NCBI GenBank assembly: GCA_021801225.1 | Contig: JAJYYF010000019.1 | Coordinates: 5,494-69,493, forward strand | Source: Candidatus Micrarchaeota archaeon | GTDB lineage: Archaea; Micrarchaeota; Micrarchaeia; Micrarchaeales; CABMGC01 | Reading direction: 5' to 3' | Length of the DNA stretch: 64,000 nt | The notes under the pieces: generated by a model | What the model saw: the letters and a program-made list of their open reading frames with translations, nothing else | Databases searched by the model: none | Told to the model about the DNA's origin: nothing | Part shown: positions 1 through 64,000 of the stretch, piece by piece | How the letters are laid out: each line of letters opens with the position of its first letter | How positions within the stretch are numbered: the stretch's first letter is position 1 | Translations under genes and position numbers: made by a program

Positions 1-587
1 GTGTTAGAAGAGTTGTCAATACTTTTTTTGGAGCAATGCAAACAGTAACTACTTGTAATGAATGTGGTGGTTCAGGAAGTTTCTTTGAAAAGAAATGTAA
101 GGACTGCAGAGGAAAAGGAGGTATTTACAAAACAGAAAAAGTTGACGTTAAGATTCCACCTGGAGTAAAAGACGGCATGCGACTTAGATTAGAGGAGATG
201 GGAGATTATAGTAAAAATGGTTCTGGTAGTATCTACATTGATATTTCTGTAGCGAAGGATGAGGTCTTTGAAAGAGAGGGTGATGACGTATACACAACAG
301 TTAATGTTCCATTTTATACAGCTATAATTGGTGGAGAGGTAGAAGTGCCTACATTGGATGGCTTTAAAAAAATAAACATAAACTCAGGAACACAGAACAA
401 CACAGAGATAAAGTTAAAAAATCAAGGAATAAAAAGATTAGGAACACAGTCTTATGGTGATGAGATAATCACATTGGAAATAGACATACCAAAAACAATA
501 ACAAAACAGGAAGAGGAGCTCATTAAACAGTTTAGAGATATTCACGGTTCTAATCAAAAAGACAAAAAAAAATTTAACTTTTTCTAA
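1..587 (+). CDS. dnaJ: DnaJ/Hsp40 co-chaperone, C-terminal part (5' end lies outside the window)
   Basis: The frame is open from the window edge. It has CxxCxGxG zinc-finger repeats (CNECGGSG, CKDCRGKG) followed by a DnaJ C-terminal domain. Confidence 0.85.
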   Translation, partial: VRRVVNTFFGAMQTVTTCNECGGSGSFFEKKCKDCRGKGGIYKTEKVDVKIPPGVKDGMRLRLEEMGDYSKNGSGSIYIDISVAKDEVFEREGDDVYTTVNVPFYTAIIGGEVEVPTLDGFKKININSGTQNNTEIKLKNQGIKRLGTQSYGDEIITLEIDIPKTITKQEEELIKQFRDIHGSNQKDKKKFNFF

Positions 588-723
588 TTTTATTGAGGTT
601 TACTCACTTCTAAAAAATTTACTATATATAACAACCTTCATCTCAAATTTGTTGAAAAACAATCAAATCCTATTCTAAAAAGAAAGATATAAATTATTTA
701 AATATGATTAAATAAGTGATAGG

Positions 724-1686
724 ATGGGTACATTTAAGACAATTGGACAAAATAACTCAAATCAAGAAAAAGAAGGTTCTAGACAAGAAAATAATCTAAG
801 AGTAAATACTGTTGATAGTAATTATTTAGGGATTATTGACAAGGTATTAAAGTTAGGAAGTTGGAAACAAAACAGAACAGGGATAAAAACACTTGCTATA
901 GCAGGCGCGATGTTTGAGCACGATATGAAAAATGGTTTTCCATTACTTACTACTAAAAAGATGCCGTTCAAGGTAATAGCATCTGAACTTGAATTTTTTA
1001 TAAAAGGAAAAACTGATAAAAAATGGCTACAAGAACATAATAACCACCTATGGGACGAGTGGGCTTCTCCTAAAAAAGCACCATATGGACATGATGAAGA
1101 ATCTAAAAAAAGGATGTCAGAAGAAAATGATTTAGGTCCTATTTATGGTTTTCAATGGAGACATTTTGATGGAGTTTATCAAGGTTTAAATCATGATTAT
1201 ACCTCTGAAGGAGTAGATCAACTTGCAAATGTAGTTAAAAAACTTAAAGAAGATCCGACTGACAGAAGAATGATAGTTTCAGCATGGAATCCTAAACAAA
1301 TAAATGAGATGGCTCTGCCTCCTTGTCATTATGGTTTTCAAGTTACAGTAATAAATAACGAGTTAAATTTATTGTGGAATCAACGTTCTGTAGATACAAT
1401 GATAGGTTTACCCTTCAATATTGCAAGTTATGGAATATTACTTCATCTTCTAGCCAAAGATGCAGGATTAAAAGAGGGCAAATTAATAGGATTTTTAGGC
1501 GATGTTCATATATACGAAAATCATTTGCAAGGTGCAAAGGAGCAGCTACAAAGGGATCCTTATAAATTTAAACTGCCTACAATAAAAACAGAGAACTTTA
1601 CTGATATTTTCAGTTGGGTGTGTGAAAGTACTAGCATTGAAAATTATGAATCTTATCCAAAAATAACATTTGATATTGCTGTTTGA
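724..1686 (+). CDS. thyA: Thymidylate synthase ThyA (folate-dependent)
   Basis: Motifs QNRTG, DLGPIYGFQWRHF, catalytic Cys in ALPPCHYGFQ, and IGLPFNIASY. There is a ~25-aa N-terminal extension. Confidence 0.95.
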   Translation: MGTFKTIGQNNSNQEKEGSRQENNLRVNTVDSNYLGIIDKVLKLGSWKQNRTGIKTLAIAGAMFEHDMKNGFPLLTTKKMPFKVIASELEFFIKGKTDKKWLQEHNNHLWDEWASPKKAPYGHDEESKKRMSEENDLGPIYGFQWRHFDGVYQGLNHDYTSEGVDQLANVVKKLKEDPTDRRMIVSAWNPKQINEMALPPCHYGFQVTVINNELNLLWNQRSVDTMIGLPFNIASYGILLHLLAKDAGLKEGKLIGFLGDVHIYENHLQGAKEQLQRDPYKFKLPTIKTENFTDIFSWVCESTSIENYESYPKITFDIAV

Positions 1687-2181
1687 ATGGAACTGAATAT
1701 AATAGTTGCTATGTCTATAAATGGAGTAATAGGGAAAGATAACAAAGTACCCTGGAGAATAAAAGAGGATATGCTTCTTTTCAAAGGCTTAACGACAAAC
1801 AGGACAGTTATAATGGGTAAAAATACATGGTTATCCTTACCTAATACATTTAGACCATTACCAAATAGAAATAACATAATAGTAAGTAAAACTCTTCCAG
1901 AACAAGAAGGAGCATTTGTATGTAAAAGTGTAGAGGAAGCGCTTGAACTTTCAAAAAGATTTGACTGCGATGCTTATTGCATTGGAGGTGCAAAACTTTA
2001 TTCACAAATGCTTCCTATTTCTAGCATACTTCATATCTCACTAGTTAAGGGTATATATGAAGGAGATACTTATTTTCCTGAAATAAATTATGATGAGTGG
2101 ACTCTTCAAGAAACAGTTGATTTTGAAAATTTCGTATATAAAAGATACATAAGAAAGGCACCAAACAACTTAAATATCTGA
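1687..2181 (+). CDS. folA: Dihydrofolate reductase
   Basis: Motifs VIGKDNKVPW, VIMGKNTW and CIGGAKLY. The ATG directly follows the thyA TGA. Confidence 0.9.
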   Translation: MELNIIVAMSINGVIGKDNKVPWRIKEDMLLFKGLTTNRTVIMGKNTWLSLPNTFRPLPNRNNIIVSKTLPEQEGAFVCKSVEEALELSKRFDCDAYCIGGAKLYSQMLPISSILHISLVKGIYEGDTYFPEINYDEWTLQETVDFENFVYKRYIRKAPNNLNI

Positions 2182-2223
2182 AAATCATAATATCAAATTA
2201 GTAATTTATTCTTAGGTAAGAAT

Positions 2224-2985
2224 ATGGACTTTAAATATAGAAACAACGGCCATTATAAAAACCATATTAACAGCAATATTAATGATACTAAAAATATTAG
2301 TAAAAGCAACAATCATTTATTTTCAGGAAAAAAGGTCTGGTTATTTGATTTTGATGGGGTTTTAGTACCTGCGCCAAATGAAGAGGACTGTAAAAAGTTT
2401 ATTTCTAATGCTATAACTTTAATTTCTGATTTGAAAGGGATAAGTAGAGAAAGCAGTGCAAAAATGTATACTGATACTGTTAAAAAAAATAATGTTAACT
2501 TGCATGAGTTTTTTATAAACAACTTCCCCGAATTAGATGGAAAAATAATGATGTCAAAGGTATTTGGAGAGTATAATAAAAAATATCAAAGTTTAGAATC
2601 AGATCCCAATATTATAAAGATCATTAAAAAGCTTTCAAGGGATGGTATTAGAATGGGTGTTTTTACAAATAACACTACAGATACAGTAAGCAGTACAATG
2701 AAAAGATTGGGTTATCTTAAGCATTTTGAGCAGGTAATCGCTTATGAACAATCATATCCATTTATCAAACCAGAAGAGTCTTCATATAAAATAGCTTCCG
2801 AGCATTTTGAGGTTTTAAATAAAGACATACTCTTTATAGATGACTCAGAAGAAAACGTCAGAGTTTCTAAAAAACTTGGGATTGTATCAATACGAGTATC
2901 TGAAACAAAGCATGAACCAGAGGTAGCTGATATCACGGTCAAAAATTCTGAAGCATTGTTAAAATTAATAAGAGAAAATAAATAA
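2224..2985 (+). CDS. HAD-superfamily hydrolase/phosphatase
   Basis: HAD motif I FDFDGVL and a C-terminal acidic motif FIDDSEEN. There is an unusual ~36-aa Asn-rich N-terminal extension. Confidence 0.7.
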   Translation: MDFKYRNNGHYKNHINSNINDTKNISKSNNHLFSGKKVWLFDFDGVLVPAPNEEDCKKFISNAITLISDLKGISRESSAKMYTDTVKKNNVNLHEFFINNFPELDGKIMMSKVFGEYNKKYQSLESDPNIIKIIKKLSRDGIRMGVFTNNTTDTVSSTMKRLGYLKHFEQVIAYEQSYPFIKPEESSYKIASEHFEVLNKDILFIDDSEENVRVSKKLGIVSIRVSETKHEPEVADITVKNSEALLKLIRENK

Positions 2986-4335
2986 TTAATTTTTCATTTC
3001 TGGATATAATGGAAATTTTGCTGTTAAGTTAATAACATTTTCTCTAACTTTTTTAATCTGTTCGTTGTGATTTAACCCTTCTCTGAAATTTTTAATGTAA
3101 GTTAAACGCTCTTCTTTTGATTGTGGAAGTTTGTTTTCTTTTATAGAAGAAAGTATCTGTGTTATATAACTTGCTATTTCTTTCATCTCTGATTCTTTCA
3201 TTCCTCGAGATGTTATTGCCGGAGTGCCCATCCTAATTCCACTAGGGTAAAATGGTGATGAACGTTCTCCTGGAACTGTATTTTTGTTTAATGTTATCCC
3301 GGCTTTATCAAGCGCTTCTTGAGCAAATACTCCGAACCCTGGAGAGATATCACTTAAATCTGCCAAAATCATATGATTATCAGTGCCTTTTGTAACTAAA
3401 TTAATTCCTTGTTCCATCAATGCTGTTGCTAAAGCCTTTGCATTAAGAACTACTTGTTTTGCATATGAAACAAACTCAGGACTCGATGCTTGTTTAAGGG
3501 CTATTGCAATAGCCGCAGTTATGTGATCGTGAGGACCACCTTGCATACCTGGGAAAACAGATTTATCTATTTTTGAAGGAAGATCAGGATCCTTTTCTAT
3601 ACCTTTTTTCGTTACCATTATTATTGCTCCTCTAGGACCACGCAGAGTTTTGTGTGTTGTAGTTGTAATAATATCTACATAAGGGACAGGACTTTCATGA
3701 ACTCCTGCTATTACAAGGCCTGAAATATGTGATATATCTGCAGCAAGATACGCACCTACCGAATGTGCTATCTCACTAAACTCTTTAAATGGTAACTTTC
3801 TCACATAAGCAGTTGAACCTATCCAAATTAACTTTGGTTTATTCTGCTCTGCTAATTTTCTTACTTCATCGATATTTATGTAACCCTCATCTGTAACACC
3901 ATACTGGACACTTTTGAATAACTGACCAGTAGCACTTGAGTTCCATCCATGCGTTAAATGGCCACCTGAAGTTAAACTCTGCCCCATTATTACATCTCCT
4001 GGAGAACAGACTGAAAGATAAACCTCCATATTTGCAGGAGATCCAGAATAAGGCTGGACATTTACATGTTCAACATTGAATAAAGCTTTAGCGCGTGATA
4101 TTGCAAGTTTTTCAATTTCATCAATAAACTCATTTCCACCATAGTACCTTTTTCCAGGATAACCTTCAGAATATTTATTTGTAAGAATGCTACCCATAGC
4201 TTGCATTACGGCTTCTGTTGTAAAATTTTCAGAAGGTATCAACTCTATAGAACTTCTTTGTCTATCCAACTCATTTTTCATCAATGAAAAAATTTCTTCA
4301 TCTTGTTCCTTCACTTCAGATAAATACTCCATCAT
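2986..4335 (-). CDS. glyA: Serine hydroxymethyltransferase
   Basis: PLP-lysine motif TTTTHKTLRGPRG. Full-length SHMT-like at 449 aa. Confidence 0.95.
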   Translation of the reverse strand: MMEYLSEVKEQDEEIFSLMKNELDRQRSSIELIPSENFTTEAVMQAMGSILTNKYSEGYPGKRYYGGNEFIDEIEKLAISRAKALFNVEHVNVQPYSGSPANMEVYLSVCSPGDVIMGQSLTSGGHLTHGWNSSATGQLFKSVQYGVTDEGYINIDEVRKLAEQNKPKLIWIGSTAYVRKLPFKEFSEIAHSVGAYLAADISHISGLVIAGVHESPVPYVDIITTTTHKTLRGPRGAIIMVTKKGIEKDPDLPSKIDKSVFPGMQGGPHDHITAAIAIALKQASSPEFVSYAKQVVLNAKALATALMEQGINLVTKGTDNHMILADLSDISPGFGVFAQEALDKAGITLNKNTVPGERSSPFYPSGIRMGTPAITSRGMKESEMKEIASYITQILSSIKENKLPQSKEERLTYIKNFREGLNHNEQIKKVRENVINLTAKFPLYPEMKN

Positions 4336-5318
4336 AAAGACCCATTTTTATCCTTAATTAATTTTCTTAATGTGATAAGTAAAGCACTCATTGAAATTAT
4401 CGCTACAACTATAAATAAAATTATAAAAAATGTTTGAGTTGGAAGCTCTAATAAAAAGAATATTGCAAATGCAATGCTTATGAATGAAAATAATGGTGGT
4501 ATTGCAGGTAAACCAACCTTGTATTTTCTTAAAATAAACATTGTTGTTAAAACACCTAAACCTGAAAATACAACAATCAACGCTGAAAGAAATAAGTTAC
4601 CTATTGCTGCATATGCGCCAGTAGCTACAGCTGCCGGAAGCATTATATCTCCATTGCCTAACATTATGCTTGATAAGGTAGGTACACTTCCCCTTTTAAC
4701 TATCTCTTTTAAATGTTCAGAATAATGCTTGTTCTTTTTTACAAAATCATTAAACTCAGATACCTCTTTTTTACTTAATTCTCCCTTCGGTATAGCTTCT
4801 ATGTCTGATGAGCTTATCATGAATGCAAGATTCATATTGACTGCTTGTTTTGCCATCGGTATCATAAACTTCATAACAAAAACAGCTAAGTAATCATAAA
4901 CAGCAAAGGCTCCCATTAATAAATATAAAAGAAGAATATTTCCAAAGCCAACGCCTATCAATGTACCTAATCCAACACTACTTAAGAGTGTCGTTATATT
5001 TCTTATTTTAGGGCTTTGATTTTTTTTAGTTTTAATGAATAAAAGCATTAATGAAAGTATAAATGCAATTATAATTCCATAAATAATTGAGATATATCCT
5101 GCTAAGAGTGACATAAGTATAAGAAAAAAGAATGTTCCAGAACCTAAAATTACTATATATCCTTCTAAAATTCTGAATATTGTATTATTTTTATATAGCT
5201 TAAAAATAAATGAAAAAATTAAGGCTATTACAACTATGTCTAAAATTATTGAAACTACAGTGCTGAGTACATTTGTAGGTGACGCTATTATATTTTCTAA
5301 TTCAAATGCATAAGGCAA
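4332..5318 (-). CDS. Presenilin/signal-peptide-peptidase-like intramembrane aspartyl protease (A22 family); the start is possibly further upstream at 5411
   Basis: Polytopic membrane protein with the YD motif (AVYDYLAV), the GxGD motif (LGNGDIMLP) and a PAL-like motif (LPAIPP). The stop overlaps the glyA ATG (ATGA). The frame stays open and hydrophobic upstream to an ATA at 5411. Confidence 0.7.
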   Translation of the reverse strand: MPYAFELENIIASPTNVLSTVVSIILDIVVIALIFSFIFKLYKNNTIFRILEGYIVILGSGTFFFLILMSLLAGYISIIYGIIIAFILSLMLLFIKTKKNQSPKIRNITTLLSSVGLGTLIGVGFGNILLLYLLMGAFAVYDYLAVFVMKFMIPMAKQAVNMNLAFMISSSDIEAIPKGELSKKEVSEFNDFVKKNKHYSEHLKEIVKRGSVPTLSSIMLGNGDIMLPAAVATGAYAAIGNLFLSALIVVFSGLGVLTTMFILRKYKVGLPAIPPLFSFISIAFAIFFLLELPTQTFFIILFIVVAIISMSALLITLRKLIKDKNGSL

Positions 5319-5424
5319 GCCTAAAATTATTAAAAGGAATGCGAGTAATTGTCCTAAAAGAAATAATGAAAAAATACTGACTATTTGTCTATTTTCTATT
5401 TTTCTTTCTATTCAATACACCTAT

Positions 5425-7503
5425 TTAATCCTCACTTCTTTTAACAATTTTTATAACTCCCTGTCTTGGACTGAATATATCTCCTGTTCTCTCAAGCTCA
5501 AGAAGATACTTGCTTGTTGTATTTCTATCTATTCCTAATTTTTCTGCCTCTTCAAGTATTCTCGCTATCTTTGCGTTATCTTCTTCTGATTCTAATTTTT
5601 TGATTACATTTAATAAATTATTCATCTTGTCTACTTTCTCTCTAGGCATTCCAGTTAACAAAGTATCAATATCCTTTCTTCCTCCTCTATCTACAGCTAA
5701 ACTAGAAAGCATATAATCAAAAAGTGATATTGCTAAATCTGCATCTTTCTTTTCTATCTTATCCGAAAGGCGTGTTTTTGCGCTTGCTTCTGAAAGCCTA
5801 ACTAAACCTTCTATCTGACGAGGTGTAATTGGAACGGCACCCTGCTTCATTCCTATCTTTCTCAACTCTACATAATAATCTTGAATTCTTTGACTTGACT
5901 CATTGTCTAAACGCGGTTTGATATTTTTACGCGCATAAGCAACATACTTTCTCAAAAACTCTGTATTAATTGGTTGTTTCTCTACCTGTGCGTACTCCTT
6001 TTCTTGAGCTATCTGTGCACCTGCTGCTGAGTGTTGTACCATTATATGATTTGCTATCTGTCTGTCACGCTCTTCATCTAGTACGTCAGTTATTGGAAAT
6101 ATTAAATCAAATCTTGAGAGCAAAGCAGGAGAGATATCGAACTGCTCTGCCGGATAAAGGTTTCTATCAAATCTACCATACTTAGGGTTTGCTGCAGCTA
6201 GCACAGAGGTTTTCGCACTGAACTTGGCAACTATACCTGCTTTAGCTACGCTTATGCTCTGTGACTCTAAGGCTTCTAGAAGTGCTGATTTATCCTCATC
6301 ACCTATCTTATCAAACTCATCTATGCTTACCTCACCACCAGAACCTAGTACAAGAGCACCTGCCTTTAAGGTCCATCCTCCTTCTGAAAACTCATCTCTT
6401 TCTGCTGCTGCTGTAAGACCTGCACCGCTTGTAGATTTACCACTAACATAGATACCTTTAGGAACTATCTCAGTTACAGCTTGCAAAAATCTTGTTTTTG
6501 CGCTACCAGGATCTCCTATCAACAACATGTGAATATCACTTCTTATAACTGCACCATCAACTAATCTTTTTTCTGGAGTGCCTCCGAAAAGTTGAAGAAC
6601 GAGCGCTTTTTTAATCTCATTATGGCCGTAAATTGATGGAGCTAATGACTTAGCTATTTTATCAAAAACCTCGGGGTCTTTTGAAAGATCATTTATTATT
6701 ACTTTATCATCTTCTGTTATATCTAACTCGGCAAATTCTTTTTGTTTTGGTTTTATAGAAACAGCTTCAAAAAACATAGTAAATAGTACTTTATCCTCCT
6801 TGCCTCTTGCGTTTCTTCTCGGTTTTATTCTAAGAATTCCAGTAATATCTATCCTATCTCCTGGAATTACACTATTGACTAGATCATCCTCCATCCAGAC
6901 CTCTAACTGCCATGTTGGTGTACTTCCCTTTAATCTTTCTAATGGGTCCTGTACTGCCAATCGTTGTAAATTTGAAAAACGAGAACGTTCCGGATCCTGC
7001 TTTAATGATTTTCTTTTACATTGAGGACATATCTCTACAACTGTGTCCCTCTCCATCTTTATCTCAATTACACTTGCACAAAATAAGCATTTGAAGTAAC
7101 CAATATTAACTTTAGGGGTAATCTCTGATCTTTTAACTACTAATGAGTCTAAAGTTAAAAATTGCCCTATATACTCAGAACCTACATCCTGTATCATAGG
7201 TGATTGAGTTGTGACTCCATAAAATCGTGCATGAACAGGTTCTTTTGCTTCAGGATCAGGATTCATCTTTGTTAAGGCGCTGTTTGCTATAGGTAAAAGT
7301 TCATCAGGTTTATGTATTAACTGCAAGGCTATCTCCGTGTCAAATCTCTCTAAATCGCGTATATCTAAATTAAGGCTTCTAGTTTTCGGATAACCGATAT
7401 ACATATCCTTTATCTGCTCCGAGTAGTAATTATTTAAAAATTCAGAGAACTTCTCCTCTAATTCAGAGCTTGCTATTTCATCCACAGTATCACCCCTATG
7501 CAT
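5425..7503 (-). CDS. mcm: MCM replicative helicase
   Basis: Zn finger CLFC...CPQC, Walker A GDPGSAKT, Walker B IDEFDK, arginine finger SRFDLIF, and a C-terminal winged-helix tail. Confidence 0.95.
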   Translation of the reverse strand: MHRGDTVDEIASSELEEKFSEFLNNYYSEQIKDMYIGYPKTRSLNLDIRDLERFDTEIALQLIHKPDELLPIANSALTKMNPDPEAKEPVHARFYGVTTQSPMIQDVGSEYIGQFLTLDSLVVKRSEITPKVNIGYFKCLFCASVIEIKMERDTVVEICPQCKRKSLKQDPERSRFSNLQRLAVQDPLERLKGSTPTWQLEVWMEDDLVNSVIPGDRIDITGILRIKPRRNARGKEDKVLFTMFFEAVSIKPKQKEFAELDITEDDKVIINDLSKDPEVFDKIAKSLAPSIYGHNEIKKALVLQLFGGTPEKRLVDGAVIRSDIHMLLIGDPGSAKTRFLQAVTEIVPKGIYVSGKSTSGAGLTAAAERDEFSEGGWTLKAGALVLGSGGEVSIDEFDKIGDEDKSALLEALESQSISVAKAGIVAKFSAKTSVLAAANPKYGRFDRNLYPAEQFDISPALLSRFDLIFPITDVLDEERDRQIANHIMVQHSAAGAQIAQEKEYAQVEKQPINTEFLRKYVAYARKNIKPRLDNESSQRIQDYYVELRKIGMKQGAVPITPRQIEGLVRLSEASAKTRLSDKIEKKDADLAISLFDYMLSSLAVDRGGRKDIDTLLTGMPREKVDKMNNLLNVIKKLESEEDNAKIARILEEAEKLGIDRNTTSKYLLELERTGDIFSPRQGVIKIVKRSED

Positions 7504-7532
7504 AGTCTTTATATTTCTAAAGGAATAAAAGA

Positions 7533-9023
7533 GTGTATTGTAAAAGGTTTTATTTCAAGTTTGGTGTTTTTATTAAATATTATATTACTACTCCAATATT
7601 TTATGTTACAAACAAGCCACACATAGGCACCGCTTATACTGTAATTATAGCCGATATTTTATCTAGATGGCATAGATTACTAGGGGATGATGTCTTTTTC
7701 CTTACTGGGACCGATGAACACGGAGAAAAAGTAGACGAAGCAGCTAAAAAGAATAATCAAACACCTCAGGAGTTAGTTGATAAAATATCAAAAAATTTTG
7801 AGGAGTTATGGAAAAGTTTAGAAATAACAAATAATAAATTTATAAGAACAACAGATAAGAAGCATGTAGATACTGTTATTAAATTTCTAATGGAAATTTA
7901 CAAAAAAGGAGATATCTACAAAGGCAATTATGAAGGTTGGTACTGTGTACCTGATGAAACCTTTATAACAGAGTTACAGTTAGTTGATGGAAAATGTCCA
8001 TTTTGCGGAAGAGATGTCAAAAAAATAATTGAGCAAAGTTACTTTTTCAGATTAAGCAAATATCAAAACAAACTTTTAGAACTTTACGAACAAAATCCTA
8101 AATTTTTAATGCCTAAAAATAAATCCCAAGAAATAATAAATAGAGTCAAATCAGGTTTAAACGACATAAGCATCTCAAGGAGTACAGTTAAATGGGGTAT
8201 AGAGCTGCCTATGGAAAAGGATCATACAGTATATGTGTGGTTTGATGCGTTGATAAATTATCTTTCAGCTATAGACTGGCCTAATCAAAATTATAAAAAA
8301 TACTGGCCAGCTGATTTGCATCTTGTTGGAAAAGAAATTAATTGGTTTCATTCAGTCATATGGCCAGCTATGTTATTATCTGTAGGTTTAGATATACCTA
8401 AAACAATATTTTCACATGGGTGGTGGACGGTTGATGGTAAAAAAATGTCTAAATCCCTTGGAAATGTTGTTGATCCTTTAGAAATAACCAAAAAATATGG
8501 AAATGATGCCCTTAGATACTTCTTTGTAAGAGAGGTTCCATTAGGGGACGATGCGGACTTCTCTGAAAAAGCTCTAATATCTAGAATAAATGGAGAGTTA
8601 GTTAATGATTTGGGAAATCTTGTTTATAGAACATTGAGTTTGGCAGAGAAGTTTACAGGAGAAGTAAAAGGCAATAAAGAATTGGAAGAAAAAATCAATC
8701 TTGAAAAAATAAAAGAATATATGACTGATTTTAATACTTTTGAAGCAATAGAAGAAATTTGGTCAATAGTAAGAAATACAAATAAATACATAAATGAAAA
8801 AGAGGCATGGAAACTTTCTGGAGATGAATTAGGTTCTGTACTTTACAATTTATTAGAATCGTTGAGAGTAATATCAATACTTATCTCTCCGTTTATGCCA
8901 GAAACATCAGAAAAAATAAGAAAACAGTTAGGAAATAAAATAGAAAATTTAAGTGATTGCAAATTCAAGGTTTATTCTGGAAAAATAAAAAAGGAAGGAC
9001 ATTTATTTGAAAAAATAAAATAA
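7533..9023 (+). CDS. metG: Methionyl-tRNA synthetase (start codon uncertain)
   Basis: TTPIFY...PHIGTAY (HIGH-type) and KMSKSLGN motifs, plus the CPFCG knuckle. The only canonical start is a GTG at 7533. Confidence 0.9.
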   Translation: MYCKRFYFKFGVFIKYYITTPIFYVTNKPHIGTAYTVIIADILSRWHRLLGDDVFFLTGTDEHGEKVDEAAKKNNQTPQELVDKISKNFEELWKSLEITNNKFIRTTDKKHVDTVIKFLMEIYKKGDIYKGNYEGWYCVPDETFITELQLVDGKCPFCGRDVKKIIEQSYFFRLSKYQNKLLELYEQNPKFLMPKNKSQEIINRVKSGLNDISISRSTVKWGIELPMEKDHTVYVWFDALINYLSAIDWPNQNYKKYWPADLHLVGKEINWFHSVIWPAMLLSVGLDIPKTIFSHGWWTVDGKKMSKSLGNVVDPLEITKKYGNDALRYFFVREVPLGDDADFSEKALISRINGELVNDLGNLVYRTLSLAEKFTGEVKGNKELEEKINLEKIKEYMTDFNTFEAIEEIWSIVRNTNKYINEKEAWKLSGDELGSVLYNLLESLRVISILISPFMPETSEKIRKQLGNKIENLSDCKFKVYSGKIKKEGHLFEKIK

Positions 9024-9551
9024 TTAAATTTTATTTAAAGAAACCGAAGCAAGTTCTTTCCAAGAATAAACAGTTCCAGAAGTAAGATATAACTTAGCCT
9101 TTTTAATTTGTATTTTTTCAATACTTTTGAAATTATCCGATAATGAGTTTGCTATTTTTTTACGTTCATCTTCAGCAATATGTGAATAAATAAGGCTGAT
9201 ATGCGGAGTTAATTCAATCTCGCTTGATTTGAACATAAATTCAGATTTTTTTGCAAAATCTTTGAAGTTTTCCGATAATTTTAATGACAAAAATACACAT
9301 TTAAAATATTCATTATCATAATCAACTCCAGTAACGTCCATCGCAAACTCATTAAATTCTCTAAATGTTTTTTTAAATAACTCTATAGAGTTGTTTTTTA
9401 GCTCGCAATTATTAAACAAAGTAATGTGTGGTTCAAATAAAGGAGAGGAATATTTTTGCGATAGTGTTGAAATTATTGGACTAATAGATGAACTTATCTC
9501 TTTTTGTGGGATAAGCCATACTGAAGCTCCCGCTCCTTTTTCAGAATGCAT
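9024..9551 (-). CDS. 2H phosphoesterase superfamily protein (LigT/cyclic phosphodiesterase-like)
   Basis: Two HxT/S motifs with the expected spacing: PHITL and PHISL. Confidence 0.6.
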   Translation of the reverse strand: MHSEKGAGASVWLIPQKEISSSISPIISTLSQKYSSPLFEPHITLFNNCELKNNSIELFKKTFREFNEFAMDVTGVDYDNEYFKCVFLSLKLSENFKDFAKKSEFMFKSSEIELTPHISLIYSHIAEDERKKIANSLSDNFKSIEKIQIKKAKLYLTSGTVYSWKELASVSLNKI

Positions 9552-9677
9552 AAAATAACTAAGTACCTCAAATATAAAAACAATCTAGTTAAATGTTTTT
9601 ATTTAATTACTAAAATTTTGCTCTTTATTTTTAGGGATAACCTTAAAAAATATAATAATTAAAGTATATTGATTAAA

Positions 9678-10703
9678 ATGAAAAAATATTTTTTTGTTAT
9701 TATTGCAATTATTATAGTAGTTACTGGTCTTTTTATTTTCTTAAATAATAATGTAAATACAAATAAAATAAATTTAACAAATTCAACTAAAACTTACTCT
9801 CAAAAATTTTGCATAAACGCTGCAAATAATAATACAGTTATGGATATCGCACTTTCTAATGGAATAAATTGTTTTAGAACAGATATCTCTTTTAGTAGCA
9901 GTAAAAATGCAACAATAATGAATGTAATTAATAATAACGGAGAGTATTTGGGTATTTTAGATTATCAAACGGTTAATGCACAGCCTTCACAGAATGGGTG
10001 TACCTCTGGTTGCAACTGGTCTTTAACAACTTGGAATAACAGCATTATTGAAGCACTTAAACAATATCCAAAAATTAATGAGTGGGAAATCTACAATGAA
10101 CCTTTAGTTAATGAATTCGAGAGCGGATATGAAAACGGCAGCGCTTTAAATTATTATAATATGATTAAATCTGCCTATGAAATAATTAAAAAGATAGAGC
10201 CAAACTCAACAATAGTTTGTTTCGGAGGCGCAGAGCTGTTTCCGCTAAGCGAGGTTCAGTATGAGTATTACTTTTATAAAAATGTCTGGGATTATGGTGC
10301 TAGCAAATACTGTGATGCAATATCCTTACACGCTTACAGCATTCCATTTTATAATTTAACACAGGATCCTTATCAAAATGTATCATTAAAGGAGGTTTAT
10401 AACTTCACAATTAATCTGTATGAAAATCTTACTAAAAAACCAATTTGGATAACTGAAACCGGAATACCATCAAATAACTGGACAGTTGGGGTAAATCTCT
10501 CTCAGCAAAAACAGGCATCATTTTTAACTCAAGAGTTTAACTTTTTCTCAAATTACTCTTTTATAAAAAGAATATATTGGTATGATTTAGTTGGAGGTAC
10601 TGGTGCAGGTGCAGATTTCGGATTATTAAATGCAAGTTCATTAAAACCAAAACCTGCATTTAATTCGTTTATTTACTTTGTAAAAAACAGTGAAGATAAG
10701 TAA
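9678..10703 (+). CDS. Membrane-anchored or secreted clan GH-A glycoside hydrolase-like protein
   Basis: N-terminal TM/signal anchor. Acid/base-like motif EIYNEP and nucleophile-like motif IWITETG. Many N-x-S/T sequons. Confidence 0.5.
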   Translation: MKKYFFVIIAIIIVVTGLFIFLNNNVNTNKINLTNSTKTYSQKFCINAANNNTVMDIALSNGINCFRTDISFSSSKNATIMNVINNNGEYLGILDYQTVNAQPSQNGCTSGCNWSLTTWNNSIIEALKQYPKINEWEIYNEPLVNEFESGYENGSALNYYNMIKSAYEIIKKIEPNSTIVCFGGAELFPLSEVQYEYYFYKNVWDYGASKYCDAISLHAYSIPFYNLTQDPYQNVSLKEVYNFTINLYENLTKKPIWITETGIPSNNWTVGVNLSQQKQASFLTQEFNFFSNYSFIKRIYWYDLVGGTGAGADFGLLNASSLKPKPAFNSFIYFVKNSEDK

Positions 10704-10848
10704 GCTATGCACCTTTAAAAAATGTAAAAAAAGATTAAATGTTTAATCTAAGATTCCGGATTAAATTAATAGTCTTGTTAATCAATAACTTTAAATACAT
10801 TAACGTACAAAACTTTAAAATATAACTAGGTTATAATTAGTGCTTAAA

Positions 10849-11604
10849 ATGTCAAATTTTATATTAACAGTGTTATTCTCATTCATAATGGGTTTTTCGA
10901 TTTATCTATCTATGCCGTTAATTCTAAGAAAAAAAACAAGTAAAAAACTGATGTATCTATTAAATGCTATTGCAATAGGCATACTTATTTTTTTAATATC
11001 AGATATATTTTCAGATGCTACAACTTTTTTATATAATGGTAACTCTTTATTTGGTTATGGAGCAAATCCTGTTATAGGTATAATTTTTGCCATTGCATTA
11101 ACTTTGGGCTTCTTTATGCTTTATTTTTTTGAGAAGAATCCAAAAGGAGGCAGTACCGCAACTAAGTTGTCTTTGATGATTGCCATAGGTATAGGATTAC
11201 AGAATCTTACCGAAGGTTTAGTATTTGGTTCTTTATCTGCAAACATAGGGTTACTTTCTGGTGCAGCTTTGGTAGTTTTGATAGGTTTTATATTACAAAA
11301 TATAACTGAGGGATTTCCAATAGTTGCGCCTTTGTTAAGAGAGGAAGAAAGAAATCCTTGGAAGATATTAATACTTCTTTTAATAGGAGGGTTACCTACT
11401 GTTATTGGAGGAGTATTTGGTTTTTACTATAGCTCATCAGTATTTGAGGTTTTTTTTGATGGACTTGCCATAGGCGCTATACTTTATGTATTAATACCTA
11501 TGATAAAACATCAATTAAAAGAACTTGATATTTTAGGCCACAAAATTTTATACATAGGTATATTTTTAGGTTTTTTAATCGGATTTTTGGTAAATCTTAT
11601 TTAA
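10849..11604 (+). CDS. ZIP-family-like metal transporter
   Basis: Polytopic membrane protein with paired motifs GLQNLTEGL and LQNITEGF, resembling the HNxxEG motifs of ZIP/ZupT. Confidence 0.45.
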   Translation: MSNFILTVLFSFIMGFSIYLSMPLILRKKTSKKLMYLLNAIAIGILIFLISDIFSDATTFLYNGNSLFGYGANPVIGIIFAIALTLGFFMLYFFEKNPKGGSTATKLSLMIAIGIGLQNLTEGLVFGSLSANIGLLSGAALVVLIGFILQNITEGFPIVAPLLREEERNPWKILILLLIGGLPTVIGGVFGFYYSSSVFEVFFDGLAIGAILYVLIPMIKHQLKELDILGHKILYIGIFLGFLIGFLVNLI

Positions 11605-11702
11605 TTTTTTAAAGTAAGTTAACGTTTAATTATAAATTTTATATTTATGAAATATACAATACATTTAAACATTTTCTTATTTAATTAGGTTTGGTGTAAA
11701 AA

Positions 11703-12326
11703 ATGATCTTCGTTGATGAAACAAAGAAAGCAATAGACATAATTTTGCTTAAAGATAAAAATCCGAAAGCAATGAGCGTTGCACAATGTTTAGGATTTTA
11801 CTATAAAGCTTCGTTAATTCCGTTGATACTTGCCGTAATAGTTGCTGCTTTAATCAGTACTGCATTTGTAGGAACAATTGGAGCATTGTTAACAACCGTA
11901 GCTAGTAATTCTCACCTAGGATCATTAATTGGATTATTTGGTACTGCAGTAACTTTAGTAATAGTAGTATTAGTAGTTGTATATTTTTGGATACTTATGC
12001 CTTTAGGACTTCTTATTGATGCTTTAATTTATCACATTTTTGGTAAATTATTAAAACAATTCAAGCAAGGTTATAATGCAACATTCAATGCAATGGTATA
12101 CGCAAGCATGGTCTATATATTACTGTTCTTCCTTCTTGGAATACCTATTGTTGGAGCCATAGTGGGATTAATAATTTTTATATGGAGTTTAGTTAGTATC
12201 ATTGTATGGATGGGAAGATTCCAGAAAATAAGTTGGGTAATGTCCCTAGTAGTTTTAATTGTTACCTGGGTAGTGGTAGTTATAATATTCCTATTACTTG
12301 CAGGAATAGCTACTAAATTAATATAA
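11703..12326 (+). CDS. Integral membrane protein, unknown function
   Basis: ATG-initiated ORF with about five hydrophobic helices. Confidence 0.5.
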   Translation: MIFVDETKKAIDIILLKDKNPKAMSVAQCLGFYYKASLIPLILAVIVAALISTAFVGTIGALLTTVASNSHLGSLIGLFGTAVTLVIVVLVVVYFWILMPLGLLIDALIYHIFGKLLKQFKQGYNATFNAMVYASMVYILLFFLLGIPIVGAIVGLIIFIWSLVSIIVWMGRFQKISWVMSLVVLIVTWVVVVIIFLLLAGIATKLI

Positions 12327-12382
12327 AAACTTATTACTCTGTAGAAATACTCTTGTAAAGTTGTTAATTTCTTTTATTTTTA

Positions 12383-13165
12383 TTATCTTTTTATTATTTT
12401 TAAATGTGTATTATAAAGTTCTGGGTTTTCAATACGATTAATGATTAACTCTGATATTGAACCGTAATTTTCTATACACCAGTCTATTGCTTCTTTGTGT
12501 TTTTGTTTATAAAATTCTTTATTCACGTTTTCAGCGTAATTAAGCGCAAACAACCATAGCTCGCTATGGCTAAATTGATAATTTATAGAATTATTATTCT
12601 TAAGCGCCAAGTTTAAACCTTTAACATAGTTGCTAAATGCATCTGAAACGAATCTATACACATTTTCTTCTGATTTATTAATATCTAACTTTCCGTTTTC
12701 GTCTTTATGCATTAATTTATTTTTTCGCATTATCGTTTGAAAAAATTCAGGTAATTTCCCTTTTTTAGTAAAAATTATACCTCCGAAATGAGCTAATATT
12801 ACCGCGTGTTCATATTTTTCATTATTTATTAATAAATCTAAAACTAATGTTTTTTCTAAGTTACTCATTTTTTTAAATTCTCCGAATTCACTTATTACAT
12901 ATATAAATTTATTCAGATCATCTTGTTCGTTTGTACCTTTTCCTTTTATCGTAGCCTCTCCGAAAATTTTTTTATACTCATCAGGTGCTAACCTACCCAG
13001 CACTCTGTGCGTGAGTTTTTTAGGTAAGTTTTGAGCATTACATAAGTATTTAACAACATCTTCTACAGTACTTTTTATATTTGTATCTACCTCTTTATCC
13101 TTAGCTTTAATGTTGCTGTTTACGTTTGAGTTCCTTTCGGCTGTTATTTTATTCATAAAATTCAC
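12383..13165 (-). CDS. Hypothetical protein
   Basis: Long ATG ORF in an AT-rich genome. I recognise no motif. Confidence 0.45.
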   Translation of the reverse strand: MNFMNKITAERNSNVNSNIKAKDKEVDTNIKSTVEDVVKYLCNAQNLPKKLTHRVLGRLAPDEYKKIFGEATIKGKGTNEQDDLNKFIYVISEFGEFKKMSNLEKTLVLDLLINNEKYEHAVILAHFGGIIFTKKGKLPEFFQTIMRKNKLMHKDENGKLDINKSEENVYRFVSDAFSNYVKGLNLALKNNNSINYQFSHSELWLFALNYAENVNKEFYKQKHKEAIDWCIENYGSISELIINRIENPELYNTHLKIIKR

Positions 13166-13379
13166 TTTAATTCACTTTTAAATTAAAATAAACATAGAGC
13201 ATACGCTCTAAGTTAAATTCAATAGGGGATTATTATTATGATTAAATAGATATATATACCTTATTATTTTTCGAATTGTCGTACTAAAGTCTGTTTTTTT
13301 TCAATTGTCCTATTTAGTTATAGTCAAAAAATACCAAAAGAATACTACACATTTTATTGTTTTTATACCTAAATATATT

Positions 13380-14432
13380 CTATACGCTTCTTAGATAATG
13401 TTTAGGAAATACCATTTTTGCAGACCATTCAAAGTTTTTATCAAGGATACCTGTGCTTTTGCACAGATTGAAAGTCTCTTCGGCAAATTCAAGATGTTCC
13501 TTTAGGTTTTTATTCTTCACAAATGACGTATGCATGTCCTTTTCTCCAATTTCAAATACATGCATAACAGCCCAGACAAACTGTTCATATCTTATTAACG
13601 GGGTAAATATTTGTATTCTCTGCTTTAGGGTTTTATCTTTTCTTATTTTGAGATAAGTTTTCAGAAATAGTCTCCTTTGTTCATCTGAAAATTTGATTCT
13701 GCCAAAGGCTTCAAAAATCTTTGTGATTTCAGCTGCCGGATCTCCTAGACCTACGCTCTCCCAATCGATTAATACAAGCTGGTTATTATTTACTAAGACG
13801 TTCTGTTCACAAATATCTCCATGTATTAAGCAACGCTTATTTTGGTATTTTGGAGTTTCAAGAGAAGCTTTGATTTTACTAAGCGTATTATCCATAATTC
13901 TGATAAATTTATCATTTCTCTCAAAATACTTAGCCCTTTTAATTTTGATATACTCTATATTGTTTTTTATACCTGTTAACCAAGAAGCGTATGTAGGTCT
14001 CTCTATATTTAGCTTCAATTTATTCACATGCAGCAGGTGGAGCTCAGCAACAATCACTGCCAATTTTTCGATTGTTCTCCGATTCAATTTCTTTAGGTGC
14101 TTATTAAGTGTATGGCCGGGCAGGTATTCTAAAATAATAAATGTTTCATTTATGACTTTTCTTGAATCGTCCAAAAATAATGCTCGTGGTGCAATTTTTA
14201 AGTGCTCTATTGTTTTCAGAGCGACAAATTCCTCCCTAGACTTATTTGGCATCTTCGGATCCATATTGATCCTGATTACAAATTTCTTTTTGTTCAATAC
14301 AGCAATGTAATTTAGATTACTTTCACCAAACTCCAGAGATTTTAATTTAATGCTTTTTAGTTTACCCTCTAAACCTAATAATTTAAGATCAAGTCCAAGC
14401 AAGTACTTTTTCAGTTTTGTTTCTAAATTCAT
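13380..14432 (-). CDS. Aminoglycoside/choline-kinase-like phosphotransferase (APH fold)
   Basis: Catalytic loop LIHGDICEQNVLV and IDWES (Brenner-type HxDxxxxN ... D). I place the start at the internal ATG because the upstream 26 codons read through the casposon scar, target duplication and TIR repeats. Confidence 0.7.
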   Translation of the reverse strand: MNLETKLKKYLLGLDLKLLGLEGKLKSIKLKSLEFGESNLNYIAVLNKKKFVIRINMDPKMPNKSREEFVALKTIEHLKIAPRALFLDDSRKVINETFIILEYLPGHTLNKHLKKLNRRTIEKLAVIVAELHLLHVNKLKLNIERPTYASWLTGIKNNIEYIKIKRAKYFERNDKFIRIMDNTLSKIKASLETPKYQNKRCLIHGDICEQNVLVNNNQLVLIDWESVGLGDPAAEITKIFEAFGRIKFSDEQRRLFLKTYLKIRKDKTLKQRIQIFTPLIRYEQFVWAVMHVFEIGEKDMHTSFVKNKNLKEHLEFAEETFNLCKSTGILDKNFEWSAKMVFPKHYLRSV

Positions 14433-14443
14433 AGACTTCCAGT

Positions 14444-14456
14444 TTGTATAAATGCC
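14444..14456. repeat. Third, slightly diverged copy of the casposon target sequence (TTGTATAAATGCC)
   Basis: 12 of 13 identical to the two target-duplication copies at 14475-14487 and 25227-25239. Confidence 0.7.
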
Positions 14457-14474
14457 GGGGTTATATATAACCCC
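14457..14474. repeat. 18-bp perfect palindrome GGGGTTATATATAACCCC, formed by the left TIR tip fused to the right TIR tip (putative casposon scar)
   Basis: The first 13 nt equal the left TIR start (14488-14500). The last 14 nt equal the right TIR end (TTATATATAACCCC). Confidence 0.7.
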
Positions 14475-14487
14475 TTGTATAAATGCT
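14475..14487. repeat. Target-site duplication, left copy (TTGTATAAATGCT; 14 bp if the preceding C is included)
   Basis: Exact direct repeat of 25227-25239, immediately abutting the left TIR. Confidence 0.85.
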
Positions 14488-14540
14488 GGGGTTATATATA
14501 GAAGCCTCAAATGTCCCCCTTTTCTAACATAGTTTTAGCA
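14488..14540. repeat. Casposon left terminal inverted repeat
   Basis: GGGGTTATATATAGAAGCCTCAAATGTCCCCCTTTTCTAACATAGTTTTAGCA matches the reverse complement of 25173-25226, with 3 substitutions and a 1-nt G-run difference. Confidence 0.9.
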
Positions 14541-14705
14541 TGGAAACGGTCGCTGTCGCCCAGATTCATGAATGGGAAGCAAAGAAAAAATCCCTTTTGT
14601 GAAAATGTTTATAAATTTTGAAGATCCCCAAAATGAAGTTAAGGACTTTTGTCCAAAATCTCTATTACAAGAAAGTATTTAAATAAGTATTCCCTAATCT
14701 TTTTT

Positions 14706-15392
14706 ATGATAGCTGAAAAAGAGATAACAAAAACATTCCTAAAAGCAATTTCTGAAACTTTTAAAGCATATAATGAAAGGGGAGCAAGAAGCAATAAAAA
14801 ACTTATACCAATTCATAAATGGTTTGCTAAATATTTGGAAAATAATCTTGGAAATGGATACTCTGTGATGAGTTTAGGTAATGGTGGAGAAGCAAATATA
14901 AACGGAAAATATTACCCTAAAAATTTGGATATAACTGTTTTGAAAAGTGGGAAGATTTTAACTACCATTAGTTTTAAATTTGTAACCTCTAATTATAAAC
15001 AAAATGCCAACAATTACTTTGAGAATTTATTAGGCGAAACTGCAAATATTCGTAGAGTTAATGTTGGTTTTGCACATTTTTTAGTTCTTAGAGCTAAAAC
15101 CCCATATTATGATAAGAATAAAGGTAATTTAAGAGGAAAAACCATAAAAATAGAGACTATAAACGACCACGATTTATCAAAATATGTCAAATTATTCCAA
15201 GATAATGACTTCCCTCATAAACCAGATGTTTTAGGAATATCTATATTAGATTTTAATGAAAATGGAAAACCATCAATCACAAATTTGGAAAGATTTGGTA
15301 TATCAAAATCTAATTCAGATATTTTAAATAAAGAATTAGGGTTGAAAAAGTTTTTAGATAGATTTATTGCTCTTTGTGAATTAAAGAATTAA
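14706..15392 (+). CDS. Putative type II restriction endonuclease (casposon cargo)
   Basis: It converges on the adjacent N6-adenine methyltransferase and overlaps its 3' end by 29 nt. Possible PD-(D/E)xK-like core (NLDITV...ISFKFV). I recognise no family match. Confidence 0.4.
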   Translation: MIAEKEITKTFLKAISETFKAYNERGARSNKKLIPIHKWFAKYLENNLGNGYSVMSLGNGGEANINGKYYPKNLDITVLKSGKILTTISFKFVTSNYKQNANNYFENLLGETANIRRVNVGFAHFLVLRAKTPYYDKNKGNLRGKTIKIETINDHDLSKYVKLFQDNDFPHKPDVLGISILDFNENGKPSITNLERFGISKSNSDILNKELGLKKFLDRFIALCELKN

Positions 15393-16890
15393 TAATAATT
15401 TTTTGATGGTTTAATTCATTTGTAGGATAATTTTTTATTTGTTTGCTTGTTACTGATTTGTAACCCCCAGAAAAATCTTTCCCTGTAATTTGAATATACT
15501 TATAAAAATCTTCTGAACTCAAAATATTGGTAATAATATCCCAATTTATTTCTTTTTTCTTCTTAATAATAAATATTCCAGAATAAACAAAAATGTCTTC
15601 TTTTAACTTATAGAAGTTTATTCTATGATTAACTAATGTGCTTAATACGATCTTTTCATTATAAGAAGTTTGGATCCCTTGACTTCTCCCAAATTCATAC
15701 CAAGAAGCATCCTCATCAATATCTCTTTTTAGTAATTCTTCTTTATTTTCTAATAAATAGTTGTAAGCATTTGAATAATATTTTTTTAATTCTTCTTCAG
15801 GAATTGGAATAAAACGATTAGCTTGTCTTTTGTATGGAAATAAAATATGTTTAATTTCTTTTTCGTTTCCTTTGTAAGTAGAACCTTTAACAACTTTATA
15901 CAATATTTTCTTTTCAATCCACTTATTATTAAATAAAACTAAAGTATCTTTTTCTTTAGTTACTTCCCCAATATAGATTTTATCCCTCAATGTTGCAAAA
16001 CCATATTGAACATCAAAAAAATCTGAAACTTTTTTATTTGTGTTTGAATAAAGATTTTTCAAAAAATCCATTTCTTTATTTCCAGAAAAAGACCAATCCT
16101 TTATTTCTAAGTTATTATAGTTAACCTTATTCACTTCTTGTATTTTATTATTCATTAATTCCTGATAAACAAAATAATCTTTTTTTTCAAAAAAGTTTAT
16201 TATGGTTATGGCAGTGTAGGTGGAAAAATTTTTGAAAACCTTATTTGCTTTAAAATCAGTTAATCTTTTTACTACTCTTTTTTCTTTTAAATACTTTCTA
16301 AATTCAACATAAGAAGAATTATGCAGGTAACTATTTGGAGTGATATACCCCAAAATTCCTTTTTCATTTAATAATTTAAATCCTAATTCAAAAAAAGAAA
16401 TATAAATATCTATTGTTCCATTTGAAAAGATAAACTCTTTCTTGAGTAAATCTCTTGTTTTTTTATCTAAATTATGTATTCTTATATATGGCGGATTTCC
16501 TACGACAAAATCAAAAAAATTCATATATTCTTTATATTTTGTTAAGGTATTATCTTTAAATATTTTCCAATTAATATTTAGTTTTCTGTCTAATTTATTT
16601 TCAATTAAATGATTTAAATTAGATAAACATTTATTAAATTCTATCTCATCAATTTCTATGCCATAAACATAATCCTCTAAATACTCTTTTATCTTCTCTT
16701 TGGGATATTTTTTATTTAGTAGAGTATCAATAATTCTTGAAACTATTATTTTTAGAAAAGCACCATCACCACAAGCAGGGTCTATTATCTTTTTATTTAT
16801 TAAATTATTATTAGAGAAACCAGAAGAATCTAATATTTCTTCTACTATCCAGTCTGGAGTAAATACTTGTCCTAATGTCTTATGTTTCAT
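15364..16890 (-). CDS. N6-adenine DNA methyltransferase, gamma class (TaqI/Eco57I-like), casposon cargo
   Basis: Motif X-like GQVFTP, motif I IIDPACGDGAFL, motif IV VGNPPYIRI, then a long target-recognition region. I place the start at internal Met66. The ORF continues upstream to 17085 through a fragment resembling a different methyltransferase class. Confidence 0.8.
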   Translation of the reverse strand: MKHKTLGQVFTPDWIVEEILDSSGFSNNNLINKKIIDPACGDGAFLKIIVSRIIDTLLNKKYPKEKIKEYLEDYVYGIEIDEIEFNKCLSNLNHLIENKLDRKLNINWKIFKDNTLTKYKEYMNFFDFVVGNPPYIRIHNLDKKTRDLLKKEFIFSNGTIDIYISFFELGFKLLNEKGILGYITPNSYLHNSSYVEFRKYLKEKRVVKRLTDFKANKVFKNFSTYTAITIINFFEKKDYFVYQELMNNKIQEVNKVNYNNLEIKDWSFSGNKEMDFLKNLYSNTNKKVSDFFDVQYGFATLRDKIYIGEVTKEKDTLVLFNNKWIEKKILYKVVKGSTYKGNEKEIKHILFPYKRQANRFIPIPEEELKKYYSNAYNYLLENKEELLKRDIDEDASWYEFGRSQGIQTSYNEKIVLSTLVNHRINFYKLKEDIFVYSGIFIIKKKKEINWDIITNILSSEDFYKYIQITGKDFSGGYKSVTSKQIKNYPTNELNHQKIIINSLIHKEQ

Positions 16891-17239
16891 TGTATCCCCT
16901 ATTTTATTTTCTTGTTTAGGTTTATCCTGATAAGCAGGAGAAGTTATTATAGTATCTATTTGTGCATTATTTTCTTTGAAATAGTGAAATTTATCTATTG
17001 CATCTCCAATCAATATTATCGGGTTGTTATCTTTATTAAATTGTATATCTTTTGAAAGTTTATTTTTAGGCATAAATATCACCATTTATTGCATACAGCA
17101 TCCGCTAACAAATACGTTCTTACTTTACTACCTTCACCCAGAAACAGTCGGCTATTTGTATAGCGTTGCCATAACGCAATTTTTGTAGTTATTTTATGTA
17201 AATAAAAGTTTATATACTTTAGTATCATTCAATCAGCTA

Positions 17240-17902
17240 TTATTTTTGTAATTTCGTTCCGCACTTCGGGCAATAGTTTCCTCTAGAAGGATTTTGTTTA
17301 CCGCACTTCGGGCATTTTACTTTATTGGGTTTTTTGTTGTTTCCCGACTGCCATTTCAAATTATATAAATCAATGGCTCTTGGTATTGTAAATTTAGTAT
17401 CGAGTGAGTGAAATTTGCCATCCATATACAAATTCTGCATCAATCGCATAAAATTGATATAGCCTTCTGCCGTTTTGTCGATCTTGCCAATAATCTTATC
17501 ATTTTTGTAAGTCTTACTATAATGTTTTATTATACCATTATCCCACATTACAAAGACATCTGGCTTTAATAGATGCATGACTTTTGTAGCCCCAACTTGT
17601 TTTATCCCAGAATTTGATATCGTATTATAGATTCTCATTATCCTTTCTACTGTTTTTTTATCGTCTAATCTAATGTCCTTGAAAGACTTTTTATTGAAGA
17701 AAACAAAGTCCTCTTTCTCTAAATTAGCCAAGTCTCTTTTGAAGTTCTTTAAATTGAAAGATGTTAATATGAATCTGAAATAAGCAAAATTCCATGTTGA
17801 AAGAAGCAAAATTATTGATTCGTACTCGTGTCCTTCTTTGTAGAGGTCTAATGCCCACCTGTATACTTCCTCTCTAATCTCGTCTTTTTTAGTATTTGAC
17901 AT
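17240..17902 (-). CDS. Hypothetical protein with a C-terminal double zinc ribbon, last gene of the cas1 operon
   Basis: CPKCGKQ...YCPKCGTK at the C-terminus. The start overlaps the cas1 stop by 14 nt. Confidence 0.5.
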   Translation of the reverse strand: MSNTKKDEIREEVYRWALDLYKEGHEYESIILLLSTWNFAYFRFILTSFNLKNFKRDLANLEKEDFVFFNKKSFKDIRLDDKKTVERIMRIYNTISNSGIKQVGATKVMHLLKPDVFVMWDNGIIKHYSKTYKNDKIIGKIDKTAEGYINFMRLMQNLYMDGKFHSLDTKFTIPRAIDLYNLKWQSGNNKKPNKVKCPKCGKQNPSRGNYCPKCGTKLQK

Positions 17903-19100
17903 TTAATTTACCCATAACCTTGCCATAAACCTTGATTCTCTTGCCTTCTCTTACGTGTTTCTGCATATACCACAGAGTTGACTTATTTATACTTAACTTC
18001 TTGCGGTCTTGTAGTGTTAGGCTCAGTACCTTACTGCGAATATCTGTGTTGTCCTCTCGCTTTATCTTGAACTCAGGTACGTCGAATTGAAGCTTGCTGG
18101 ACTTACCAATTATGTAGTTAGCCAGCAACCTAATGTTTTCATATAAGATATTCTGGTAGCTGTAGTATTTGCCATTGTAGAACGCTCTGGCATTGAAGTT
18201 CAGTCTTATCTTCTCGATTAGTGCTTTTGCTGTACTCTCTCTAAGCCTTATGTTGTAGTTCTCCGTTACGATAAAGTCCGCCTTCTTCAGCTTCTTTTCC
18301 TCTAGTAGCTGTATCACCGATAGGTCTACCAGCCACCTATAAAGCTCTTGAACGTCATACACAAGTGAGGCTCTGCTATTCGATAGCTCATGCAAGAAGC
18401 TTATCGATGGATCAAGACCTATGGAATTGAGGTCTTTTCTCACTTCTGATTCCAGCACCGCATAGCCGTAGTTCAGCAAGGCGTTAATCTCATCAGAGGC
18501 ATTGCGGTTATGCGAGTTCAGAACGTTGTTTCTGCTAACGAACTTGAACTCTGGACATAACTTATTGAACGCCTTTAGAATCTGCGACCAATAAATATCG
18601 GCGATTCTGCCTTCATACATCATAAGGTTGCGGTAATCATAAGTAGTCTTCAATTTGAACATGGATTCTTTATTCGACTCTGAACTTATTGTATTGGTAT
18701 CAATCTCTCTATAGTACTTTGATAGCTCGGTTAGCAGATTTATCGACTGCTTAACCTTCTCTTTGACTATCGGATAAGCAACGCTGTACCGTCTTTTGCT
18801 ATCCTGATATGCCTCATACTGCCTTAGCCTCAGTTTACTTGATAACGTTTCTTTAGGCAACGTAACGCTTAGCAGATTGCCGTTCCAGTTGAGCATTGTG
18901 ATAGGGATATTGTGCTTTACCAGCCATCGCATAGCCTCAAAGCTTATGCTACCAGTATGCCCGTCTACTATTACAGAATCGTGCTTTATCTGGTGCGGAT
19001 AGTATTCGTATCGCTCATTGTCCAGCTTGTTCTGAATGATTAGCCGACGCTTGTCTACGCTTATGTTCGTTCCGAATCCAGAGATCAGTAGTGGGTTCAT
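17889..19100 (-). CDS. cas1: Cas1-family integrase (casposase)
   Basis: Cas1 signature LNYGYAVLESEV...IGLDPSISFLHE...SLVYDVQELYRWLVD, with conserved E/H/D-E positions. There is a C-terminal basic HTH-like tail. The ATG overlaps the upstream stop (ATGA). Confidence 0.9.
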   Translation of the reverse strand: MNPLLISGFGTNISVDKRRLIIQNKLDNERYEYYPHQIKHDSVIVDGHTGSISFEAMRWLVKHNIPITMLNWNGNLLSVTLPKETLSSKLRLRQYEAYQDSKRRYSVAYPIVKEKVKQSINLLTELSKYYREIDTNTISSESNKESMFKLKTTYDYRNLMMYEGRIADIYWSQILKAFNKLCPEFKFVSRNNVLNSHNRNASDEINALLNYGYAVLESEVRKDLNSIGLDPSISFLHELSNSRASLVYDVQELYRWLVDLSVIQLLEEKKLKKADFIVTENYNIRLRESTAKALIEKIRLNFNARAFYNGKYYSYQNILYENIRLLANYIIGKSSKLQFDVPEFKIKREDNTDIRSKVLSLTLQDRKKLSINKSTLWYMQKHVREGKRIKVYGKVMGKLNVKY

Positions 19101-20260
19101 TTTTTCTTACCTCTCATCTCGTTTTGAATCTTGAAGAGTTTACTCTTATCAGGTCTGTACCTATTTTCTGTTTCATATTCTCGCAATCTATTTCTGAAAG
19201 CAATGTCATTATGATTCAATATTCTGATTATGGTAACGTAATCATAAAGAGGTACATAAAAGCCATTGCCAGCTTTAATAACCAATTTTTTAATCAGTTT
19301 TTTACTGGAAAGTGGATCGTTACCAGATTTAAATATTTTAGTTACTTCATTCAGTGTTTCAATGTCGAGCCAATTTGCCCATAATCCGAAAGATAGTAAA
19401 GTAGAAACAAATTTATCCTTCTTAGCTAACGCTTCTAATTTTTTTTTATATTGTTCATCATCAATTAAATCAGCACTATCTAAATAAGATTCCAAAAGTG
19501 GTAATTTAGGATATCCATAACCGTTAAATTCAAGTTCCGAATCGGTAAGAAAATCTGCGCTAATTTTTATATCGTCCATAAATCTCTGTATGTTTTTTAC
19601 AAAATTAATATATTCGTTCCATTCTACTCCGAAAGCAAAAACCGATTTGGCATCTTTAGGTATTTTATCTAAATTAGTTTTAATTAATTCGTTTATAACC
19701 TCTTTAATAACTACCTTCTCTGTGTTGAATTGAATTTTCACAGTATTTAGATTGTTTTCAAGTACACTTGGATATGATATGTTATGCGAAGAGATATTTG
19801 GTAGTGGTTTGGGATTTTCATTAAATAATGTGTTTGACAAACCACCAACGTAACTGCTACCTTTATCCTTGAGTTCTAAGAGTTCATACATGAGTTGCCA
19901 AATGCCTTTGTAATAAGCTTGCCCTTTTTCAGTAAGTATATAAACTGGCTTCATGCCTTTTGTAAACTTTTTAGCAGGTTTTATTTCTGCTCCTTTCTTT
20001 CCTATCATAACTTCTTCTTTTTCAAGAATGATCTCTTTCTTTACGATTATTTTTTCTATAGTATCCTCTGTTTCTAACTTCTGTAAAATTTTTGTTAATC
20101 CAGCAGGAGAAAGTAAGGTTTTTGTTTGTAACTCTGTAAAGGTCGCTCCGTCTATTATTCTTCCGTCAGGGTTGAGTTTCTTACTATCGTGTATTATTGT
20201 TAGAATCTTATCTCTGTTCTCGTTACTTATCCTCTTTTGTCTCTGGTATCTATCGTGCAT
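19097..20260 (-). CDS. Winged-helix DNA-binding protein with a large uncharacterised C-terminal domain, first gene of the cas1 operon
   Basis: N-terminal wHTH-like segment TFTELQTKTLLSPAGLTKILQKLETEDTIEKI. Translationally coupled to cas1. Confidence 0.5.
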   Translation of the reverse strand: MHDRYQRQKRISNENRDKILTIIHDSKKLNPDGRIIDGATFTELQTKTLLSPAGLTKILQKLETEDTIEKIIVKKEIILEKEEVMIGKKGAEIKPAKKFTKGMKPVYILTEKGQAYYKGIWQLMYELLELKDKGSSYVGGLSNTLFNENPKPLPNISSHNISYPSVLENNLNTVKIQFNTEKVVIKEVINELIKTNLDKIPKDAKSVFAFGVEWNEYINFVKNIQRFMDDIKISADFLTDSELEFNGYGYPKLPLLESYLDSADLIDDEQYKKKLEALAKKDKFVSTLLSFGLWANWLDIETLNEVTKIFKSGNDPLSSKKLIKKLVIKAGNGFYVPLYDYVTIIRILNHNDIAFRNRLREYETENRYRPDKSKLFKIQNEMRGKKK

Positions 20261-20389
20261 ATAACATCATATAGTTACTTTACTCAACTAAGTATATAAA
20301 TATGCGCTAATGCCCGATAGTAGTGTGGTAAACATCGCCGTTGCGCCAAAACTGCGTTTACTTTGTACTAATATAATGAGGATGATTTG
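20261..20389. promoter_or_regulatory. Divergent promoter region of the two casposon operons
   Basis: A 129-bp gap between divergent genes. TATA-like AGTATATAAA lies at 20291-20300, about 30-40 nt upstream of the minus-strand ATG. AATATAAT and a GAGGA Shine-Dalgarno-like sequence precede the plus-strand ATG at 20390. Confidence 0.3.
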
Positions 20390-21052
20390 ATGAGATTCAG
20401 CAAAAGGTACAATAGATTTGAAGACTGGCTATCCACTCAGGATAGGCATACTAGCTACATAAGGCGAATAACACGCCTTCATTCGCTCTATCCCAGAGCG
20501 AGCCTTGATCAGCTAAGGGGTCATGCCAGAGCAGAGGCAAAGAGGCTCAGCAAAGGCACGCCTAAGCCCGTATCCGCTAGATCATGGAATACGCTCAGCC
20601 CAAGAGAGCAGTTGGCTAGAGAGCGTGCCTTAGAGGTGCTGAGCCATGCCAGAAGGTCTGGGCAGTCGCTATCACATCTAAGCAGAGAGTATAAAATATC
20701 GGTCAAAACAGTTCTTAGAGCCACTCAAGGCTTCGAGAAGGCAAAGGGTCGCTGGAAACCTAAGAAGATAGATCATATCTCACGCATAATGGCGATAAAC
20801 GAGAACGACAAGGAGCTATTCATAGAGATAACAGATTCTCGCTATGCGACGCTTATCGGCAAGTACCACAGCGCAGTAAAGGAATACCTCAATACTGGCA
20901 ATATCGATGTTTTAGCTGAGTTTGAAGGCAAGAAGGTCAAGGATAGCTCAGGTAAGTGGCATACCCTAGAAACCGATCCATCAGCCATACGTGAGATTAA
21001 TGCTCGGAGAGAAGAGCCAGAGTTCTACGATATTTATCAGGTGAATGTATGA
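20390..21052 (+). CDS. HTH-containing protein, unknown function (casposon core, markedly higher G+C)
   Basis: HTH-like segment LSREYKISVKTVLRATQG. It is the first gene of a translationally coupled chain; its stop overlaps the next ATG. Confidence 0.5.
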   Translation: MRFSKRYNRFEDWLSTQDRHTSYIRRITRLHSLYPRASLDQLRGHARAEAKRLSKGTPKPVSARSWNTLSPREQLARERALEVLSHARRSGQSLSHLSREYKISVKTVLRATQGFEKAKGRWKPKKIDHISRIMAINENDKELFIEITDSRYATLIGKYHSAVKEYLNTGNIDVLAEFEGKKVKDSSGKWHTLETDPSAIREINARREEPEFYDIYQVNV

Positions 21053-21387
21053 TACAATGTCCATATTGTGAAAGCAGTCTTGGCAGTGAAGGATCGTACA
21101 GGGTTCATAAGCACCGATTCCATAAGGGTCTGGACTACAGGCAACCAGTAGTTACACATGAAGAGGCTCGGCAACCAGCTACAGAACCAATAGTAGCTGA
21201 GCATGAACCAGTTTTGCATGAAGCACCAGAGCCACCGCAAGAGCATCCAGAACCGCAAGAACCAGAACATCGTGGTCGTAGCGCAGTAGAGCGAGGTAAA
21301 GGTGGCGACGATGGTCTTGCTATACTTGGTGGTATTGGAGCTATTGCGTTTGTGATTATCCTAGCACTGCTAGGCAAGAAACAGTGA
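21049..21387 (+). CDS. C2H2 zinc-finger protein with a Pro/Glu-rich linker and a C-terminal transmembrane anchor
   Basis: CPYC-x12-HKHRFH, then PE-rich HEPVLHEAPEPPQEHPEPQEPEH, then the hydrophobic tail LAILGGIGAIAFVIILALLG followed by KKQ. Confidence 0.5.
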   Translation: MIQCPYCESSLGSEGSYRVHKHRFHKGLDYRQPVVTHEEARQPATEPIVAEHEPVLHEAPEPPQEHPEPQEPEHRGRSAVERGKGGDDGLAILGGIGAIAFVIILALLGKKQ

Positions 21388-22000
21388 TTATCATGGATAA
21401 CATCAACGACAAGATAACGGATAACAACGATAAAAAGATGTTTCAAAGCGATAAAAATAGCGTTAAAATAGATGTAAAGATAATTGATAAGATAACGGAT
21501 AAAATCAACGACAAGATAATGGATAACAACGATAAAAAGATGTATAAAAACGATAAAGATACGGATAAAAAGCAGAAATTGTTACCCGATATTATCGGCT
21601 ATTTCTTTGATTCAGCAGAAAAGAACAATCTGGATAACAAAAAAGTGAACAAGGTCGTAAAAGACGTACAATACCTCTTCAAAAAAGACCCTAAACATAA
21701 GGATATCAAGTGTTTTATATGCGAGAACGATTAGAACTGCACCACATAGCTGGCAGAAACAACTCAGAAATGACTGTTTCGCTATGCGTTTCTTGTCATA
21801 ATGAGATAACAAGGCATCAGAACACATGGGATATACGCTGGACTAATCAAAACAACACAGAAACACTGCAAAACGCCTTCATAATGCAAGGGATCAGGGA
21901 GCTACTTTTGCTCAAGTACGTCAAAACATGCGATTACACATACTACTGTTTGGCTGATTCGCTGTGCTATGGTATAGGAAAGTCATTGGTGAGCGAATGA
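21384..22000 (+). pseudogene. HNH endonuclease split by a -1 frameshift at ~21725-21734, with a D/K/N-rich repetitive N-terminal extension
   Basis: Frame A ends ...KCFICEND-stop. Frame B continues ERLELHHIAGRNNSEMTVSLCVSCHNEI. Joined, they give a canonical CxxC...HH...N...CxxCH HNH motif. Confidence 0.65.
21402..21543 (+). repeat. Two 40-bp direct repeats (21402-21441 and 21504-21543, 1 mismatch) spaced 102 bp apart, inside the HNH N-terminal extension
   Basis: ATCAACGACAAGATAA(C/T)GGATAACAACGATAAAAAGATGT occurs twice, encoding INDKI(T/M)DNNDKKM. Confidence 0.85.
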
Positions 22001-24642
22001 ACATAGCGTTACGATGTTATATTGATAACAAACTCAATGCACAAAACGATAATGTTATCCATTATAACGATAATCTGGTGCTTGTTTTTGATACAGAAAC
22101 AACGATAGACCAATATCAGAATCTAAAGTTTGGTTCTTATGGTATATGGGAGAATGGTAAACTTGATGAGTTTGGATTGTTTTATGATAACAATTTGGAT
22201 AACAACGACGCCAAAACGTTATCCGATTATGCAGACAAAAAGCACATAAAACTGATAACAAAAAGCCAATTTTTAGACATGTTTATCGATTATGTCTATA
22301 AAAGAAGGGCTATCTGTGTGGGTTTTAACTTGCCTTTTGATATATCACGCATAGCAATAGACTACAGTATATCGAGAAAGGATAACAACGCCTTCTCTTT
22401 CAAGCTGTTTGATAACGTCTATATGCCCAGAATTATCATAAAACACATCGATTCTAAGCGGTCATTGATAAACTTCTCTACGCCTTACTCTAAAAACTTC
22501 AAGAAAGTAACCAGATACAGAGGCACATTCGTTGATTTGAGGACGTTATCTTTTGCGTTAACCAACGATAACCACTCACTTGAAAGTGCTTGTGAACTGT
22601 TCAACGTTGAGCATAAGAAGTTGAAGACTGAGGAACACGGCAAGATAACGCCAGAATACATACAGTACAACATAAACGACGTTTTTGCTTCTTATGACTT
22701 GTTTCTCGCATTGAAAAGCGAGTTTTCAAAGTATAAACTGCCCACGCCATTGAAAAAACTGTTATCCCCAGCATCTATAGGCAAGGAATACTTCAAGGAG
22801 ATGGGCATCAAACCCTTCTTAGAACTGAATCCAACGTTTCCCAAGTACATGCTAGGCTGGATAATGACTACCTATTACGGCGGTAGAACTGAGGTGCATA
22901 TACGTAAAACGCCAGTAAAGGTATCATATATCGACTTTACGTCTATGTATCCATCGCAATTCGTGTTACTCGGCTTGTGGGATTACGTTATCGCAGATAA
23001 CATAGACGTTACAGAAGATAACAAATTCGCTGAATTACTGGATAACATACAGCTAAACGACCTTACAAACAAGGAGCTATGGAAAACGCTCAATGGAATT
23101 GCTCTAGTAGACATGGATAACGATATTTTGCCACTCAGAGCCAAATACAACAGCAAGATAGCGTATAACATAGGGTTGAACTACGCAAAAGGCAAGGCAC
23201 TTTGGTACACTTATCCAGATATCATAGCGTCAAAACTGCTCACTGGAAAGACACTGAAGGTTATCAAGGCTTACAGATTCGTTCCTAAAGGCAAACAGAG
23301 TAATCTCAGCACGATAAACCTATTCGGCAAGAGCATAGAACCAGAGAAAGATGACTTTATCCGCTATTTAATCGAGCATCGGTTAGAGATAAAGCAGAAA
23401 TTGAAGCAAGACACGGATAACAAAGACCTCAAGAAAGAGGACTTTATCGCCAAAATAATCGCAAATGCAACATCTTACGGCATTTTTGTTGAGGTAAATA
23501 CGCAAAACGAGAGAGTAAACGCTGAGATATACGGGATAAGTCCGTTTACATGCGCAGTAAACAAAAAGGAACAGTTTGGCAGAGCGTTTAACCCTATCCT
23601 TGCGACTATGCTAACATCAGGATCAAGGCTTATACTCGCAATGGTAGAGGCATACGTGAAAGAAAACAAGGGTTATTTTGCATATTGCGACACCGATGCC
23701 TTATTCGTTAATCCAGAGCTGGTAAGCAAGATTCAAGCATTCTTCAAGCCTCTAAATCCTTACACTAATCATGTTGAGATGTTCAAAGTTGAGAATGATG
23801 AGGATGGTAAACCTCTTGATAATGTCTGGTTTTATGGTATATCTGCAAAGCGGTACTGTTTGTACAACATAGAGAATGACAAAATCGACATCCTAAAGCA
23901 CTCTTCTCATGGTCTAGGTGGTTTGATAGGCATAAGCGAGGACGAAGTAAAGGATATTTGGAAAGACATCTTAGACCATCACTACAATAGGCTATCAAAA
24001 GAGGTAATGGAACGCAAATATTCAAACAAATTCGTGATGGGCAAGCTCGCATTGACATCACCCTTTGTCTTACAGCGTTTTAGACACACAAACAAGGATA
24101 AGAGGCTAAAACCGTTCAACTTTGTTATCGTTGGGATAGGGCATAGGTTAGACCCTTCAACTAAAGAACAGATAATACCACTATTGGCTTACACCAATGA
24201 CACAGATATCGTGCCGTTTAGCCCATTTACTGATTACAAAACAGGCAAAGAGTACAAAGATAACACAAGGTTCTATTGGAAACCACTACCAGAGTTCCTT
24301 TTTGCTTATGCAGACCACAACGACAACAAGTACGATGGCGAGATTGGAGAATTGAAAAGAAAACGGCTCTTTATCAATGACATCGAACACATTGGCAAAG
24401 AGTCGAACAATCTAGAGGAAAGCGAAGTTATCGGTGTTTCAGATAACGATTACGTTGTTTACGATAACAAAACGGGGCAAAAGATAGCAGATGTTATCAG
24501 AAATATGACAACAAAGGACGCTAGACGTATTGGATTATCAAAAAGGCACTTATTTAGGTTGAAGAAACAAATAAAAGAAGGAAAGAAGATAGTGTTAAAG
24601 AAGAAAACTGTGAATAAGTTGTCTAAAGTTGGTGTAAAATGA
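21997..24642 (+). CDS. polB: Family B DNA polymerase (casposon PolB)
   Basis: ExoI LVFDTETT, ExoII YNINDV, motif A IDFTSMYPS, motif B KIIANATSYG, motif C YCDTDALF, and a KxY motif (SAKRYCLY). The ATG overlaps the upstream stop (ATGA). Confidence 0.9.
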   Translation: MNIALRCYIDNKLNAQNDNVIHYNDNLVLVFDTETTIDQYQNLKFGSYGIWENGKLDEFGLFYDNNLDNNDAKTLSDYADKKHIKLITKSQFLDMFIDYVYKRRAICVGFNLPFDISRIAIDYSISRKDNNAFSFKLFDNVYMPRIIIKHIDSKRSLINFSTPYSKNFKKVTRYRGTFVDLRTLSFALTNDNHSLESACELFNVEHKKLKTEEHGKITPEYIQYNINDVFASYDLFLALKSEFSKYKLPTPLKKLLSPASIGKEYFKEMGIKPFLELNPTFPKYMLGWIMTTYYGGRTEVHIRKTPVKVSYIDFTSMYPSQFVLLGLWDYVIADNIDVTEDNKFAELLDNIQLNDLTNKELWKTLNGIALVDMDNDILPLRAKYNSKIAYNIGLNYAKGKALWYTYPDIIASKLLTGKTLKVIKAYRFVPKGKQSNLSTINLFGKSIEPEKDDFIRYLIEHRLEIKQKLKQDTDNKDLKKEDFIAKIIANATSYGIFVEVNTQNERVNAEIYGISPFTCAVNKKEQFGRAFNPILATMLTSGSRLILAMVEAYVKENKGYFAYCDTDALFVNPELVSKIQAFFKPLNPYTNHVEMFKVENDEDGKPLDNVWFYGISAKRYCLYNIENDKIDILKHSSHGLGGLIGISEDEVKDIWKDILDHHYNRLSKEVMERKYSNKFVMGKLALTSPFVLQRFRHTNKDKRLKPFNFVIVGIGHRLDPSTKEQIIPLLAYTNDTDIVPFSPFTDYKTGKEYKDNTRFYWKPLPEFLFAYADHNDNKYDGEIGELKRKRLFINDIEHIGKESNNLEESEVIGVSDNDYVVYDNKTGQKIADVIRNMTTKDARRIGLSKRHLFRLKKQIKEGKKIVLKKKTVNKLSKVGVK

Positions 24643-25133
24643 GCGATCATTCAGATAGATGTTATGTTCCTTTAACAAAAGAGGACTTGATCGAATTAGC
24701 ATTTAGAGCCATTGAAGTTTTAAAAGAAAAAGGAAAACCTATAAATGATTGTAAATGTATGGTTATATCACAAAATACTGCTAGTCATTATTTATCTCCA
24801 GATAAAAAAATAGGTTTACATGATTTCGATATAATAGCTTTTTTTACCAATCTAAAAAAAGAAACCCACCAACAACCCATAAAAGGAGACTCTAAGCTAA
24901 CAAAGTTTGGAGATTATTGCAAACAATGTCCAAAATCTGATTATATAGCGAGAAAGATGGATATATTTTGTAAGAATATAAAACTTTTAGAAAATATGAA
25001 TCTAGAAGACTCAGTTAAAGAGTATTTTAAAAATTCAGGAACAAAGTGGATTAAAGAAGTAGGAAAAAGACCAATAGTTTGTATAGTCCCAGAAAAACTC
25101 TGTGGAAAAACTTTATGGTCTCCAGACAATTAA
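24639..25133 (+). CDS. Hypothetical Cys-rich protein translationally coupled to polB
   Basis: ATGA overlap with the polB stop. I recognise no family. Confidence 0.4.
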   Translation: MSDHSDRCYVPLTKEDLIELAFRAIEVLKEKGKPINDCKCMVISQNTASHYLSPDKKIGLHDFDIIAFFTNLKKETHQQPIKGDSKLTKFGDYCKQCPKSDYIARKMDIFCKNIKLLENMNLEDSVKEYFKNSGTKWIKEVGKRPIVCIVPEKLCGKTLWSPDN

Positions 25134-25172
25134 ACATTTTACTACACTTTCTTTCTGCCAACTAATCTTTGG

Positions 25173-25226
25173 TGCTAAAACTATGTTAGAGAAGGGGGAC
25201 ATTTGAGGCTCTTATATATAACCCCC
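25173..25226. repeat. Casposon right terminal inverted repeat
   Basis: TGCTAAAACTATGTTAGAGAAGGGGGACATTTGAGGCTCTTATATATAACCCCC is the reverse complement of the left TIR. Confidence 0.9.
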
Positions 25227-25239
25227 TTGTATAAATGCT
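25227..25239. repeat. Target-site duplication, right copy (TTGTATAAATGCT)
   Basis: Exact repeat of 14475-14487. Its last 4 nt are the 3' end of the tRNA-Glu gene. Confidence 0.85.
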
Positions 25240-25310
25240 CCCACCGGGATTTGAACCCGGGTTGCGGGATTGAAAGCCCCGCGTCCTTGGCCGTGCTAGA
25301 CGATAGGAGC
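25236..25310 (-). tRNA. tRNA-Glu (anticodon UUC), 75 nt, CCA not encoded
   Basis: Hand-folded cloverleaf: acceptor GCUCCUA/UGGGAGC, D stem GUCU/GGAC, anticodon stem CGGGG/UCCCG with loop CUUUCAA, T arm CCGGG-UUCAAAU-CCCGG, discriminator A. Confidence 0.9.
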
Positions 25311-25388
25311 GATATATCGGTCTATATATTATTTGTTTAGTAATATAAATATTACTGCTTAATTATCATATTGCTTGTGGTGATTTAT

Positions 25389-26030
25389 GTGGAGGGCTTA
25401 TTTGTATGCATAGAGGGAATAGATGGTTCTGGAAAGACCACTCAAGCTAAGCTTTTAATAGATAAAATTCAAGGTTCTGGAAAGAAGGTCTCATTATTTT
25501 CTTATCCGACACATGACTCAAGATATGGGAAAATAATAAGAGAGGAGTTTCTTGCAGGAAAGGTAGATATGGGAATTGAAGAGCAGTTCTTATTGTATTT
25601 ACTTGATATGCAATCCGACAAAAAGAATATATTAGAAAGTGTATCAAAAGGTAATATTGTAATAAGTGAAAGATATTTCATATCAACAATCGCTTACCAA
25701 TCAGCAGGAAGCTTTGATTATGAAAAAGCAAAAGCAGTCGAAGAACTTATGTCCCTTCCAAGACCTGATATCATATTTTATATAGATATCAAACCTGAAA
25801 TTGCTTTTGAAAGAAAAAAGAAACAAAAGGGTAAAACTGACAGATTTGAAAGCGCAAAGGAGTATATGAATAAGGTTTATAATGTATATGAAAAGCTTTA
25901 CTCAGAAAGATATGGGAGTAAGACATGGATAAGAATAGATGGCAGTAAATCAGAACAGGAGATATCAAATTTTATATTTAGTGCAATAGATAATTATATT
26001 AGTGAGGATAAACAAAAAAATTTAGAGTAG
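25389..26030 (+). CDS. tmk: Thymidylate kinase
   Basis: P-loop IEGIDGSGKTTQ and a DR-type motif (SERYFIST). I prefer the GTG at 25389 from the N-terminal spacing, but the ORF is open from a TTG at 25371. Confidence 0.85.
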   Translation: MEGLFVCIEGIDGSGKTTQAKLLIDKIQGSGKKVSLFSYPTHDSRYGKIIREEFLAGKVDMGIEEQFLLYLLDMQSDKKNILESVSKGNIVISERYFISTIAYQSAGSFDYEKAKAVEELMSLPRPDIIFYIDIKPEIAFERKKKQKGKTDRFESAKEYMNKVYNVYEKLYSERYGSKTWIRIDGSKSEQEISNFIFSAIDNYISEDKQKNLE

Positions 26031-26038
26031 GTAATTGA

Positions 26039-26587
26039 ATGATACTATCAGATTATGATTTAGAGAATATGATAAGAACAGCTAGACTTGAGATAAAGCC
26101 ATTTAAAAAAGATATTATACGTGAGAATGGAGTAGATTTTAGATTAGATAATCAAGTAGCAAGACACAATAAAAAACTCGGGGAGAGTTTTGTATTAGAT
26201 CCATCAAATGAGGAGCACGTTAAAAAAGAGTATGTTCTTGAAAAAAACAAGAAGGAGATAATAATATATCCACATGAACAGGTACTTATGTCAACTTTAG
26301 AGTATTTAAAAATGCCTGATAATGCGATGGGTTTTGTTGAATTAAGAAGCACATGGGCAAGACACGGTTTAATGATGCCACCAACAATAATTGATGCAGG
26401 ATTTTCTGGCAATGTAACATTGGAGGTATTCAACGCTAGTTCTAATGCAATAATGTTAAAACCAGGATTAAGATTTGCACATGTAATATTTGATACTACA
26501 CTCAACAGAGTGAGTAATCCCTATTCTGGTTCTTATTTTGGACAAAAAGGAGTAAGGTTACCTAAGGTAATTAAGATAACAAAGTAA
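26039..26587 (+). CDS. dcd: dCTP deaminase (dUTPase superfamily)
   Basis: GFVELRSTWARHGL and IDAGFSGNVTLEVFN motifs. Confidence 0.85.
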   Translation: MILSDYDLENMIRTARLEIKPFKKDIIRENGVDFRLDNQVARHNKKLGESFVLDPSNEEHVKKEYVLEKNKKEIIIYPHEQVLMSTLEYLKMPDNAMGFVELRSTWARHGLMMPPTIIDAGFSGNVTLEVFNASSNAIMLKPGLRFAHVIFDTTLNRVSNPYSGSYFGQKGVRLPKVIKITK

Positions 26588-26667
26588 TAATATAAATTGT
26601 AAATAAAAAATAAGAAAAAAATTAGAAGATAATGTAGAAAAATAAAAAATAATTTTTAAAGTTATTT

Positions 26668-26949
26668 TTATCTTGATAGATCGTTTAGTTCTTCTTTGCT
26701 AGCTGATTCTTCTTTTGAGCCAGCTGGACCTGAAACTAAAACAACATCTCCTACATTCTTTACGCTTTTGTATAATATACTTTTTTTCTTAAGTACAATA
26801 TTCGCATCGTTCTTTGCGCTTTTCCAAGGAGTCATAAGCAACCTGCTGACTTCACCTTTTTCAAGGTCTATTATAACATCTTGTACATCGCCAAGGTACT
26901 GGCCCTCGTCGCTGTATATATCCATTCTGTATATTTCAGAGATCTTCAT
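26668..26949 (-). CDS. PRC-barrel domain protein
   Basis: Typical small archaeal PRC-barrel pattern: IYSDEGQYLGDVQDVIIDLEKGEVSRLLM. Confidence 0.6.
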   Translation of the reverse strand: MKISEIYRMDIYSDEGQYLGDVQDVIIDLEKGEVSRLLMTPWKSAKNDANIVLKKKSILYKSVKNVGDVVLVSGPAGSKEESASKEELNDLSR

Positions 26950-27019
26950 AAAATCGCCTCGATAATACTACAAGAAGCAGTTATTTAAAGCTTTTCTTCA
27001 TTTTAAGAATAGAGGAAAA

Positions 27020-28177
27020 CTATGGCTGAAGCCAATCTATTTCGTAATAATCTGCATTACTGCCCTTAAGAAGTATCTTTTTAATCTTGTAATAAGTAAC
27101 AGCAGTTTCCCTATCTGTTATTGCAAGTATTAACTCCAATTTTTTATCTTTTGCTTCTTTTATTGCACCAGCAAACTCCTTACCTCCTATATACTCTTCC
27201 TCGCTCAAAGAAAGCATTGCGTATCTAGGTGGAAACATATCTGGACTTTCTGCTTCACCACCTCTTCTGTGGTACAGAATAAAATCTAATTTTATTTTTT
27301 TATTTACAGATACTCCGGGAACTGCAAGAATAAATGTTTTTCTTACTGAATGAGCAACACGAATCGCGCGTGCCCATTCTGATATTAATAAACGCGAGTC
27401 TTTTGGAAACACATGTATTACGTGTTTCGAGTGCACCCATTCTTTATCATCTTTTTTAACTGGTTTTGCTCCTGGAAAGTAAACTCTAAAATGTGTACCG
27501 AATTTAAAACCGGTTTTAATTACATAACCCTTTTCTCTCCAATCAGAGTACACCTCAAAAAGTTTTAAGAAGTCCTTCCTTCTTGCCTTTGCAGATGATA
27601 GAATTTTTTTCTTATTAAAAGAGTCAGAATTCAAAATATTTTTTTCTAATAAGAAATAAGTTTCATAAATATCAAGTTTATTTAATTTTCCTCTTTCTGG
27701 AGCCTTATACGAACCATACTGGCCTAACCAAAAGTTCTCATACAAAAATTTTCCCTTTTCATCATCATTTATTATTGAGACTAAATCTGATTGAAAAAAG
27801 GTGCCATCTAAATGATATTGAGGTAATGATAATTTTCCAGAAGGATACTCTTTTACTGGGGCTTTATTTGAATTTTCTTTAAAAAATACAGTATCTTTTG
27901 CTATTAAGCCTCTATCACGCCAATCTTTATATGTAAAGTACTTTGCAATGAATTTTTTAGAATTATTAAACATAGATAATAACTCTGCAAATGTAACTTC
28001 AGTAGATTTTTTTTTACAAACTGCATTTCTTATCTCAATAAGATACAACACTTCAAAAATGTTTAACTTTAAAATTTTATCTTCAAAGGTTCCAAAAAAA
28101 CCCTTTTTTAATATATCAATGCTTGACTGATCCTTAACTATTAATTTATTTTTAGAAATATACTCTATTTGAAGCAT
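27020..28177 (-). CDS. endA: tRNA-splicing endonuclease, unusually long multi-unit form
   Basis: Catalytic unit YSDWREKGYVIKTGFKFGTHFRVYF...HSKHVIHV...VAHSVRKTFILAV (Tyr/His/Lys triad). It is preceded by a degenerate duplicated unit and followed by an extra ~100-aa C-terminal unit. Confidence 0.85.
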   Translation of the reverse strand: MLQIEYISKNKLIVKDQSSIDILKKGFFGTFEDKILKLNIFEVLYLIEIRNAVCKKKSTEVTFAELLSMFNNSKKFIAKYFTYKDWRDRGLIAKDTVFFKENSNKAPVKEYPSGKLSLPQYHLDGTFFQSDLVSIINDDEKGKFLYENFWLGQYGSYKAPERGKLNKLDIYETYFLLEKNILNSDSFNKKKILSSAKARRKDFLKLFEVYSDWREKGYVIKTGFKFGTHFRVYFPGAKPVKKDDKEWVHSKHVIHVFPKDSRLLISEWARAIRVAHSVRKTFILAVPGVSVNKKIKLDFILYHRRGGEAESPDMFPPRYAMLSLSEEEYIGGKEFAGAIKEAKDKKLELILAITDRETAVTYYKIKKILLKGSNADYYEIDWLQP

Positions 28178-28282
28178 GTACTCCCTGCGTAAACATTTAC
28201 ATTGATAATTATCAAGCATATTTATTAAACTTAAGCCTATTAAGTTCAATAATAAATTATTAAATTAAAATCCGCTTTAATT

Positions 28283-28825
28283 TTATTTCCTTTTTGTTTT
28301 TTGTAGTTCTTCAGACAAAGAGTTTAACTCTATCCCTGTAAAAAATGTTGTTGAAAATAAAGAAGACTCTATTGTGGTCTTTGATTCATTTAAAAATCTG
28401 CTGGATTTTAGAATTTCTTTTGATTGATCTATTAAGCGTTTTGATAAATGAATCAATGGCATTGCTTCCGAAGCAACCATGTCAGATATATCTAAATAAC
28501 TATTAGGCATTGTTTTATCTCTTTTAAGTTTGTTTTTTCTTTGCAAACCAGATAAATCTGTAACCTTTGCCTCATTCCAGTTATCAACATTTCCTAGACC
28601 CAACTGTAATGTACTTCTAAATAAATTTACCGATGATATTCTAAGGTTTTCAGAAACCAACTCCGAAACAATAGGATTTCTTTCATCCTTTGTAAGAAAG
28701 TATAATGATTGTGCTTCTTGTTTTATTTTTTTAAGCTTTTGTCTAAATGTATTTTTTATTTCAATTATCTTGATTTCATTATCCTTGTTTTTGAGTTCTT
28801 CCTTTTTTTGTTTAGATTCTTTCAC
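28283..28825 (-). CDS. Hypothetical protein with a Lys/Glu-rich (probably coiled-coil) N-terminus
   Basis: ATG ORF in an otherwise unassigned interval. No motif recognised. Confidence 0.4.
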   Translation of the reverse strand: MKESKQKKEELKNKDNEIKIIEIKNTFRQKLKKIKQEAQSLYFLTKDERNPIVSELVSENLRISSVNLFRSTLQLGLGNVDNWNEAKVTDLSGLQRKNKLKRDKTMPNSYLDISDMVASEAMPLIHLSKRLIDQSKEILKSSRFLNESKTTIESSLFSTTFFTGIELNSLSEELQKTKRK

Positions 28826-28926
28826 AAAAATCGTAAAGTACTATCTTTTTTAAGATATAAATATTTAATGTTTAAATTAGGACTCAATTTGAAAAAGATT
28901 AAAGCTTTTTATTACAAATATAAAGT

Positions 28927-29901
28927 ATGGCAATTATAGGAATAGAAAGCAGTGCGCACACATTTGGAGTAGGAATTATACAAAATGGAGAGATATTGGC
29001 AAATGTAAAGTCGATGTATAAAATAGGAAATAAAGGAATGATTCCTATAGAGGTATCAGAACATCACATACAAAATGCCGCAGATGTTATAAAATTAGCT
29101 TTAGATACCGCAAAAATAACTATAAAGGATCTTAAAGGAGTAGGCTACACAAAAGGTCCAGGAATGGGGCCATGTCTTCAAGTTGGACAGTTAAGCGCAA
29201 AAACACTTTCGTATAGATTAAAAATACCAATCGCTCCAGTAAATCACGGGGTAGCTCATGTGGAGATAACTAAACACACACAGAAGATGAAGGATCCGCT
29301 AGCTCTATACGTTAGCGGAGGGAACTCACAGATACTAGTACTTGATAAAAATACCCGAAAGTATAGAATTTTAGGCGAGACCTTTGATATGGGCTTAGGC
29401 AACGCAATAGACAACCTAGCTAGGTCGCTAGGGCTAGAACATGCATGGGGCTCTGATGTCGAAAGGTTAGCTAAAGATGGTTCGTATATAGATATGCCTT
29501 ATACAGTCAAGGGTATGGACTTCTCATTCACCGGTTTGTTAACTAACGCAATAAAAAAGCTAGAAACAGAGAAAAAAGAAGATGTCTGTTACTCATTTCA
29601 AGAGACTGCTTTCTCAATGCTTTGCGAGGCTACAGAACGGGCTCTTCTCCTAAGCAAAAAAAACGAGTTATGCGTATGTGGTGGAGTAGCACAAAACACA
29701 AAGCTAGCTAAAATGCTAGAAGAAGTAGCCTCAGAAAACGGAGTAAGATTTGCTAAAGCACCAAATGAGTTTAATGCAGATAACGGAGCAATGATTGCGT
29801 TGGTTGCTGAAAATAATATAAAAAATAATAACTTTGAAAAGTTGGAGAACTGTGATGTAAAACAAAGATACAGAATAGATGAGGTCGTTGTTTATGATTG
29901 A
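28927..29901 (+). CDS. kae1: tRNA N6-adenosine threonylcarbamoyltransferase Kae1
   Basis: N-terminus IIGIESSAHTFGVGI, HVEITKH metal-site region, and a Kae1/TsaD-like C-terminal NGAMIA. Confidence 0.9.
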   Translation: MAIIGIESSAHTFGVGIIQNGEILANVKSMYKIGNKGMIPIEVSEHHIQNAADVIKLALDTAKITIKDLKGVGYTKGPGMGPCLQVGQLSAKTLSYRLKIPIAPVNHGVAHVEITKHTQKMKDPLALYVSGGNSQILVLDKNTRKYRILGETFDMGLGNAIDNLARSLGLEHAWGSDVERLAKDGSYIDMPYTVKGMDFSFTGLLTNAIKKLETEKKEDVCYSFQETAFSMLCEATERALLLSKKNELCVCGGVAQNTKLAKMLEEVASENGVRFAKAPNEFNADNGAMIALVAENNIKNNNFEKLENCDVKQRYRIDEVVVYD

Positions 29902-30478
29902 ATTTAAAGGTGCAGAAGCAACAATCGAGGTAATACAGTTATATAATCAGAAAGTGATTGTAAAAACAAGAAACGAAAAAAAGTATAGAATAAAATCTTT
30001 AGATGAAAAATTACGTAGCTTCAGAACAAAAAGAGAAGCAAGAATAATACTTAAATTAAACAACTCTAATGTAAACTCTCCTAAGATACTTGCATTAGGT
30101 AAATACACAATCATGATGAGCTTTGTAGAAGGTGTATTGATGCGAGATCTTCCTGAAAACGAAGAGTTTATGAAGCCCATTGGCAATGAGGTTAAAAAAA
30201 TGCATCTTTCAGGAGTTGTTCATGGTGATTTAACACCTGCTAACATAATAATTAAAAATAATACTCCATTCATAATTGATTTCGGCCTAGCTGAGGTAAC
30301 TAATAATTTAGAGGAAAAAGCAATAGATTTACTTTTATTCAAAAGATCAGTTAGTAAAAAATCATTTGAAATATTTCTAAGTTCTTACATTGAAAAAAAT
30401 CCCGAAGGTAAAAAAGTTATAGATAAACTCAAAGAGGTAGAGTTAAGGGGCAGATATAATGTAAGAACTCTTACATAA
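29894..30478 (+). CDS. bud32: Bud32/PRPK atypical kinase (KEOPS subunit)
   Basis: GAEATIE glycine loop, catalytic VHGDLTPANIII, and IDFGLA. The start overlaps the kae1 stop by 8 nt. Confidence 0.85.
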   Translation: MIEFKGAEATIEVIQLYNQKVIVKTRNEKKYRIKSLDEKLRSFRTKREARIILKLNNSNVNSPKILALGKYTIMMSFVEGVLMRDLPENEEFMKPIGNEVKKMHLSGVVHGDLTPANIIIKNNTPFIIDFGLAEVTNNLEEKAIDLLLFKRSVSKKSFEIFLSSYIEKNPEGKKVIDKLKEVELRGRYNVRTLT

Positions 30479-30522
30479 ATAAATTAAATAAAAGAAATAA
30501 AGAAATAAAAATCTGTAAAAAA

Positions 30523-30597
30523 TTACAGATCTCCTACTCTTCTCTTCTGGGCTCTTCTTACTCTCTTTCTTCTTTTCTTTACCCATTTCCAGCGCAT
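30523..30597 (-). CDS. rpl41e: Ribosomal protein L41e-like Arg/Lys-rich mini-ORF (absent from the ORF track)
   Basis: Translates to [24 protein letters not shown]. The frame is open upstream to 30651 and adds ...[11 protein letters not shown], resembling longer archaeal L41e annotations. It lies in the gap between bud32 and the next gene. Confidence 0.55.
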
Positions 30598-30728
30598 TCT
30601 TCCTTTCTTTTTCCATTTTCTAGGTATACTTCCCAGTGAAACACCGATTAACTATGCAAATATGTTTTGTGGCGTAAGAATAATAATACTTGCGTTAAAT
30701 ATATTCTAAAAGAATATAATGTGATTTT

Positions 30729-31511
30729 ATGGGAAATTTAACAATAATAGGAATAATTATTGTTGCTATAATAGTTATAGGAGGTATACTTTACTTCTTA
30801 AACACTAAGAGTAGTACCAATAATAATGTAAGTAGCAATCATACCTCAACAAGTAATGCAAATACTACTAAAAAAACAAACTCAACTAACAGTACAGTAT
30901 CGCAATCAAACGTAACTACAACACAAAACACTTCTACAAACGGTAATAATACGGCTTTGGCAGATTGTTTATCTGGAACATCTACTGTAAGTATACCTAA
31001 TGGAAACTTCGGAACAGGTACTTATCAAGACTGGAATACTACTGGAGTAGGTTTTGGTACATCTCCTGCAAATATAACTGAATACAATACAAATAATGAT
31101 TATTACAACAGTCCATGGACAAATTACAATGGACAGTACTTCGCAACAACCTATACTGGCGGTATTCTAATAAGTACTGGGAACTTAACTTCAAATGCAT
31201 TCCAAGTAACCGAACCATATCTTAACTTCAAAATAGTGTCACCACAAAACAACTTACTTTATGTTGAGGTAATGGAAAATAATACCCCCATTATAATAAA
31301 GCAATTCAACAGTTATGGAAATTCCGGTGCACCTACGGGAACATTTGAAAATGCAACAATACCTTTGACTTCATTGTTATGTAAGAATGTAAATATAAGA
31401 GTTGTTTCAGGAGTTGTATATACCCCAGCTACAAAATATGACATTATAGCTGTCGGAGACTTCTACCTCTCAAAGGTACCTGTTGGAAGTCCTGGAACCT
31501 CCCTAAACTAA
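30729..31511 (+). CDS. Membrane-anchored extracellular protein with an S/T/N-rich stalk and a beta-sandwich-like domain
   Basis: N-terminal TM, a low-complexity Ser/Thr/Asn linker, and many sequons. The NGNFGTGTYQDWNTTGVGFG motif resembles jelly-roll/LamG-type domains. Confidence 0.4.
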   Translation: MGNLTIIGIIIVAIIVIGGILYFLNTKSSTNNNVSSNHTSTSNANTTKKTNSTNSTVSQSNVTTTQNTSTNGNNTALADCLSGTSTVSIPNGNFGTGTYQDWNTTGVGFGTSPANITEYNTNNDYYNSPWTNYNGQYFATTYTGGILISTGNLTSNAFQVTEPYLNFKIVSPQNNLLYVEVMENNTPIIIKQFNSYGNSGAPTGTFENATIPLTSLLCKNVNIRVVSGVVYTPATKYDIIAVGDFYLSKVPVGSPGTSLN

Positions 31512-31558
31512 CTTTTTATTTTTTCTTTTATTTTTAATTTTTTATTTTGTGATACTTT

Positions 31559-32986
31559 ATGAAGATATACAACACATTAAGTAAAAAAGAGGAGGAGTTT
31601 AAACCTTTGAAAAATAATCATGTCGGATTTTATACTTGTGGCCCTACTGTTTATTTTTATGCACATATTGGAAATATGAGAAATTACATAATAAATGATC
31701 TTCTTGAACGAGTTTTAATAAAAAACAATTATACTGTAAAACACGTTATGAATCTTACTGATGTTGGACATAATATAGGGGATGGAGATTTAGGAGAGGA
31801 TAAAATACGTGACGAAGCTAAAAAAGAGCATAAAACAGCTGAACAAATAATAGAGTTTTACAGCAATGCTTTTTTTGAAGATGCTAAAAAATTGAATATA
31901 ATTAAACCAGATGTAATATCAAGAGCCTCTGAAAATATAAAACAGATAATAGAGTTCATAGAAAAACTGAATGAAAAAGGATATCTTTATAAAACAGAAA
32001 CCGGAGTTTATTTTGACACAGCTAAGTTTAAAGAATACGGAAAGCTTTCTGGTTCTACCTTCAAATCATTAAATGAACAACAAATAGGAGGAGCTCGTGT
32101 ACAAAGACCTGAAGGAATTAAAAATATAACTGATTTTGCCGTTTGGAGATTTGCAAAACCAGATGAAAAAGAGATGGTCTGGGATACTACATTCGGAAGA
32201 GGTTTTCCTGGTTGGCATATTGAGTGTAGTACTATTGCATATAAATTTTTAGGAGAACAGTTAGACATACATTGTGGAGGTCAGGACCACATACAGGTAC
32301 ATCATACAAATGAAATAGCTCAAAGCGAGTCTCTTTTTGAAAAACAATTTGTTAAGTACTGGGTTCATATTGAGTTCTTAACAGTTGATGGTAAAAAAAT
32401 GAGCAAATCCTTAAAAAATATATATACGATAAATGATTTGGAAAAAAAGGGTTTTACTCCTTTATCATTCAGATTCATGGTTATCTCAGTCCATTATAGA
32501 AAGATGATGAACTTCACCTTTGAAGGATTGAAGCATTATTACGATGCTCTTAACTCAATATACGCTTTTATAAGTAAAATAAGTGTACCTAATGAAAAAA
32601 TAGGAGGTATAGATAAAGAATTTGCTAAGACTATTAAAGAGTATAAAAAATTATTTTTTGAGTTAGTAAGTGATGATTTAAACATACCAAATGCAATAAT
32701 AAAAATGCACGAAATGATAAACTACTCAAAAAAAGATCTAAATAAGGAGGAAACTGCAGTTGTTTTAACTACACTATTAGAATTTGATGAAATACTGGGT
32801 CTTGATTTCAAAAAGCATTTAAGCAGTAAACTTTCTAAAGAGGCTTTAGAGCTAATAAAAGAAAGAGAGCTCTCAAGAAAGGGAAAAGATTTTGAAAAAT
32901 CTGATAAATTAAGAGATAAATTACTTAAAGAGTATAAAATAAAAATAGAAGATACAAAAGAAGGCAGCGTTTGGTATTCCGTTTAA
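31559..32986 (+). CDS. cysS: Cysteinyl-tRNA synthetase
   Basis: HIGN (HIGH) and KMSKSL motifs, plus the Zn-binding GWHIECS. Confidence 0.95.
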   Translation: MKIYNTLSKKEEEFKPLKNNHVGFYTCGPTVYFYAHIGNMRNYIINDLLERVLIKNNYTVKHVMNLTDVGHNIGDGDLGEDKIRDEAKKEHKTAEQIIEFYSNAFFEDAKKLNIIKPDVISRASENIKQIIEFIEKLNEKGYLYKTETGVYFDTAKFKEYGKLSGSTFKSLNEQQIGGARVQRPEGIKNITDFAVWRFAKPDEKEMVWDTTFGRGFPGWHIECSTIAYKFLGEQLDIHCGGQDHIQVHHTNEIAQSESLFEKQFVKYWVHIEFLTVDGKKMSKSLKNIYTINDLEKKGFTPLSFRFMVISVHYRKMMNFTFEGLKHYYDALNSIYAFISKISVPNEKIGGIDKEFAKTIKEYKKLFFELVSDDLNIPNAIIKMHEMINYSKKDLNKEETAVVLTTLLEFDEILGLDFKKHLSSKLSKEALELIKERELSRKGKDFEKSDKLRDKLLKEYKIKIEDTKEGSVWYSV

Positions 32987-33399
32987 GTAATATTTTTATT
33001 TTCTGATTTGCGAGATTTTTGTTTTCCTGTTTTTGCAGCTATAAATAGCAAGGACAAATCCTCTTTTTTCTCAGTGTCCACCCAGGATTTTATATAAATA
33101 GGTATATTTTTGAAAGGTTTAGAGTATCTGTCTGTAAAACTGTATACATTTGATTCGTGTTTAAGTATTCCAACATTTACTCCGAAATCTAGATATCTCT
33201 TCCAAGTAGCAATTGGTAAATCTGGGTTGCAGTCCTTTAACCTTAGTTGCCCTTTCTCTTTAACCTCTAATAATGCTCTTGCAAATCTATATGCTCTTGT
33301 TTCATTGTCAAAATAAATCTTTGCTACCTCCTTAACACTTGGGTTTTTCATCTTTTCCTTAACAGGCGCATCCTCATATTCCCAGTATTTTATGGACAT
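32983..33399 (-). CDS. Hypothetical small protein (possible winged helix)
   Basis: ATG ORF. Its stop overlaps the cysS stop region. It is divergent from the large glycoprotein gene at 33530. Confidence 0.4.
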   Translation of the reverse strand: MSIKYWEYEDAPVKEKMKNPSVKEVAKIYFDNETRAYRFARALLEVKEKGQLRLKDCNPDLPIATWKRYLDFGVNVGILKHESNVYSFTDRYSKPFKNIPIYIKSWVDTEKKEDLSLLFIAAKTGKQKSRKSENKNIT

Positions 33400-33529
33400 T
33401 TTATCAATAAAAATATCCTGTTAAAGATTATAAAGTTTTCTAAATATATTGAATAGCTATTTGTTACTAGGAAAAATTAAAATAAGTAATTAACATAGTA
33501 TATTTATATTTATTAGTTTTAAAAAAATC

Positions 33530-35617
33530 ATGTTTGATGAAGATGATTCTGATAAAAGACTTTTTTCTGGGTCTTACCTAGATGGAAATACAAATATTTT
33601 TTATCAAACACAACCTAAAAAAACTACAGTGAATAAACTACTTGATCTTTCTTCATTAATAATGATATTTTCGGTTGTTTTATTTATATTTATTTTTTTA
33701 ATAATGTTCTCTTTAGGAGAGTTTTTACATCTTAATTTCAATCAAGGGATAGAAAGTTTATTTTTTTGGGGAGAAATAGCAATAATCTTATATGCCCTAA
33801 TAGAGTTAGGATTATCATTGAAGATATACTATTATTGTAAAGAACTAGAAACTGCTAAAAAAGAAAACAAAAAATATTTACACAGGACCTTGCTCATCTT
33901 TTCATTCATTTCAATTTTTTTATTAATACTTTTACCTAACTTTTTATTTTTTGGGAATATAATCTCATTTAATACACTTCCAGGAGTAAGTTACACATCA
34001 TCTTCTTTGATCTACAACATGGGAAATTTTCATTATCAGTACATCTTAAATTACTTGACTAACTCTGATTCTATACTTCAAGTATTTGGACTTTTAATAT
34101 TATTTTTTACTTCCTTCTATGCTGTTTTTTCAGATAAAAAAACCCATGCAATTATTCCAACCTTAGTATTTATCATACTTTTATTAGTATTTTTTTACTC
34201 TTTAAAAATCTATATTGTAACGCAGAATAAATACTCCTTGAATTTGCTTAATAAAGATATAAACTCGAGTAATCAATATTTAAATAGTATTTTGAATAAT
34301 TATCAAGAGTTCACATCAACTTCGACATTAGGTACTAATTTCTTCAACAACATGCAAAATTTGATAGAAAAACAAAGTAATATAAATAATATTTTTGGGA
34401 AAAACTCTTCGAGCATTTGGAATTATACTGAGTTAAATAATGATTTTTTGGGCTATGGTTTTTTCGAGTATTATTATATTAAAAAATTCAATAATTATGG
34501 GTATCAGATAACCTCTAACAATACTGATAACTCTACACTAATTATCCGCGGGAATAGTACACTTTTACTTTTAAATTATTTAGCTAAAATGCTTTCAGTA
34601 CAAGAAGCAATTAACAATAATTCAAAAGTATTAAATAATTATCAAGGCTTCTTAAAAAGAGAAAATTATCCTTATTATTATGGAAAAAATAGTTATTTAT
34701 TTAATAACACTAATTATACAGGTATTATTTATTATAATAACTATTATTTGGAAAACAATGATTATGCATTAAAAACTCTAAATTACTTATTAGGTTCTAA
34801 CACTACTTTATTTTATAATTTAAGGTATAACACTGCGCAATTAAATAATATTTTTTATATCTTATCCTCTGAACAGTACTATAATTACGCTGTAGACTCA
34901 TTGCTTTATAATCAAAGTATACCTACAAAAATAAATTATATAGGATATAGTGGTGGCACTACAATTTTAAATCTAGGGAATATCTCTCCAAATTATACTA
35001 ACTTTACAATTTATTTAGATAATAACTTTGTAAGATATTATAAATACTATAATTTCATAATCGTAAACAATTTTGAGCTGCAACCTGGAATAAACAATGT
35101 AACAATAAAACTACCTCAATATAAACTCAATGAAACATATAATTTTTATGTTTCTCCTTATTTGATAATAAACTCCAGTGTTTATGAAGGATCAGAAAAT
35201 AATTTATCTATATTAAATGTTTTGATAAGTAATCCAAGCAATAGAACTATTATTATAAGTAAGTTATATCTTTCGCAACCATCTTTAACTAACGGTTTTT
35301 ACGAACAAGACATAAATAACCAAAATAATAGCATATTCTGGCTGGCTCCTGACCATAATGTTAGTTTAGTTTATAATTTGTATGGAAATGCCAAAAATAA
35401 TGAAAAATATGCTTATGTTATGAATATGAACACAAGTTATGGTCCTGGACAGTATATATTTACTGGAAAGGAGGCCTTCTCAACCTTTGTTTATAATAAA
35501 AATCAGACAAATGCAATAATTTTGAATAGTATCACTGAAAGTCCAAACAGCATAACTACAAAGACCAGTAATAGCATAAATATCAAAACAACAACAGTAA
35601 AGAGTGTAATAGTTTAA
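33530..35617 (+). CDS. Polytopic membrane protein with a large Asn/Tyr-rich, sequon-dense extracellular domain
   Basis: About 6-7 N-terminal TM helices, then ~450 aa of low-complexity sequence rich in N-x-S/T. Confidence 0.55.
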   Translation: MFDEDDSDKRLFSGSYLDGNTNIFYQTQPKKTTVNKLLDLSSLIMIFSVVLFIFIFLIMFSLGEFLHLNFNQGIESLFFWGEIAIILYALIELGLSLKIYYYCKELETAKKENKKYLHRTLLIFSFISIFLLILLPNFLFFGNIISFNTLPGVSYTSSSLIYNMGNFHYQYILNYLTNSDSILQVFGLLILFFTSFYAVFSDKKTHAIIPTLVFIILLLVFFYSLKIYIVTQNKYSLNLLNKDINSSNQYLNSILNNYQEFTSTSTLGTNFFNNMQNLIEKQSNINNIFGKNSSSIWNYTELNNDFLGYGFFEYYYIKKFNNYGYQITSNNTDNSTLIIRGNSTLLLLNYLAKMLSVQEAINNNSKVLNNYQGFLKRENYPYYYGKNSYLFNNTNYTGIIYYNNYYLENNDYALKTLNYLLGSNTTLFYNLRYNTAQLNNIFYILSSEQYYNYAVDSLLYNQSIPTKINYIGYSGGTTILNLGNISPNYTNFTIYLDNNFVRYYKYYNFIIVNNFELQPGINNVTIKLPQYKLNETYNFYVSPYLIINSSVYEGSENNLSILNVLISNPSNRTIIISKLYLSQPSLTNGFYEQDINNQNNSIFWLAPDHNVSLVYNLYGNAKNNEKYAYVMNMNTSYGPGQYIFTGKEAFSTFVYNKNQTNAIILNSITESPNSITTKTSNSINIKTTTVKSVIV

Positions 35618-35774
35618 TAACTCTATGCGTGTTCTTTTTACGAAAGATTTATATAGGTTATTAGAGTATATTTTACACACAGTAGTTAGTTCAACCAAGA
35701 TGGCTTATTTTTGGTTAGTAATATACTCATAAAAAATAATAAGATAATACAAATATTATATTTAGGTGAATTAA

Positions 35775-37043
35775 ATGGCAGAAAAACCACACATGAATTT
35801 GATTTTTATAGGGCACGTTGATCATGGAAAATCAACCACTGTAGGAAGATTGCTTTACGAAACAAAAGCAGTATCAGAACAAGATATGAAAAAAATCAAA
35901 GATGAGGTAACAAAGTACAACAGACCTTCATTTGAGTTTGCATTCGTCATGGATCAACTCAAAGAAGAAAGAGAAAGAGGAATAACAATAGACATCATGC
36001 ACAAAGACTTCCAAACTCCAAAATACTACTTCACAATTATAGATGCACCAGGTCACAGAGACTTTGTAAAGAATATGATTACAGGCGCAAGTCAAGCTGA
36101 CGCTGCAGTATTAGTAGTATCAGCAATAGACGGAATACAAGGTCAAACAAGAGAACACGCTTACTTAGCAAGAGTTTTGGGAATAGGGCAAGTAATAGTA
36201 GGAATAAATAAGATGGACGCTGCAGGATATGATAAAGCAAAGTTCGAAGATACAAAAACAAAGGTCGTAGAACTTCTTAAAACAGTAGGATATGATGTTA
36301 GTAAAATAACATTTGTACCTTACTCTGCTTTGCAAGGAGATAACATAGCAGTAAAATCAGATAAAATGCCATGGTACACTGGACAAACATTGTTACAATG
36401 TTTAGATAATTTCGTAGTACCAAACAAACCAACTGACAAACCATTGAGATTACCAATACAAGATGTTCACAGCGTAGCTGGTTTCGGAACGGTACCTGTA
36501 GGAAAAGTAGAAACTGGAGTAATGAAACCTGGCGAACAAATAATTATAATGCCTTCTGGAATTAAAACAGACGTTAAGAGTATTGAGATGCACCACCAAC
36601 AATTACAACAAGCAATACCTGGTGATAACGTAGGTTTCAATATAAAAGGTATAGATAAAAAAGATATAAAAAGAGGGGACGTTGTAGGACCAGCAAACAA
36701 TCCACCAACAGTAGCACAAGAGTTTACTGCACAAATTGTAGTAATAAATCACAAGAACGCAATAGCTCCTGGATATACACCTGTCTTCCACATACACACT
36801 GCTCAGATAGCAGCAACAATAACTGAAATTGTTGAGAAGAAAGATCCTAAAACAGGTCAAACATTGCAAAAGAATCCTGAGTTCATAAAGAATGGAGATG
36901 TAGCAATAGTCAAAATAAAACCAACAAAGGCAACAGTTGTAGAAAAGTTCAGTGATTTCCCACAATTAGGAAGATTTGCAATAAGAGATATGGGTCAAAC
37001 AGTAGCTGCAGGAGTAGTACTAGATGTAGTAAAGAAACAATGA
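35775..37043 (+). CDS. tuf: Translation elongation factor EF-1 alpha
   Basis: [17 protein letters not shown] and NKMD GTPase motifs. Full length. Confidence 0.97.
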
Positions 37044-37052
37044 AGTGAATAA

Positions 37053-37358
37053 ATGCCAGTTGCAAAAATTAAATTAATAAGTAGGAATAAAACAGATGCA
37101 AGGGATATTGCAAAACAGATAATAGAAATTGCAAAAGTTTCAGGTGTAAAATATAAAGGACCTATACCACTTCCAACAAAGGTTATGGATATATCCACAA
37201 GAAAATCACCTTGTGGTGACGGTTCACATACCTTTGAGCACTGGCAAATGAGGATTCACAAATGGATTGTACAGATAGACGGAAGTGAACAAGCATTAAG
37301 ACAAGTAATGAGAATACTAGTTCCAGATACAGTCCAGATAGAAATGTCCCTTAGTTAA
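37053..37358 (+). CDS. rps10: 30S ribosomal protein S10
   Basis: Canonical position after tuf. It has the S10-like motif PLPTKVMDISTRKSPCGDGSHTFEHWQMRIHKW. Confidence 0.9.
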   Translation: MPVAKIKLISRNKTDARDIAKQIIEIAKVSGVKYKGPIPLPTKVMDISTRKSPCGDGSHTFEHWQMRIHKWIVQIDGSEQALRQVMRILVPDTVQIEMSLS

Positions 37359-37515
37359 TTATTTTTAATATTAACCTATTTCTTCTTTTTTTGTAATTTT
37401 AATAACATTTAATTCTTAACGCTAGTTTTATTAAATATACAGATAGATTTTTAATAAAATCCTAATAAATACTATTGGTGTTATAATAGCTGGCGACAAA
37501 CAACATTTTTTTTGG

Positions 37516-38751
37516 ATGAGCACAATTATTCCCATAACTACAGTCAGTAGCGGATTAAGTTTGTTCATGCCTTTATTTATTCTATATCTAGGTGGAAATG
37601 TATTAGATGTCGGCATTGCCTTTGCAGTTTATAACCTTGTTAGTATACCTTCATCATTGTTCTGGGGCAAGATAACTGATAGATATGGGAGAGTTAAACC
37701 TTTTATAATGCTCTCAGTAATTTTTACACTGCCTTTGTTATTTGCTTATCATTTATTTTCTAGCTTAACTAACGCGTACTTCTTTTATGGAATATTTGCA
37801 ATTATAGCTACTGCTTCTTCTCCTGCCATAAACATATTAATTATGGGAACTAAACGAAGCAAGACGCTACCTAAGTACTTTAGCAGGTACAGTATATTCA
37901 GCTTGTTAGGTTCGATACTAGCCTATATTTTTGGATATTTTGTAGCCACACAAGATTTAACCACATATTTATTCATATTAATCTTTTTCAATGTAGCATC
38001 GATATTTTTAGCTTACGCCCTTATAAAAGACCAAGTTCGGTTAATAGAAATGAAGAAAGTTAAGAACGTAGGAAAGGTCTTCCCTATTTTGAATATGCTT
38101 ACTAATTTACCAAATCTTAGTATAAATATAGAAACCATAAAAAGAATACGTAATACTATAAAAAATATACAGAAACACGATGTATATATGCTGCTAATAG
38201 CTATAGCATTTTTCAATTTAGGTTTTTACATATTTAATACAGCATACGTTCCTTACTTAAATACAAACGGTTTGAGTTTTAGTAACATTTTTTTAATAAA
38301 TCTTGCTAATGCAATTGCACAGATACTTGTATTTTTATATATAATAAAAATTAGAAAAGGAATAAAACCAAGTAGATTTTACATAACTGGAATAACGTAT
38401 AGAAGTATAAGTTATATTGTTGCTGCCATTGCTATTTTTATTCCTGTATTTTTTCTATCTTTGAATATAATTGCATATTTCATAGCAGGTTTTTCTTATG
38501 CAATCTGGAATCTTTCTTCTTCAATAATTCTTTATGAACTTGTACGTGGAAAAGATGAAGGTTACTTCATAGGCATTTGGACTAGTTTATTAGGGGGCTC
38601 TGCTGTTGTTGGAGCTTTAATATCCGGTTTATTTGTAATTTCAGTTGGGTATCAAATGACATTTATTATCGCAGTAACTGCAACAATTTTTTCAGGAGTT
38701 GTATTTCAAGGTAGTAAACTCAAAGTAAATAAATCCTCTAAAAAGGAATAG
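37516..38751 (+). CDS. MFS transporter
   Basis: About 12 TM helices and the TM2-3 loop motif GKITDRYGR. Confidence 0.75.
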   Translation: MSTIIPITTVSSGLSLFMPLFILYLGGNVLDVGIAFAVYNLVSIPSSLFWGKITDRYGRVKPFIMLSVIFTLPLLFAYHLFSSLTNAYFFYGIFAIIATASSPAINILIMGTKRSKTLPKYFSRYSIFSLLGSILAYIFGYFVATQDLTTYLFILIFFNVASIFLAYALIKDQVRLIEMKKVKNVGKVFPILNMLTNLPNLSINIETIKRIRNTIKNIQKHDVYMLLIAIAFFNLGFYIFNTAYVPYLNTNGLSFSNIFLINLANAIAQILVFLYIIKIRKGIKPSRFYITGITYRSISYIVAAIAIFIPVFFLSLNIIAYFIAGFSYAIWNLSSSIILYELVRGKDEGYFIGIWTSLLGGSAVVGALISGLFVISVGYQMTFIIAVTATIFSGVVFQGSKLKVNKSSKKE

Positions 38752-38785
38752 ATATGTTACCTACTAAATTAATAGTGATGAGTTT

Positions 38786-39640
38786 ATGATAATAGACGGA
38801 CATGCACATTTTTTTAATAAAAAAACATTTGGAAATAACTTTCCAAAAAACTTTAAGATGAATGAATCAATGAAAAAAATGGCAAGTACAATTGACCATA
38901 CAATAGAAGAAAATAAAGATGCTTGGATAAAAGCAATGGACAAAGAAGGTATAGAAAAAACAGTTTTTATGTCAACATCAACATTAAATCAGGAGTTTAC
39001 TTCATTTATAAACTCAAACGAACGTTTTATTGGCTTTGCAACTTTAAATCCAGAGCTTAAAGATGCAGTAGAAATTCTAAAGAAGGAATTAGAAAATGGG
39101 ATGAGCGGCGTAAAGTTATACGCAACAAACGGGCAGTATAATATAGGTTCAGATAAAACCTTTCCTTTTTATGAATATTGTGAAAATAATCAAATACCAA
39201 TAACTATACATTCCGGAGTAACTATAGGCCCAACAGCAGATCTATTTACTGGAAATCCCATACACATATCAAGAGTTCTTAGCGCATTTCCTGAGTTAAA
39301 TGTAATAATGGCACATTTTGGGGCTGGTTATTTTAGAGAAGTTTTGATGCTAAAATATAAAAGGGAAAATCTTTATGTTGAAACTTCAGGAACTAACAAC
39401 TGGTTACCCTTTCAAGATAACTTTCTTACCTTAAAGGATGTATTTAAAAAATCAATAGATATTTTTGGTCCAGATAAAATTATTTTCGGAACAGATACAA
39501 GAATATTCCCAGATGGTTATAGAACAGGAATTCTGAAAGAGCAACAAAAAATATTAGAAGAACTTAATGTTTCATCTAGTGATAAACAAAAAATAATGCA
39601 TGGAAATATGTCTAAATTAATAACTAAATCAAAGAAGTGA
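38786..39640 (+). CDS. Amidohydrolase-2 family metal-dependent hydrolase
   Basis: N-terminal IIDGHAHFF, internal HSG and AHFG histidines, and C-terminal FGTD. Confidence 0.6.
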   Translation: MIIDGHAHFFNKKTFGNNFPKNFKMNESMKKMASTIDHTIEENKDAWIKAMDKEGIEKTVFMSTSTLNQEFTSFINSNERFIGFATLNPELKDAVEILKKELENGMSGVKLYATNGQYNIGSDKTFPFYEYCENNQIPITIHSGVTIGPTADLFTGNPIHISRVLSAFPELNVIMAHFGAGYFREVLMLKYKRENLYVETSGTNNWLPFQDNFLTLKDVFKKSIDIFGPDKIIFGTDTRIFPDGYRTGILKEQQKILEELNVSSSDKQKIMHGNMSKLITKSKK

Positions 39641-39644
39641 GGAT

Positions 39645-39938
39645 ATATCATTTAAAAAGACTATAGAGGACTTTATTTGTTATAACTGCGGTATTAAGGT
39701 AAAGGGCAATGGTTATACTGATCACTGTCCTAACTGCTTATACGGTAAACATGTTGATAACGATCCTGGTGATAGAAAAAATATGTGTCTAGGGGTTTTA
39801 AAACCAATATCTACTGTTTATAAAAATAACAACATTATAATTTTTTATAAATGCCAAAAATGCAATGAAGTTAAAAATTTTAAAGCTGCTAAGGAAGACA
39901 ATCAAAAAGTACTGGAATCACTTTTAGGTAATAAATAA
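39645..39938 (+). CDS. RNHCP-domain zinc-ribbon protein with no canonical start codon (putative ATA start; absent from the ORF track)
   Basis: Translates to (I/M)SFKKTIEDFICYNCGIKVKGNGYTDHCPNCLYGKHVDNDPGDRKNMCLGVLKP...CQKC. The frame is open from 39624-39938 with no ATG, GTG or TTG before the Cys cluster. Confidence 0.6.
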   Translation: MSFKKTIEDFICYNCGIKVKGNGYTDHCPNCLYGKHVDNDPGDRKNMCLGVLKPISTVYKNNNIIIFYKCQKCNEVKNFKAAKEDNQKVLESLLGNK

Positions 39939-39983
39939 TCTAGTGATTAGAAAGGTTTAAATTAATCTATTTAATAAAATATA

Positions 39984-40463
39984 ATGATTTTTGTGGAACT
40001 TAATGAAGCAGAACTTATACAGAGAGAACTAACTATTCGTGACCTTAGAGTCAGTAAGGAAGTTCTACAGACAAAACGAGCAGCAGCAAGATGGCTTGCA
40101 TTAACATTAGGCATAATAAATCCTGGTGAATCAAGATTAAGTGCTGTAGCTGTTCTAGATTCTATGGTATATTTTCAATTCATTAAAAAACAAGATCCTA
40201 CAGTAAAGGAAATGACAGATTACATTAATCAATATTGGGAGCCAATAAACGAAAAAACACTAAGATATCATTTATTACGCATGAAAAGGATGGGCTATAT
40301 AGATAATGAACAAAGCAAGTTTTATTTTAGACCACCAAGTACTGGTGATCGTTTTGATCCACATATCTGGAGTAATGTAATGTTTGATTTCTTCTATAAG
40401 GAGATTTCTAAAAAAATAGGAGATGTAATAAACGATCTTAAGGCCAAAGAAAATATGATGTGA
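39984..40463 (+). CDS. Hypothetical protein, possible winged-helix regulator
   Basis: wHTH-like segment TLRYHLLRMKRMGYID. It sits directly upstream of the secreted CARDB-like protein. Confidence 0.4.
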   Translation: MIFVELNEAELIQRELTIRDLRVSKEVLQTKRAAARWLALTLGIINPGESRLSAVAVLDSMVYFQFIKKQDPTVKEMTDYINQYWEPINEKTLRYHLLRMKRMGYIDNEQSKFYFRPPSTGDRFDPHIWSNVMFDFFYKEISKKIGDVINDLKAKENMM

Positions 40464-40469
40464 GTTAAT

Positions 40470-42089
40470 ATGAAGACAAATACAATTTGGATAATTGCCG
40501 GAATAATTATTGCTATTTTATTAATAGTAATGTTTTATTATAATTTTGTAAAGCAACCACAACCAATATCGGTGAATATTAAATTAAATTCTGAAAACAC
40601 AACAATTTATCCTTATCAATTAATATATGCAACAGCAAACATAACGAATACAGGTAAGACCGATTTTAAAGCTGTACCTTTCGGTGTAATTTATAATGGA
40701 AGCCTGGTTGATATTTACAATATATCCTTACCTGCAGGAGAACACACCTTAATTAACTTTACCCAAGAACCAACAGCACCTGGAAATTATTCTCTAGAAG
40801 TAGTAGTAGATCCTAATCAAGGAAGTGGGACTATCTCTAACTCTTCTACAATAAAAACGAGTATCTACTTTAATGTTATTCCAGAAGAAAATCCAAAACC
40901 TGCTGAAATATTAAGTAATAATAATACCTATGAAAAGTTACAGTTTCAAGATGGAGAGTCTTATGTAGTTACGAGCTATTTGAATAAAGATTATGGTTTA
41001 AGCATATTTAGTGCTTCAGACATACCTTCAATTAATGCATTTTTAACTCCTATATTAAATTTAACATACTCATACATTAAAAATATTTATTCTGCAGAAG
41101 CAATTTACAAAAACAGTACAGTTTACTCGTTTTGGATTCAAGGACCATTAACACAAAACTTGTTCTATCAAGCAGCAAAAGGAGCTAATTTAACAGTAAT
41201 TAACAAAACCACAAAACAAAACTATAACGTTGTATATATACAAGTGGATAAAAATACAACAATGTGCAGTTGGTATCAAGGTGGCTGGACAAAGTCCCTG
41301 GCTGTAATGGGAATACAAAACTGCGGTTCATTCATTAATGAAAGTACTTATAACAATACACCTAAGTTACAAAATGCGAATGTTTTACCATATTTAGGAA
41401 GTAATGATATGCTTGAAAATATAACATTCAAATCAATTCCAGGAAACGGATATGGAAAATTATTCGTCATTAATCAATCTTTTGTTTTTGAATCTGAATT
41501 ACCTAATTTGGGCGGAAATCCAGTATGTTACGGCTTAATAAATGTAGTAAATAACGTAAGTTATTGTAGTACTTATATATTTAAAAATAATAACAATACA
41601 ATAGGTCCAATTTCTTTGATTGATACTAAAGCGTATATAAGCAATTATAATCTTTCAGTAATTTCATTGATAAACACTACATATGCATTAGAACAAACAA
41701 ATAGAAATATACAAATTTTAAAAAATATAAATTATAATGGAGTTTCAGAGAACTTCTCTTCTGGAATAACAAACAACTGTATATTCAATGCTAGTATCTC
41801 GTGTAATAACCCAACATTCGGAGTAAATGGTTTAACAATGCAACTTAGGGATTTAACAAATCAAACATTTAAACTAAATAAAATCGCCTGCTATAATTTA
41901 GGAACTCCTACGTTTACAGTAGTTAATAAAACACTCGGTAGTGGTATAACATCAAATGTAACAATACCATGTTATGAAAATGGAAATACAATAACTGGAG
42001 TTGCACTGGGCCTTTACGTTAATATGATAATGAACTACACAACACTTAACAAAAGTTATACTGCAATCGGGAAAGCAGAGATAGTTTGA
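40470..42089 (+). CDS. Secreted or membrane-anchored glycoprotein with an N-terminal CARDB-like domain
   Basis: N-terminal TM. CARDB-like ANITNTGKTDF...LPAGEHTLINFT...PGNYSLEVVVDPN. Numerous sequons. Confidence 0.55.
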   Translation: MKTNTIWIIAGIIIAILLIVMFYYNFVKQPQPISVNIKLNSENTTIYPYQLIYATANITNTGKTDFKAVPFGVIYNGSLVDIYNISLPAGEHTLINFTQEPTAPGNYSLEVVVDPNQGSGTISNSSTIKTSIYFNVIPEENPKPAEILSNNNTYEKLQFQDGESYVVTSYLNKDYGLSIFSASDIPSINAFLTPILNLTYSYIKNIYSAEAIYKNSTVYSFWIQGPLTQNLFYQAAKGANLTVINKTTKQNYNVVYIQVDKNTTMCSWYQGGWTKSLAVMGIQNCGSFINESTYNNTPKLQNANVLPYLGSNDMLENITFKSIPGNGYGKLFVINQSFVFESELPNLGGNPVCYGLINVVNNVSYCSTYIFKNNNNTIGPISLIDTKAYISNYNLSVISLINTTYALEQTNRNIQILKNINYNGVSENFSSGITNNCIFNASISCNNPTFGVNGLTMQLRDLTNQTFKLNKIACYNLGTPTFTVVNKTLGSGITSNVTIPCYENGNTITGVALGLYVNMIMNYTTLNKSYTAIGKAEIV

Positions 42090-42093
42090 TTAA

Positions 42094-44838
42094 ATGAATG
42101 ATGTTTACTCTTTCTTTTTAGAGAAAGTAGGCACATTAACAGAAATTCAAGAACGTTCTATTAAAGAGATTGAAAATAACAATAACTGTTTAATTGTTGC
42201 ACCGACAGGGAGTGGTAAAACAGAAGCTGCTCTTTTACCTATTTTAAATAAAATACAAAAAGAAAAAATTCAAGGCATTTCTGCAATATATATAACACCA
42301 TTAAGGTCACTTAATAGGGACCTTATGAAAAGAATAGAAGTTATTTGTAATCACTTCCAAATAAAAGTCGGAGTAAGGCATGGCGATACAAGTAAAACTG
42401 AAAGAGAAAAGCAGGCAAGAGAACCGCCTAATATAATTATAACAACACCAGAAAGTATGCAAAGCATGCTTTTATCATATAGATTAAGAGACGCATTAAA
42501 AAACTTAAAGTATGTTATTGTAGATGAGGTTCACGAATTGTACTATAATAAAAGAGGCGCTCAGTTGGCAGTTGCTCTTGAAAGATATAAGGAGATTTCT
42601 GATAATTTCTTAAGAATAGGAATATCTGCAACTATAGGAAACTATGAAGAAGCCGCAAAGTTCCTTTTTAATAATGCAGATCATAAAATAATTGCCTCAG
42701 ATGTTGAAAAAAAATTATCTATAAAAATAGTACTTCCTGAGGTACCATTACGAAAATATGAAGAGTTTAAGTCATCATTCAATCTAGATAATAAAGGAAT
42801 GGCACGTTTAGAAACAATAGAAGACATAATTAAAAAAAATAATGCAACTTTAGTCTTTGCAAACACTAGGCAAACTGTAGAATCATTAGGTAGCAGAATA
42901 ATATATTTAAGTAGATTAGAAAATTTTTATTGTGTGGGTGTACATCACAGTTCTTTAGATAAAAACGAAAGAATAGAAATTGAAAATAATTTTAAAGAGG
43001 GCAAATTAAAATCGATAATAGCAACAAGTTCTCTTGAATTAGGTATAGACATAGGGAATATAGATATGGTTGTACAGTATGGCTCACCAAGACAATCAAC
43101 AAGACTTTTACAGAGAGTTGGAAGAAGTGGGCATAAAATAGGCCTTGTCTCTAATGGCATTATAATAGCTTCAGGGCCTTTAGAAGCAATGGAATCTTTA
43201 GCTGTCGTTATAAATTCTAAAAATAAAAAAATTGAAAAACATAGCATTGAAAATTCCCCTTTGGATGTTTTAGCTAATCAGATAACCGGAATAGTTTTAG
43301 AATACAAAAAAATAGAGATTAAAAAGATTTTTAATATAATAAAAAGATCCTCAGTATTTGTTAATCTTGATTTTGATGTTTTTAATGAAGTACTATTATT
43401 TATGGCAGAAATTAAAACTATTTCTATAGATGGTCAAGTAGCTACAACAGGAGTAAGAACAAGAAACTACTTCATAAATAATATCAGCGTTATACCAGAC
43501 ACGCCAAGATTCATAGTAAAACAAATATCTACAAATAAAATAATATCTACATTAGATGAAAAGTTTGTATATAGTAATATAGAAGAGGGTTACTCATTCA
43601 TAACAAAAGGAATACCTTGGAAAGTAATTAAGATAGAAAATAATATAATATTTGTAGAAAAAAGTGATGAGTTAGAAGCCGCAATACCTGATTGGATAGG
43701 GGAAGATCTACCTGTTTCTGTAGAAATAGCAAATCAAACCGTCTCACTATTTAAAAATATACAAGATGGGAAAAACATATTAGAAAAAGATTGCCAAATT
43801 AGAGTTGAAGAATTTATTAAGAAACAGAGTAATTTTTTTATTCCTGAACTAGAAAATATTTTTATTGAGGAGTTAGAGGATTATTCTATATTATATATTT
43901 ATTTAGGAACATTAGCCAATGGATTCTTTGCAAGAGGAATTGCACAGATAATTAAAAATGAAGGTATAGATGCTTCGGTAAAAGCAACTGCATACTCAAT
44001 AATAATAGACTATAAATTTTCAACAAAAAAACCTGATTTGCAAAATATAATTAAAAAATTGATGAATTATAAAGCAAATGAACAAGTTTTATCAGAATCA
44101 GATTTATTTAGATACAAATTTGTACAAGTTTCAAAACTTTTTGGAATTGTTGATAAGAAAGCTACATTAACAAAAAACGTTACAAAAAAATTAATTGAGT
44201 TTTATAAAAAAACCGTGATTTACAAAGAAACTCTGAGAGACCTCGAAAAAAATTATATAGATTTTCCAACAGTTACTTCATTTATTAAAAAATATGAAAA
44301 TAAAGAAATAAAAATAGGATTTGTAAGTAGCGGTTCGCCTTTATCAAAAGAAATTTTACTTTCTGGTTTAGGATACGGGGAAATAACTGCAATAGTAAAT
44401 CCGGGAGATGAAGAAATAGAAATGTTCATAAAAAGATTTCAGAATAAAGATTATAGTTTTGTTTGTACTTATTGCGGAATGGTCTTCTCAAAAAAACTAG
44501 CAGATGATATTAAAGGTGAAGAAATACTCTGTATTAGATGTAAAAGTCCAATGATAGCTACAGGTAAAGACAAATATATAGATATTTTAAATAAAAAAAT
44601 CTCTGGTAAAAAACTTAACAAAAATGAAATTAGTATCTATGATGAAGCTATAAAGGAAACTGGTCTGATTAGTACTTATTCTTGGAGAGCTGTCATTGCA
44701 TTGAATACATATGGGATAGGGATAGCAACCTCTGGAAGAATACTTAAAATGAGCAGGACAACTAAGGAAAGATTTATTTCTGATATACTCAATGCTCAGA
44801 AAATATTCGTTAAGAATAGTAGATTCTGGAAGAAATAA
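42094..44838 (+). CDS. lhr: Lhr-type large SF2 ATP-dependent helicase
   Basis: Q-motif region LTEIQ, Walker A APTGSGKT, DEVH box, SAT, motif VI QRVGRSGH, a long C-terminal domain, and the Zn ribbon CTYCG...CIRCKSP. Confidence 0.8.
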   Translation: MNDVYSFFLEKVGTLTEIQERSIKEIENNNNCLIVAPTGSGKTEAALLPILNKIQKEKIQGISAIYITPLRSLNRDLMKRIEVICNHFQIKVGVRHGDTSKTEREKQAREPPNIIITTPESMQSMLLSYRLRDALKNLKYVIVDEVHELYYNKRGAQLAVALERYKEISDNFLRIGISATIGNYEEAAKFLFNNADHKIIASDVEKKLSIKIVLPEVPLRKYEEFKSSFNLDNKGMARLETIEDIIKKNNATLVFANTRQTVESLGSRIIYLSRLENFYCVGVHHSSLDKNERIEIENNFKEGKLKSIIATSSLELGIDIGNIDMVVQYGSPRQSTRLLQRVGRSGHKIGLVSNGIIIASGPLEAMESLAVVINSKNKKIEKHSIENSPLDVLANQITGIVLEYKKIEIKKIFNIIKRSSVFVNLDFDVFNEVLLFMAEIKTISIDGQVATTGVRTRNYFINNISVIPDTPRFIVKQISTNKIISTLDEKFVYSNIEEGYSFITKGIPWKVIKIENNIIFVEKSDELEAAIPDWIGEDLPVSVEIANQTVSLFKNIQDGKNILEKDCQIRVEEFIKKQSNFFIPELENIFIEELEDYSILYIYLGTLANGFFARGIAQIIKNEGIDASVKATAYSIIIDYKFSTKKPDLQNIIKKLMNYKANEQVLSESDLFRYKFVQVSKLFGIVDKKATLTKNVTKKLIEFYKKTVIYKETLRDLEKNYIDFPTVTSFIKKYENKEIKIGFVSSGSPLSKEILLSGLGYGEITAIVNPGDEEIEMFIKRFQNKDYSFVCTYCGMVFSKKLADDIKGEEILCIRCKSPMIATGKDKYIDILNKKISGKKLNKNEISIYDEAIKETGLISTYSWRAVIALNTYGIGIATSGRILKMSRTTKERFISDILNAQKIFVKNSRFWKK

Positions 44839-44852
44839 TTACTTATTATATG

Positions 44853-47411
44853 TTATTTATCAATATCTTCTCGTTGGTCTTCTTCTGGACTATCCTCTGT
44901 ATCATCTTGTTTGTCTAAATCCGAATCTTGTTCAATCTCTAACTGCTCTGCTGCGTTTTTTTCCTGTTGGTTTTGTTTTTGTATTTCGTTTATTGATTCT
45001 GTAGAACTTTGCTCTTGTCCTGCGAGTATTCTTGCATCAGAGACAACAGAAGAATCATCTAAACGCATCAATCTCACGCCACTTGCAGCTCTTCCAGTTA
45101 CTCTTATTGAAGAAACAGGTATTGTAATTGTAATTCCAGTAGAACTGATCATTATAAGATTTTCATTGCCCTTTACAAATAATGCTTTTATGACGCTTCC
45201 TGTTTTATCATTGACCTTTAGATTTATTACACCTGAACCTGATCTGCTTTGCATTCTATATAATGCAATATCTGTTATTTTTCCATAACCTTTTTCAGTA
45301 ATTGTTAAAACACTTCCTGAATCGTTTGCAGCAATTATGTTCATGGCTTCATCATTTTTAAGTTTAATACCTCTAACTCCCATTGAACCTCTGCCAGTAA
45401 GTCTTAATGTACTCTGATTAAACTTTATTGATTTTCCATTCTTTGTTGCTATTAACAAATATTTTTCATCTTTGAAAATTATCGAAGCTGCAATTTTGTC
45501 ATCGTCATTAAGTGTTATTGCACGTATTCCTGATGAACGTGGTTTAGAGAATAACATTGCGTCTGTTTTCTTGACTAAGCCTTTTGCTGTAAGAAAAACT
45601 ATTTTTGAATTAGCAAACTCGTTTGTGTTTAACATACTCACTACTTTTTCATTAGTTAAATTAAGTAGGTTTACTATTGCTTTGCCTTCCGCATATCTGC
45701 CAGACTCAGGAACTACATACGCCTTAAGCCAGTATGCTCTTCCAGCATCAGTTATGAATAATATGTAATCTTTGTTATTGCATGTAAGTATTTTACTTAC
45801 GAAATCTCCTTCTTTGAGATTTATTGATATTATTCCCCTACCTCCGCGTGCTTGCTCTCTGTAAGTTACTAAAGGAAGTCGTTTTACATATCCTTCTTTT
45901 GTTAATATTATACTTACTTTTTCATTGCTTATCATATCTTCGTCTTTAATGTTTAGAGGCTCGTCTGATTGGATTATTTCTGTCCTTCTTTCTCTTCCAA
46001 ATTTCTTTTTGAGTTCTTCCATATCTGCAATTATTATTGCTTCTTGTTTTTCCTTACTTTCTATTATGCTTTTGTAGTTTAATATCTTTGTTTGTAGTTC
46101 TGCCTTTTCTTTCAGTAATGATGCACCTTCTAAATGAGTTAATCTGCTTAACTTCATATCTAATATTGCATTTGATTGCTTTTCTGATAAAGAAAATTGT
46201 TCCATAAGGTTTTTTCTTGCATCTGCAAGTTCTTCACTTTTCTTTATAGTTTTAATTATTTCATCTATATTTCCAATTGCTATAACAAGTCCTTCTACAA
46301 TGTGTAATCTGTCTGTAGCAATTCCTAATTCGTAAATACTTCTCTTTAATATTATCTCTAATCTGTGCGTTATATATACATCAATTAAATTAAGTACGTT
46401 CAAGCTCTTCAAGCTAGTTCCTACAACAGCTAAGTTAATTATAGGAAATGTTATTTGTAATTGAGTATGGGTATACAATTGATTTAATATTTGATTAGGG
46501 TCTTCTCCGTTCTTAAGTTCTATTACAACACTCATCCCAGTTCTTCCTGTTTCATCTCTTATATCTCTTATACCGGTTATTTTTTTATCGTGTACAAGAT
46601 TAGCTACGGTGTGTATTAAACTAGCTTTGTTTACGTTGTATGGAAACTCGTTTATAATTAATCTATTCTTTTTAGTGTCAATATCTACCTTGCCTCTTAT
46701 TGTTAACTGACCTCTGCCTGTTCTATAACCATTGTAAGAATTTAATGACATTATTGCTATTCCTCCAGTAGGGAAATCAGGTCCTTTTATTATTTTTAGG
46801 ATGTCATCAACGCTAGCTTCTTTGTTTTTAAGCTTGAAAATTATTGCATCGCAAACTTCGTTTAAGTTATGTGAAGGCATACTTGTTGCTACACCAACTG
46901 CAATACCAGAAGCTCCATTAATTAATAAGTTAGGTACTTTTCCAGGGAGTACACTTGGTTCTTTTTCAGTGTTATCGAAGTTTGGTACCATCTGTACTGT
47001 ATTTTTATCCAAATCTTCAAGAGTCTCCTCTGCAAGTTTTGTTAACCTTACTTCAGTATAACGCATAGCTGCTGGAGGATCTCCATCCACTGAACCCATA
47101 TTTCCTTGTCCTTCTACTAATATGTGATTCAATGAAAAATTCTGAGCCATTCTTACCATTGTATCATAAACCGCAATGTCTCCGTGAGGATGATACTTAC
47201 CTATTGTTTCTCCAACTACTCTTACGCTTTTTTTTGTAGGCTGATTGTGAGTGTTGTTTATTTTACTCATAGCGTAAAGTATTCTTCTTTGCGCTGGTTT
47301 TAAACCGTCTCTAGCATCGGGTATTGCTCTTCCGATTATTACACTCATAGCATAATCAATATAGCTTGATTGTAATTCGTCTTCAAGATTAACATTATTT
47401 ATTTTTGTCAT
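44853..47411 (-). CDS. gyrA: DNA gyrase subunit A
   Basis: DYAMSVIIGRAIPDARDGLKPAQRRILY, active-site region AAMRYTE, C-terminal beta-pinwheel repeats, and an acidic tail. I prefer the ATG at 47411 over the GTG at 47420. Confidence 0.95.
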   Translation of the reverse strand: MTKINNVNLEDELQSSYIDYAMSVIIGRAIPDARDGLKPAQRRILYAMSKINNTHNQPTKKSVRVVGETIGKYHPHGDIAVYDTMVRMAQNFSLNHILVEGQGNMGSVDGDPPAAMRYTEVRLTKLAEETLEDLDKNTVQMVPNFDNTEKEPSVLPGKVPNLLINGASGIAVGVATSMPSHNLNEVCDAIIFKLKNKEASVDDILKIIKGPDFPTGGIAIMSLNSYNGYRTGRGQLTIRGKVDIDTKKNRLIINEFPYNVNKASLIHTVANLVHDKKITGIRDIRDETGRTGMSVVIELKNGEDPNQILNQLYTHTQLQITFPIINLAVVGTSLKSLNVLNLIDVYITHRLEIILKRSIYELGIATDRLHIVEGLVIAIGNIDEIIKTIKKSEELADARKNLMEQFSLSEKQSNAILDMKLSRLTHLEGASLLKEKAELQTKILNYKSIIESKEKQEAIIIADMEELKKKFGRERRTEIIQSDEPLNIKDEDMISNEKVSIILTKEGYVKRLPLVTYREQARGGRGIISINLKEGDFVSKILTCNNKDYILFITDAGRAYWLKAYVVPESGRYAEGKAIVNLLNLTNEKVVSMLNTNEFANSKIVFLTAKGLVKKTDAMLFSKPRSSGIRAITLNDDDKIAASIIFKDEKYLLIATKNGKSIKFNQSTLRLTGRGSMGVRGIKLKNDEAMNIIAANDSGSVLTITEKGYGKITDIALYRMQSRSGSGVINLKVNDKTGSVIKALFVKGNENLIMISSTGITITIPVSSIRVTGRAASGVRLMRLDDSSVVSDARILAGQEQSSTESINEIQKQNQQEKNAAEQLEIEQDSDLDKQDDTEDSPEEDQREDIDK

Positions 47412-47419
47412 AAATACCA

Positions 47420-49333
47420 CTATACGTCAAGAAAGTTTACTTCTTCGGAATGATCATGTAAAAATCTTCTTCTTTGAGAAGGATCAATACCCATCAATAC
47501 ATTAAATAAGCTATCCGCAATCTGTGCATCCTTTATTTGAACTTTTTTAAGCATTCTTTTTTCAGGATTCATTGTTGTTTCCCATAATTGTTCTGGATTC
47601 ATTTCTCCCAAACCCTTGTATCTCTGTGTCTCTGCATCTTTGTATTCTTCTGTTCTTATAACATTAAGTTCTTCGTCACTATAAACATAAGTTTCTGTTT
47701 TACCCAGTTTAACTTTATAAAGAGGAGGTTGTGCAATATAAACATAGCCTTTTTCTATGAGTTTTTTCATATATCTGTAAAGGAAAGTAAGAAGTAGTGT
47801 TCTTATGTGGCTTCCGTCTACATCTGCATCAGTCATTATTATAACTTTATGATATCTTGCATTTTCTATATTGAATGTTTCTCTTATTCCAGTTCCGAAT
47901 GCTGCTATTAACGATTTAATTTCTGCATTATCAAAAATCTTCTCAAAGCTTGCTTTTTCAACATTTAATATCTTTCCTCTTAATGGAAGTATTGCTTGTG
48001 TGTTTTTGTCCCTTCCCATTTTACTAGAGCCCCCTGCACTTTCCCCTTCTACTATGAATATCTCTGTTTTTGTAGGATCATTCTCTATACAATCTGCAAG
48101 TTTTCCAGGAAGTACTGTATTTTCAAGAACACTTCTTTTTCTTGAAAGTTCTCTTGCTTTTCTTGCGCTTTCTCTCGCATTAGCTGCAGATATAGCTTTT
48201 TCTAATATTGCACGTGCGTCTTGTGGATTTTCTTCAAGATATCTGGAGAAAGACGAATAAACCTCTGTCTCAACAAATGTCTTGATTTGAGCGTTACCTA
48301 ATTTTTCTTTTGTTTGTCCTTCAAATTCAGGATTTTGCATTAAAACTGAAAGAACAGCTGAAAGGCCTTCTCTTACATCATCTCCAGAAATTTTTAATTC
48401 CATTTTTGAGAACTGCTTATTTTTTGAAAAATAATTAATAAGAGCACGTGTTATTGCAGCATGAAAACCTGAAACATGGGTTCCCCCCTCCATTGTTTTT
48501 ATAGAATTAACAAATGATTCTAACTTTTCCTCATAACTATCGTTGTACTGTAATGCATATTCTAAAGTAAACTGTCCCTCAGTTTTTTTGTAATTTACTA
48601 TATTTGTAAGAGTATTTTTATCCTTATTAAGAAATAAAATAAAGTCTTTTAAACCATTTTCTGAAAAATAAGTAATCTCTTCCGGTTGTTCAAATCTGTC
48701 ATCTTTTAGAATTATTTTTAATCCTGGATTTAAAAATGATGTGTATGTTAATCTTTCCTTTAGAAGTGTTGAATCAAATGTTGTCGTTCTGAATATTTCT
48801 TTATCTGGTTTAAATCTTATTATCGATCCTGTTTCTTTGCTTTCTCCTATCTCCTCTATTTTTGAAATAGGAATTCCTTTACTAAACCTTTGAGTATATA
48901 CCTTTCCATGTTTTTTGACAGTTACCTCTGTTAATTCTGAAAGTGCATTTACTACTGTTAAACCGACACCATGAAGTCCTCCTGAAACTTTATAAGTTTC
49001 ATTATTAAACTTCGCACCTTTGTGTAGAGTTGTCATTATAACTTCTAATGCACTTTTATTATATTTTGGCATTATCTCTACAGGTATACCTCTTCCATCA
49101 TCTGATACCTCTGCAACATTTCCTTCGCCATCTTGTGAAAGTTTAATAACTATATTTTTACAAAAACCAGCTAAAGCTTCATCTACTGCGTTGTCTATAA
49201 CTTCAAATAAAAGATGTAATACTCCTTGTGAACTGGTAGAACCAATATACATTGCCGGTCTTTTTCTTATACCTTGAGGTCCCTCCAAGACTATAATATT
49301 TGATGCCTCATATTCTCCGGTATTCTGCTCCAT
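47420..49333 (-). CDS. gyrB: DNA gyrase subunit B
   Basis: GHKL ATPase motifs (EVIDNAVDE, GGLHGVG), Toprim EGESAGG and DADVDGSHI. Directly upstream of gyrA. Confidence 0.95.
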   Translation of the reverse strand: MEQNTGEYEASNIIVLEGPQGIRKRPAMYIGSTSSQGVLHLLFEVIDNAVDEALAGFCKNIVIKLSQDGEGNVAEVSDDGRGIPVEIMPKYNKSALEVIMTTLHKGAKFNNETYKVSGGLHGVGLTVVNALSELTEVTVKKHGKVYTQRFSKGIPISKIEEIGESKETGSIIRFKPDKEIFRTTTFDSTLLKERLTYTSFLNPGLKIILKDDRFEQPEEITYFSENGLKDFILFLNKDKNTLTNIVNYKKTEGQFTLEYALQYNDSYEEKLESFVNSIKTMEGGTHVSGFHAAITRALINYFSKNKQFSKMELKISGDDVREGLSAVLSVLMQNPEFEGQTKEKLGNAQIKTFVETEVYSSFSRYLEENPQDARAILEKAISAANARESARKARELSRKRSVLENTVLPGKLADCIENDPTKTEIFIVEGESAGGSSKMGRDKNTQAILPLRGKILNVEKASFEKIFDNAEIKSLIAAFGTGIRETFNIENARYHKVIIMTDADVDGSHIRTLLLTFLYRYMKKLIEKGYVYIAQPPLYKVKLGKTETYVYSDEELNVIRTEEYKDAETQRYKGLGEMNPEQLWETTMNPEKRMLKKVQIKDAQIADSLFNVLMGIDPSQRRRFLHDHSEEVNFLDV

Positions 49334-49697
49334 TAAAATCCAATAGTATATCTTGTTTAAAGAATATAAAGCTTTTCTATATGTTTTGTCGATGTATTTT
49401 TTACATATTTCAACAAAAAATACTGCGTTTTGTTTTACTCAACAAAAAGTTTATATATATTTACCTATTTTCATTTTAGTAAATAATTAAAAAATCTAAG
49501 TACTTGAATAGAAAACCTCAAAAAAATTTAAACTTGTTTATTTTATGGCTAATAAAATAAGAAGAGTTCTTGGCTATAAATGAATATTGTACTAATCAAT
49601 ATATTCAAGATCAAGGAATGATTCTGACTTGGATAAAGCAAAAATAAAGCAAACAAAGGTATTTAATTTATCTTGTCCTATATTACTTGGTATTTTT

Positions 49698-50213
49698 ATG
49701 AAATCAATACATCTTGCAATTACATTAGTTGTTATCATAGCAGTAATTATAGTAGTGGCAGCGTTATACCTTTTTTATTTAATTCCATCTCAAACAGTTC
49801 AAAAAGGTGATGTGGTTTCTGTATTTTATACGGGAAGTTTTACTAATGGAACTGTTTTCAATTCTAATGTAGGTCAACAGCCTTTTAATTTTACAGCAGG
49901 TACAAATGAAACTATACCTGGATTTGATAATGCAGTATTGGGTATGACTCTTAACCAAACAAAAACAGTCACTATCCCAGCAAATGAGGCATATGGTGAA
50001 ATAAATCCAAATCTTATTGTAAGTATACCGACAAATGATTTTTCTAATAAAACAATAAAGGTAGGCTCAGTGGTAACTGACAATGCAAATGGTCAACAGC
50101 TTCAGGGAGTAGTCTTAAACGTAAATGCAACTAATGCTATAGTAAACTTTAACTCACCACTAGCCGGACAAACTTTAGTATTTCAGATAAAAGTAGTAGG
50201 GATAAAAAGTTAG
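49698..50213 (+). CDS. Membrane-anchored FKBP-type peptidyl-prolyl isomerase
   Basis: N-terminal TM, then VSVFYTGSFTNGTVFNSN...FNFTAGTNETIPGFDNAVLGM. I prefer the ATG at 49698 over the upstream TTG. Confidence 0.75.
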   Translation: MKSIHLAITLVVIIAVIIVVAALYLFYLIPSQTVQKGDVVSVFYTGSFTNGTVFNSNVGQQPFNFTAGTNETIPGFDNAVLGMTLNQTKTVTIPANEAYGEINPNLIVSIPTNDFSNKTIKVGSVVTDNANGQQLQGVVLNVNATNAIVNFNSPLAGQTLVFQIKVVGIKS

Positions 50214-50269
50214 TAAATAAAAGAAATAATAAAGAACTAATAAACAAGGAGTTGTTTTAAATTAAATAT

Positions 50270-50410
50270 TTATTTTCCGCCAATTTTGAACATCTTAGTT
50301 CCACATGAAGAACATGTTCCGGTCATTGCCTTCTTTCCATTCTTCATAGTAACTTCCTTTGCTCCTTTCATTTCACTTTTTGCCTTACATTTAACACAAT
50401 ATGCTTCCAT
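50270..50410 (-). CDS. Small zinc-ribbon protein (DUF5679-like; absent from the ORF track)
   Basis: Translates to MEAYCVKCKAKSEMKGAKEVTMKNGKKAMTGTCSSCGTKMFKIGGK. It has two CxxC pairs and the typical KNG...G.C..CGTKMF pattern. Confidence 0.65.
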   Translation of the reverse strand: MEAYCVKCKAKSEMKGAKEVTMKNGKKAMTGTCSSCGTKMFKIGGK

Positions 50411-50481
50411 ATTATCTCCATATAGTATAAGAACGGTACATTATAAAAATACTATACTTTTACTGGCAAAACATTAGCTTT

Positions 50482-50994
50482 TTAAATATGCCTTTTTACC
50501 TTAACTATATGCTCAATAATTTTATTTTTGGTCTCATCAATCAAAAACTCAGAAGTTATGCTTTTACCAGAAAGCACAAGCTTTAACCAATATTTATCAT
50601 CATCCCACATATTTTCAAAAGGTATAGAATTAATATTAAACCATTTCGGTTTCATTTCTTCTGATTCTTTTGGAGTTCCTTCCCATTTATCTATTAAGTA
50701 TAAATAAACTTTCGATGCATTTTTCTTGTATTCTACATTTTCAAAATCATAAAACGTTATTGTCCCCGCAGTCCTGAGCGATAGTACCTTTATGCATATC
50801 TCTTCATAGGCCTCTCTTTTCATTGCGCTTTCTGGATCTTCATTCATCTCTAACTTTCCACCTACGCCATTCCACTTTCCAACCCCAAAACCACGCTTTT
50901 TCATTGCCAACAATACCTTATCCTCTTTTATTAAAAATCCAAGTGTCATCTCTTTAATTACCTTAGTATTTTTTCTATGTTCTACAATTTTCAT
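50482..50994 (-). CDS. Nudix hydrolase (MutT-like)
   Basis: Nudix box GGKLEMNEDPESAMKREAYEEICI. Confidence 0.8.
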   Translation of the reverse strand: MKIVEHRKNTKVIKEMTLGFLIKEDKVLLAMKKRGFGVGKWNGVGGKLEMNEDPESAMKREAYEEICIKVLSLRTAGTITFYDFENVEYKKNASKVYLYLIDKWEGTPKESEEMKPKWFNINSIPFENMWDDDKYWLKLVLSGKSITSEFLIDETKNKIIEHIVKVKRHI

Positions 50995-51077
50995 AAAATC
51001 CCTAAATAATTATTTTATATCATTTCATGCAATACCTTATCTTTATTAAATATATTGAAATAAATATTAATGGTTGA

Positions 51078-52325
51078 ATGTTGCTACTTCCAATACTAAT
51101 CCTTTTATTAGTTTTAATCTTTATCTCTATAAGAACCACATTCAAAAGAAAGATAGATATATGGAAAATAATGTTCCTTGGAGCGTTAATAGTAATTTTA
51201 ACCGGGCAAATCTCTTTATACAACGCTTATTTATCTATACAATTTAATGTAATAATATTCCTTTTTTCAATGTTTGTCGTAGGACTTGCTTTAGAAAAAT
51301 CTAATTATCTATTAAACACATCACATCTGTTTTTAAGGTACTTCAAAAGTAAAAATACTCTATTATTTGGCTTAATATTTATAACAGGATTTCTTTCATT
51401 TTTTATTGTCAATGATACTCTCGCAGTAGTGACGGTATCTTTAGCTGCGTATATCTCTTCAAAACACGGAATAAAGTTAAAACCACTTCTTCTTGTAATG
51501 GCATTTTCAATAACATTGGGAAGCGTAATGAGTCCTATAGGAAATCCGCAGAATCTACTTATAGCATCAAGCGGTCTATCTTCTCCATTTTTAATATTTT
51601 TTAGATATCTTTTCATACCTACTATGTTGAATTTATTCATAGTCTACTTTATAATAAAAATCTTTTATGGCAAATCATTTAAAACCAAAAAAATATTGGT
51701 TCATACACGTGAGCCAATACTAGATAATAACCTTGCAAAAATAGTTAAGATCTCAATAGCAATACTTTTTCTTACCATACTTTTCAATGTTATATCGAGC
51801 ATTATCAATTTAGGCTATCAGATAGGACTTGTCTATATAGGGATTTTTTCAGCCCTTCCGATATTACTTTTAAGCAATAGGAGGGTAGAAATATTCAAAG
51901 AGGTTAACTGGTCCATATTGATCTTCTTCGTATCTATGTTTATATTAATACAAAGCGTTTGGCTTTCTGGAGTAATACAGCCTTTACTTGGTCAGGTTTA
52001 TAATAATCTCGCATCAATACCCTTTATCTTTGGGGTAAGTATAATACTTAGCCAGTTTATCTCGAATCTTCCTCTTGTTGCATTGTATATACCTATATTA
52101 AAAAATATAGGAGTATCTATAATTGGTTTTATGGCTCTTGCTGCTGGAAGTACAATAGCAGGAAATGTGTCTATACTTGGGGCTGCAAGTAATATTATTA
52201 TAATAAATCAAGCCGAAAAAAAATACAATGAAACAATCTCTATGTGGGAGTTTGTAAAGATTGGGATACCTCTAACTATAATAAATGCATTAGTTTATTT
52301 TCTATTTCTGTATATTGGATTGTAG
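51078..52325 (+). CDS. ArsB/NhaD-superfamily (CitMHS-like) anion permease
   Basis: About 11-12 TM helices and GSVMSPIGNPQNLLIA-type hairpin motifs. Confidence 0.5.
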   Translation: MLLLPILILLLVLIFISIRTTFKRKIDIWKIMFLGALIVILTGQISLYNAYLSIQFNVIIFLFSMFVVGLALEKSNYLLNTSHLFLRYFKSKNTLLFGLIFITGFLSFFIVNDTLAVVTVSLAAYISSKHGIKLKPLLLVMAFSITLGSVMSPIGNPQNLLIASSGLSSPFLIFFRYLFIPTMLNLFIVYFIIKIFYGKSFKTKKILVHTREPILDNNLAKIVKISIAILFLTILFNVISSIINLGYQIGLVYIGIFSALPILLLSNRRVEIFKEVNWSILIFFVSMFILIQSVWLSGVIQPLLGQVYNNLASIPFIFGVSIILSQFISNLPLVALYIPILKNIGVSIIGFMALAAGSTIAGNVSILGAASNIIIINQAEKKYNETISMWEFVKIGIPLTIINALVYFLFLYIGL

Positions 52326-52332
52326 TAACTCC

Positions 52333-52506
52333 TTAATCATCAAGTTTTATTTCGTGTTCTTCAGCCTGAAAGTTAACTTTGTGATGAGTTCCATCACACA
52401 TCGGTTTTTTACTTGATTGACCACATCGACAAAGTGCTATTTTTGTCTGTCCATCTACTACTACTAAATTAGGTCCATTTTTTACAGATTTTATTACTTT
52501 TCCCAT
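52333..52506 (-). CDS. CDGSH-type iron-sulfur domain protein (absent from the ORF track)
   Basis: Translates to MGKVIKSVKNGPNLVVVDGQTKIALCRCGQSSKKPMCDGTHHKVNF... It contains the CxCxxSxxxPxCDGxH signature. Confidence 0.75.
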   Translation of the reverse strand: MGKVIKSVKNGPNLVVVDGQTKIALCRCGQSSKKPMCDGTHHKVNFQAEEHEIKLDD

Positions 52507-52537
52507 AAATTACACAATATTATTAAAGGAAATATGT

Positions 52538-52927
52538 CTATAAACTTTTCATTATGAAAGGTATTACAAAGATAGCAATAAGTAAATCTAACAAAACAAT
52601 TGCTGTTATAAAAACATAAAGCTTATTATTTTCTCTCGCAAAAAAATAAACCGAATACAAAACCCGCAAAACAGGCGTCGCTATCAACACAATTAATCCT
52701 AAAATTATGTATGAAATGCCATCTAATGAGGAAATTCCGTTAATTATTTGAGTAGTACTGATATTTGCAGTACTCAATTTTGATTTATGCGAAGTTATTT
52801 GAGTAAGTGTATAATTTGAACCGCCATTGTTTATAAACAACAAAAACATGCCAAATAAAATTAAAAGTATACTTATTATAGCACCTATTCTTAGAATCCA
52901 ACCTATACTTTTATTCGCATCCATCAA
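52538..52927 (-). CDS. DUF1634-like membrane protein
   Basis: Small 3-4 TM protein. It overlaps (ATGA) the stop of the upstream TauE/SafE gene, which is the usual pairing. Confidence 0.5.
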   Translation of the reverse strand: MMDANKSIGWILRIGAIISILLILFGMFLLFINNGGSNYTLTQITSHKSKLSTANISTTQIINGISSLDGISYIILGLIVLIATPVLRVLYSVYFFARENNKLYVFITAIVLLDLLIAIFVIPFIMKSL

Positions 52928-53784
52928 ATTACACCAAATCCTCTAAGAATCATCTGAACTCCTAAGATAAGTATTACTACAACAAACAATTTTCTTATAA
53001 ACCCATTTCCTTCTCTGTTCAAGAACTTAGAACCTAAGAAGCTACCTGTTAAAACTCCTATTGCTGCTGCTCCTGCTATAAAAGGTTGCATATACCCTAA
53101 TTCCCAATAAATAGCAGTTCCGGTTGCAGCTGTAACCCCTATCATAAAATCACTTGTAGCTGCACTTACCTTAGGTGGTAAACGCATCATGTGATCCAAA
53201 CTTAATACCTTCAGTGCACCAGAACCTACACCCAATAATCCTGAAATAACTCCTGCAAAAACCATTATAGCTTCTGAATACCACCATCGTATTCCATAAT
53301 ATCTTACTCTTTTTTTAAGTTTTTCATCATAGTAACTTCCTTTTAATTGAAATATTTTTGTTGTTTTGTCTGATTTAAAATTTTTGAATTTATTTTTAAT
53401 TTTTAATATTTCTCTCATAGATGGATAAATAGAAAATATCAGTATAACTCCAAACAAAATGAAAATTATTGCAATAGCATTTGCCCTATATATTGCAGCA
53501 GCAATCAATACTCCAGCTATTGCACCTAATGTAGTTCCTACTTCTAACGACATACCTATCTTTATATTAGTTATCTTATCCTTAACATAAGCGCTAGCGG
53601 CACCACTTGATGTAGCTATAGAGGCTATGAGACTAGCACCGGCCGCATAATAAATAGGAACACCTAATCCCAAAACTAGTAAGGGTGTTAGTATAACGGC
53701 TCCACCTAAACCAGTTAAGGAACCAATTAATCCAGCTATTACTCCCCCTATGATAATTAATATTAATGATAATATCGGAAGCAT
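52924..53784 (-). CDS. TauE/SafE (DUF81) family anion exporter
   Basis: Polytopic protein with duplicated halves and Gly-rich helices (GSLTGLGGAVILTPLL). Confidence 0.65.
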   Translation of the reverse strand: MLPILSLILIIIGGVIAGLIGSLTGLGGAVILTPLLVLGLGVPIYYAAGASLIASIATSSGAASAYVKDKITNIKIGMSLEVGTTLGAIAGVLIAAAIYRANAIAIIFILFGVILIFSIYPSMREILKIKNKFKNFKSDKTTKIFQLKGSYYDEKLKKRVRYYGIRWWYSEAIMVFAGVISGLLGVGSGALKVLSLDHMMRLPPKVSAATSDFMIGVTAATGTAIYWELGYMQPFIAGAAAIGVLTGSFLGSKFLNREGNGFIRKLFVVVILILGVQMILRGFGVI

Positions 53785-53832
53785 TTGTAAACCTAATGTG
53801 ATATTACTATCAACATATATTTAATAAACATA

Positions 53833-54144
53833 TTACATATTTTTGCTTTCTTTAAGTATTTCCCCAAAACTTCTGCAAAAATATTCTGTAGTTTTTTGAA
53901 CCTCATATATACCTCTTTGTGTAAGGCTGTAAATTATGAGCTTACCTTTTTTTTTACCCTTTATCAACTCATTATCACTTAGCTCTTTTAAAGCCGGGTA
54001 AATTGTACTGGGTTTAGGTTTTTCTCCTCTACGTTTCTCTATCTCTTCAGCAATCTGATCTCCATACATAGGTTTCTTAGAAAGTAACCACAGTATCTGA
54101 AAAGAAAGTAAACCTTTCATATTACAACCCTTTTTATCATTCAT
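53833..54144 (-). CDS. PadR-family transcriptional regulator
   Basis: FQILWLLSKKPMYGDQIAEEIEKR...STIYPALKELSDNELI...YSLTQRG. Confidence 0.8.
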   Translation of the reverse strand: MNDKKGCNMKGLLSFQILWLLSKKPMYGDQIAEEIEKRRGEKPKPSTIYPALKELSDNELIKGKKKGKLIIYSLTQRGIYEVQKTTEYFCRSFGEILKESKNM

Positions 54145-54213
54145 TGAGTATCACATTAATTTTATTATTTACTTAAAAACTTTAATTATTATAAACTCTT
54201 ATATTTTGTTATA

Positions 54214-54261
54214 TATATGATATCCTATATATTTATATATTTGTTTATAGGATATCCTATA
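54214..54261. promoter_or_regulatory. Two copies of a 16-bp palindromic operator candidate (TATATGATATCCTATA at 54214-54229; perfect palindrome TATAGGATATCCTATA at 54246-54261)
   Basis: The two copies are 15/16 identical and spaced 32 bp start to start. They lie in the divergent padR / small-ORF intergenic region. Confidence 0.5.
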
Positions 54262-54272
54262 TTGGTGAATAA

Positions 54273-54428
54273 ATGGAACAAGAAGGTTGTGGCTGTGGCT
54301 GGTATGGTGTACGGAATTTTTTAACAAAAGATGAAAAGATAGAAATTCTAACAGAGTATAAAACCAAACTATCCAAGGAAATAAAAGGCATAGACGAAAG
54401 AATAAAAGAACTACAAAAAAATAACTAA
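54273..54428 (+). CDS. Small protein with a CGCG motif and a coiled-coil tail (DUF5320-like C-terminus; absent from the ORF track)
   Basis: Translates to MEQEGCGCGWYGVRNFLTKDEKIEILTEYKTKLSKEIKGIDERIKELQKNN. Divergent from padR. Confidence 0.45.
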   Translation: MEQEGCGCGWYGVRNFLTKDEKIEILTEYKTKLSKEIKGIDERIKELQKNN

Positions 54429-54448
54429 TTTTTTATTTTTTTCTTTTT

Positions 54449-54880
54449 TTATTTTAGTGCTTTTCTAATTATTGAGCTTTTGTATTTACTAGGAATATAA
54501 CCACTTTTAATCTTAACTATTTTTATGTTTAGTTTATTGAACTTTAGCCAACCTTTCAAATCATTTAAATTGACCTTTTGATCATAACCAAAAACTATCA
54601 CATCTGGTTTAAATTTTTTAATTATCTTATATTTATCATTGTCACTCTTAATATCATTTCCAAGAACCGCAAAATCAACTACTTTAAGAGATTTTATAAT
54701 ACTTAATCTATCAATCTCATTAAATACCGGTTCTCTGTTCTTGAACATTCTGATGCTAGAGTCACGTGCAATAACTACTCCCAATACATCTCCATATTTT
54801 TTTGCTTTTTCTAAATAATGTATATGGCCTATATGGAGTATATCAAAGGTACCGAAAGCAAGAACAATCTTGTTTTTCAT
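54449..54880 (-). CDS. ribL: FAD synthase (archaeal RibL, cytidylyltransferase fold)
   Basis: AFGTFDILHIGHIHYLEKAKKYGD...VVIARD. Length and layout resemble methanogen RibL. I place the start at the internal ATG. Confidence 0.7.
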   Translation of the reverse strand: MKNKIVLAFGTFDILHIGHIHYLEKAKKYGDVLGVVIARDSSIRMFKNREPVFNEIDRLSIIKSLKVVDFAVLGNDIKSDNDKYKIIKKFKPDVIVFGYDQKVNLNDLKGWLKFNKLNIKIVKIKSGYIPSKYKSSIIRKALK

Positions 54881-55093
54881 ATAATGAAAAGTGCATCGAA
54901 AATATATAAACATTTGTAAAAAACATAAAAATATATGGGGCATTTATGAGATACAAATACGAGACTTCGCACAGATATAAAGGCAAAAATTTATGCAGTC
55001 AAATTAGATGAAGTTAGAACTATCTTAGTAACAAAAAATTTTGAACTCTAACAAACATTTATATACTCATATCTTTTTATAATACTCAGAGAT

Positions 55094-55351
55094 ATGACCG
55101 ACATAAGTGAAATTTTAAAATCACAGAAGTTTCTAGAAATCAATTCGGAAATTAGGAATGGAGTTAAAAAATGCAAAGAAACATGCGATTTTTTTTCTAT
55201 ATGTGGTGGTGGGTACATATCAAATAAATTAGCGGAACATGGGAGTTTTGATGTTACTGAAAGACTTACGTGTAAACTAAGAATTAAAGAAAGTGGAAAT
55301 ATTTTACTTGATTACTTGGAATCAGAGTATATTAAAAATATGAAGCGATAA
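55094..55351 (+). pseudogene. Isolated C-terminal SPASM-like fragment of a radical SAM maturase
   Basis: CKETCDFFSICGGGY resembles the CxxCxxxxxCxGGC SPASM cluster. No radical SAM core ORF lies upstream. Confidence 0.35.
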
Positions 55352-55352
55352 T

Positions 55353-56078
55353 TTGGAATACACAAAAGACTTATCATATGTTAATAAAAAATTAAAACAA
55401 CTTTCTATTGAATTTTGTCTAGATTATAATAAAGAGATATTAAAAATTAACTTTATTAGCAAACAAGATTACTCAATGCTACTTTTTCTAAATTCCTCAC
55501 CAGATTTCAATAAATTCGGAAAGACATTGAAATCAAAAATAAACAATATAGCTAATTTTTACAATTCTAAAGAATTCAAAGAAGGTTCTGAAGGAGCTTT
55601 TTGTACTGATATAGATTATAGAATAAATGTTGCAAAACGTATAAAAAATAAAATAATAAGGGAAAGAATTTTAAAAAAACTCAATAAGATTAAAAAAATT
55701 AAAGTAAAACATGGTAAAATCGCTGTAGTTATTTCAAATAATTGGAAACCAGAAAAAATAGGTATTCATAAATTTAGAAGAGTTATTCATCATGAGTTAA
55801 TACATATGATCTTAGAATACAATGGACTTGTATTTAGAAATGATTTCGGAGAAGGTGTTTGCATATATTTGCAATACTTTTTAGGAACTTCTGGAACTGG
55901 AAATTTAAATTTTCTTGAAAAAATAATAAAAGATAATAAAAATAAAGAAAATAATTTCGAATTTGAAAGAATTGTAATTAAATATATCCCTATGTTAACA
56001 AAAACCTTTAAAGGTAAAGAAACTCCCATTCAGAAAAAGGATTCATTAATTTATTTAAGAAATAAATATGGAAAATAA
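55353..56078 (+). CDS. Hypothetical protein with an HExxH zinc-metallopeptidase motif
   Basis: VIHHELIHMIL. The start codon is TTG. Confidence 0.35.
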   Translation: MEYTKDLSYVNKKLKQLSIEFCLDYNKEILKINFISKQDYSMLLFLNSSPDFNKFGKTLKSKINNIANFYNSKEFKEGSEGAFCTDIDYRINVAKRIKNKIIRERILKKLNKIKKIKVKHGKIAVVISNNWKPEKIGIHKFRRVIHHELIHMILEYNGLVFRNDFGEGVCIYLQYFLGTSGTGNLNFLEKIIKDNKNKENNFEFERIVIKYIPMLTKTFKGKETPIQKKDSLIYLRNKYGK

Positions 56079-56185
56079 ACAGCCAAGTAGTTTATTTATA
56101 CTGTAATTTTGAATAATCTATATACTAAATACAAAGACTTAACCTAATGGTTATATAAATATTTCCTGTTTAATATATACTAATT

Positions 56186-56236
56186 AAGTAGGGCGTGTTT
56201 TCCCGCGAGGACTGCAAATCTGCAGGAGGGATTTTA
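56186..56236 (+). promoter_or_regulatory. GC-rich structured leader upstream of rpl1 (candidate L1 autoregulatory site)
   Basis: GTAGGGCGTGTTTTCCCGCGAGGACTGCAAATCTGCAGGAGGG contains the hairpin CTGCA-AATC-TGCAG and an SD-like GGAGG. It stands out against an AT-rich intergenic background. Confidence 0.3.
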
Positions 56237-56869
56237 ATGGCATTAAAGATAGATGAATTCAGAAAGTTTATTGAAGAAAATAAAGGCAAAAGGAAGTTCA
56301 AACAAACGGTGGAGCTAGCAGTTAATTTTAAAGGAATAGACTTCACTAAACAAAACAACAGATTAAATTTAGATATACTTCTACCTAACGGTAACGGCAA
56401 AAGTTTGAAATTAGCTGTTTTTGCATCAGATAAATCAATATTAGACGAAGCAACAAAGAACAATATACAAATTATAACCCCTTCTGAAATAGAAAGCATG
56501 GGAAGTAACCCTGCAAAAATGAACGCTCTTTTAGAACTTGATTTATATGCACAACCTAATCTAATGCCTTCAATAGCAAAATCACTAGGTCAATTTCTTG
56601 GTCCTAGAAATAAAATGCCAAGACCATTATTGCCTGGAATTACACTTACATCAGTTAACAATGATTCATCAAAAAGAGTAAGCATAAGAAGTAAAGGGAA
56701 GTATCTGCCTACTGTACATTCTATAGTTGGAACTGAAGATATGGATCCTGTAAAGCTTTATGAAAATGTCAATGAAATACTTGACAACATAAAGAAAAAA
56801 GTAGGTAGCAACAACGTGAGATCTGCATATGTCAAACTCACAATGTCAAAACCTATTAAAATAATGTGA
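56237..56869 (+). CDS. rpl1: 50S ribosomal protein L1
   Basis: L1-like sequence and the canonical L1-P0-P1 gene order. An SD-like GGAGGG precedes the ATG at 56237. Confidence 0.9.
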   Translation: MALKIDEFRKFIEENKGKRKFKQTVELAVNFKGIDFTKQNNRLNLDILLPNGNGKSLKLAVFASDKSILDEATKNNIQIITPSEIESMGSNPAKMNALLELDLYAQPNLMPSIAKSLGQFLGPRNKMPRPLLPGITLTSVNNDSSKRVSIRSKGKYLPTVHSIVGTEDMDPVKLYENVNEILDNIKKKVGSNNVRSAYVKLTMSKPIKIM

Positions 56870-56873
56870 GTTT

Positions 56874-57710
56874 ATGGTAATGCTAAAATCTCAAAAAATA
56901 GAGTATGTAAAATCTCTAAGAGAAGAAATTAAAAAATACAAAGTAGTCGGAGTAATGTCTATAGAAAAGATACCGGATAGATTATTACAAAAGATAAGAA
57001 ATGAGGTAAAAACAAAAGATTCAAAATTTATAATTGCAAGAAAGAATCTTATCTTAAAAATAATGGATCAAGAACACTTAAAAGATTTGGAACCATTCTT
57101 GAAAGGAAATGTAGGAATAATAATGTCAAATAGCTCCTCATTTGAGTTATTTGAGATGGTTACTTCAAACAAAATAAGGTTATTGGCAAAGCCAAATCAA
57201 ATCGCAGACCAAGATTTATCAATAGAAGCAGGAGAAACATCATTACAACCAGGTCAAGCGGTAACTGATCTTAAAACAGCTGGAATAGATGTACAAATTC
57301 AAAAAGGAAAGGTAACAATAAGTAAAAGTAAGGTTCTAGTTAAAAAAGGAGATAAAATCTCAGTTCCTGTCTCAAAAGCTCTTAAGATGCTTGACATACT
57401 ACCTTTTGAAGCAAAAGGAAACATCTCAGCAATCAAAGAAGGAAAACTCTTATACACTCCAGAAGTTCTTATGATTAATACAACTTACATATCACGAGAG
57501 ATAGGAGGTATATTCAGCTCAGCATATCTACTTAGCTTAGAACTAGGCATAGTGTCACAGTACAACATAAATGAGTTCATCAGGCGAGCTTTTGTGGCAG
57601 CTATCTCGGTAGGTGTAGAAGCAAAGATACCAGAAGGAGAAGTAATACCTAAGTTATTGGGCCTAGCTTCATCAGCAGCTAAAAATTTAGATGGAATGGT
57701 GACAAAATAA
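56874..57710 (+). CDS. rpl10: 50S ribosomal stalk protein P0 (L10)
   Basis: Its position between L1 and P1, and a P0-like N-terminal domain. Confidence 0.85.
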   Translation: MVMLKSQKIEYVKSLREEIKKYKVVGVMSIEKIPDRLLQKIRNEVKTKDSKFIIARKNLILKIMDQEHLKDLEPFLKGNVGIIMSNSSSFELFEMVTSNKIRLLAKPNQIADQDLSIEAGETSLQPGQAVTDLKTAGIDVQIQKGKVTISKSKVLVKKGDKISVPVSKALKMLDILPFEAKGNISAIKEGKLLYTPEVLMINTTYISREIGGIFSSAYLLSLELGIVSQYNINEFIRRAFVAAISVGVEAKIPEGEVIPKLLGLASSAAKNLDGMVTK

Positions 57711-57731
57711 TATTATACTAAAGGTGAAAAT

Positions 57732-58034
57732 ATGGAATACATATACGCAGCTCTTCTGCTCGATTCGGCAGGGAAAGAAATAACAGAATCAAGTCTTGAA
57801 GGAATAGTAAAAGCAGCAGGAATAACTCCTAATGAGGCTATGGCAAAAGCAGTTGTAAACTCGTTGAAAGGAGTAAATATAAAAGATGTTATAAAGAATG
57901 CTCAATCAATGCAGGCTGCAGCTCCAGTAGCATCAGCAGCATCAGCAGGAAAAGCAGAAGCAAAGAAAGAAGAAAAAGAAGAGAAACAAACCGAAGAACA
58001 AGCAGCTGGCGGATTGGCAAGCCTATTCGGCTGA
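57732..58034 (+). CDS. rpl12: 50S ribosomal stalk protein P1 (L12)
   Basis: MEYIYAALLL N-terminus, an Ala/Glu/Lys-rich hinge, and the C-terminal GLASLFG. Confidence 0.9.
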   Translation: MEYIYAALLLDSAGKEITESSLEGIVKAAGITPNEAMAKAVVNSLKGVNIKDVIKNAQSMQAAAPVASAASAGKAEAKKEEKEEKQTEEQAAGGLASLFG

Positions 58035-58159
58035 GCCGATGCATTGCATGATTATTAACGTTTTATATTAGTTAGCTAAGCTTACGTTCGTGCAAAAACG
58101 AAGTAACCTAACTCTATATAAAGCTTAATCTTCTTAACATTTTAAGTATTGGTGTAATA

Positions 58160-58516
58160 ATGGAAGTATACGTAGAAAAACAAAAATGTACAGGTTGTGC
58201 TCACTGTTTTGATGTTTGTCCAGTTGCTGTATTCTCAATGAAAAATAGGAGCGATCCTGATGTTAACTCAGATGTAGCTCCAGAAAATGACAAATGGAAA
58301 GGAACTCATGATCAAGCAGTAATAGATAAATGGTCTAATGTTCAAGACGGTCACAAACACTTTGCAGAGAACTTTGAAGGCGGTAGCGGTGGAATATCTG
58401 TAGGTGTAAATGGTCCATCATGTATACTTTGCCAAGCATGTTTAGTAGAGTGCGAAGGAGAGTGCATAGTGATAAAAGATGACTCAAACAACATCTTCAG
58501 ATCAATCTACAAATAA
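58160..58516 (+). CDS. 4Fe-4S ferredoxin-type protein with a long insertion
   Basis: CTGCAHCFDVCP and CILCQACLVEC cluster motifs. Confidence 0.7.
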   Translation: MEVYVEKQKCTGCAHCFDVCPVAVFSMKNRSDPDVNSDVAPENDKWKGTHDQAVIDKWSNVQDGHKHFAENFEGGSGGISVGVNGPSCILCQACLVECEGECIVIKDDSNNIFRSIYK

Positions 58517-58524
58517 ATGATTTT

Positions 58525-58797
58525 TTGGAAAAGATACGTTGTGCTCATATTCTTGTTGAAAAACAATCACTTGCGTTAGAGATACTTGAAAAACTTAAAA
58601 AAGGAGAGTCATTCTCGAAACTTGCTGAACAGTTCTCTATAGATGGTTCACGCAGACGAGGTGGAGATTTAGGTTTCTTCACTCGTGGAATGATGGTTAA
58701 ACCTTTTGAAGAAGCAGCATTCAAATTAAATATTAATGAGGTATCTGGTGTTGTAAAAACACAGTTTGGCTATCATATAATAAAACGTTTAGAGTAA
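58525..58797 (+). CDS. Parvulin-type peptidyl-prolyl isomerase
   Basis: CAHILVE...GGDLGFF...FGYHIIK. The start codon is TTG. Confidence 0.8.
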   Translation: MEKIRCAHILVEKQSLALEILEKLKKGESFSKLAEQFSIDGSRRRGGDLGFFTRGMMVKPFEEAAFKLNINEVSGVVKTQFGYHIIKRLE

Positions 58798-58799
58798 AC

Positions 58800-59312
58800 T
58801 TATTTTTTATTATTTTTTAATAATTTTTCAAGATACAAAATTCCAATTATAGTTTTAGCATCTTCTATCTTACCACTTTTTAACATACTTACTGCTTTTT
58901 TAAAACTTACAACTTCTAATGTAATTTTTTCTCCATCATCCAAAGATGTTTTTCCAGAGCTTAATCCAGTAGCTACAAAAAAGTACATGAACTCACCAAA
59001 TATTCCCGGAGTCGTATAAAATTCATATACTTTCTTTAAAGATTTAGCTGTATATCCTGTTTCTTCTTTTAACTCGCGTCTTGCAGCAGCAATAGGCGCT
59101 TCATTAATCTCTATATTTCCTGCGGGTATCTCATAAATAGTTTTATTTGCAGTAATTCTATACTGTTTTTCAAGTATTACTTTATTGCCTAAAATAGGCA
59201 AAATAGCAACTACATCCTTCTTTTTAATCAAATACCACTTATTAATCTTATTATTTATTTTAAATCTTTTTTCTAAAACAGTAAAAATATGATTTTGATA
59301 AACTTTTTTCAT
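58800..59312 (-). CDS. Nudix hydrolase (ADP-ribose pyrophosphatase-like)
   Basis: Nudix box AGNIEINEAPIAAARRELKEETGY. I place the start at an internal ATG, 5 nt after the upstream stop. Confidence 0.75.
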   Translation of the reverse strand: MKKVYQNHIFTVLEKRFKINNKINKWYLIKKKDVVAILPILGNKVILEKQYRITANKTIYEIPAGNIEINEAPIAAARRELKEETGYTAKSLKKVYEFYTTPGIFGEFMYFFVATGLSSGKTSLDDGEKITLEVVSFKKAVSMLKSGKIEDAKTIIGILYLEKLLKNNKK

Positions 59313-59316
59313 TTCA

Positions 59317-60006
59317 TCAATCAAATCTTCTTTTAAGCATAAGGTAAGCCATTCCAAAACCATAAAACAATTTAGATTTTGTAAGCTTTGAAGGTCCATG
59401 CTCTCGTTTAAAGTATTTTATATCTACCTCACTTATTGAGTACTTCTTTTTTGCAAGCTCCGCCGCAAAAAATCCCGTGCCTGTTCTATACGGCTTCAAA
59501 TCTTTAATATCATTAAAGGCTTCCCTATCCATTACAAAAAGTCCTGTTAGCACATCATGTACTTTTTTACTATACAACAAACTAAATATCAAACTCAATG
59601 AGGTATTCCCAAATCTTAAGTACGCACTCATAGCTCCTTCTTGAACATTGTTCAATCTATTCCCCAATACAAAATCAGCTTTTCCAGAGCTGACTATCTC
59701 TACGGCATCCTTTAGACCTTTTATCTCATGTGTTCCGTCTGCATCTATACTTGCAAGTATTGAACCCTTAGCCGCTCTAAATCCTGTCATTAATGCATTT
59801 TCTATTCCTCTATCCTTTTGTCTTATTACCTTTACTTTTTTTGTTTGTAATCTTTTAACGTAAGCATCTGAACTTTTATCAACTATTATTATCTCAATAT
59901 CTTTTCCTAAAAGCTCTCTTGCCTGATCTATTATTTTAAATACTAATTCCTCTTCTATAGTCGGTATAACAAGACTTATTTTTCTTTTAATTTCCATTAA
60001 ACTCAT
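59317..60006 (-). CDS. Family 2 glycosyltransferase (dolichyl-phosphate sugar synthase-like)
   Basis: ISLVIPT...IIVDKSSD...DADGTH motifs. Confidence 0.75.
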   Translation of the reverse strand: MSLMEIKRKISLVIPTIEEELVFKIIDQARELLGKDIEIIIVDKSSDAYVKRLQTKKVKVIRQKDRGIENALMTGFRAAKGSILASIDADGTHEIKGLKDAVEIVSSGKADFVLGNRLNNVQEGAMSAYLRFGNTSLSLIFSLLYSKKVHDVLTGLFVMDREAFNDIKDLKPYRTGTGFFAAELAKKKYSISEVDIKYFKREHGPSKLTKSKLFYGFGMAYLMLKRRFD

Positions 60007-60026
60007 TTTATAAAGTATATTTACTA

Positions 60027-61148
60027 TTATTTAAATGTAATTATCTCTTTTAATATCTTTTTAATTTCTTCTATATCAGTTGTGGTTTTAATGCCATCTT
60101 TATCAAACTGTGTTCTTGTAGCTAAAACTCCGTTATCATTAAGTTTTTTTATTATTTTATCAGGAGACGCAGAAACTGAACCTATTGATTTTGTTATTTT
60201 CGGTATAGAATAGAAAAAAGGTAGATCCAACTCATCAGCTATCCTAACAAGTACTCGATTCAGATCTCTACTATCTTTTATAATGCTGTTTTTTTCGTTA
60301 TAAAGAATAATCTCAGTTATTTTTTTCTTGTCGTTTATACTACCTAAATAAAGAGGTCCAAAAAATCTTACTTCTTTTTTACAGAACTTACATCTGTGTT
60401 CTAAAACTGGCGCTATACCTTTTGCATATTCAAATGATCTACAGTTATTACAAAATGAAGCGAAGCCACATTCCTTTACTGAAGATACTGCCTTTTTAGC
60501 TCCATGTTTTAACCTTAAAAAAACACGCATATAATGCATTTCTGATATTGAAAGTACTGGCTCTATTCCAAAGTTAAATGTTGCAGCGATCTTTGTAATA
60601 TACCCTAATAAAATTCTTATCCCTGATTCTTTACATAATTCATTATGCATAGGTTCTGCAAAGTAGCTTTTTAAACATGCACTCGAATGCGCTCCACATA
60701 AGACAGCTGTGTCAGTAGCTGTTATCATCAAGTATGTATTGTCCTTAGCTACCTTAATAATATCATTAATGTGAGGCTGTGGTGAACCAAAAGGATCAAG
60801 ATCTATAAAATCAAAGGACTCTTTTTCTGCAGATGAGCAGTACTCCTGTATGCTAATATTGTTAACTGTTGCTTTGATATCATTTAGTTTTAGATTGTTC
60901 TGTGCATTTTTTGCAGCATCTTTATTTATATCTAGGAAAATCACTTTTTTAATACCAGCTTCCTTTATGTATCTTATCCCTCTTATCCCTGTGGCACAGG
61001 TACTATCAAGTAATGAATCATCTTGTTTGCTAAAAAATTTTACAAAAAGAACAGAGATGTTCCTCAAGTTCTTCATTTTAGGATTGTAAAAAACATCTTC
61101 GGAAAGAAGCAACCTCGCTCCTCCTTCTATAACATCATTTTTTTCCAT
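60027..61148 (-). CDS. trm1: tRNA (guanine26-N2)-dimethyltransferase Trm1
   Basis: FYNPKM, LDSTCATGIRGIRY and DLDPFGSP motifs, plus a C-terminal Cys cluster. Confidence 0.9.
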   Translation of the reverse strand: MEKNDVIEGGARLLLSEDVFYNPKMKNLRNISVLFVKFFSKQDDSLLDSTCATGIRGIRYIKEAGIKKVIFLDINKDAAKNAQNNLKLNDIKATVNNISIQEYCSSAEKESFDFIDLDPFGSPQPHINDIIKVAKDNTYLMITATDTAVLCGAHSSACLKSYFAEPMHNELCKESGIRILLGYITKIAATFNFGIEPVLSISEMHYMRVFLRLKHGAKKAVSSVKECGFASFCNNCRSFEYAKGIAPVLEHRCKFCKKEVRFFGPLYLGSINDKKKITEIILYNEKNSIIKDSRDLNRVLVRIADELDLPFFYSIPKITKSIGSVSASPDKIIKKLNDNGVLATRTQFDKDGIKTTTDIEEIKKILKEIITFK

Positions 61149-61362
61149 GTAACTTCAATATTGCATCTAATAATCCGTGTGCATAGTTAATACTTGCAAA
61201 AGCAGTATAATAATCCTCTTTAGATAAAAAAGATAGCGTATCCTTATAATACATGCTCGCAAGCTCCACTATATCTTGTTCATTATCATTTAAAGTTATA
61301 GATTCGGAAAGTTTTATGTTCTCCTCAAAAATCTTTATATCCTTAGTTATTCTTTCCTTTAT
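61135..61362 (-). CDS. DUF357-like small protein with no canonical start codon (putative ATA start; absent from the ORF track)
   Basis: The frame is open from 61383 to 61135. It translates to ...(I/M)KERITKDIKIFEENIKLSESITLNDNEQDIVELASMYYKDTLSFLSKEDYYTAFASINYAHGLLDAILKLHGKK. The stop overlaps trm1 by 14 nt. The only ATG lies mid-domain. Confidence 0.55.
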   Translation of the reverse strand: MKERITKDIKIFEENIKLSESITLNDNEQDIVELASMYYKDTLSFLSKEDYYTAFASINYAHGLLDAILKLHGKK

Positions 61363-61393
61363 CTCCGCAAATACACCTTTTACTTATTAATCT

Positions 61394-62137
61394 TTAATCT
61401 TCCATATAAGGCGCAAGATAGTAATTTACCTCAGCATCTCCTATATTATACCTAAGTTTTAAAGGCTCATTTGATTTTAGTGAAACTGTCACTACATTTC
61501 CTACTGGACATGACTTAACCATATTCTCAAGCAACTCTAAGTTAAATGTTGCATCAGCATTCTTCTTAGATTCTACTTTCTTTATCATTCCGCCCTCTGT
61601 TTCATGAAGTTCTTCTAACTCTCCACTTTCCCCTCTTGCTGTAACTGCGAACTGATCCTTTGAAGCCTTAAATGATATATAAGACGAAATAAGATTTGCA
61701 TCCTTTATTATATCCTTAAGAGGTTCTCCATTCATTTCTACATGAGCATCAAACTCTACGCTAGGTTCTTTTTCAACATTTTTCTTTACATCTACTAATT
61801 GAAGTTTATATCTTCTTCTGCTTCCTTGCCCTATAAACTCTAAAGATAATTTATTCTCAGAATCTTTCATGACTAATGCCTCTCCATCCCTTGTTCTAGA
61901 GAGTATTTTATTTAAATTATCTATATTCAAGCCTAGACTTACATTTTTATCTATGTTGAACTTAGAAAATGCTTTATTAGGCATAAAAAATGATACCATA
62001 CTTATGCTTGAAGGATCCATAGCCTTTAAACTTATTCCATCCTTGTTTATCATGAAAAGTCCTTCATCAACTAAACTTACTATAGCAGATACACACTCTT
62101 TCCAATACTTTGCATTATCTATTTTTATTTCTAACAT
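61394..62137 (-). CDS. pcn: DNA polymerase sliding clamp PCNA
   Basis: 247 aa with a PCNA-like N-terminus (LVDEGLFMINKDGISLKAMDPS) and a two-domain layout. Confidence 0.9.
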   Translation of the reverse strand: MLEIKIDNAKYWKECVSAIVSLVDEGLFMINKDGISLKAMDPSSISMVSFFMPNKAFSKFNIDKNVSLGLNIDNLNKILSRTRDGEALVMKDSENKLSLEFIGQGSRRRYKLQLVDVKKNVEKEPSVEFDAHVEMNGEPLKDIIKDANLISSYISFKASKDQFAVTARGESGELEELHETEGGMIKKVESKKNADATFNLELLENMVKSCPVGNVVTVSLKSNEPLKLRYNIGDAEVNYYLAPYMED

Positions 62138-62254
62138 AATCTCACTTTACTCTCCACTTTTAATTATTATTAATACGGATAATAATATATAATATTCTAT
62201 TTTTATAGTATTTATATATCATATTTTATATCTATTTAAATAATTAATACTTAC

Positions 62255-63070
62255 ATGGAGTGTTTAGTTTTCAACGAGTCTGATATAGTATCAAAAAATT
62301 CGTTTAAGTATTTTTTAAGTATAAAAAAAGAGAAGTCATTTGAAAACTATGAAATAAAACATTCTGAAGTTAAAGAAGCTTATAAAAACGATTCACTAGT
62401 TGTATTTAATATTAAATCTGATTTAACAGCAGCTAATTATCTTGATAATTTTCATTTTGATTGCATATACTTTATAAGCAAACACCTCAGTAGTTCTGGA
62501 GTATTTACATTCACTACACACTCTTTAGGGAACCCTTCAAAAAATCCCTCAGAAATCAATCCATTTTATTTATCTAAATCCTCGCCAAAAAATATGTATT
62601 CTTTTATTAAAGAATTTTATAATACAAATAAAAAACTTCCAATAACCTATGAAGCTACTCATCACGGTCCTTTATTAGAAACTCCATCGTTGTTTTTAGA
62701 ATATGGTGGAACTACGCAGTCTTTAGAAAATACAGAGTACTCGAAGATACTAATTGATACACTATTCAGTTCTATAAAAACGAAACACACCCCTTCAAAG
62801 ATATTACTGGGCATAGGAAGTGGACATTATCCTTCAAAATTAACCTCATTAGCAATTAAAAAAGAATACGCATTTTCACATATTCTACCATACTATGTAC
62901 TTAATACTCTAAATCTTGAAGAATTAACTCTGCTTCTTAATAATGCTTATGCTGCCTCTAATGATAAGTTTACCAATATAATAATAGAAAAGAAAAGACT
63001 TAATAAACAAATAATTAATAACTTGTTATACTTGATAGAACAAAAAGGATTACATTATGAACTTTTATAA
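62255..63070 (+). CDS. dtdA: D-aminoacyl-tRNA deacylase, archaeal type (DTD2)
   Basis: YEATHHGP motif, and length and layout typical of archaeal DtdA. Confidence 0.7.
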   Translation: MECLVFNESDIVSKNSFKYFLSIKKEKSFENYEIKHSEVKEAYKNDSLVVFNIKSDLTAANYLDNFHFDCIYFISKHLSSSGVFTFTTHSLGNPSKNPSEINPFYLSKSSPKNMYSFIKEFYNTNKKLPITYEATHHGPLLETPSLFLEYGGTTQSLENTEYSKILIDTLFSSIKTKHTPSKILLGIGSGHYPSKLTSLAIKKEYAFSHILPYYVLNTLNLEELTLLLNNAYAASNDKFTNIIIEKKRLNKQIINNLLYLIEQKGLHYELL

Positions 63071-64000
63071 AGGATTTTTTGTAGCATCATTGTTAATTCT
63101 TACTGCAGGTATAGTAAACACTGCCTTTGCAGGTTACTGGTTTCAATTTGGCGTAAGAGGAGGAAAAAGTACAACTTTTAATAACGGAGCAAGTGTAAAT
63201 ATACAAACTATAACTAATCAAAAAATTCTTTCTGGTTCCTCGGGCTACTGGGTCGGAGAGAATTTAGCAAACGGCGCATTTATACAGATGGGTTACTTGA
63301 TTGAAAACCAATCTGGAACTTACCCTTCTATTTGTGTTATCTCAGGCTGCAGTGGCTTTCAGAATATACTTCGTGGAGACGCCGAGTGGTTTTATGAGTA
63401 CTTTCCACCAGGTTTTAGTTCATCATTTTTAGGTAAAATAGGTAGTGATAACTCTGCAGGAGTCAATGGGACTGAAAATAATTATACCTTTTATTCCAAT
63501 GGTAGTAACTGGTACTTTAAATTTAATGGAAATATAGTTGGATCTGTAAATCTAGGTTCTAACACTTCAGGTCAAAACATACCTATTGCTTTTGGAGAGC
63601 TAGCTAATACCTCAAATACAAATACTTTTCTTAAACCTGTAATTTTTAATAATCTGGAGTTTTATAAAAATGGAACATTTTTGCAAGTTCCTAACGGTTA
63701 TGTCTATATAGGATATGGGGAAGGAAGTCAAACACAGCTACCAAATCCTTATGGTGTACAGGAGTTGTTAAATCAAGTTAATTATTTTGAAGTAGGTTCA
63801 AACTTAACAATATATCCAGACAATACACGTTTATGGACACTAGGTTATACATTAAGTATAAACTCCACATATGGGAATATCTCATCAAAACACGGTTTCA
63901 TAGCCTACTCTAAAACCAACATAAACGTCCCAAATATTATTTATCTAAACAATAACACTAGGGTTGTGTTTATAAGTTGGACCGGTACGGGTTTAGGGTC
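63058..64000 (+). CDS. Secreted protein, possibly glutamic peptidase (G1/eqolisin)-like; 3' end lies outside the window
   Basis: Signal peptide MNFYKGFFVASLLILTAGIVNTAFA. The segments GYWVGENLANGAFIQMG and DAEWFYEYFP resemble the WVGIDG...ILQTG and DAWYEWYP segments of G1 peptidases. The ORF is open to the window end. Confidence 0.4.

What the first reader, a model, noticed from the sequence alone, without database searches (positions are those of the whole stretch)
14443..14487. Casposon scar: 18-bp palindrome of fused TIR tips flanked by a third copy of the target
Directly left of the intact element the sequence reads TTGTATAAATGCC | GGGGTTATATATAACCCC | TTGTATAAATGCT | left TIR. The 18-mer is a perfect palindrome. 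Its first 13 nt equal the left TIR start, and its last 14 nt equal the right TIR end. The target therefore occurs three times: 14444-14456, 14475-14487 and 25227-25239.

Inference: an earlier casposon occupied the same tRNA-Glu site, giving tandem integration. It was then deleted almost cleanly. The TIR tip contains TTATATATAA, which is its own reverse complement. That core is therefore present in direct orientation at both ends of the element and can mediate slippage or recombination, removing the interior and leaving GGGG-TTATATATAA-CCCC. This would be a sequence-level record of repeated site-specific casposon integration and loss, and a possible built-in excision route.
Basis: partly seen in the sequence, partly recalled or inferred. 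Interest (0 to 1): 0.7.

Follow-up and report, generated by a model that had tools for sequence, protein, structure and literature searches.

The report
Casposon footprint beside a tRNA gene
Next to an intact casposon (a self-replicating transposon related to the CRISPR integrase) lies an 18-base palindrome made of the transposon's two fused tips between two copies of its target; the identical palindrome, with its own target duplications, sits at three other tRNA genes in other archaea, so it is a recurrent natural trace of casposon insertion and loss.

Summary
The window reads target copy | GGGGTTATATATAACCCC | target copy | 10,738-bp casposon | target copy + tRNA-Glu.

The palindrome is not native flank.
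- Two sister species have tRNA-Glu, then 20 nt, then the ATG of the kinase gene, with no palindrome and no duplication.
- The identical 18-mer sits 10 nt after three other tRNA genes in other archaea (Glu-CUC, Gln-CUG, an intron-containing tRNA). Each copy has its own 12-14-bp duplication.
- All eight related casposons fetched begin GGGGTTATATATA and end TATATATAACCCC.

The scar predates the resident element. Casposon-free strains of the same Micrarchaeota species carry it. Adding the casposon with a 14-bp duplication to one such allele reproduces the window exactly. The two deletions predicted from the 27/28-nt repeats around the casposon both exist as alleles.

Best reading: a remnant of an earlier casposase insertion whose interior was lost by recombination at the TATATATA core of the tips. 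Direct, spacer-like insertion of tip-derived oligonucleotides is not excluded.

Casposon tandem arrays and solo TIRs are known. I found no report of a tip-to-tip footprint that keeps both target copies. I class it as a new variant of a known kind, of moderately high interest.

The parts
14443..14456 (-). Outermost and oldest target copy. In tRNA orientation it reads GGCATTTATACAAA. Its last 10 nt plus the next 10 nt (TTTATACAAACTGGAAGTCT) form the native 20-nt spacer before the ATG of the kinase gene.
   Evidence: The 20-nt spacing matches the unoccupied sites of sister species. It differs from the other two copies at positions 1 and 14 of the 14-nt frame.
14457..14474 (.). 18-bp perfect palindrome GGGGTTATATATAACCCC: the left TIR tip (13 nt) and the right TIR tip (13-14 nt) overlapping on TATATATA.
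   Evidence: Present in casposon-free alleles. Absent from sister species. Identical at three other tRNA genes, each with its own duplication.
14474..14487 (-). Middle target copy, 14 bp, CTTGTATAAATGCT. This is the duplication made when the resident casposon inserted. Its first base is shared with the palindrome.
   Evidence: Identical to 25226-25239. Simulated insertion with this 14-bp duplication reproduces the window over 10,833 nt.
14488..25225 (.). Resident casposon, 10,738 bp.
   Evidence: 53-nt TIRs at 94% complementarity. Cas1. PolB motifs. Present or absent among strains with an identical flanking kinase protein.
14488..14540 (+). tRNA-distal TIR, GGGGTTATATATAGAAGCC...
   Evidence: pair I1.
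25173..25225 (-). tRNA-proximal TIR, read inward GGGGTTATATATAAGAGCC...
   Evidence: pair I1.
17889..19100 (-). Casposase (Cas1 homologue), 403 aa.
   Evidence: Pfam Cas_Cas1, E 2.3e-60. Best solved structure is 6OPM, the M. mazei casposase, E 5.7e-80 over residues 2-400.
21964..24642 (+). Family B DNA polymerase-like protein, 892 aa.
   Evidence: ExoI, motif A, motif B, motif C (YCDTD) and KxY were found by pattern. There is no HMM or PDB sequence hit.
21710..22000 (+). Small ORF with an HNH-like motif (HH...N...CxxCH...H).
   Evidence: Read by eye from the translation. No HMM support.
25226..25239 (-). tRNA-proximal target copy, 14 bp: the last 4 nt of the tRNA (AGCA) plus 10 nt.
25236..25310 (-). 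tRNA-Glu(UUC). Its 3' part is the presumed leader-like recognition region for the casposase.
   Evidence: ARAGORN. The leader role is inferred from the A. boonei work (PMC5137440).
14461..14487 (+). 27-nt direct repeat (tip core + CCCC + target). Its partner is at 25212-25239 (28 nt, one extra C). The pair brackets the resident casposon.
   Evidence: A crossover in the core gives the 5-G allele. A crossover in the target gives the 4-G allele. Both match observed contigs exactly.
25212..25239 (+). Partner copy of the 27/28-nt direct repeat.

Best explanation
The 18-bp palindrome is a casposon remnant: two TIR tips fused at their shared TATATATA core, still flanked by the 14-bp target duplication that a casposase made at the 3' end of tRNA-Glu.

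Proposed history:
1. A casposon of this family inserted at the unoccupied site (tRNA...AGCA, then TTTATACAAA...) in an ancestor of this Micrarchaeota species (inferred).
2. Its interior was lost by slippage or recombination between the two tips. The core TTATATATA(A) is its own reverse complement, so it is a direct repeat at both ends, and TIR pairing would bring the two copies together (inferred).
3. The scar persisted and is carried by every allele of this species that was fetched. Its outer target copy drifted at two positions (shown).
4. The present casposon later inserted into the tRNA-proximal copy with a 14-nt stagger that took in the first G of the scar (shown by exact reconstruction).
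5. The resident element is now bracketed by 27/28-nt direct repeats (tip plus target). Both predicted deletion products occur in the population (products shown, process inferred).
For: The insert is not native:
- Sister species have tRNA-Glu + 20 nt + ATG with no palindrome and no duplication. In this species the outer copy plus the following bases is also exactly 20 nt.
- A related species also has an unoccupied tRNA-Gln site where L024 has the scar.

The geometry is that of a casposase insertion:
- Full elements have 14-bp duplications and GGGG...CCCC ends in L042, L044, L045, L048 and the window.
- The scars have the same geometry. L024 has a perfect 14/14 duplication. L018 has 13/14. L026 has 11 of 12 compared positions. 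Each lies at a tRNA 3' end.

Any family member would give the same product. The 13-nt tip is invariant at every casposon end seen in these loci, while the inner TIR differs.

Tandem occupation and decay of the outer element are seen directly:
- L048 has two casposon ends sharing one duplication.
- L092 and L094 have a 26-nt TIR fragment just outside an intact end.
- Two casposon variants use this very site.

Order of events: the 4-G scar-only allele (called E4 in the full report) plus the casposon equals the window over 10,833 nt.

Core-mediated loss: deleting between the core copies gives the 5-G allele (E5), found in three contigs. Deleting between the target copies gives the 4-G allele.

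Literature:
- Tandem arrays, solo TIRs and tRNA targets overlapping 4-7 nt are known for casposons (PMC4779613, PMC4046053).
- The authors of PMC10359463 report that the Krupovic model predicted persisting duplications, possibly with footprints.
Against: - No locus shows a full-length element sitting between the same two target copies that flank a scar, so the full-length precursor is inferred.
- Only exact 18-mers were searched, so the apparent uniformity of the product is partly ascertainment. Shorter or longer (TA)n variants were not scanned in the genome and metagenome collections.
- The 5-G and 4-G alleles could interconvert by a one-base slip in the G run.
- The only experimental study of casposon excision, in M. 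mazei, found scarless single target sites (PMC10359463).
- The predicted double scar (tip-to-tip deletion of the resident element) was not found in any of the loci fetched.
Confidence: 0.55

Rival explanations
1. Direct, spacer-like insertion. The casposase inserted two 3'-terminal tip fragments (...TTATATATAACCCC-3') into the two target strands. The fragments paired through the self-complementary 10-nt core, leaving 4-nt 3' overhangs. Gap filling and flap trimming then produced target-18 bp-target. No full-length casposon was ever there.
For: - Casposases insert single-stranded end fragments as short as 5-6 nt. Only the terminal TCCCC is required by the A. boonei enzyme (PMC6614799).
- The M. 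mazei enzyme works best on ends with 2-7-nt 3' overhangs (PMC6977970).
- Both 3' ends of the palindrome read ...TATAACCCC.
- The product is identical in four lineages, with canonical 14-bp duplications.
- Three of the four scars have no casposon beside them.
Against: - A 10-bp A/T-only duplex is very unstable, and the 14-mer does not fold on its own.
- No arrays of several scars were seen, and each MAG with a scar in the genome scan has exactly one exact copy.
- No source of such fragments is known.
- Full elements, tandem pairs and a partial remnant are all observed in this family, so deletion needs no new biochemistry.
Confidence: 0.22
2. Casposase-driven excision footprint. During cut-out, the non-transferred strand is cleaved several nucleotides inside each end. 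The tip stubs left on the two flanks anneal through the TA core and are sealed, keeping both target copies.
For: - According to PMC10359463, the Krupovic model predicted persisting duplications, possibly separated by footprints.
- Footprints made of terminal transposon nucleotides between the duplicated target are the rule for Tc1/mariner elements (own knowledge).
- The product geometry fits.
Against: - M. mazei excision products were single empty sites without footprints or TIR remains (PMC10359463).
- No cleavage inside casposon ends has been reported in the papers read.
- The final sequence cannot be told apart from a slippage product.
Confidence: 0.13
3. By-product of gap repair at the moment a full casposon inserted. 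The polymerase filling the target gap ran into the tip, switched template at the palindromic core and copied tip and target again, creating target-palindrome-target-casposon in one step. Scar-only alleles then arose by later loss of the casposon.
For: - The scar lies directly outside the intact element in the window, on the side away from the tRNA.
- L092 has a 31-nt repeat of TIR end plus 5 nt of flank directly outside an intact end, which looks like a local duplication.
Against: - The outer target copy differs from the two inner, identical copies at two positions, so it is older than the resident insertion.
- The other full elements examined have no scar.
- The two TIR fragments in L092 are of different subtypes, so they are not a simple copy of each other.
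Confidence: 0.04
4. Native flanking hairpin (for example a terminator after the tRNA) that the TIR merely resembles, or an assembly artefact.
For: - The palindrome is present at uninterrupted tRNA-Glu loci of strains of the same species.
- It can form a 7-bp hairpin of -5 kcal/mol.
Against: - It is absent from sister species with the same gene order and the same 20-nt spacer.
- The same 18-mer has different direct repeats at other tRNA genes in other lineages.
- Chance or terminator hits elsewhere show no flanking direct repeat; many have inverted, stem-extending flanks, and none lies next to a tRNA.
- The longest exact repeat shared by the two junctions is 17 nt, too short to mislead the assemblers. 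The alleles also recur in independent ENA, NCBI, JGI and Logan assemblies.
Confidence: 0.02

Closest known systems
Solo TIRs of casposons in Methanosarcina mazei (Krupovic et al. 2016, PMC4779613)
   Same: Both are casposon-derived remnants left at a preferred target site in strains that lack the full element. Both are polymorphic within a species and have been discussed as CRISPR-like intermediates.
   Different: [quoted passage not shown] Here only the 13-nt tips of both ends remain. They are fused into a perfect 18-bp palindrome, both target copies are kept, and the same product recurs in four lineages.
Tandem casposon arrays in Methanosarcina and leader-proximal reinsertion (PMC4779613, PMC5137440)
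   Same: The newer element lies next to the tRNA (leader) side, the older one lies distal, and they are separated by a shared duplication. L048 shows the full tandem state at the homologous tRNA-Glu.
   Different: In the window the older unit is reduced to 18 bp.
Tn10 'nearly precise excision' remnant (Ross, Swan and Kleckner 1979; Foster et al. 1981; own knowledge, references listed in the bibliography seen)
   Same: The deletion occurs between short direct repeats lying inside the inverted ends. It leaves a short palindromic remnant still flanked by the target duplication. The process depends on the host and is stimulated by the inverted repeats.
   Different: Tn10 is a bacterial DDE transposon. 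Its remnant is 50 bp and its repeats are 24 bp. Here the repeat is the 8-10-bp self-complementary core of a Cas1-dependent archaeal element, and the mechanism is inferred, not shown.
Scarless casposon excision in M. mazei in vivo (PMC10359463)
   Same: Loss of the element by an event between the two target copies. In this population that corresponds to the 4-G allele.
   Different: That study saw no footprints or TIR remains. Here a footprint that keeps both target copies is fixed in a species and recurs elsewhere.
CRISPR repeat-spacer-repeat unit next to a leader
   Same: A Cas1-family integrase duplicates a short target next to a leader-like sequence. A short insert sits between the two copies, and new insertions go to the leader-proximal copy.
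   Different: The repeat is 14 bp. The insert derives from the element itself. There is no evidence of transcription into guide RNAs, no Cas2 and no effector genes. It is not a CRISPR array.

Membership tests
Casposon (family-2-like), resident element 14488-25225 | Encodes a Cas1-family casposase | tested here: met
   Pfam Cas_Cas1, E 2.3e-60. Best solved structure is the M. mazei casposase 6OPM, E 5.7e-80, covering residues 2-400 including the C-terminal region.
Casposon (family-2-like), resident element 14488-25225 | Encodes a family B DNA polymerase | tested here: inconclusive
   No Pfam, NCBIfam or PDB sequence hit. ExoI, motif A (DFTSMYPS), motif B (KIIANATSYG), motif C (YCDTD) and KxY are present in the right order.
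Casposon (family-2-like), resident element 14488-25225 | Terminal inverted repeats | tested here: met
   53 nt, 94% complementary. The 3' end ...ACCCC resembles the A. boonei TCCCC and the M. mazei TATATCCC.
Casposon (family-2-like), resident element 14488-25225 | Target site duplication of about 14-15 bp | tested here: met
   14 bp, CTTGTATAAATGCT, identical at both ends.
Casposon (family-2-like), resident element 14488-25225 | Insertion at the 3' end of a tRNA gene, overlapping a few nucleotides, with the gene left intact | tested here: met
   The duplication overlaps the last 4 nt of tRNA-Glu(UUC). PMC4046053 reports an overlap of 4-7 nt for euryarchaeal casposons.
Casposon (family-2-like), resident element 14488-25225 | Mobility (presence/absence polymorphism) | tested here: met
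   Strains with an identical flanking kinase protein have or lack the element. The same terminal gene is also found at a second genomic context.
Transposon remnant / footprint (the 18-mer) | Consists only of terminal sequences of the element | tested here: met
   The first 13 nt equal the tip of every family member, and the last 13 nt are its complement.
Transposon remnant / footprint (the 18-mer) | Flanked by the element's characteristic target duplication | tested here: met
   14/14 in L024, 13/14 in L018, 12/14 here, and 11 of 12 compared positions in L026.
Transposon remnant / footprint (the 18-mer) | Absent from unoccupied orthologous sites | tested here: met
   L049-L054 for tRNA-Glu. 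L077 for tRNA-Gln.
Transposon remnant / footprint (the 18-mer) | Derived from a full-length copy at that same site | not testable with these tools
   No allele with a full element between the two outer copies was found. This needs broader strain sampling or experiment.
Solo TIR (as defined for M. mazei) | A sequence matching one of the casposon TIRs, standing alone at the target | tested here: not met
   Only 13 of the 53 TIR nucleotides remain, from both ends, fused. The 26-nt fragment in L092 is closer to a solo TIR.
MITE-like non-autonomous mini-casposon | Multiple dispersed copies per genome | tested here: not met
   There is one exact copy per MAG in the species-representative genome scan and one in the 64-kb window. 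Variant copies were not searched.
CRISPR array | Several repeats separated by foreign-derived spacers, with cas effector genes or crRNA | tested here: not met
   There are three 13-14-bp copies. One insert is the casposon itself and the other is its own tips. No Cas2 or effector genes were found among the element's ORFs scanned.

The most novel reading that the evidence does not exclude
The 18-mer was never a full casposon. It is a natural spacer-like product: the casposase inserted two self-annealing 3'-tip fragments (a 10-bp core duplex with 4-nt CCCC overhangs) next to a tRNA 'leader', giving repeat-18 bp-repeat. That would be a living example of the step from transposon-end insertion to short-insert acquisition that is postulated for the origin of CRISPR arrays.
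Probability: 0.2. Interest if true: 0.9.

Novelty: new variant of a known kind. Interest (0 to 1): 0.62.

Why it matters
How casposons leave a site is an open question. The only in vivo study, in M. mazei, saw scarless sites.

This finding gives a natural, recurrent footprint with a defined structure: 14-bp copy, 18-bp fused tips, 14-bp copy. It also comes with a population in which unoccupied-like, scarred and occupied alleles coexist, with two casposon variants among the occupied ones. That makes gain and loss directly measurable by amplicon or long-read sequencing, and it provides precise substrates for biochemistry.

The scar also lengthens the direct repeat around any later casposon of the family from 14 to 27/28 nt. 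This may make later insertions easier to lose.

Finally, leader - repeat - short insert - repeat, with new insertions on the leader side, is the closest natural look-alike so far of a minimal CRISPR unit made by a casposase.

Tried and rejected
- **Native flank or terminator hairpin:** rejected by the sister-species sites and by the different duplications at other tRNA genes.
- **Assembly shortcut across the casposon:** rejected. The longest exact repeat shared by the two junctions is 17 nt, and the alleles recur in independent assemblies.
- **Promoter (TATA box) role for the outer target copy:** dropped. TTTATA lies only 15-20 nt before the ATG, too close for the usual archaeal spacing. The conserved 20-nt tRNA-to-ATG spacing suggests co-transcription instead.
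- **Viral-contig scans** for the 18-mer and for 16- and 20-bp (TA)n variants: 0, 21 and 0 hits. The 21 have no flanking direct repeat and no adjacent tRNA; many are plain stem-loops with inverted flanks or a T-run.
- **Strain variants of the L024 scar site:** none. The flanking protein occurs on a single contig.
- **Synteny between L018 (scar) and L042 (full casposon), both Marsarchaeota tRNA-Glu(CUC):** only the tRNA and the tip match.
- **HMM and PDB searches for the polymerase, the HNH-like ORF and the cargo ORFs:** empty.
- **Comparison of the ORFs next to the casposon ends in L048 and L008 with the window polymerase:** no similarity.
- **Double scar predicted by tip-to-tip deletion of the resident element:** not present in any fetched locus.

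Full report
**1. What is in the window**

On the + strand the sequence reads:
- 14444-14456 TTGTATAAATGCC
- 14457-14474 GGGGTTATATATAACCCC
- 14475-14487 TTGTATAAATGCT
- 14488 onward, GGGGTTATATATAGAAGCC..., the left TIR
- ...GGCTCTTATATATAACCCC, ending at 25225, the right TIR
- C at 25226
- 25227-25239 TTGTATAAATGCT
- the rest of tRNA-Glu(UUC), which lies at 25236-25310 on the minus strand

The 18-mer is a perfect palindrome. Its first 13 nt equal the left tip and its last 14 nt equal the right end. The TIRs are 53 nt and 94% complementary. The target 12-mer and the tip 13-mer occur far more often than shuffles predict, and only at these junctions.

The real duplication is 14 bp, CTTGTATAAATGCT, at 14474-14487 and 25226-25239.

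**2. The 10,738-bp element is a casposon**

- It encodes a Cas1 homologue (Pfam E 2.3e-60). The best solved relative is the Methanosarcina mazei casposase 6OPM, at E 5.7e-80 over the whole length.
- It encodes an 892-aa protein with the exonuclease and polymerase motifs of family B polymerases. This protein has no HMM or PDB hit.
- It has a small HNH-like ORF and an Eco57I/MmeI-type methylase.
- The duplication covers the last 4 nt of the tRNA plus 10 nt. This matches the pattern described for euryarchaeal casposons (PMC4046053).

**3. Strain variants of the same locus**

Exact-protein look-ups with the two flanking host genes returned many contigs of the same species. It is a Candidatus Micrarchaeota, by the record title of L021. 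In tRNA orientation the alleles are as follows.

| Allele | Sequence after the tRNA | Loci |
|---|---|---|
| E4 | AGCATTTATACAA GGGG TTATATATAA CCCC GGCATTTATACAAA ctggaagtct ATG | L002, L005 |
| E5 | the same, with five G | L011, L014, L016 |
| third type | the tRNA 3' half carries three substitutions and is followed by CGTACTTATT, then the palindrome and GGCATTTATACAAA | L003, L021, L055 |
| casposon A + scar | as in the window | window, L001, L004, L006 |
| casposon B | a different casposon beside the tRNA | L008, L009 |
| other | unrelated sequence after the tRNA | L010 |

So the palindrome and the extra target copy are present at uninterrupted loci.

**4. It is nevertheless an insert**

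Sister species have kinase orthologues 82% and 77% identical to the one here. Their arrangement is tRNA-Glu...AGCA, then 20 nt, then the ATG of the kinase gene. They have no palindrome and no duplication. In this species the outer copy plus the following bases (TTTATACAAACTGGAAGTCT) is also exactly 20 nt. The palindrome plus one target copy is therefore a 31/32-bp insertion into a conserved arrangement.

**5. The same 18-mer elsewhere**

Exact scans returned 6 loci from one genome per prokaryotic species and 19 loci from metagenome contigs. The total is about what chance gives (my estimate is about 9 for the genome collection). Most hits are bacterial or eukaryote-like and have no flanking direct repeat.

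Four groups are different:
- This species (L021).
- A Marsarchaeota MAG (L018), tRNA-Glu(CUC): AGCAAATAATATTT | palindrome | AGCAAATAATATTG.
- L024, tRNA-Gln(CUG): GCTATATTACCTAG | palindrome | GCTATATTACCTAG.
- L026, an intron-containing tRNA whose anticodon reads GAT by eye: CCCACCAAGCAACT | palindrome | CACCAAGCAATT.

In every case the repeat is the last 4 nt of the tRNA plus about 10 nt. That is the geometry of full casposon insertions. A species related to the L024 host has an unoccupied tRNA-Gln site.

The 21 hits to a 16-bp variant in viral contigs act as a negative control. None has a flanking direct repeat or an adjacent tRNA, and many are plain stem-loops with inverted flanks or a T-run.

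**6. The tip belongs to the casposon family**

Cas1 homologues at up to 92% identity are numerous. They include one at 89% in a Marsarchaeota MAG and one at 88% in another Micrarchaeota MAG.

In the loci fetched around them, every element begins GGGGTTATATATA and ends TATATATAACCCC, although the inner TIR differs. All have perfect 14-bp duplications, at tRNA-Glu(CUC), tRNA-Glu(UUC), tRNA-Thr and a non-tRNA flank.

Fusing any two such tips in register on TATATATA gives exactly the 18-mer.

Two further loci show tandem occupation and decay:
- L048 shows two casposon ends abutting one shared duplication at the homologous tRNA-Glu. This is the two-element state.
- L092 and L094 carry the same terminal gene as the window casposon at another site. 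They have a 26-nt TIR fragment plus 5 nt of flank repeated just outside the intact end. This is a second kind of remnant, in the position expected for an older tandem partner.

**7. Order of events**

Inserting the 10,738-bp element into allele E4 with the 14-bp duplication CTTGTATAAATGCT reproduces the window exactly over 10,833 nt. The last base of that duplication, in tRNA orientation, is the first G of the scar. This explains why there are five G at the tRNA-side junction and four at the scar. The scar is therefore older than the resident element, in line with the two mismatches in the outer copy.

The resident element is bracketed by TTATATATAACCCC(C)TTGTATAAATGCT, at 14461-14487 and 25212-25239. 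A crossover in the core yields E5. A crossover in the target yields E4. Both match observed contigs base for base. E5 could also arise by a one-base slip, so this is support and not proof.

**8. Mechanism**

Shown:
- The insert has casposase geometry.
- It is absent from unoccupied sites.
- It recurs with independent duplications.
- Its sequence is the family's conserved tips.
- It predates the resident element.
- New insertion went to the tRNA-proximal copy, as predicted from the leader dependence of the A. boonei enzyme (PMC5137440).

Inferred: how a unit of only two tips arose.

- **Best reading (about 0.55).** A full casposon lost its interior by slippage or recombination between the self-complementary cores of its two tips, helped by TIR pairing. 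This is analogous to 'nearly precise excision' of Tn10 (own knowledge; references seen).
- **Variant (about 0.13).** A transposase-made excision footprint, as the Krupovic model is reported to have predicted (PMC10359463).
- **Main rival (about 0.2).** Direct insertion of tip fragments. Casposases insert 5-6-nt single-stranded ends. The A. boonei enzyme needs only the terminal TCCCC. The M. mazei enzyme works best on ends with 2-7-nt 3' overhangs (PMC6614799, PMC6977970). Two ...TTATATATAACCCC-3' fragments can pair through the core, and filling in would give the 18-mer.

The final sequence does not discriminate among these.

**9. Comparison with what is known**

Tandem arrays and solo TIRs were described in Methanosarcina (PMC4779613). 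Scarless excision was shown in M. mazei (PMC10359463). In the literature I could search, no tip-to-tip footprint that keeps both target copies has been reported, and none in Micrarchaeota or Marsarchaeota.

It is not a solo TIR, not a MITE-like family (one copy per MAG) and not a CRISPR array. It does mimic the layout leader - repeat - short insert - repeat.

**10. Verdict**

This is a real feature and a new variant of a known kind (casposon remnants). Interest is moderately high, because it turns casposon loss and the origin of short Cas1-made inserts into testable questions.

Noticed in passing
L003:1313-1415, L021:2103-2205, L055:3874-3976 (same locus as window 14443-25310): A third scar-bearing allele. 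The tRNA-Glu 3' half carries three substitutions, one pair of them compensatory, and is identical to the sister-species tRNA in L049. It is followed by CGTACTTATT in place of TTTATACAA(G), then the palindrome and the usual outer copy. The left flank is therefore not a duplication of the right one. This may be a patch imported with a casposon from another lineage by homologous recombination and then trimmed at the scar.
   Followed up: partly
L092:2060-2130 and L094 (same sequence): The window casposon's terminal 164-aa gene occurs, with identical sequence, at a second site next to GatD, with no tRNA within 1.5 kb. Outside the intact end lies a 31-nt repeat: a 26-nt TIR end of the other subtype plus CGCAC. 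The flank starts CGCA, like M. mazei targets. It looks like a partial solo TIR of an older tandem element.
   Followed up: partly
L008:1-1010, L009:1-390: A different casposon (variant B) occupies the same tRNA-Glu site in other samples. Its inner TIR is GAAGCCTCAAATGTTACC... and its cargo is unrelated. Its far junction was not available.
   Followed up: partly
L010:1-270: In one MAG the tRNA-Glu 3' end is followed by unrelated sequence (tgtccaataaactg...) carrying an ORF start. This is a third kind of occupant or a rearrangement. The contig ends after 270 nt.
   Followed up: no
window 18000-24000 versus the rest; P0003 / L042; L077-L084: The Cas1-PolB core of the casposon has 37-41% G+C, against 26-32% for most of the host DNA and for the methylase cargo at 14.5-18 kb. 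Its Cas1 is 89% identical to one in a Marsarchaeota MAG. Marsarchaeota contigs come from the same samples as this Micrarchaeota (ERZ27237183, JGI 3300039716). This suggests recent exchange of casposons between the two lineages, or a binning error.
   Followed up: partly
window 21964-24642: The 892-aa polymerase has clear family B motifs but no hit in Pfam, NCBIfam or PDB sequences even at permissive thresholds. It is a very divergent PolB.
   Followed up: partly
window 21390-21570: Two 79-nt direct repeats (86% identical, 102 nt apart) lie inside a small D/K/N-rich ORF (21384-21734) of the casposon, with further DKI(T/N)D-coding repeats nearby.
   Followed up: no
window 14410-14456; L049:3981-4003; L051:1485-1491: The kinase gene starts exactly 20 nt after the tRNA-Glu in this species (inferred unoccupied state) and in two sister species. 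The two genes are probably co-transcribed. A 10.7-kb casposon between them would cut the kinase gene off from that promoter.
   Followed up: no
window 15364-17085 and 14706-15392: The casposon cargo includes an Eco57I/MmeI-type methylase with a TaqI-like specificity domain, and an adjacent 228-aa ORF with no known family. This may be a restriction-modification or defence module.
   Followed up: no

Follow-up and report, generated by a model that had tools for sequence, protein, structure and literature searches.

A stretch of 64,000 nucleotides from a Candidatus Micrarchaeota contig (JAJYYF010000019.1; hereafter, the window) carries a solo cas1 gene and a tRNA-Glu gene close by, which raises the question of what kind of unit the cas1 gene belongs to and whether that unit moves. 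An earlier note, made from the sequence alone, had read the locus as a complete casposon inserted at the 3′ end of tRNA-Glu. This reading is supported by the terminal inverted repeats (TIRs), a 14-bp target-site duplication (TSD), Cas1, a family B DNA polymerase (PolB) and an empty site in other strains. Positions 14488–25225 of the window (10,738 bp) are very probably an intact casposon of the family-2 type in a Micrarchaeia chromosome; casposons are self-synthesizing DNA transposons. The five features on which the earlier note had relied (TIRs, duplication, Cas1, PolB and an HNH gene upstream of polB) are all present, with coordinates exact or off by at most 1 nt.

Boundaries and tRNA target of the element

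The element ends in TIRs of 53 nt each, TIR-L at 14488–14540 (+ strand; tip GGGGTTATATATA) and TIR-R at 25173–25225 (− strand), which are 94% complementary with three substitutions; the runner-up inverted repeat in the region reaches just 36 nt at 72%. TIR-L and the TIR next to the tRNA in a related element (L011) match at 100% identity. The earlier description of TIRs of 53–54 bp with three substitutions and a 1-nt G-run difference holds for the length of 53 bp and for the substitutions. The G-run difference does not stand, as the C at 25226 that had been counted there is better taken as base 1 of the target duplication. Two perfectly alike 14-bp copies of the target, CTTGTATAAATGCT, adjoin the TIRs. 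The left, tRNA-distal copy lies at 14474–14487 and the right copy at 25226–25239, where it spans the final 4 nt (AGCA) of an intact tRNA-Glu(UUC) gene (25236–25310, − strand; ARAGORN; Rfam RF00005, 55.7 bits), the integration target or "leader". The duplication had been given as 13–14 bp overlapping the last 4 nt of the tRNA; the overlap is as described, and the length is 14 bp. Perfect 14-bp duplications also bound five related elements. Family-2 casposons overlap the last 4–7 nt of a tRNA or lie in intergenic DNA and generate TSDs of about 14–15 bp, and the 4-nt overlap and 14-bp TSD found here, which recur in 27 junctions, lie within both ranges. An assembly artefact, which the earlier note had considered for the TIRs and the duplication, is ruled out: three ENA samples and a genome assembly at NCBI contain contigs that match the window at 99.99–100% over the element or its left junction.

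Within the tRNA, the T-loop motif TCAAATC (25248–25254, − strand) lies at −15 to −9 relative to the site of insertion. All 27 distinct tRNA/TIR junctions take the form TCAAATC-N8-N14-GGGGTTATATATA. For the Aciduliprofundum boonei casposase, TCAAATC at the same distance has been mapped by mutagenesis (PMC6614799), and by analogy we infer that it is the candidate motif read by the casposase of the window. The dinucleotide at +1/+2 is AG at tRNA-Glu sites, including that of the window, so that the CC required by the A. boonei casposase is lacking there; CC is found solely at tRNA-Pro, tRNA-Ile and tRNA-Arg sites, and GC at tRNA-Gln.

The casposase

The cas1 gene (17889–19100, − strand) encodes a casposase of 403 aa with a C-terminal helix-turn-helix (HTH) tail. 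Its identity as Cas1, proposed earlier from signature residues, was confirmed by the Pfam profile (PF01867, 2.3e-60), and TIGR00287 also matches (3.1e-56). The closest solved structure is PDB 6OPM (5.7e-80, 37% identity, full length), with an alignment that reaches residue 400 of 403 and covers the HTH tail; other Cas1 chains in the PDB score at best 1e-27. The EG, FLHE and YDxQE motifs are identical to those of 6OPM. The casposase is 56% identical to Cas1 of Methanocella arvoryzae, whose element MetArv-C1 is listed as a casposon (PMC4046053), and its relationship to family-2 casposases rests on similarity ranking. The tail of Cas1 also resembles that of PolB (BLASTP E 5e-7, 28% identity and 70% positives over 43 aa), and similar HTH tails on the two proteins are a hallmark of family 2 (PMC4046053).

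The polymerase and the HNH gene

The polB gene (21997–24642, + strand) encodes a family B DNA polymerase of 881 aa with a C-terminal HTH, recognized by profile and fold searches. As a single sequence, PolB gave zero matches in Pfam, NCBIfam, PHROG or PDB. When its homologues were combined into a profile and compared with the PDB, family B polymerases alone were matched (4.8e-6), with motifs A, B and C aligned. Its AlphaFold (AF2) model (pLDDT 86.9), which closes with a helical bundle at residues 825–877, found its best PDB match by Foldseek at 3.9e-13 and 208 PDB chains at E ≤ 1e-3, with family B polymerases making up 50 of the 50 listed. The homologue profile and the fold bear out the earlier assignment of the 881-aa protein to family B. 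Conversely, the check that had been proposed for it, a search with Pfam DNA_pol_B, would have misled, because the PolB_CDTDS group escapes standard profiles and the protein is unmatched by Pfam. Pol alpha and archaeal PolB, not phi29, head both the profile and the fold matches in the PDB, and some homologues have precomputed PF03175 matches besides PF00136. Motif C reads YCDTDA, with CDTDS as the homologue consensus, and every invariant alignment column is intact, including the ExoI, ExoII, A, B and C motif positions. Judged by motif C and by the profile and fold matches, the polymerase probably belongs to the divergent casposon "PolB_CDTDS" type, the cluster in which the A. boonei casposon polymerase sits (PMC7544198).

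Directly 5′ of polB, where an HNH gene had been noticed, lies an open reading frame for a small HNH-type nuclease (21710–22000, + strand; 93–96 aa). Its scores are weak (phrog_119, 2.9e-4; ZorE HNH, 3.4e-3); it shows an HH...N...CxxCH pattern, and the protein is 90–95% identical in related elements, where it keeps its position.

Other core genes and cargo

Two further core genes are conserved and syntenic in relatives. One (19097–20260, − strand) encodes 387 aa with a winged-HTH-like N-terminus, for which Foldseek returned PadR/MarR-type matches (E 0.02–0.5) on a medium-confidence model (AlphaFold pLDDT 69), and a confidently modeled all-helical C-terminal domain for which Foldseek gave no HEAT match; homologues occupy the same position in two related elements (L012 and L015). 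The other (20387–21052, + strand) encodes a 221-aa protein with a possible HTH (sub-threshold HTH_28 match) that is 78–89% identical in relatives (L011–L016) and 39% identical in a Nitrosopumilaceae element (L022). They are followed by genes for two small conserved proteins: one of 112 aa (21049–21387, + strand; 50–77% conservation in relatives), in which an N-terminal C2H2-like zinc finger and a C-terminal hydrophobic helix can be read from the sequence, and one of 116 aa (21384–21734, + strand) with an internal 102-nt tandem duplication. A 164-aa protein encoded downstream of polB (24639–25133, + strand) was unmatched in all database searches and, among the relatives compared, is specific to the element of the window.

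The cas1 end carries a type II Eco57I-family N6-adenine DNA methyltransferase of 573 aa (15364–17085, − strand; PF07669, 2.2e-25; PADLOC MTase_II, 5e-89, full length). Convergent with it is a gene for a 228-aa protein (14706–15392, + strand; gene call in L001), which was unmatched in Pfam, NCBIfam, PADLOC, PHROGs and PDB; one might speculate that it is the restriction partner of the methyltransferase. A third gene (17240–17902, − strand) encodes a 220-aa protein with a C-terminal zinc ribbon (PF13240, 4.9e-6), shares 14 nt with the cas1 end and lacks a homologue in the related elements compared. The methyltransferase and its neighbors at the cas1 end are exchangeable cargo. The GC content is about 40% in the core of the element and about 30% in the host, as against 23–25% in the cargo (methyltransferase region), which points to mosaic import.

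Occupancy of the site among strains

The target site is found filled and empty in closely related strains. In one strain (L007), whose flanks are 100% (2,760 bp) and 99.7% (1,726 bp) identical to those of the window, the element is absent and a single 14-mer is present, so that the 14-bp duplication is a true target-site duplication. The empty alleles in L004, L007 and L010 each hold one copy of CTTGTATAAATGCT. The earlier note had predicted an empty site consisting of the kinase gene, a single TTGTATAAATGCT and tRNA-Glu; such a site exists, except that the kinase gene and the single copy are separated by an older scar. In another strain with a flank 99% identical, the same site holds a different casposon, in the opposite orientation and with a cargo end encoding ResIII like that of L011. 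Filled, empty and differently filled alleles in near-identical strains imply that the element was mobile recently; it was inserted not long ago, at a site that is used repeatedly. In principle, the empty alleles could have arisen by excision instead of having always been vacant.

A probable palindromic scar beside the insertion

The scar, overlooked earlier, occupies 14443–14474, and the empty sites have it as well. It comprises a third copy of the target, older and slightly decayed (TTTGTATAAATGCC, 14443–14456, the distal flank of the footprint, in filled and empty alleles), and an 18-bp perfect palindrome, GGGGTTATATATAACCCC (14457–14474), in which both TIR tips are joined via their common TTATATATA; it equals GGGG + TTATATATA + ACCCC exactly. 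The same 18-mer with flanking 14-bp duplications occurs 10 nt past the tRNA at L047 (tRNA-Gln) and L049. We read the palindrome as the footprint of an earlier casposon.

The rival is a native hairpin, such as a terminator between the kinase and tRNA genes, whose likeness to the TIR tips is accidental or which the casposon copied. It would fit the perfect, GC-clamped form of the palindrome and the findings that most of 19 exact metagenome matches lie in unrelated contexts, several of them being longer hairpins, and that the tRNA-side flank at L005 is not a copy of the opposite flank. However, the palindrome is the exact remnant expected from deletion between the 9-nt direct repeat common to the TIR tips; it starts exactly 10 nt past the tRNA end in three independent cases (tRNA-Glu, tRNA-Gln and an intron-containing tRNA), and in all of them it is flanked by locus-specific 12–14-bp duplications, which is the geometry of a casposon. 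A native origin is thus unlikely.

If the palindrome is a casposon footprint, its maker could have been the casposase, either by leaving it on excision or by integrating a minimal TIR–TIR duplex like a spacer, or else host replication slippage. We consider the casposase less likely than not to be the maker. If it is, the order tRNA (leader), 14-bp copy, 18-bp insert, copy, next insert, copy would be a natural repeat-spacer-like array made by a solo Cas1, and such an array a living intermediate of the proposed casposon-to-CRISPR transition. Tn10 undergoes "nearly precise excision", in which the DNA between short direct repeats in its inverted ends is deleted without the transposase; a small palindrome then stays behind, with a target duplication on each side. 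This process is probably the best analogy for the 18-bp scar, although the transposases of Tn10 and Tn7 are unrelated to the casposase. The original casposon model predicted a persisting duplication and a footprint, which were absent in Methanosarcina mazei (PMC10359463): excision in vivo there leaves a single clean target with no footprint, whereas in the window 18 bp of joined TIR tips persist as a scar with a target copy on each side. The older scar may bear on the manner in which casposons leave their sites.

Other readings of the element

It is very improbable that the element is a dead, fixed relic, ancient, immobile and vertically inherited. The mismatches at 3 of 53 TIR positions would suit such a relic, as would the state of its kin. 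Relatives and decayed remnants are found at 26 Micrarchaeota-labeled loci, and most related loci in Micrarchaeota genomes are internally deleted remnants that keep only a 3′ fragment of cas1, sometimes a 3′ fragment of polB, and a TIR beside a tRNA. In the window, however, the earlier view of cas1 and polB as intact is upheld by full-length core open reading frames in which the Cas1 motifs and the invariant PolB columns are kept. The two target copies do not differ from each other, the core shows no drift in GC content toward the host value, and the site is polymorphic (empty, holding this element or holding another) among strains with 99–100% identical flanks.

Despite the public annotation label "CRISPR-associated endonuclease Cas1", there is a negligible chance that the solo cas1 is all that remains of a decayed CRISPR-Cas system and adjoins unrelated genes by accident: cas1 lies within a TIR- and TSD-bounded unit that is missing as a block from the empty site, it is syntenic with a casposon-type PolB in every full-length relative, and, as the earlier note had said of cas2 and arrays, no repeat-spacer array was detected in the window and no cas gene besides cas1 appears in the Pfam-annotated gene lists (about 3.4–64 kb of the window).

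Equally negligible is a provirus, plasmid or island integrated at the tRNA by a tyrosine or serine recombinase, with cas1 and polB as cargo, for although tRNA 3′ ends are classical attachment sites and restriction-modification-type cargo is present, no integrase or recombinase family was matched among the open reading frames (Pfam, NCBIfam, PADLOC, PHROG, PDB), no att repeat copies the tRNA 3′ half, both orientations are found at the same site type, and the ends are 53-bp inverted repeats with a 14-bp duplication at a fixed T-loop distance in 27 junctions.

Comparison with known systems and a possible mechanism

Family-2 casposons offer the closest parallels. AciBoo-C1 of A. boonei, whose integration has been characterized in vitro, shares with the element of the window Cas1-HTH, a PolB probably of the CDTDS type, HNH and candidate HTH proteins and methyltransferase cargo (PMC4046053), as well as insertion at a tRNA 3′ end with a 14–15-bp duplication and TCAAATC 9–15 bp upstream of the insertion (PMC6614799, PMC4046053). 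The likeness is one of features: the element of the window targets tRNA-Glu(UUC) with AG instead of CC at +1/+2, the cargo differs, and the host is a DPANN archaeon of about 30% GC, whereas A. boonei is a thermoacidophilic euryarchaeon. MetMaz-C1 and other Methanosarcina family-2 casposons, for which translocation has been shown in vivo, provide the best solved relative of the casposase (6OPM). As in the window and its relatives, their traits include 14-bp duplications, repeated use of one site, solo TIRs, insertions in tandem, either orientation at tRNA sites and presence or absence that varies from strain to strain (PMC4779613). Unlike the element of the window, they target tRNA-Leu and intergenic sites with a CGCA motif. 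Family-1 casposons (NitAR1-C1, Nitrosopumilus) resemble the element of the window in combining Cas1, PolB, TIRs and a TSD with site-specific insertion, but they have a protein-primed PolB, a Cas1 without HTH and mostly an ef-2 target (PMC6563490, PMC8464041), and their hosts are thaumarchaeal. The HTH-bearing Cas1, tRNA target and Micrarchaeia host place the element of the window outside that family.

By analogy with family-2 biochemistry (the work on A. boonei and M. mazei), integration may proceed as follows. The Cas1-HTH casposase would bind both TIR ends (3′-...ACCCC), with the T-loop TCAAATC of the tRNA presumably serving as a leader-like anchor. The 3′ ends of the element would then be joined to the two strands of the target at points 14 bp from each other; the first of these cuts would fall 4 nt within the tRNA 3′ end. 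Gap filling would produce the 14-bp duplication and restore both the tRNA and the target. The element is assumed to be replicated by its own family B polymerase, probably together with the HNH nuclease and the DNA-binding proteins.

Spacer acquisition by CRISPR Cas1–Cas2 is similar in that leader-anchored staggered integration duplicates the adjoining short sequence, and the order tRNA, 14-bp copy, 18-bp insert, copy, element, copy is formally like leader, repeat, spacer, repeat. It differs in that the window has no Cas2, array or interference genes, and it is the element that becomes inserted. Another parallel is Tn7 at attTn7, which recognizes a sequence within a conserved gene and inserts just downstream, leaving the gene intact (comparison in PMC4046053).

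The host, a tiny symbiotic archaeon, belongs to the Micrarchaeia (DPANN) and not to the Euryarchaeota, so that a known kind of element is found here in a new host. Family 2 already extends beyond Euryarchaeota with NitNCS1-C1 of Ca. Nitrosotalea okcheonensis (Thaumarchaeota), which lies at a tRNA (PMC6563490). That element belongs to another phylum and uses another tRNA (Pro), and its polB is reported as fragmented, in contrast to the intact gene of the window. Nitrosotalea- and Nitrosopumilus-labeled proteins are the named next-closest relatives of both Cas1 (56–60%) and PolB (about 45%).

Identity and boundaries of the casposon

The element at window positions 14488–25225 (10,738 bp), inserted at the 3′ end of tRNA-Glu(UUC), has the casposon-defining features that were tested, along with most that define family 2. 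Its 403-aa Cas1, proposed as such in the earlier note, matches the Cas1 profiles (PF01867, 2.3e-60; TIGR00287, 3.1e-56). By a wide margin, the best solved relative is 6OPM (5.7e-80 over residues 2–400, 37% identity), the Methanosarcina mazei casposase, in which the EG, FLHE and YDxQE motifs are identical; other Cas1 chains reach at best 1e-27. The 881-aa protein that had been read as PolB gives no match in single-sequence searches of Pfam, NCBIfam, PHROGs and the PDB (phmmer), and the proposed DNA_pol_B profile check is thus negative at this level. Its assignment is nevertheless borne out by homologues, of which there are 2,815, and by structure. In the PDB, a profile from 18 homologues picked out family B polymerases and nothing else, the alignment taking in motifs A, B and C, and the AlphaFold model (pLDDT 86.9, pTM 0.84) matched 208 PDB chains at E ≤ 1e-3, the best 50 of which are all family B polymerases (top match 3.9e-13). 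Motif C reads YCDTDA, compared with the family consensus CDTDS. The polymerase of the Aciduliprofundum boonei casposon belongs to a divergent "PolB_CDTDS" cluster (Kazlauskas et al.; PMC7544198), and the divergence of this group would account for the lack of standard-profile matches. Cas1 and PolB have similar C-terminal HTH tails (E 5e-7), a hallmark of family 2 (PMC4046053).

A family-1 element (protein-primed PolB) or a chimera was first suspected, as the closest named PolB relatives come from Nitrosopumilus and Nitrosotalea. Family 1 is ruled out by the HTH-bearing Cas1 with its 6OPM match, by the tRNA target, and by the CDTD motif and HTH tail of PolB. Since family-2 elements are already known in Thaumarchaeota (PMC6563490), the kinship of the polymerase makes no case for family 1. 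A tRNA-integrating island of the integrase type was also rejected, as was a decayed CRISPR locus: the window holds no repeat–spacer array and no cas2, as the earlier note had it, and no other cas gene besides cas1, according to an array search and annotated gene lists covering ~3.4–64 kb.

The terminal inverted repeats (TIRs) lie at 14488–14540 and 25173–25225 (53 nt, 94% complementary) and are the strongest in the region in a repeat search, the second best being 36 nt at 72%. They were thus correctly placed by the earlier note, but its length of 53–54 bp narrows to 53 nt, with the right end at 25225. Likewise, the direct duplication first put at 13–14 bp does adjoin both TIRs and overlap the last 4 nt of tRNA-Glu, and is 14 bp long (14474–14487 and 25226–25239). 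At the left end, TTTGTATAAATGCC and GGGGTTATATATAACCC precede the 14-mer (C followed by TTGTATAAATGCT) and then the left TIR, which starts with GGGGTTATATATAG. At the right end, CTTATATATAACCCC is followed by the 14-mer CTTGTATAAATGCT and by CCCACCGGG, the 3′ end of tRNA-Glu(UUC) (25236–25310, minus strand; ARAGORN; Rfam 55.7 bits). With the discriminator base at 25236, the right copy of the 14-mer includes the final four tRNA bases, AGCA, and the tRNA gene is intact despite the insertion.

Gene content and composition

A 96-aa ORF lies directly upstream of polB, where an HNH nuclease gene had been proposed; the position is right and the ORF is 90–95% conserved in relatives, with nuclease identity indicated by weak HNH matches. 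Between cas1 and polB lie genes for a 387-aa protein and for 221-, 112- and 116-aa proteins, all conserved in relatives. In a medium-confidence model, the 387-aa protein starts with a winged-HTH-like domain and ends in a helical part; its matches in the fold search are weak and of the winged-HTH type, with none to HEAT repeats. Within the small ORF of 116 aa, 102 nt are duplicated in tandem at 21390–21570 (86% identity over 79 aligned nt), which yields a repeated DKITDNNDKKM-like peptide. Cargo at the cas1 end comprises a 220-aa zinc-ribbon protein, a 573-aa methyltransferase matching type II enzymes over its full length (PADLOC, 5e-89) and a 228-aa protein; cargo at the polB end is a 164-aa protein. 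The 228-, 221-, 112-, 116- and 164-aa proteins and the N-terminal domain of the 220-aa protein gave no informative match in any library searched, and a role of the 228-aa protein as the restriction partner of the methyltransferase is accordingly unsupported. GC content is 37–42% in the cas1–polB core (18000–24000), 23–25% in the methyltransferase cargo (15000–17000) and about 30% in the host, which indicates that the element is an imported mosaic of differently sourced parts.

Alleles of the tRNA-Glu site

The insertion is real and recent. An assembly artefact was rejected; several contigs encode an identical Cas1 protein, and the window is matched at 99.99–100% identity, across the element or at its left junction, by contigs from one NCBI genome assembly and three ENA samples. 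A look-up of the exact flanking kinase protein recovered three loci (L004, L005 and L007) in which the kinase and thymidylate kinase genes are adjacent, with only the tRNA between them. Alignment of the empty site gives the order kinase start, TTTGTATAAATGCC, GGGGTTATATATAACCCC, TTGTATAAATGCT and tRNA, so that the 14-mer is present once, compared with two copies 10.7 kb apart in the window. The empty site predicted from the window alone, with kinase, single 14-mer and tRNA-Glu, is found in L007, whose two flanks match the window at 100% (2,760 bp) and 99.7% (1,726 bp) identity. On a further contig (L009, 1–400), this tRNA-Glu site is occupied by a different casposon, oriented the other way round and next to a flank 99% identical to window 25173–36026. 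The interior of that casposon shares 93.5% identity with the ResIII-cargo end of a related element (L011) and not with the element in the window. Together with the empty contigs, it establishes three alleles (empty, the window's element and another element) in one species-level population, and the site thus has at least three alleles among closely related strains. To our knowledge, few casposons have been shown to move, and near-clonal strains with an empty, filled or otherwise-filled site are natural evidence of casposon mobility.

In L005 (1388–1431, corresponding to 14443–14487 and 25226–25260 of the window), an 18-bp palindrome and the distal target copy are kept, and the tRNA-side 14-mer is unrelated (AGCACGTACTTATT in the tRNA sense). 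The tRNA-Glu allele has compensatory stem changes, and the kinase protein is identical nonetheless. This variant may reflect recombination at the palindrome or replacement of the tRNA-proximal flank. By coordinate mapping, a Y1 (IS200/IS605-type) transposase gene (L066, 1–312) lies on the same 87-kb contig, just beyond the right end of the window.

A common rule for target choice

All 27 distinct tRNA/TIR junctions among the fetched loci read TCAAATC, 8 nt, 14 nt and GGGGTTATATATA. The insertion point is therefore always 4 nt inside the tRNA 3′ end, with the T-loop motif always at −15 to −9. The targets are tRNA-Glu(UUC), Glu(CUC), Pro(UGG), Pro(CGG), Ile(UAU), Arg(CCG) and Gln(CUG), and perfect 14-bp duplications flank five complete relatives. 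The same motif at the same distance was mapped by mutagenesis for the A. boonei casposase (PMC6614799), although the second determinant of that enzyme, CC at +1/+2, is replaced by AG at the tRNA-Glu sites. Elements face either way with respect to the tRNA, which has also been reported for M. mazei (PMC4779613). A ruler known from the biochemistry of one species (TCAAATC at −15 to −9 with a 14-bp stagger) thus applies to 27 junctions at seven or more tRNA species, and would allow one type of integrase to hop between tRNA genes.

An older scar and its probable origin in casposon exit

The palindrome beside the element (14457–14474) consists of GGGG, TTATATATA and ACCCC, and TTATATATA also occurs in direct orientation in both TIR tips (14492–14500 and 25212–25220). 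If the stretch from one copy to the other were deleted, the whole element would go and precisely the 18-mer would be left between the two target copies. The distal target copy (14443–14456) differs from the proximal one at both end positions, consistent with its greater age. As the scar is also present in empty alleles, an earlier casposon appears to have regenerated the target next to the tRNA, into which the current element then inserted.

In an exact search of the metagenome collection, the 18-mer (GGGGTTATATATAACCCC) was found in 19 loci, two of which have the tRNA and duplication geometry, the remainder being unrelated or longer hairpins. In one (L047, 2638–2683), it is flanked by a perfect 14-bp duplication, GCTATATTACCTAG, beside tRNA-Gln; in the other (L049, 1525–1568), by a 12–14-bp duplication beside an intron-containing, Rfam-confirmed tRNA. 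Including the window (14443–14474), the palindrome thus occurs at three independent tRNAs, each time starting exactly 10 nt past the tRNA 3′ end, and is probably a footprint of casposon excision or deletion. Host-mediated slippage between the 9-nt repeats is the favoured origin, by analogy with the nearly precise excision of Tn10, a transposase-independent deletion between short direct repeats; the casposase may instead have made the scar. Under the original casposon model, the duplication should persist together with a footprint, whereas the sole in vivo study, in M. mazei, found clean excision with no footprint (PMC10359463), in contrast to the recurrent 18-bp scar between target copies described here. 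This recurrence makes the mechanism of casposon exit directly testable.

In tandem layouts (L011, L012 and L013), the newer element always lies between the tRNA and the older TIR; arrays thus grow from the tRNA end, as CRISPR arrays do from the leader. In L012 (14810–14863), L011 (13067–13105) and L013 (3232–3285), the target copy far from the tRNA is adjoined by a second TIR, which is either solo or part of another element.

Relatives in Micrarchaeota and beyond

EF-1alpha from the window shares a 90%-identity cluster with a protein of a "Candidatus Micrarchaeia archaeon". A scan with the window Cas1 as query, taking one genome per species, returned 31 loci: 26 in records titled Micrarchaeota, Micrarchaeaceae or Micrarchaeum, two in "Nanoarchaeota" records, two in one unclassified archaeal MAG and one in a Nitrosopumilaceae record. 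Full-length relatives keep the order cas1, 387-aa gene, 221-aa gene, small genes, HNH and polB, and the cas1-end cargo is swapped among them (N6/N4 methyltransferase and ResIII helicase in L011, glycosyltransferases in L013). A full-text search, with many subscription papers lying outside it, found no link of casposons to Micrarchaeota, other DPANN groups or tRNA-Glu. Casposons are proposed ancestors of the CRISPR adaptation module, and the locus extends the host range of family 2 to DPANN archaea. The element is otherwise an ordinary family member, and what it adds is evidence of mobility in nature, a T-loop ruler of wider validity and a footprint that recurs.

Most related loci are internally deleted remnants. 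Such derivatives (L017, 8694–10965; L019, 9813–10390; L013, 58–3285; L028–L045) occur in many Micrarchaeota genomes; in L017, a back-to-back fusion joins polB codon ~430 with cas1 codon ~79, and others keep only the final 30–130 cas1 codons. Their TIR still lies 10 nt from the tRNA and some have intact 14-bp duplications, which suggests that they may be non-autonomous elements. One remnant, in which a fragment of the cas1 tail, a methyltransferase-like gene and the tip of a TIR are left, adjoins tRNA-Pro(CGG) in the complete genome of Ca. Micrarchaeum sp. A_DKE (NZ_CP060530.1; L039, 10001–13713), a cultivated archaeon that offers a possible experimental handle. Database entries for Cas1 and PolB at least 90% identical to those of the window are attributed not only to Micrarchaeia but also to MAGs named "Candidatus Marsarchaeota archaeon" and "Nitrososphaeria archaeon"; either a mobile element has been mis-binned, or it passed very recently between phyla in a common habitat. 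A further locus (L030) has two casposon right ends (3782–3830 and 11882–11967) that continue into one and the same 14-mer and tRNA-Glu 3′ sequence; as ARAGORN calls one complete tRNA only, a partial tRNA 3′ fragment seems to have been duplicated ~8 kb away.
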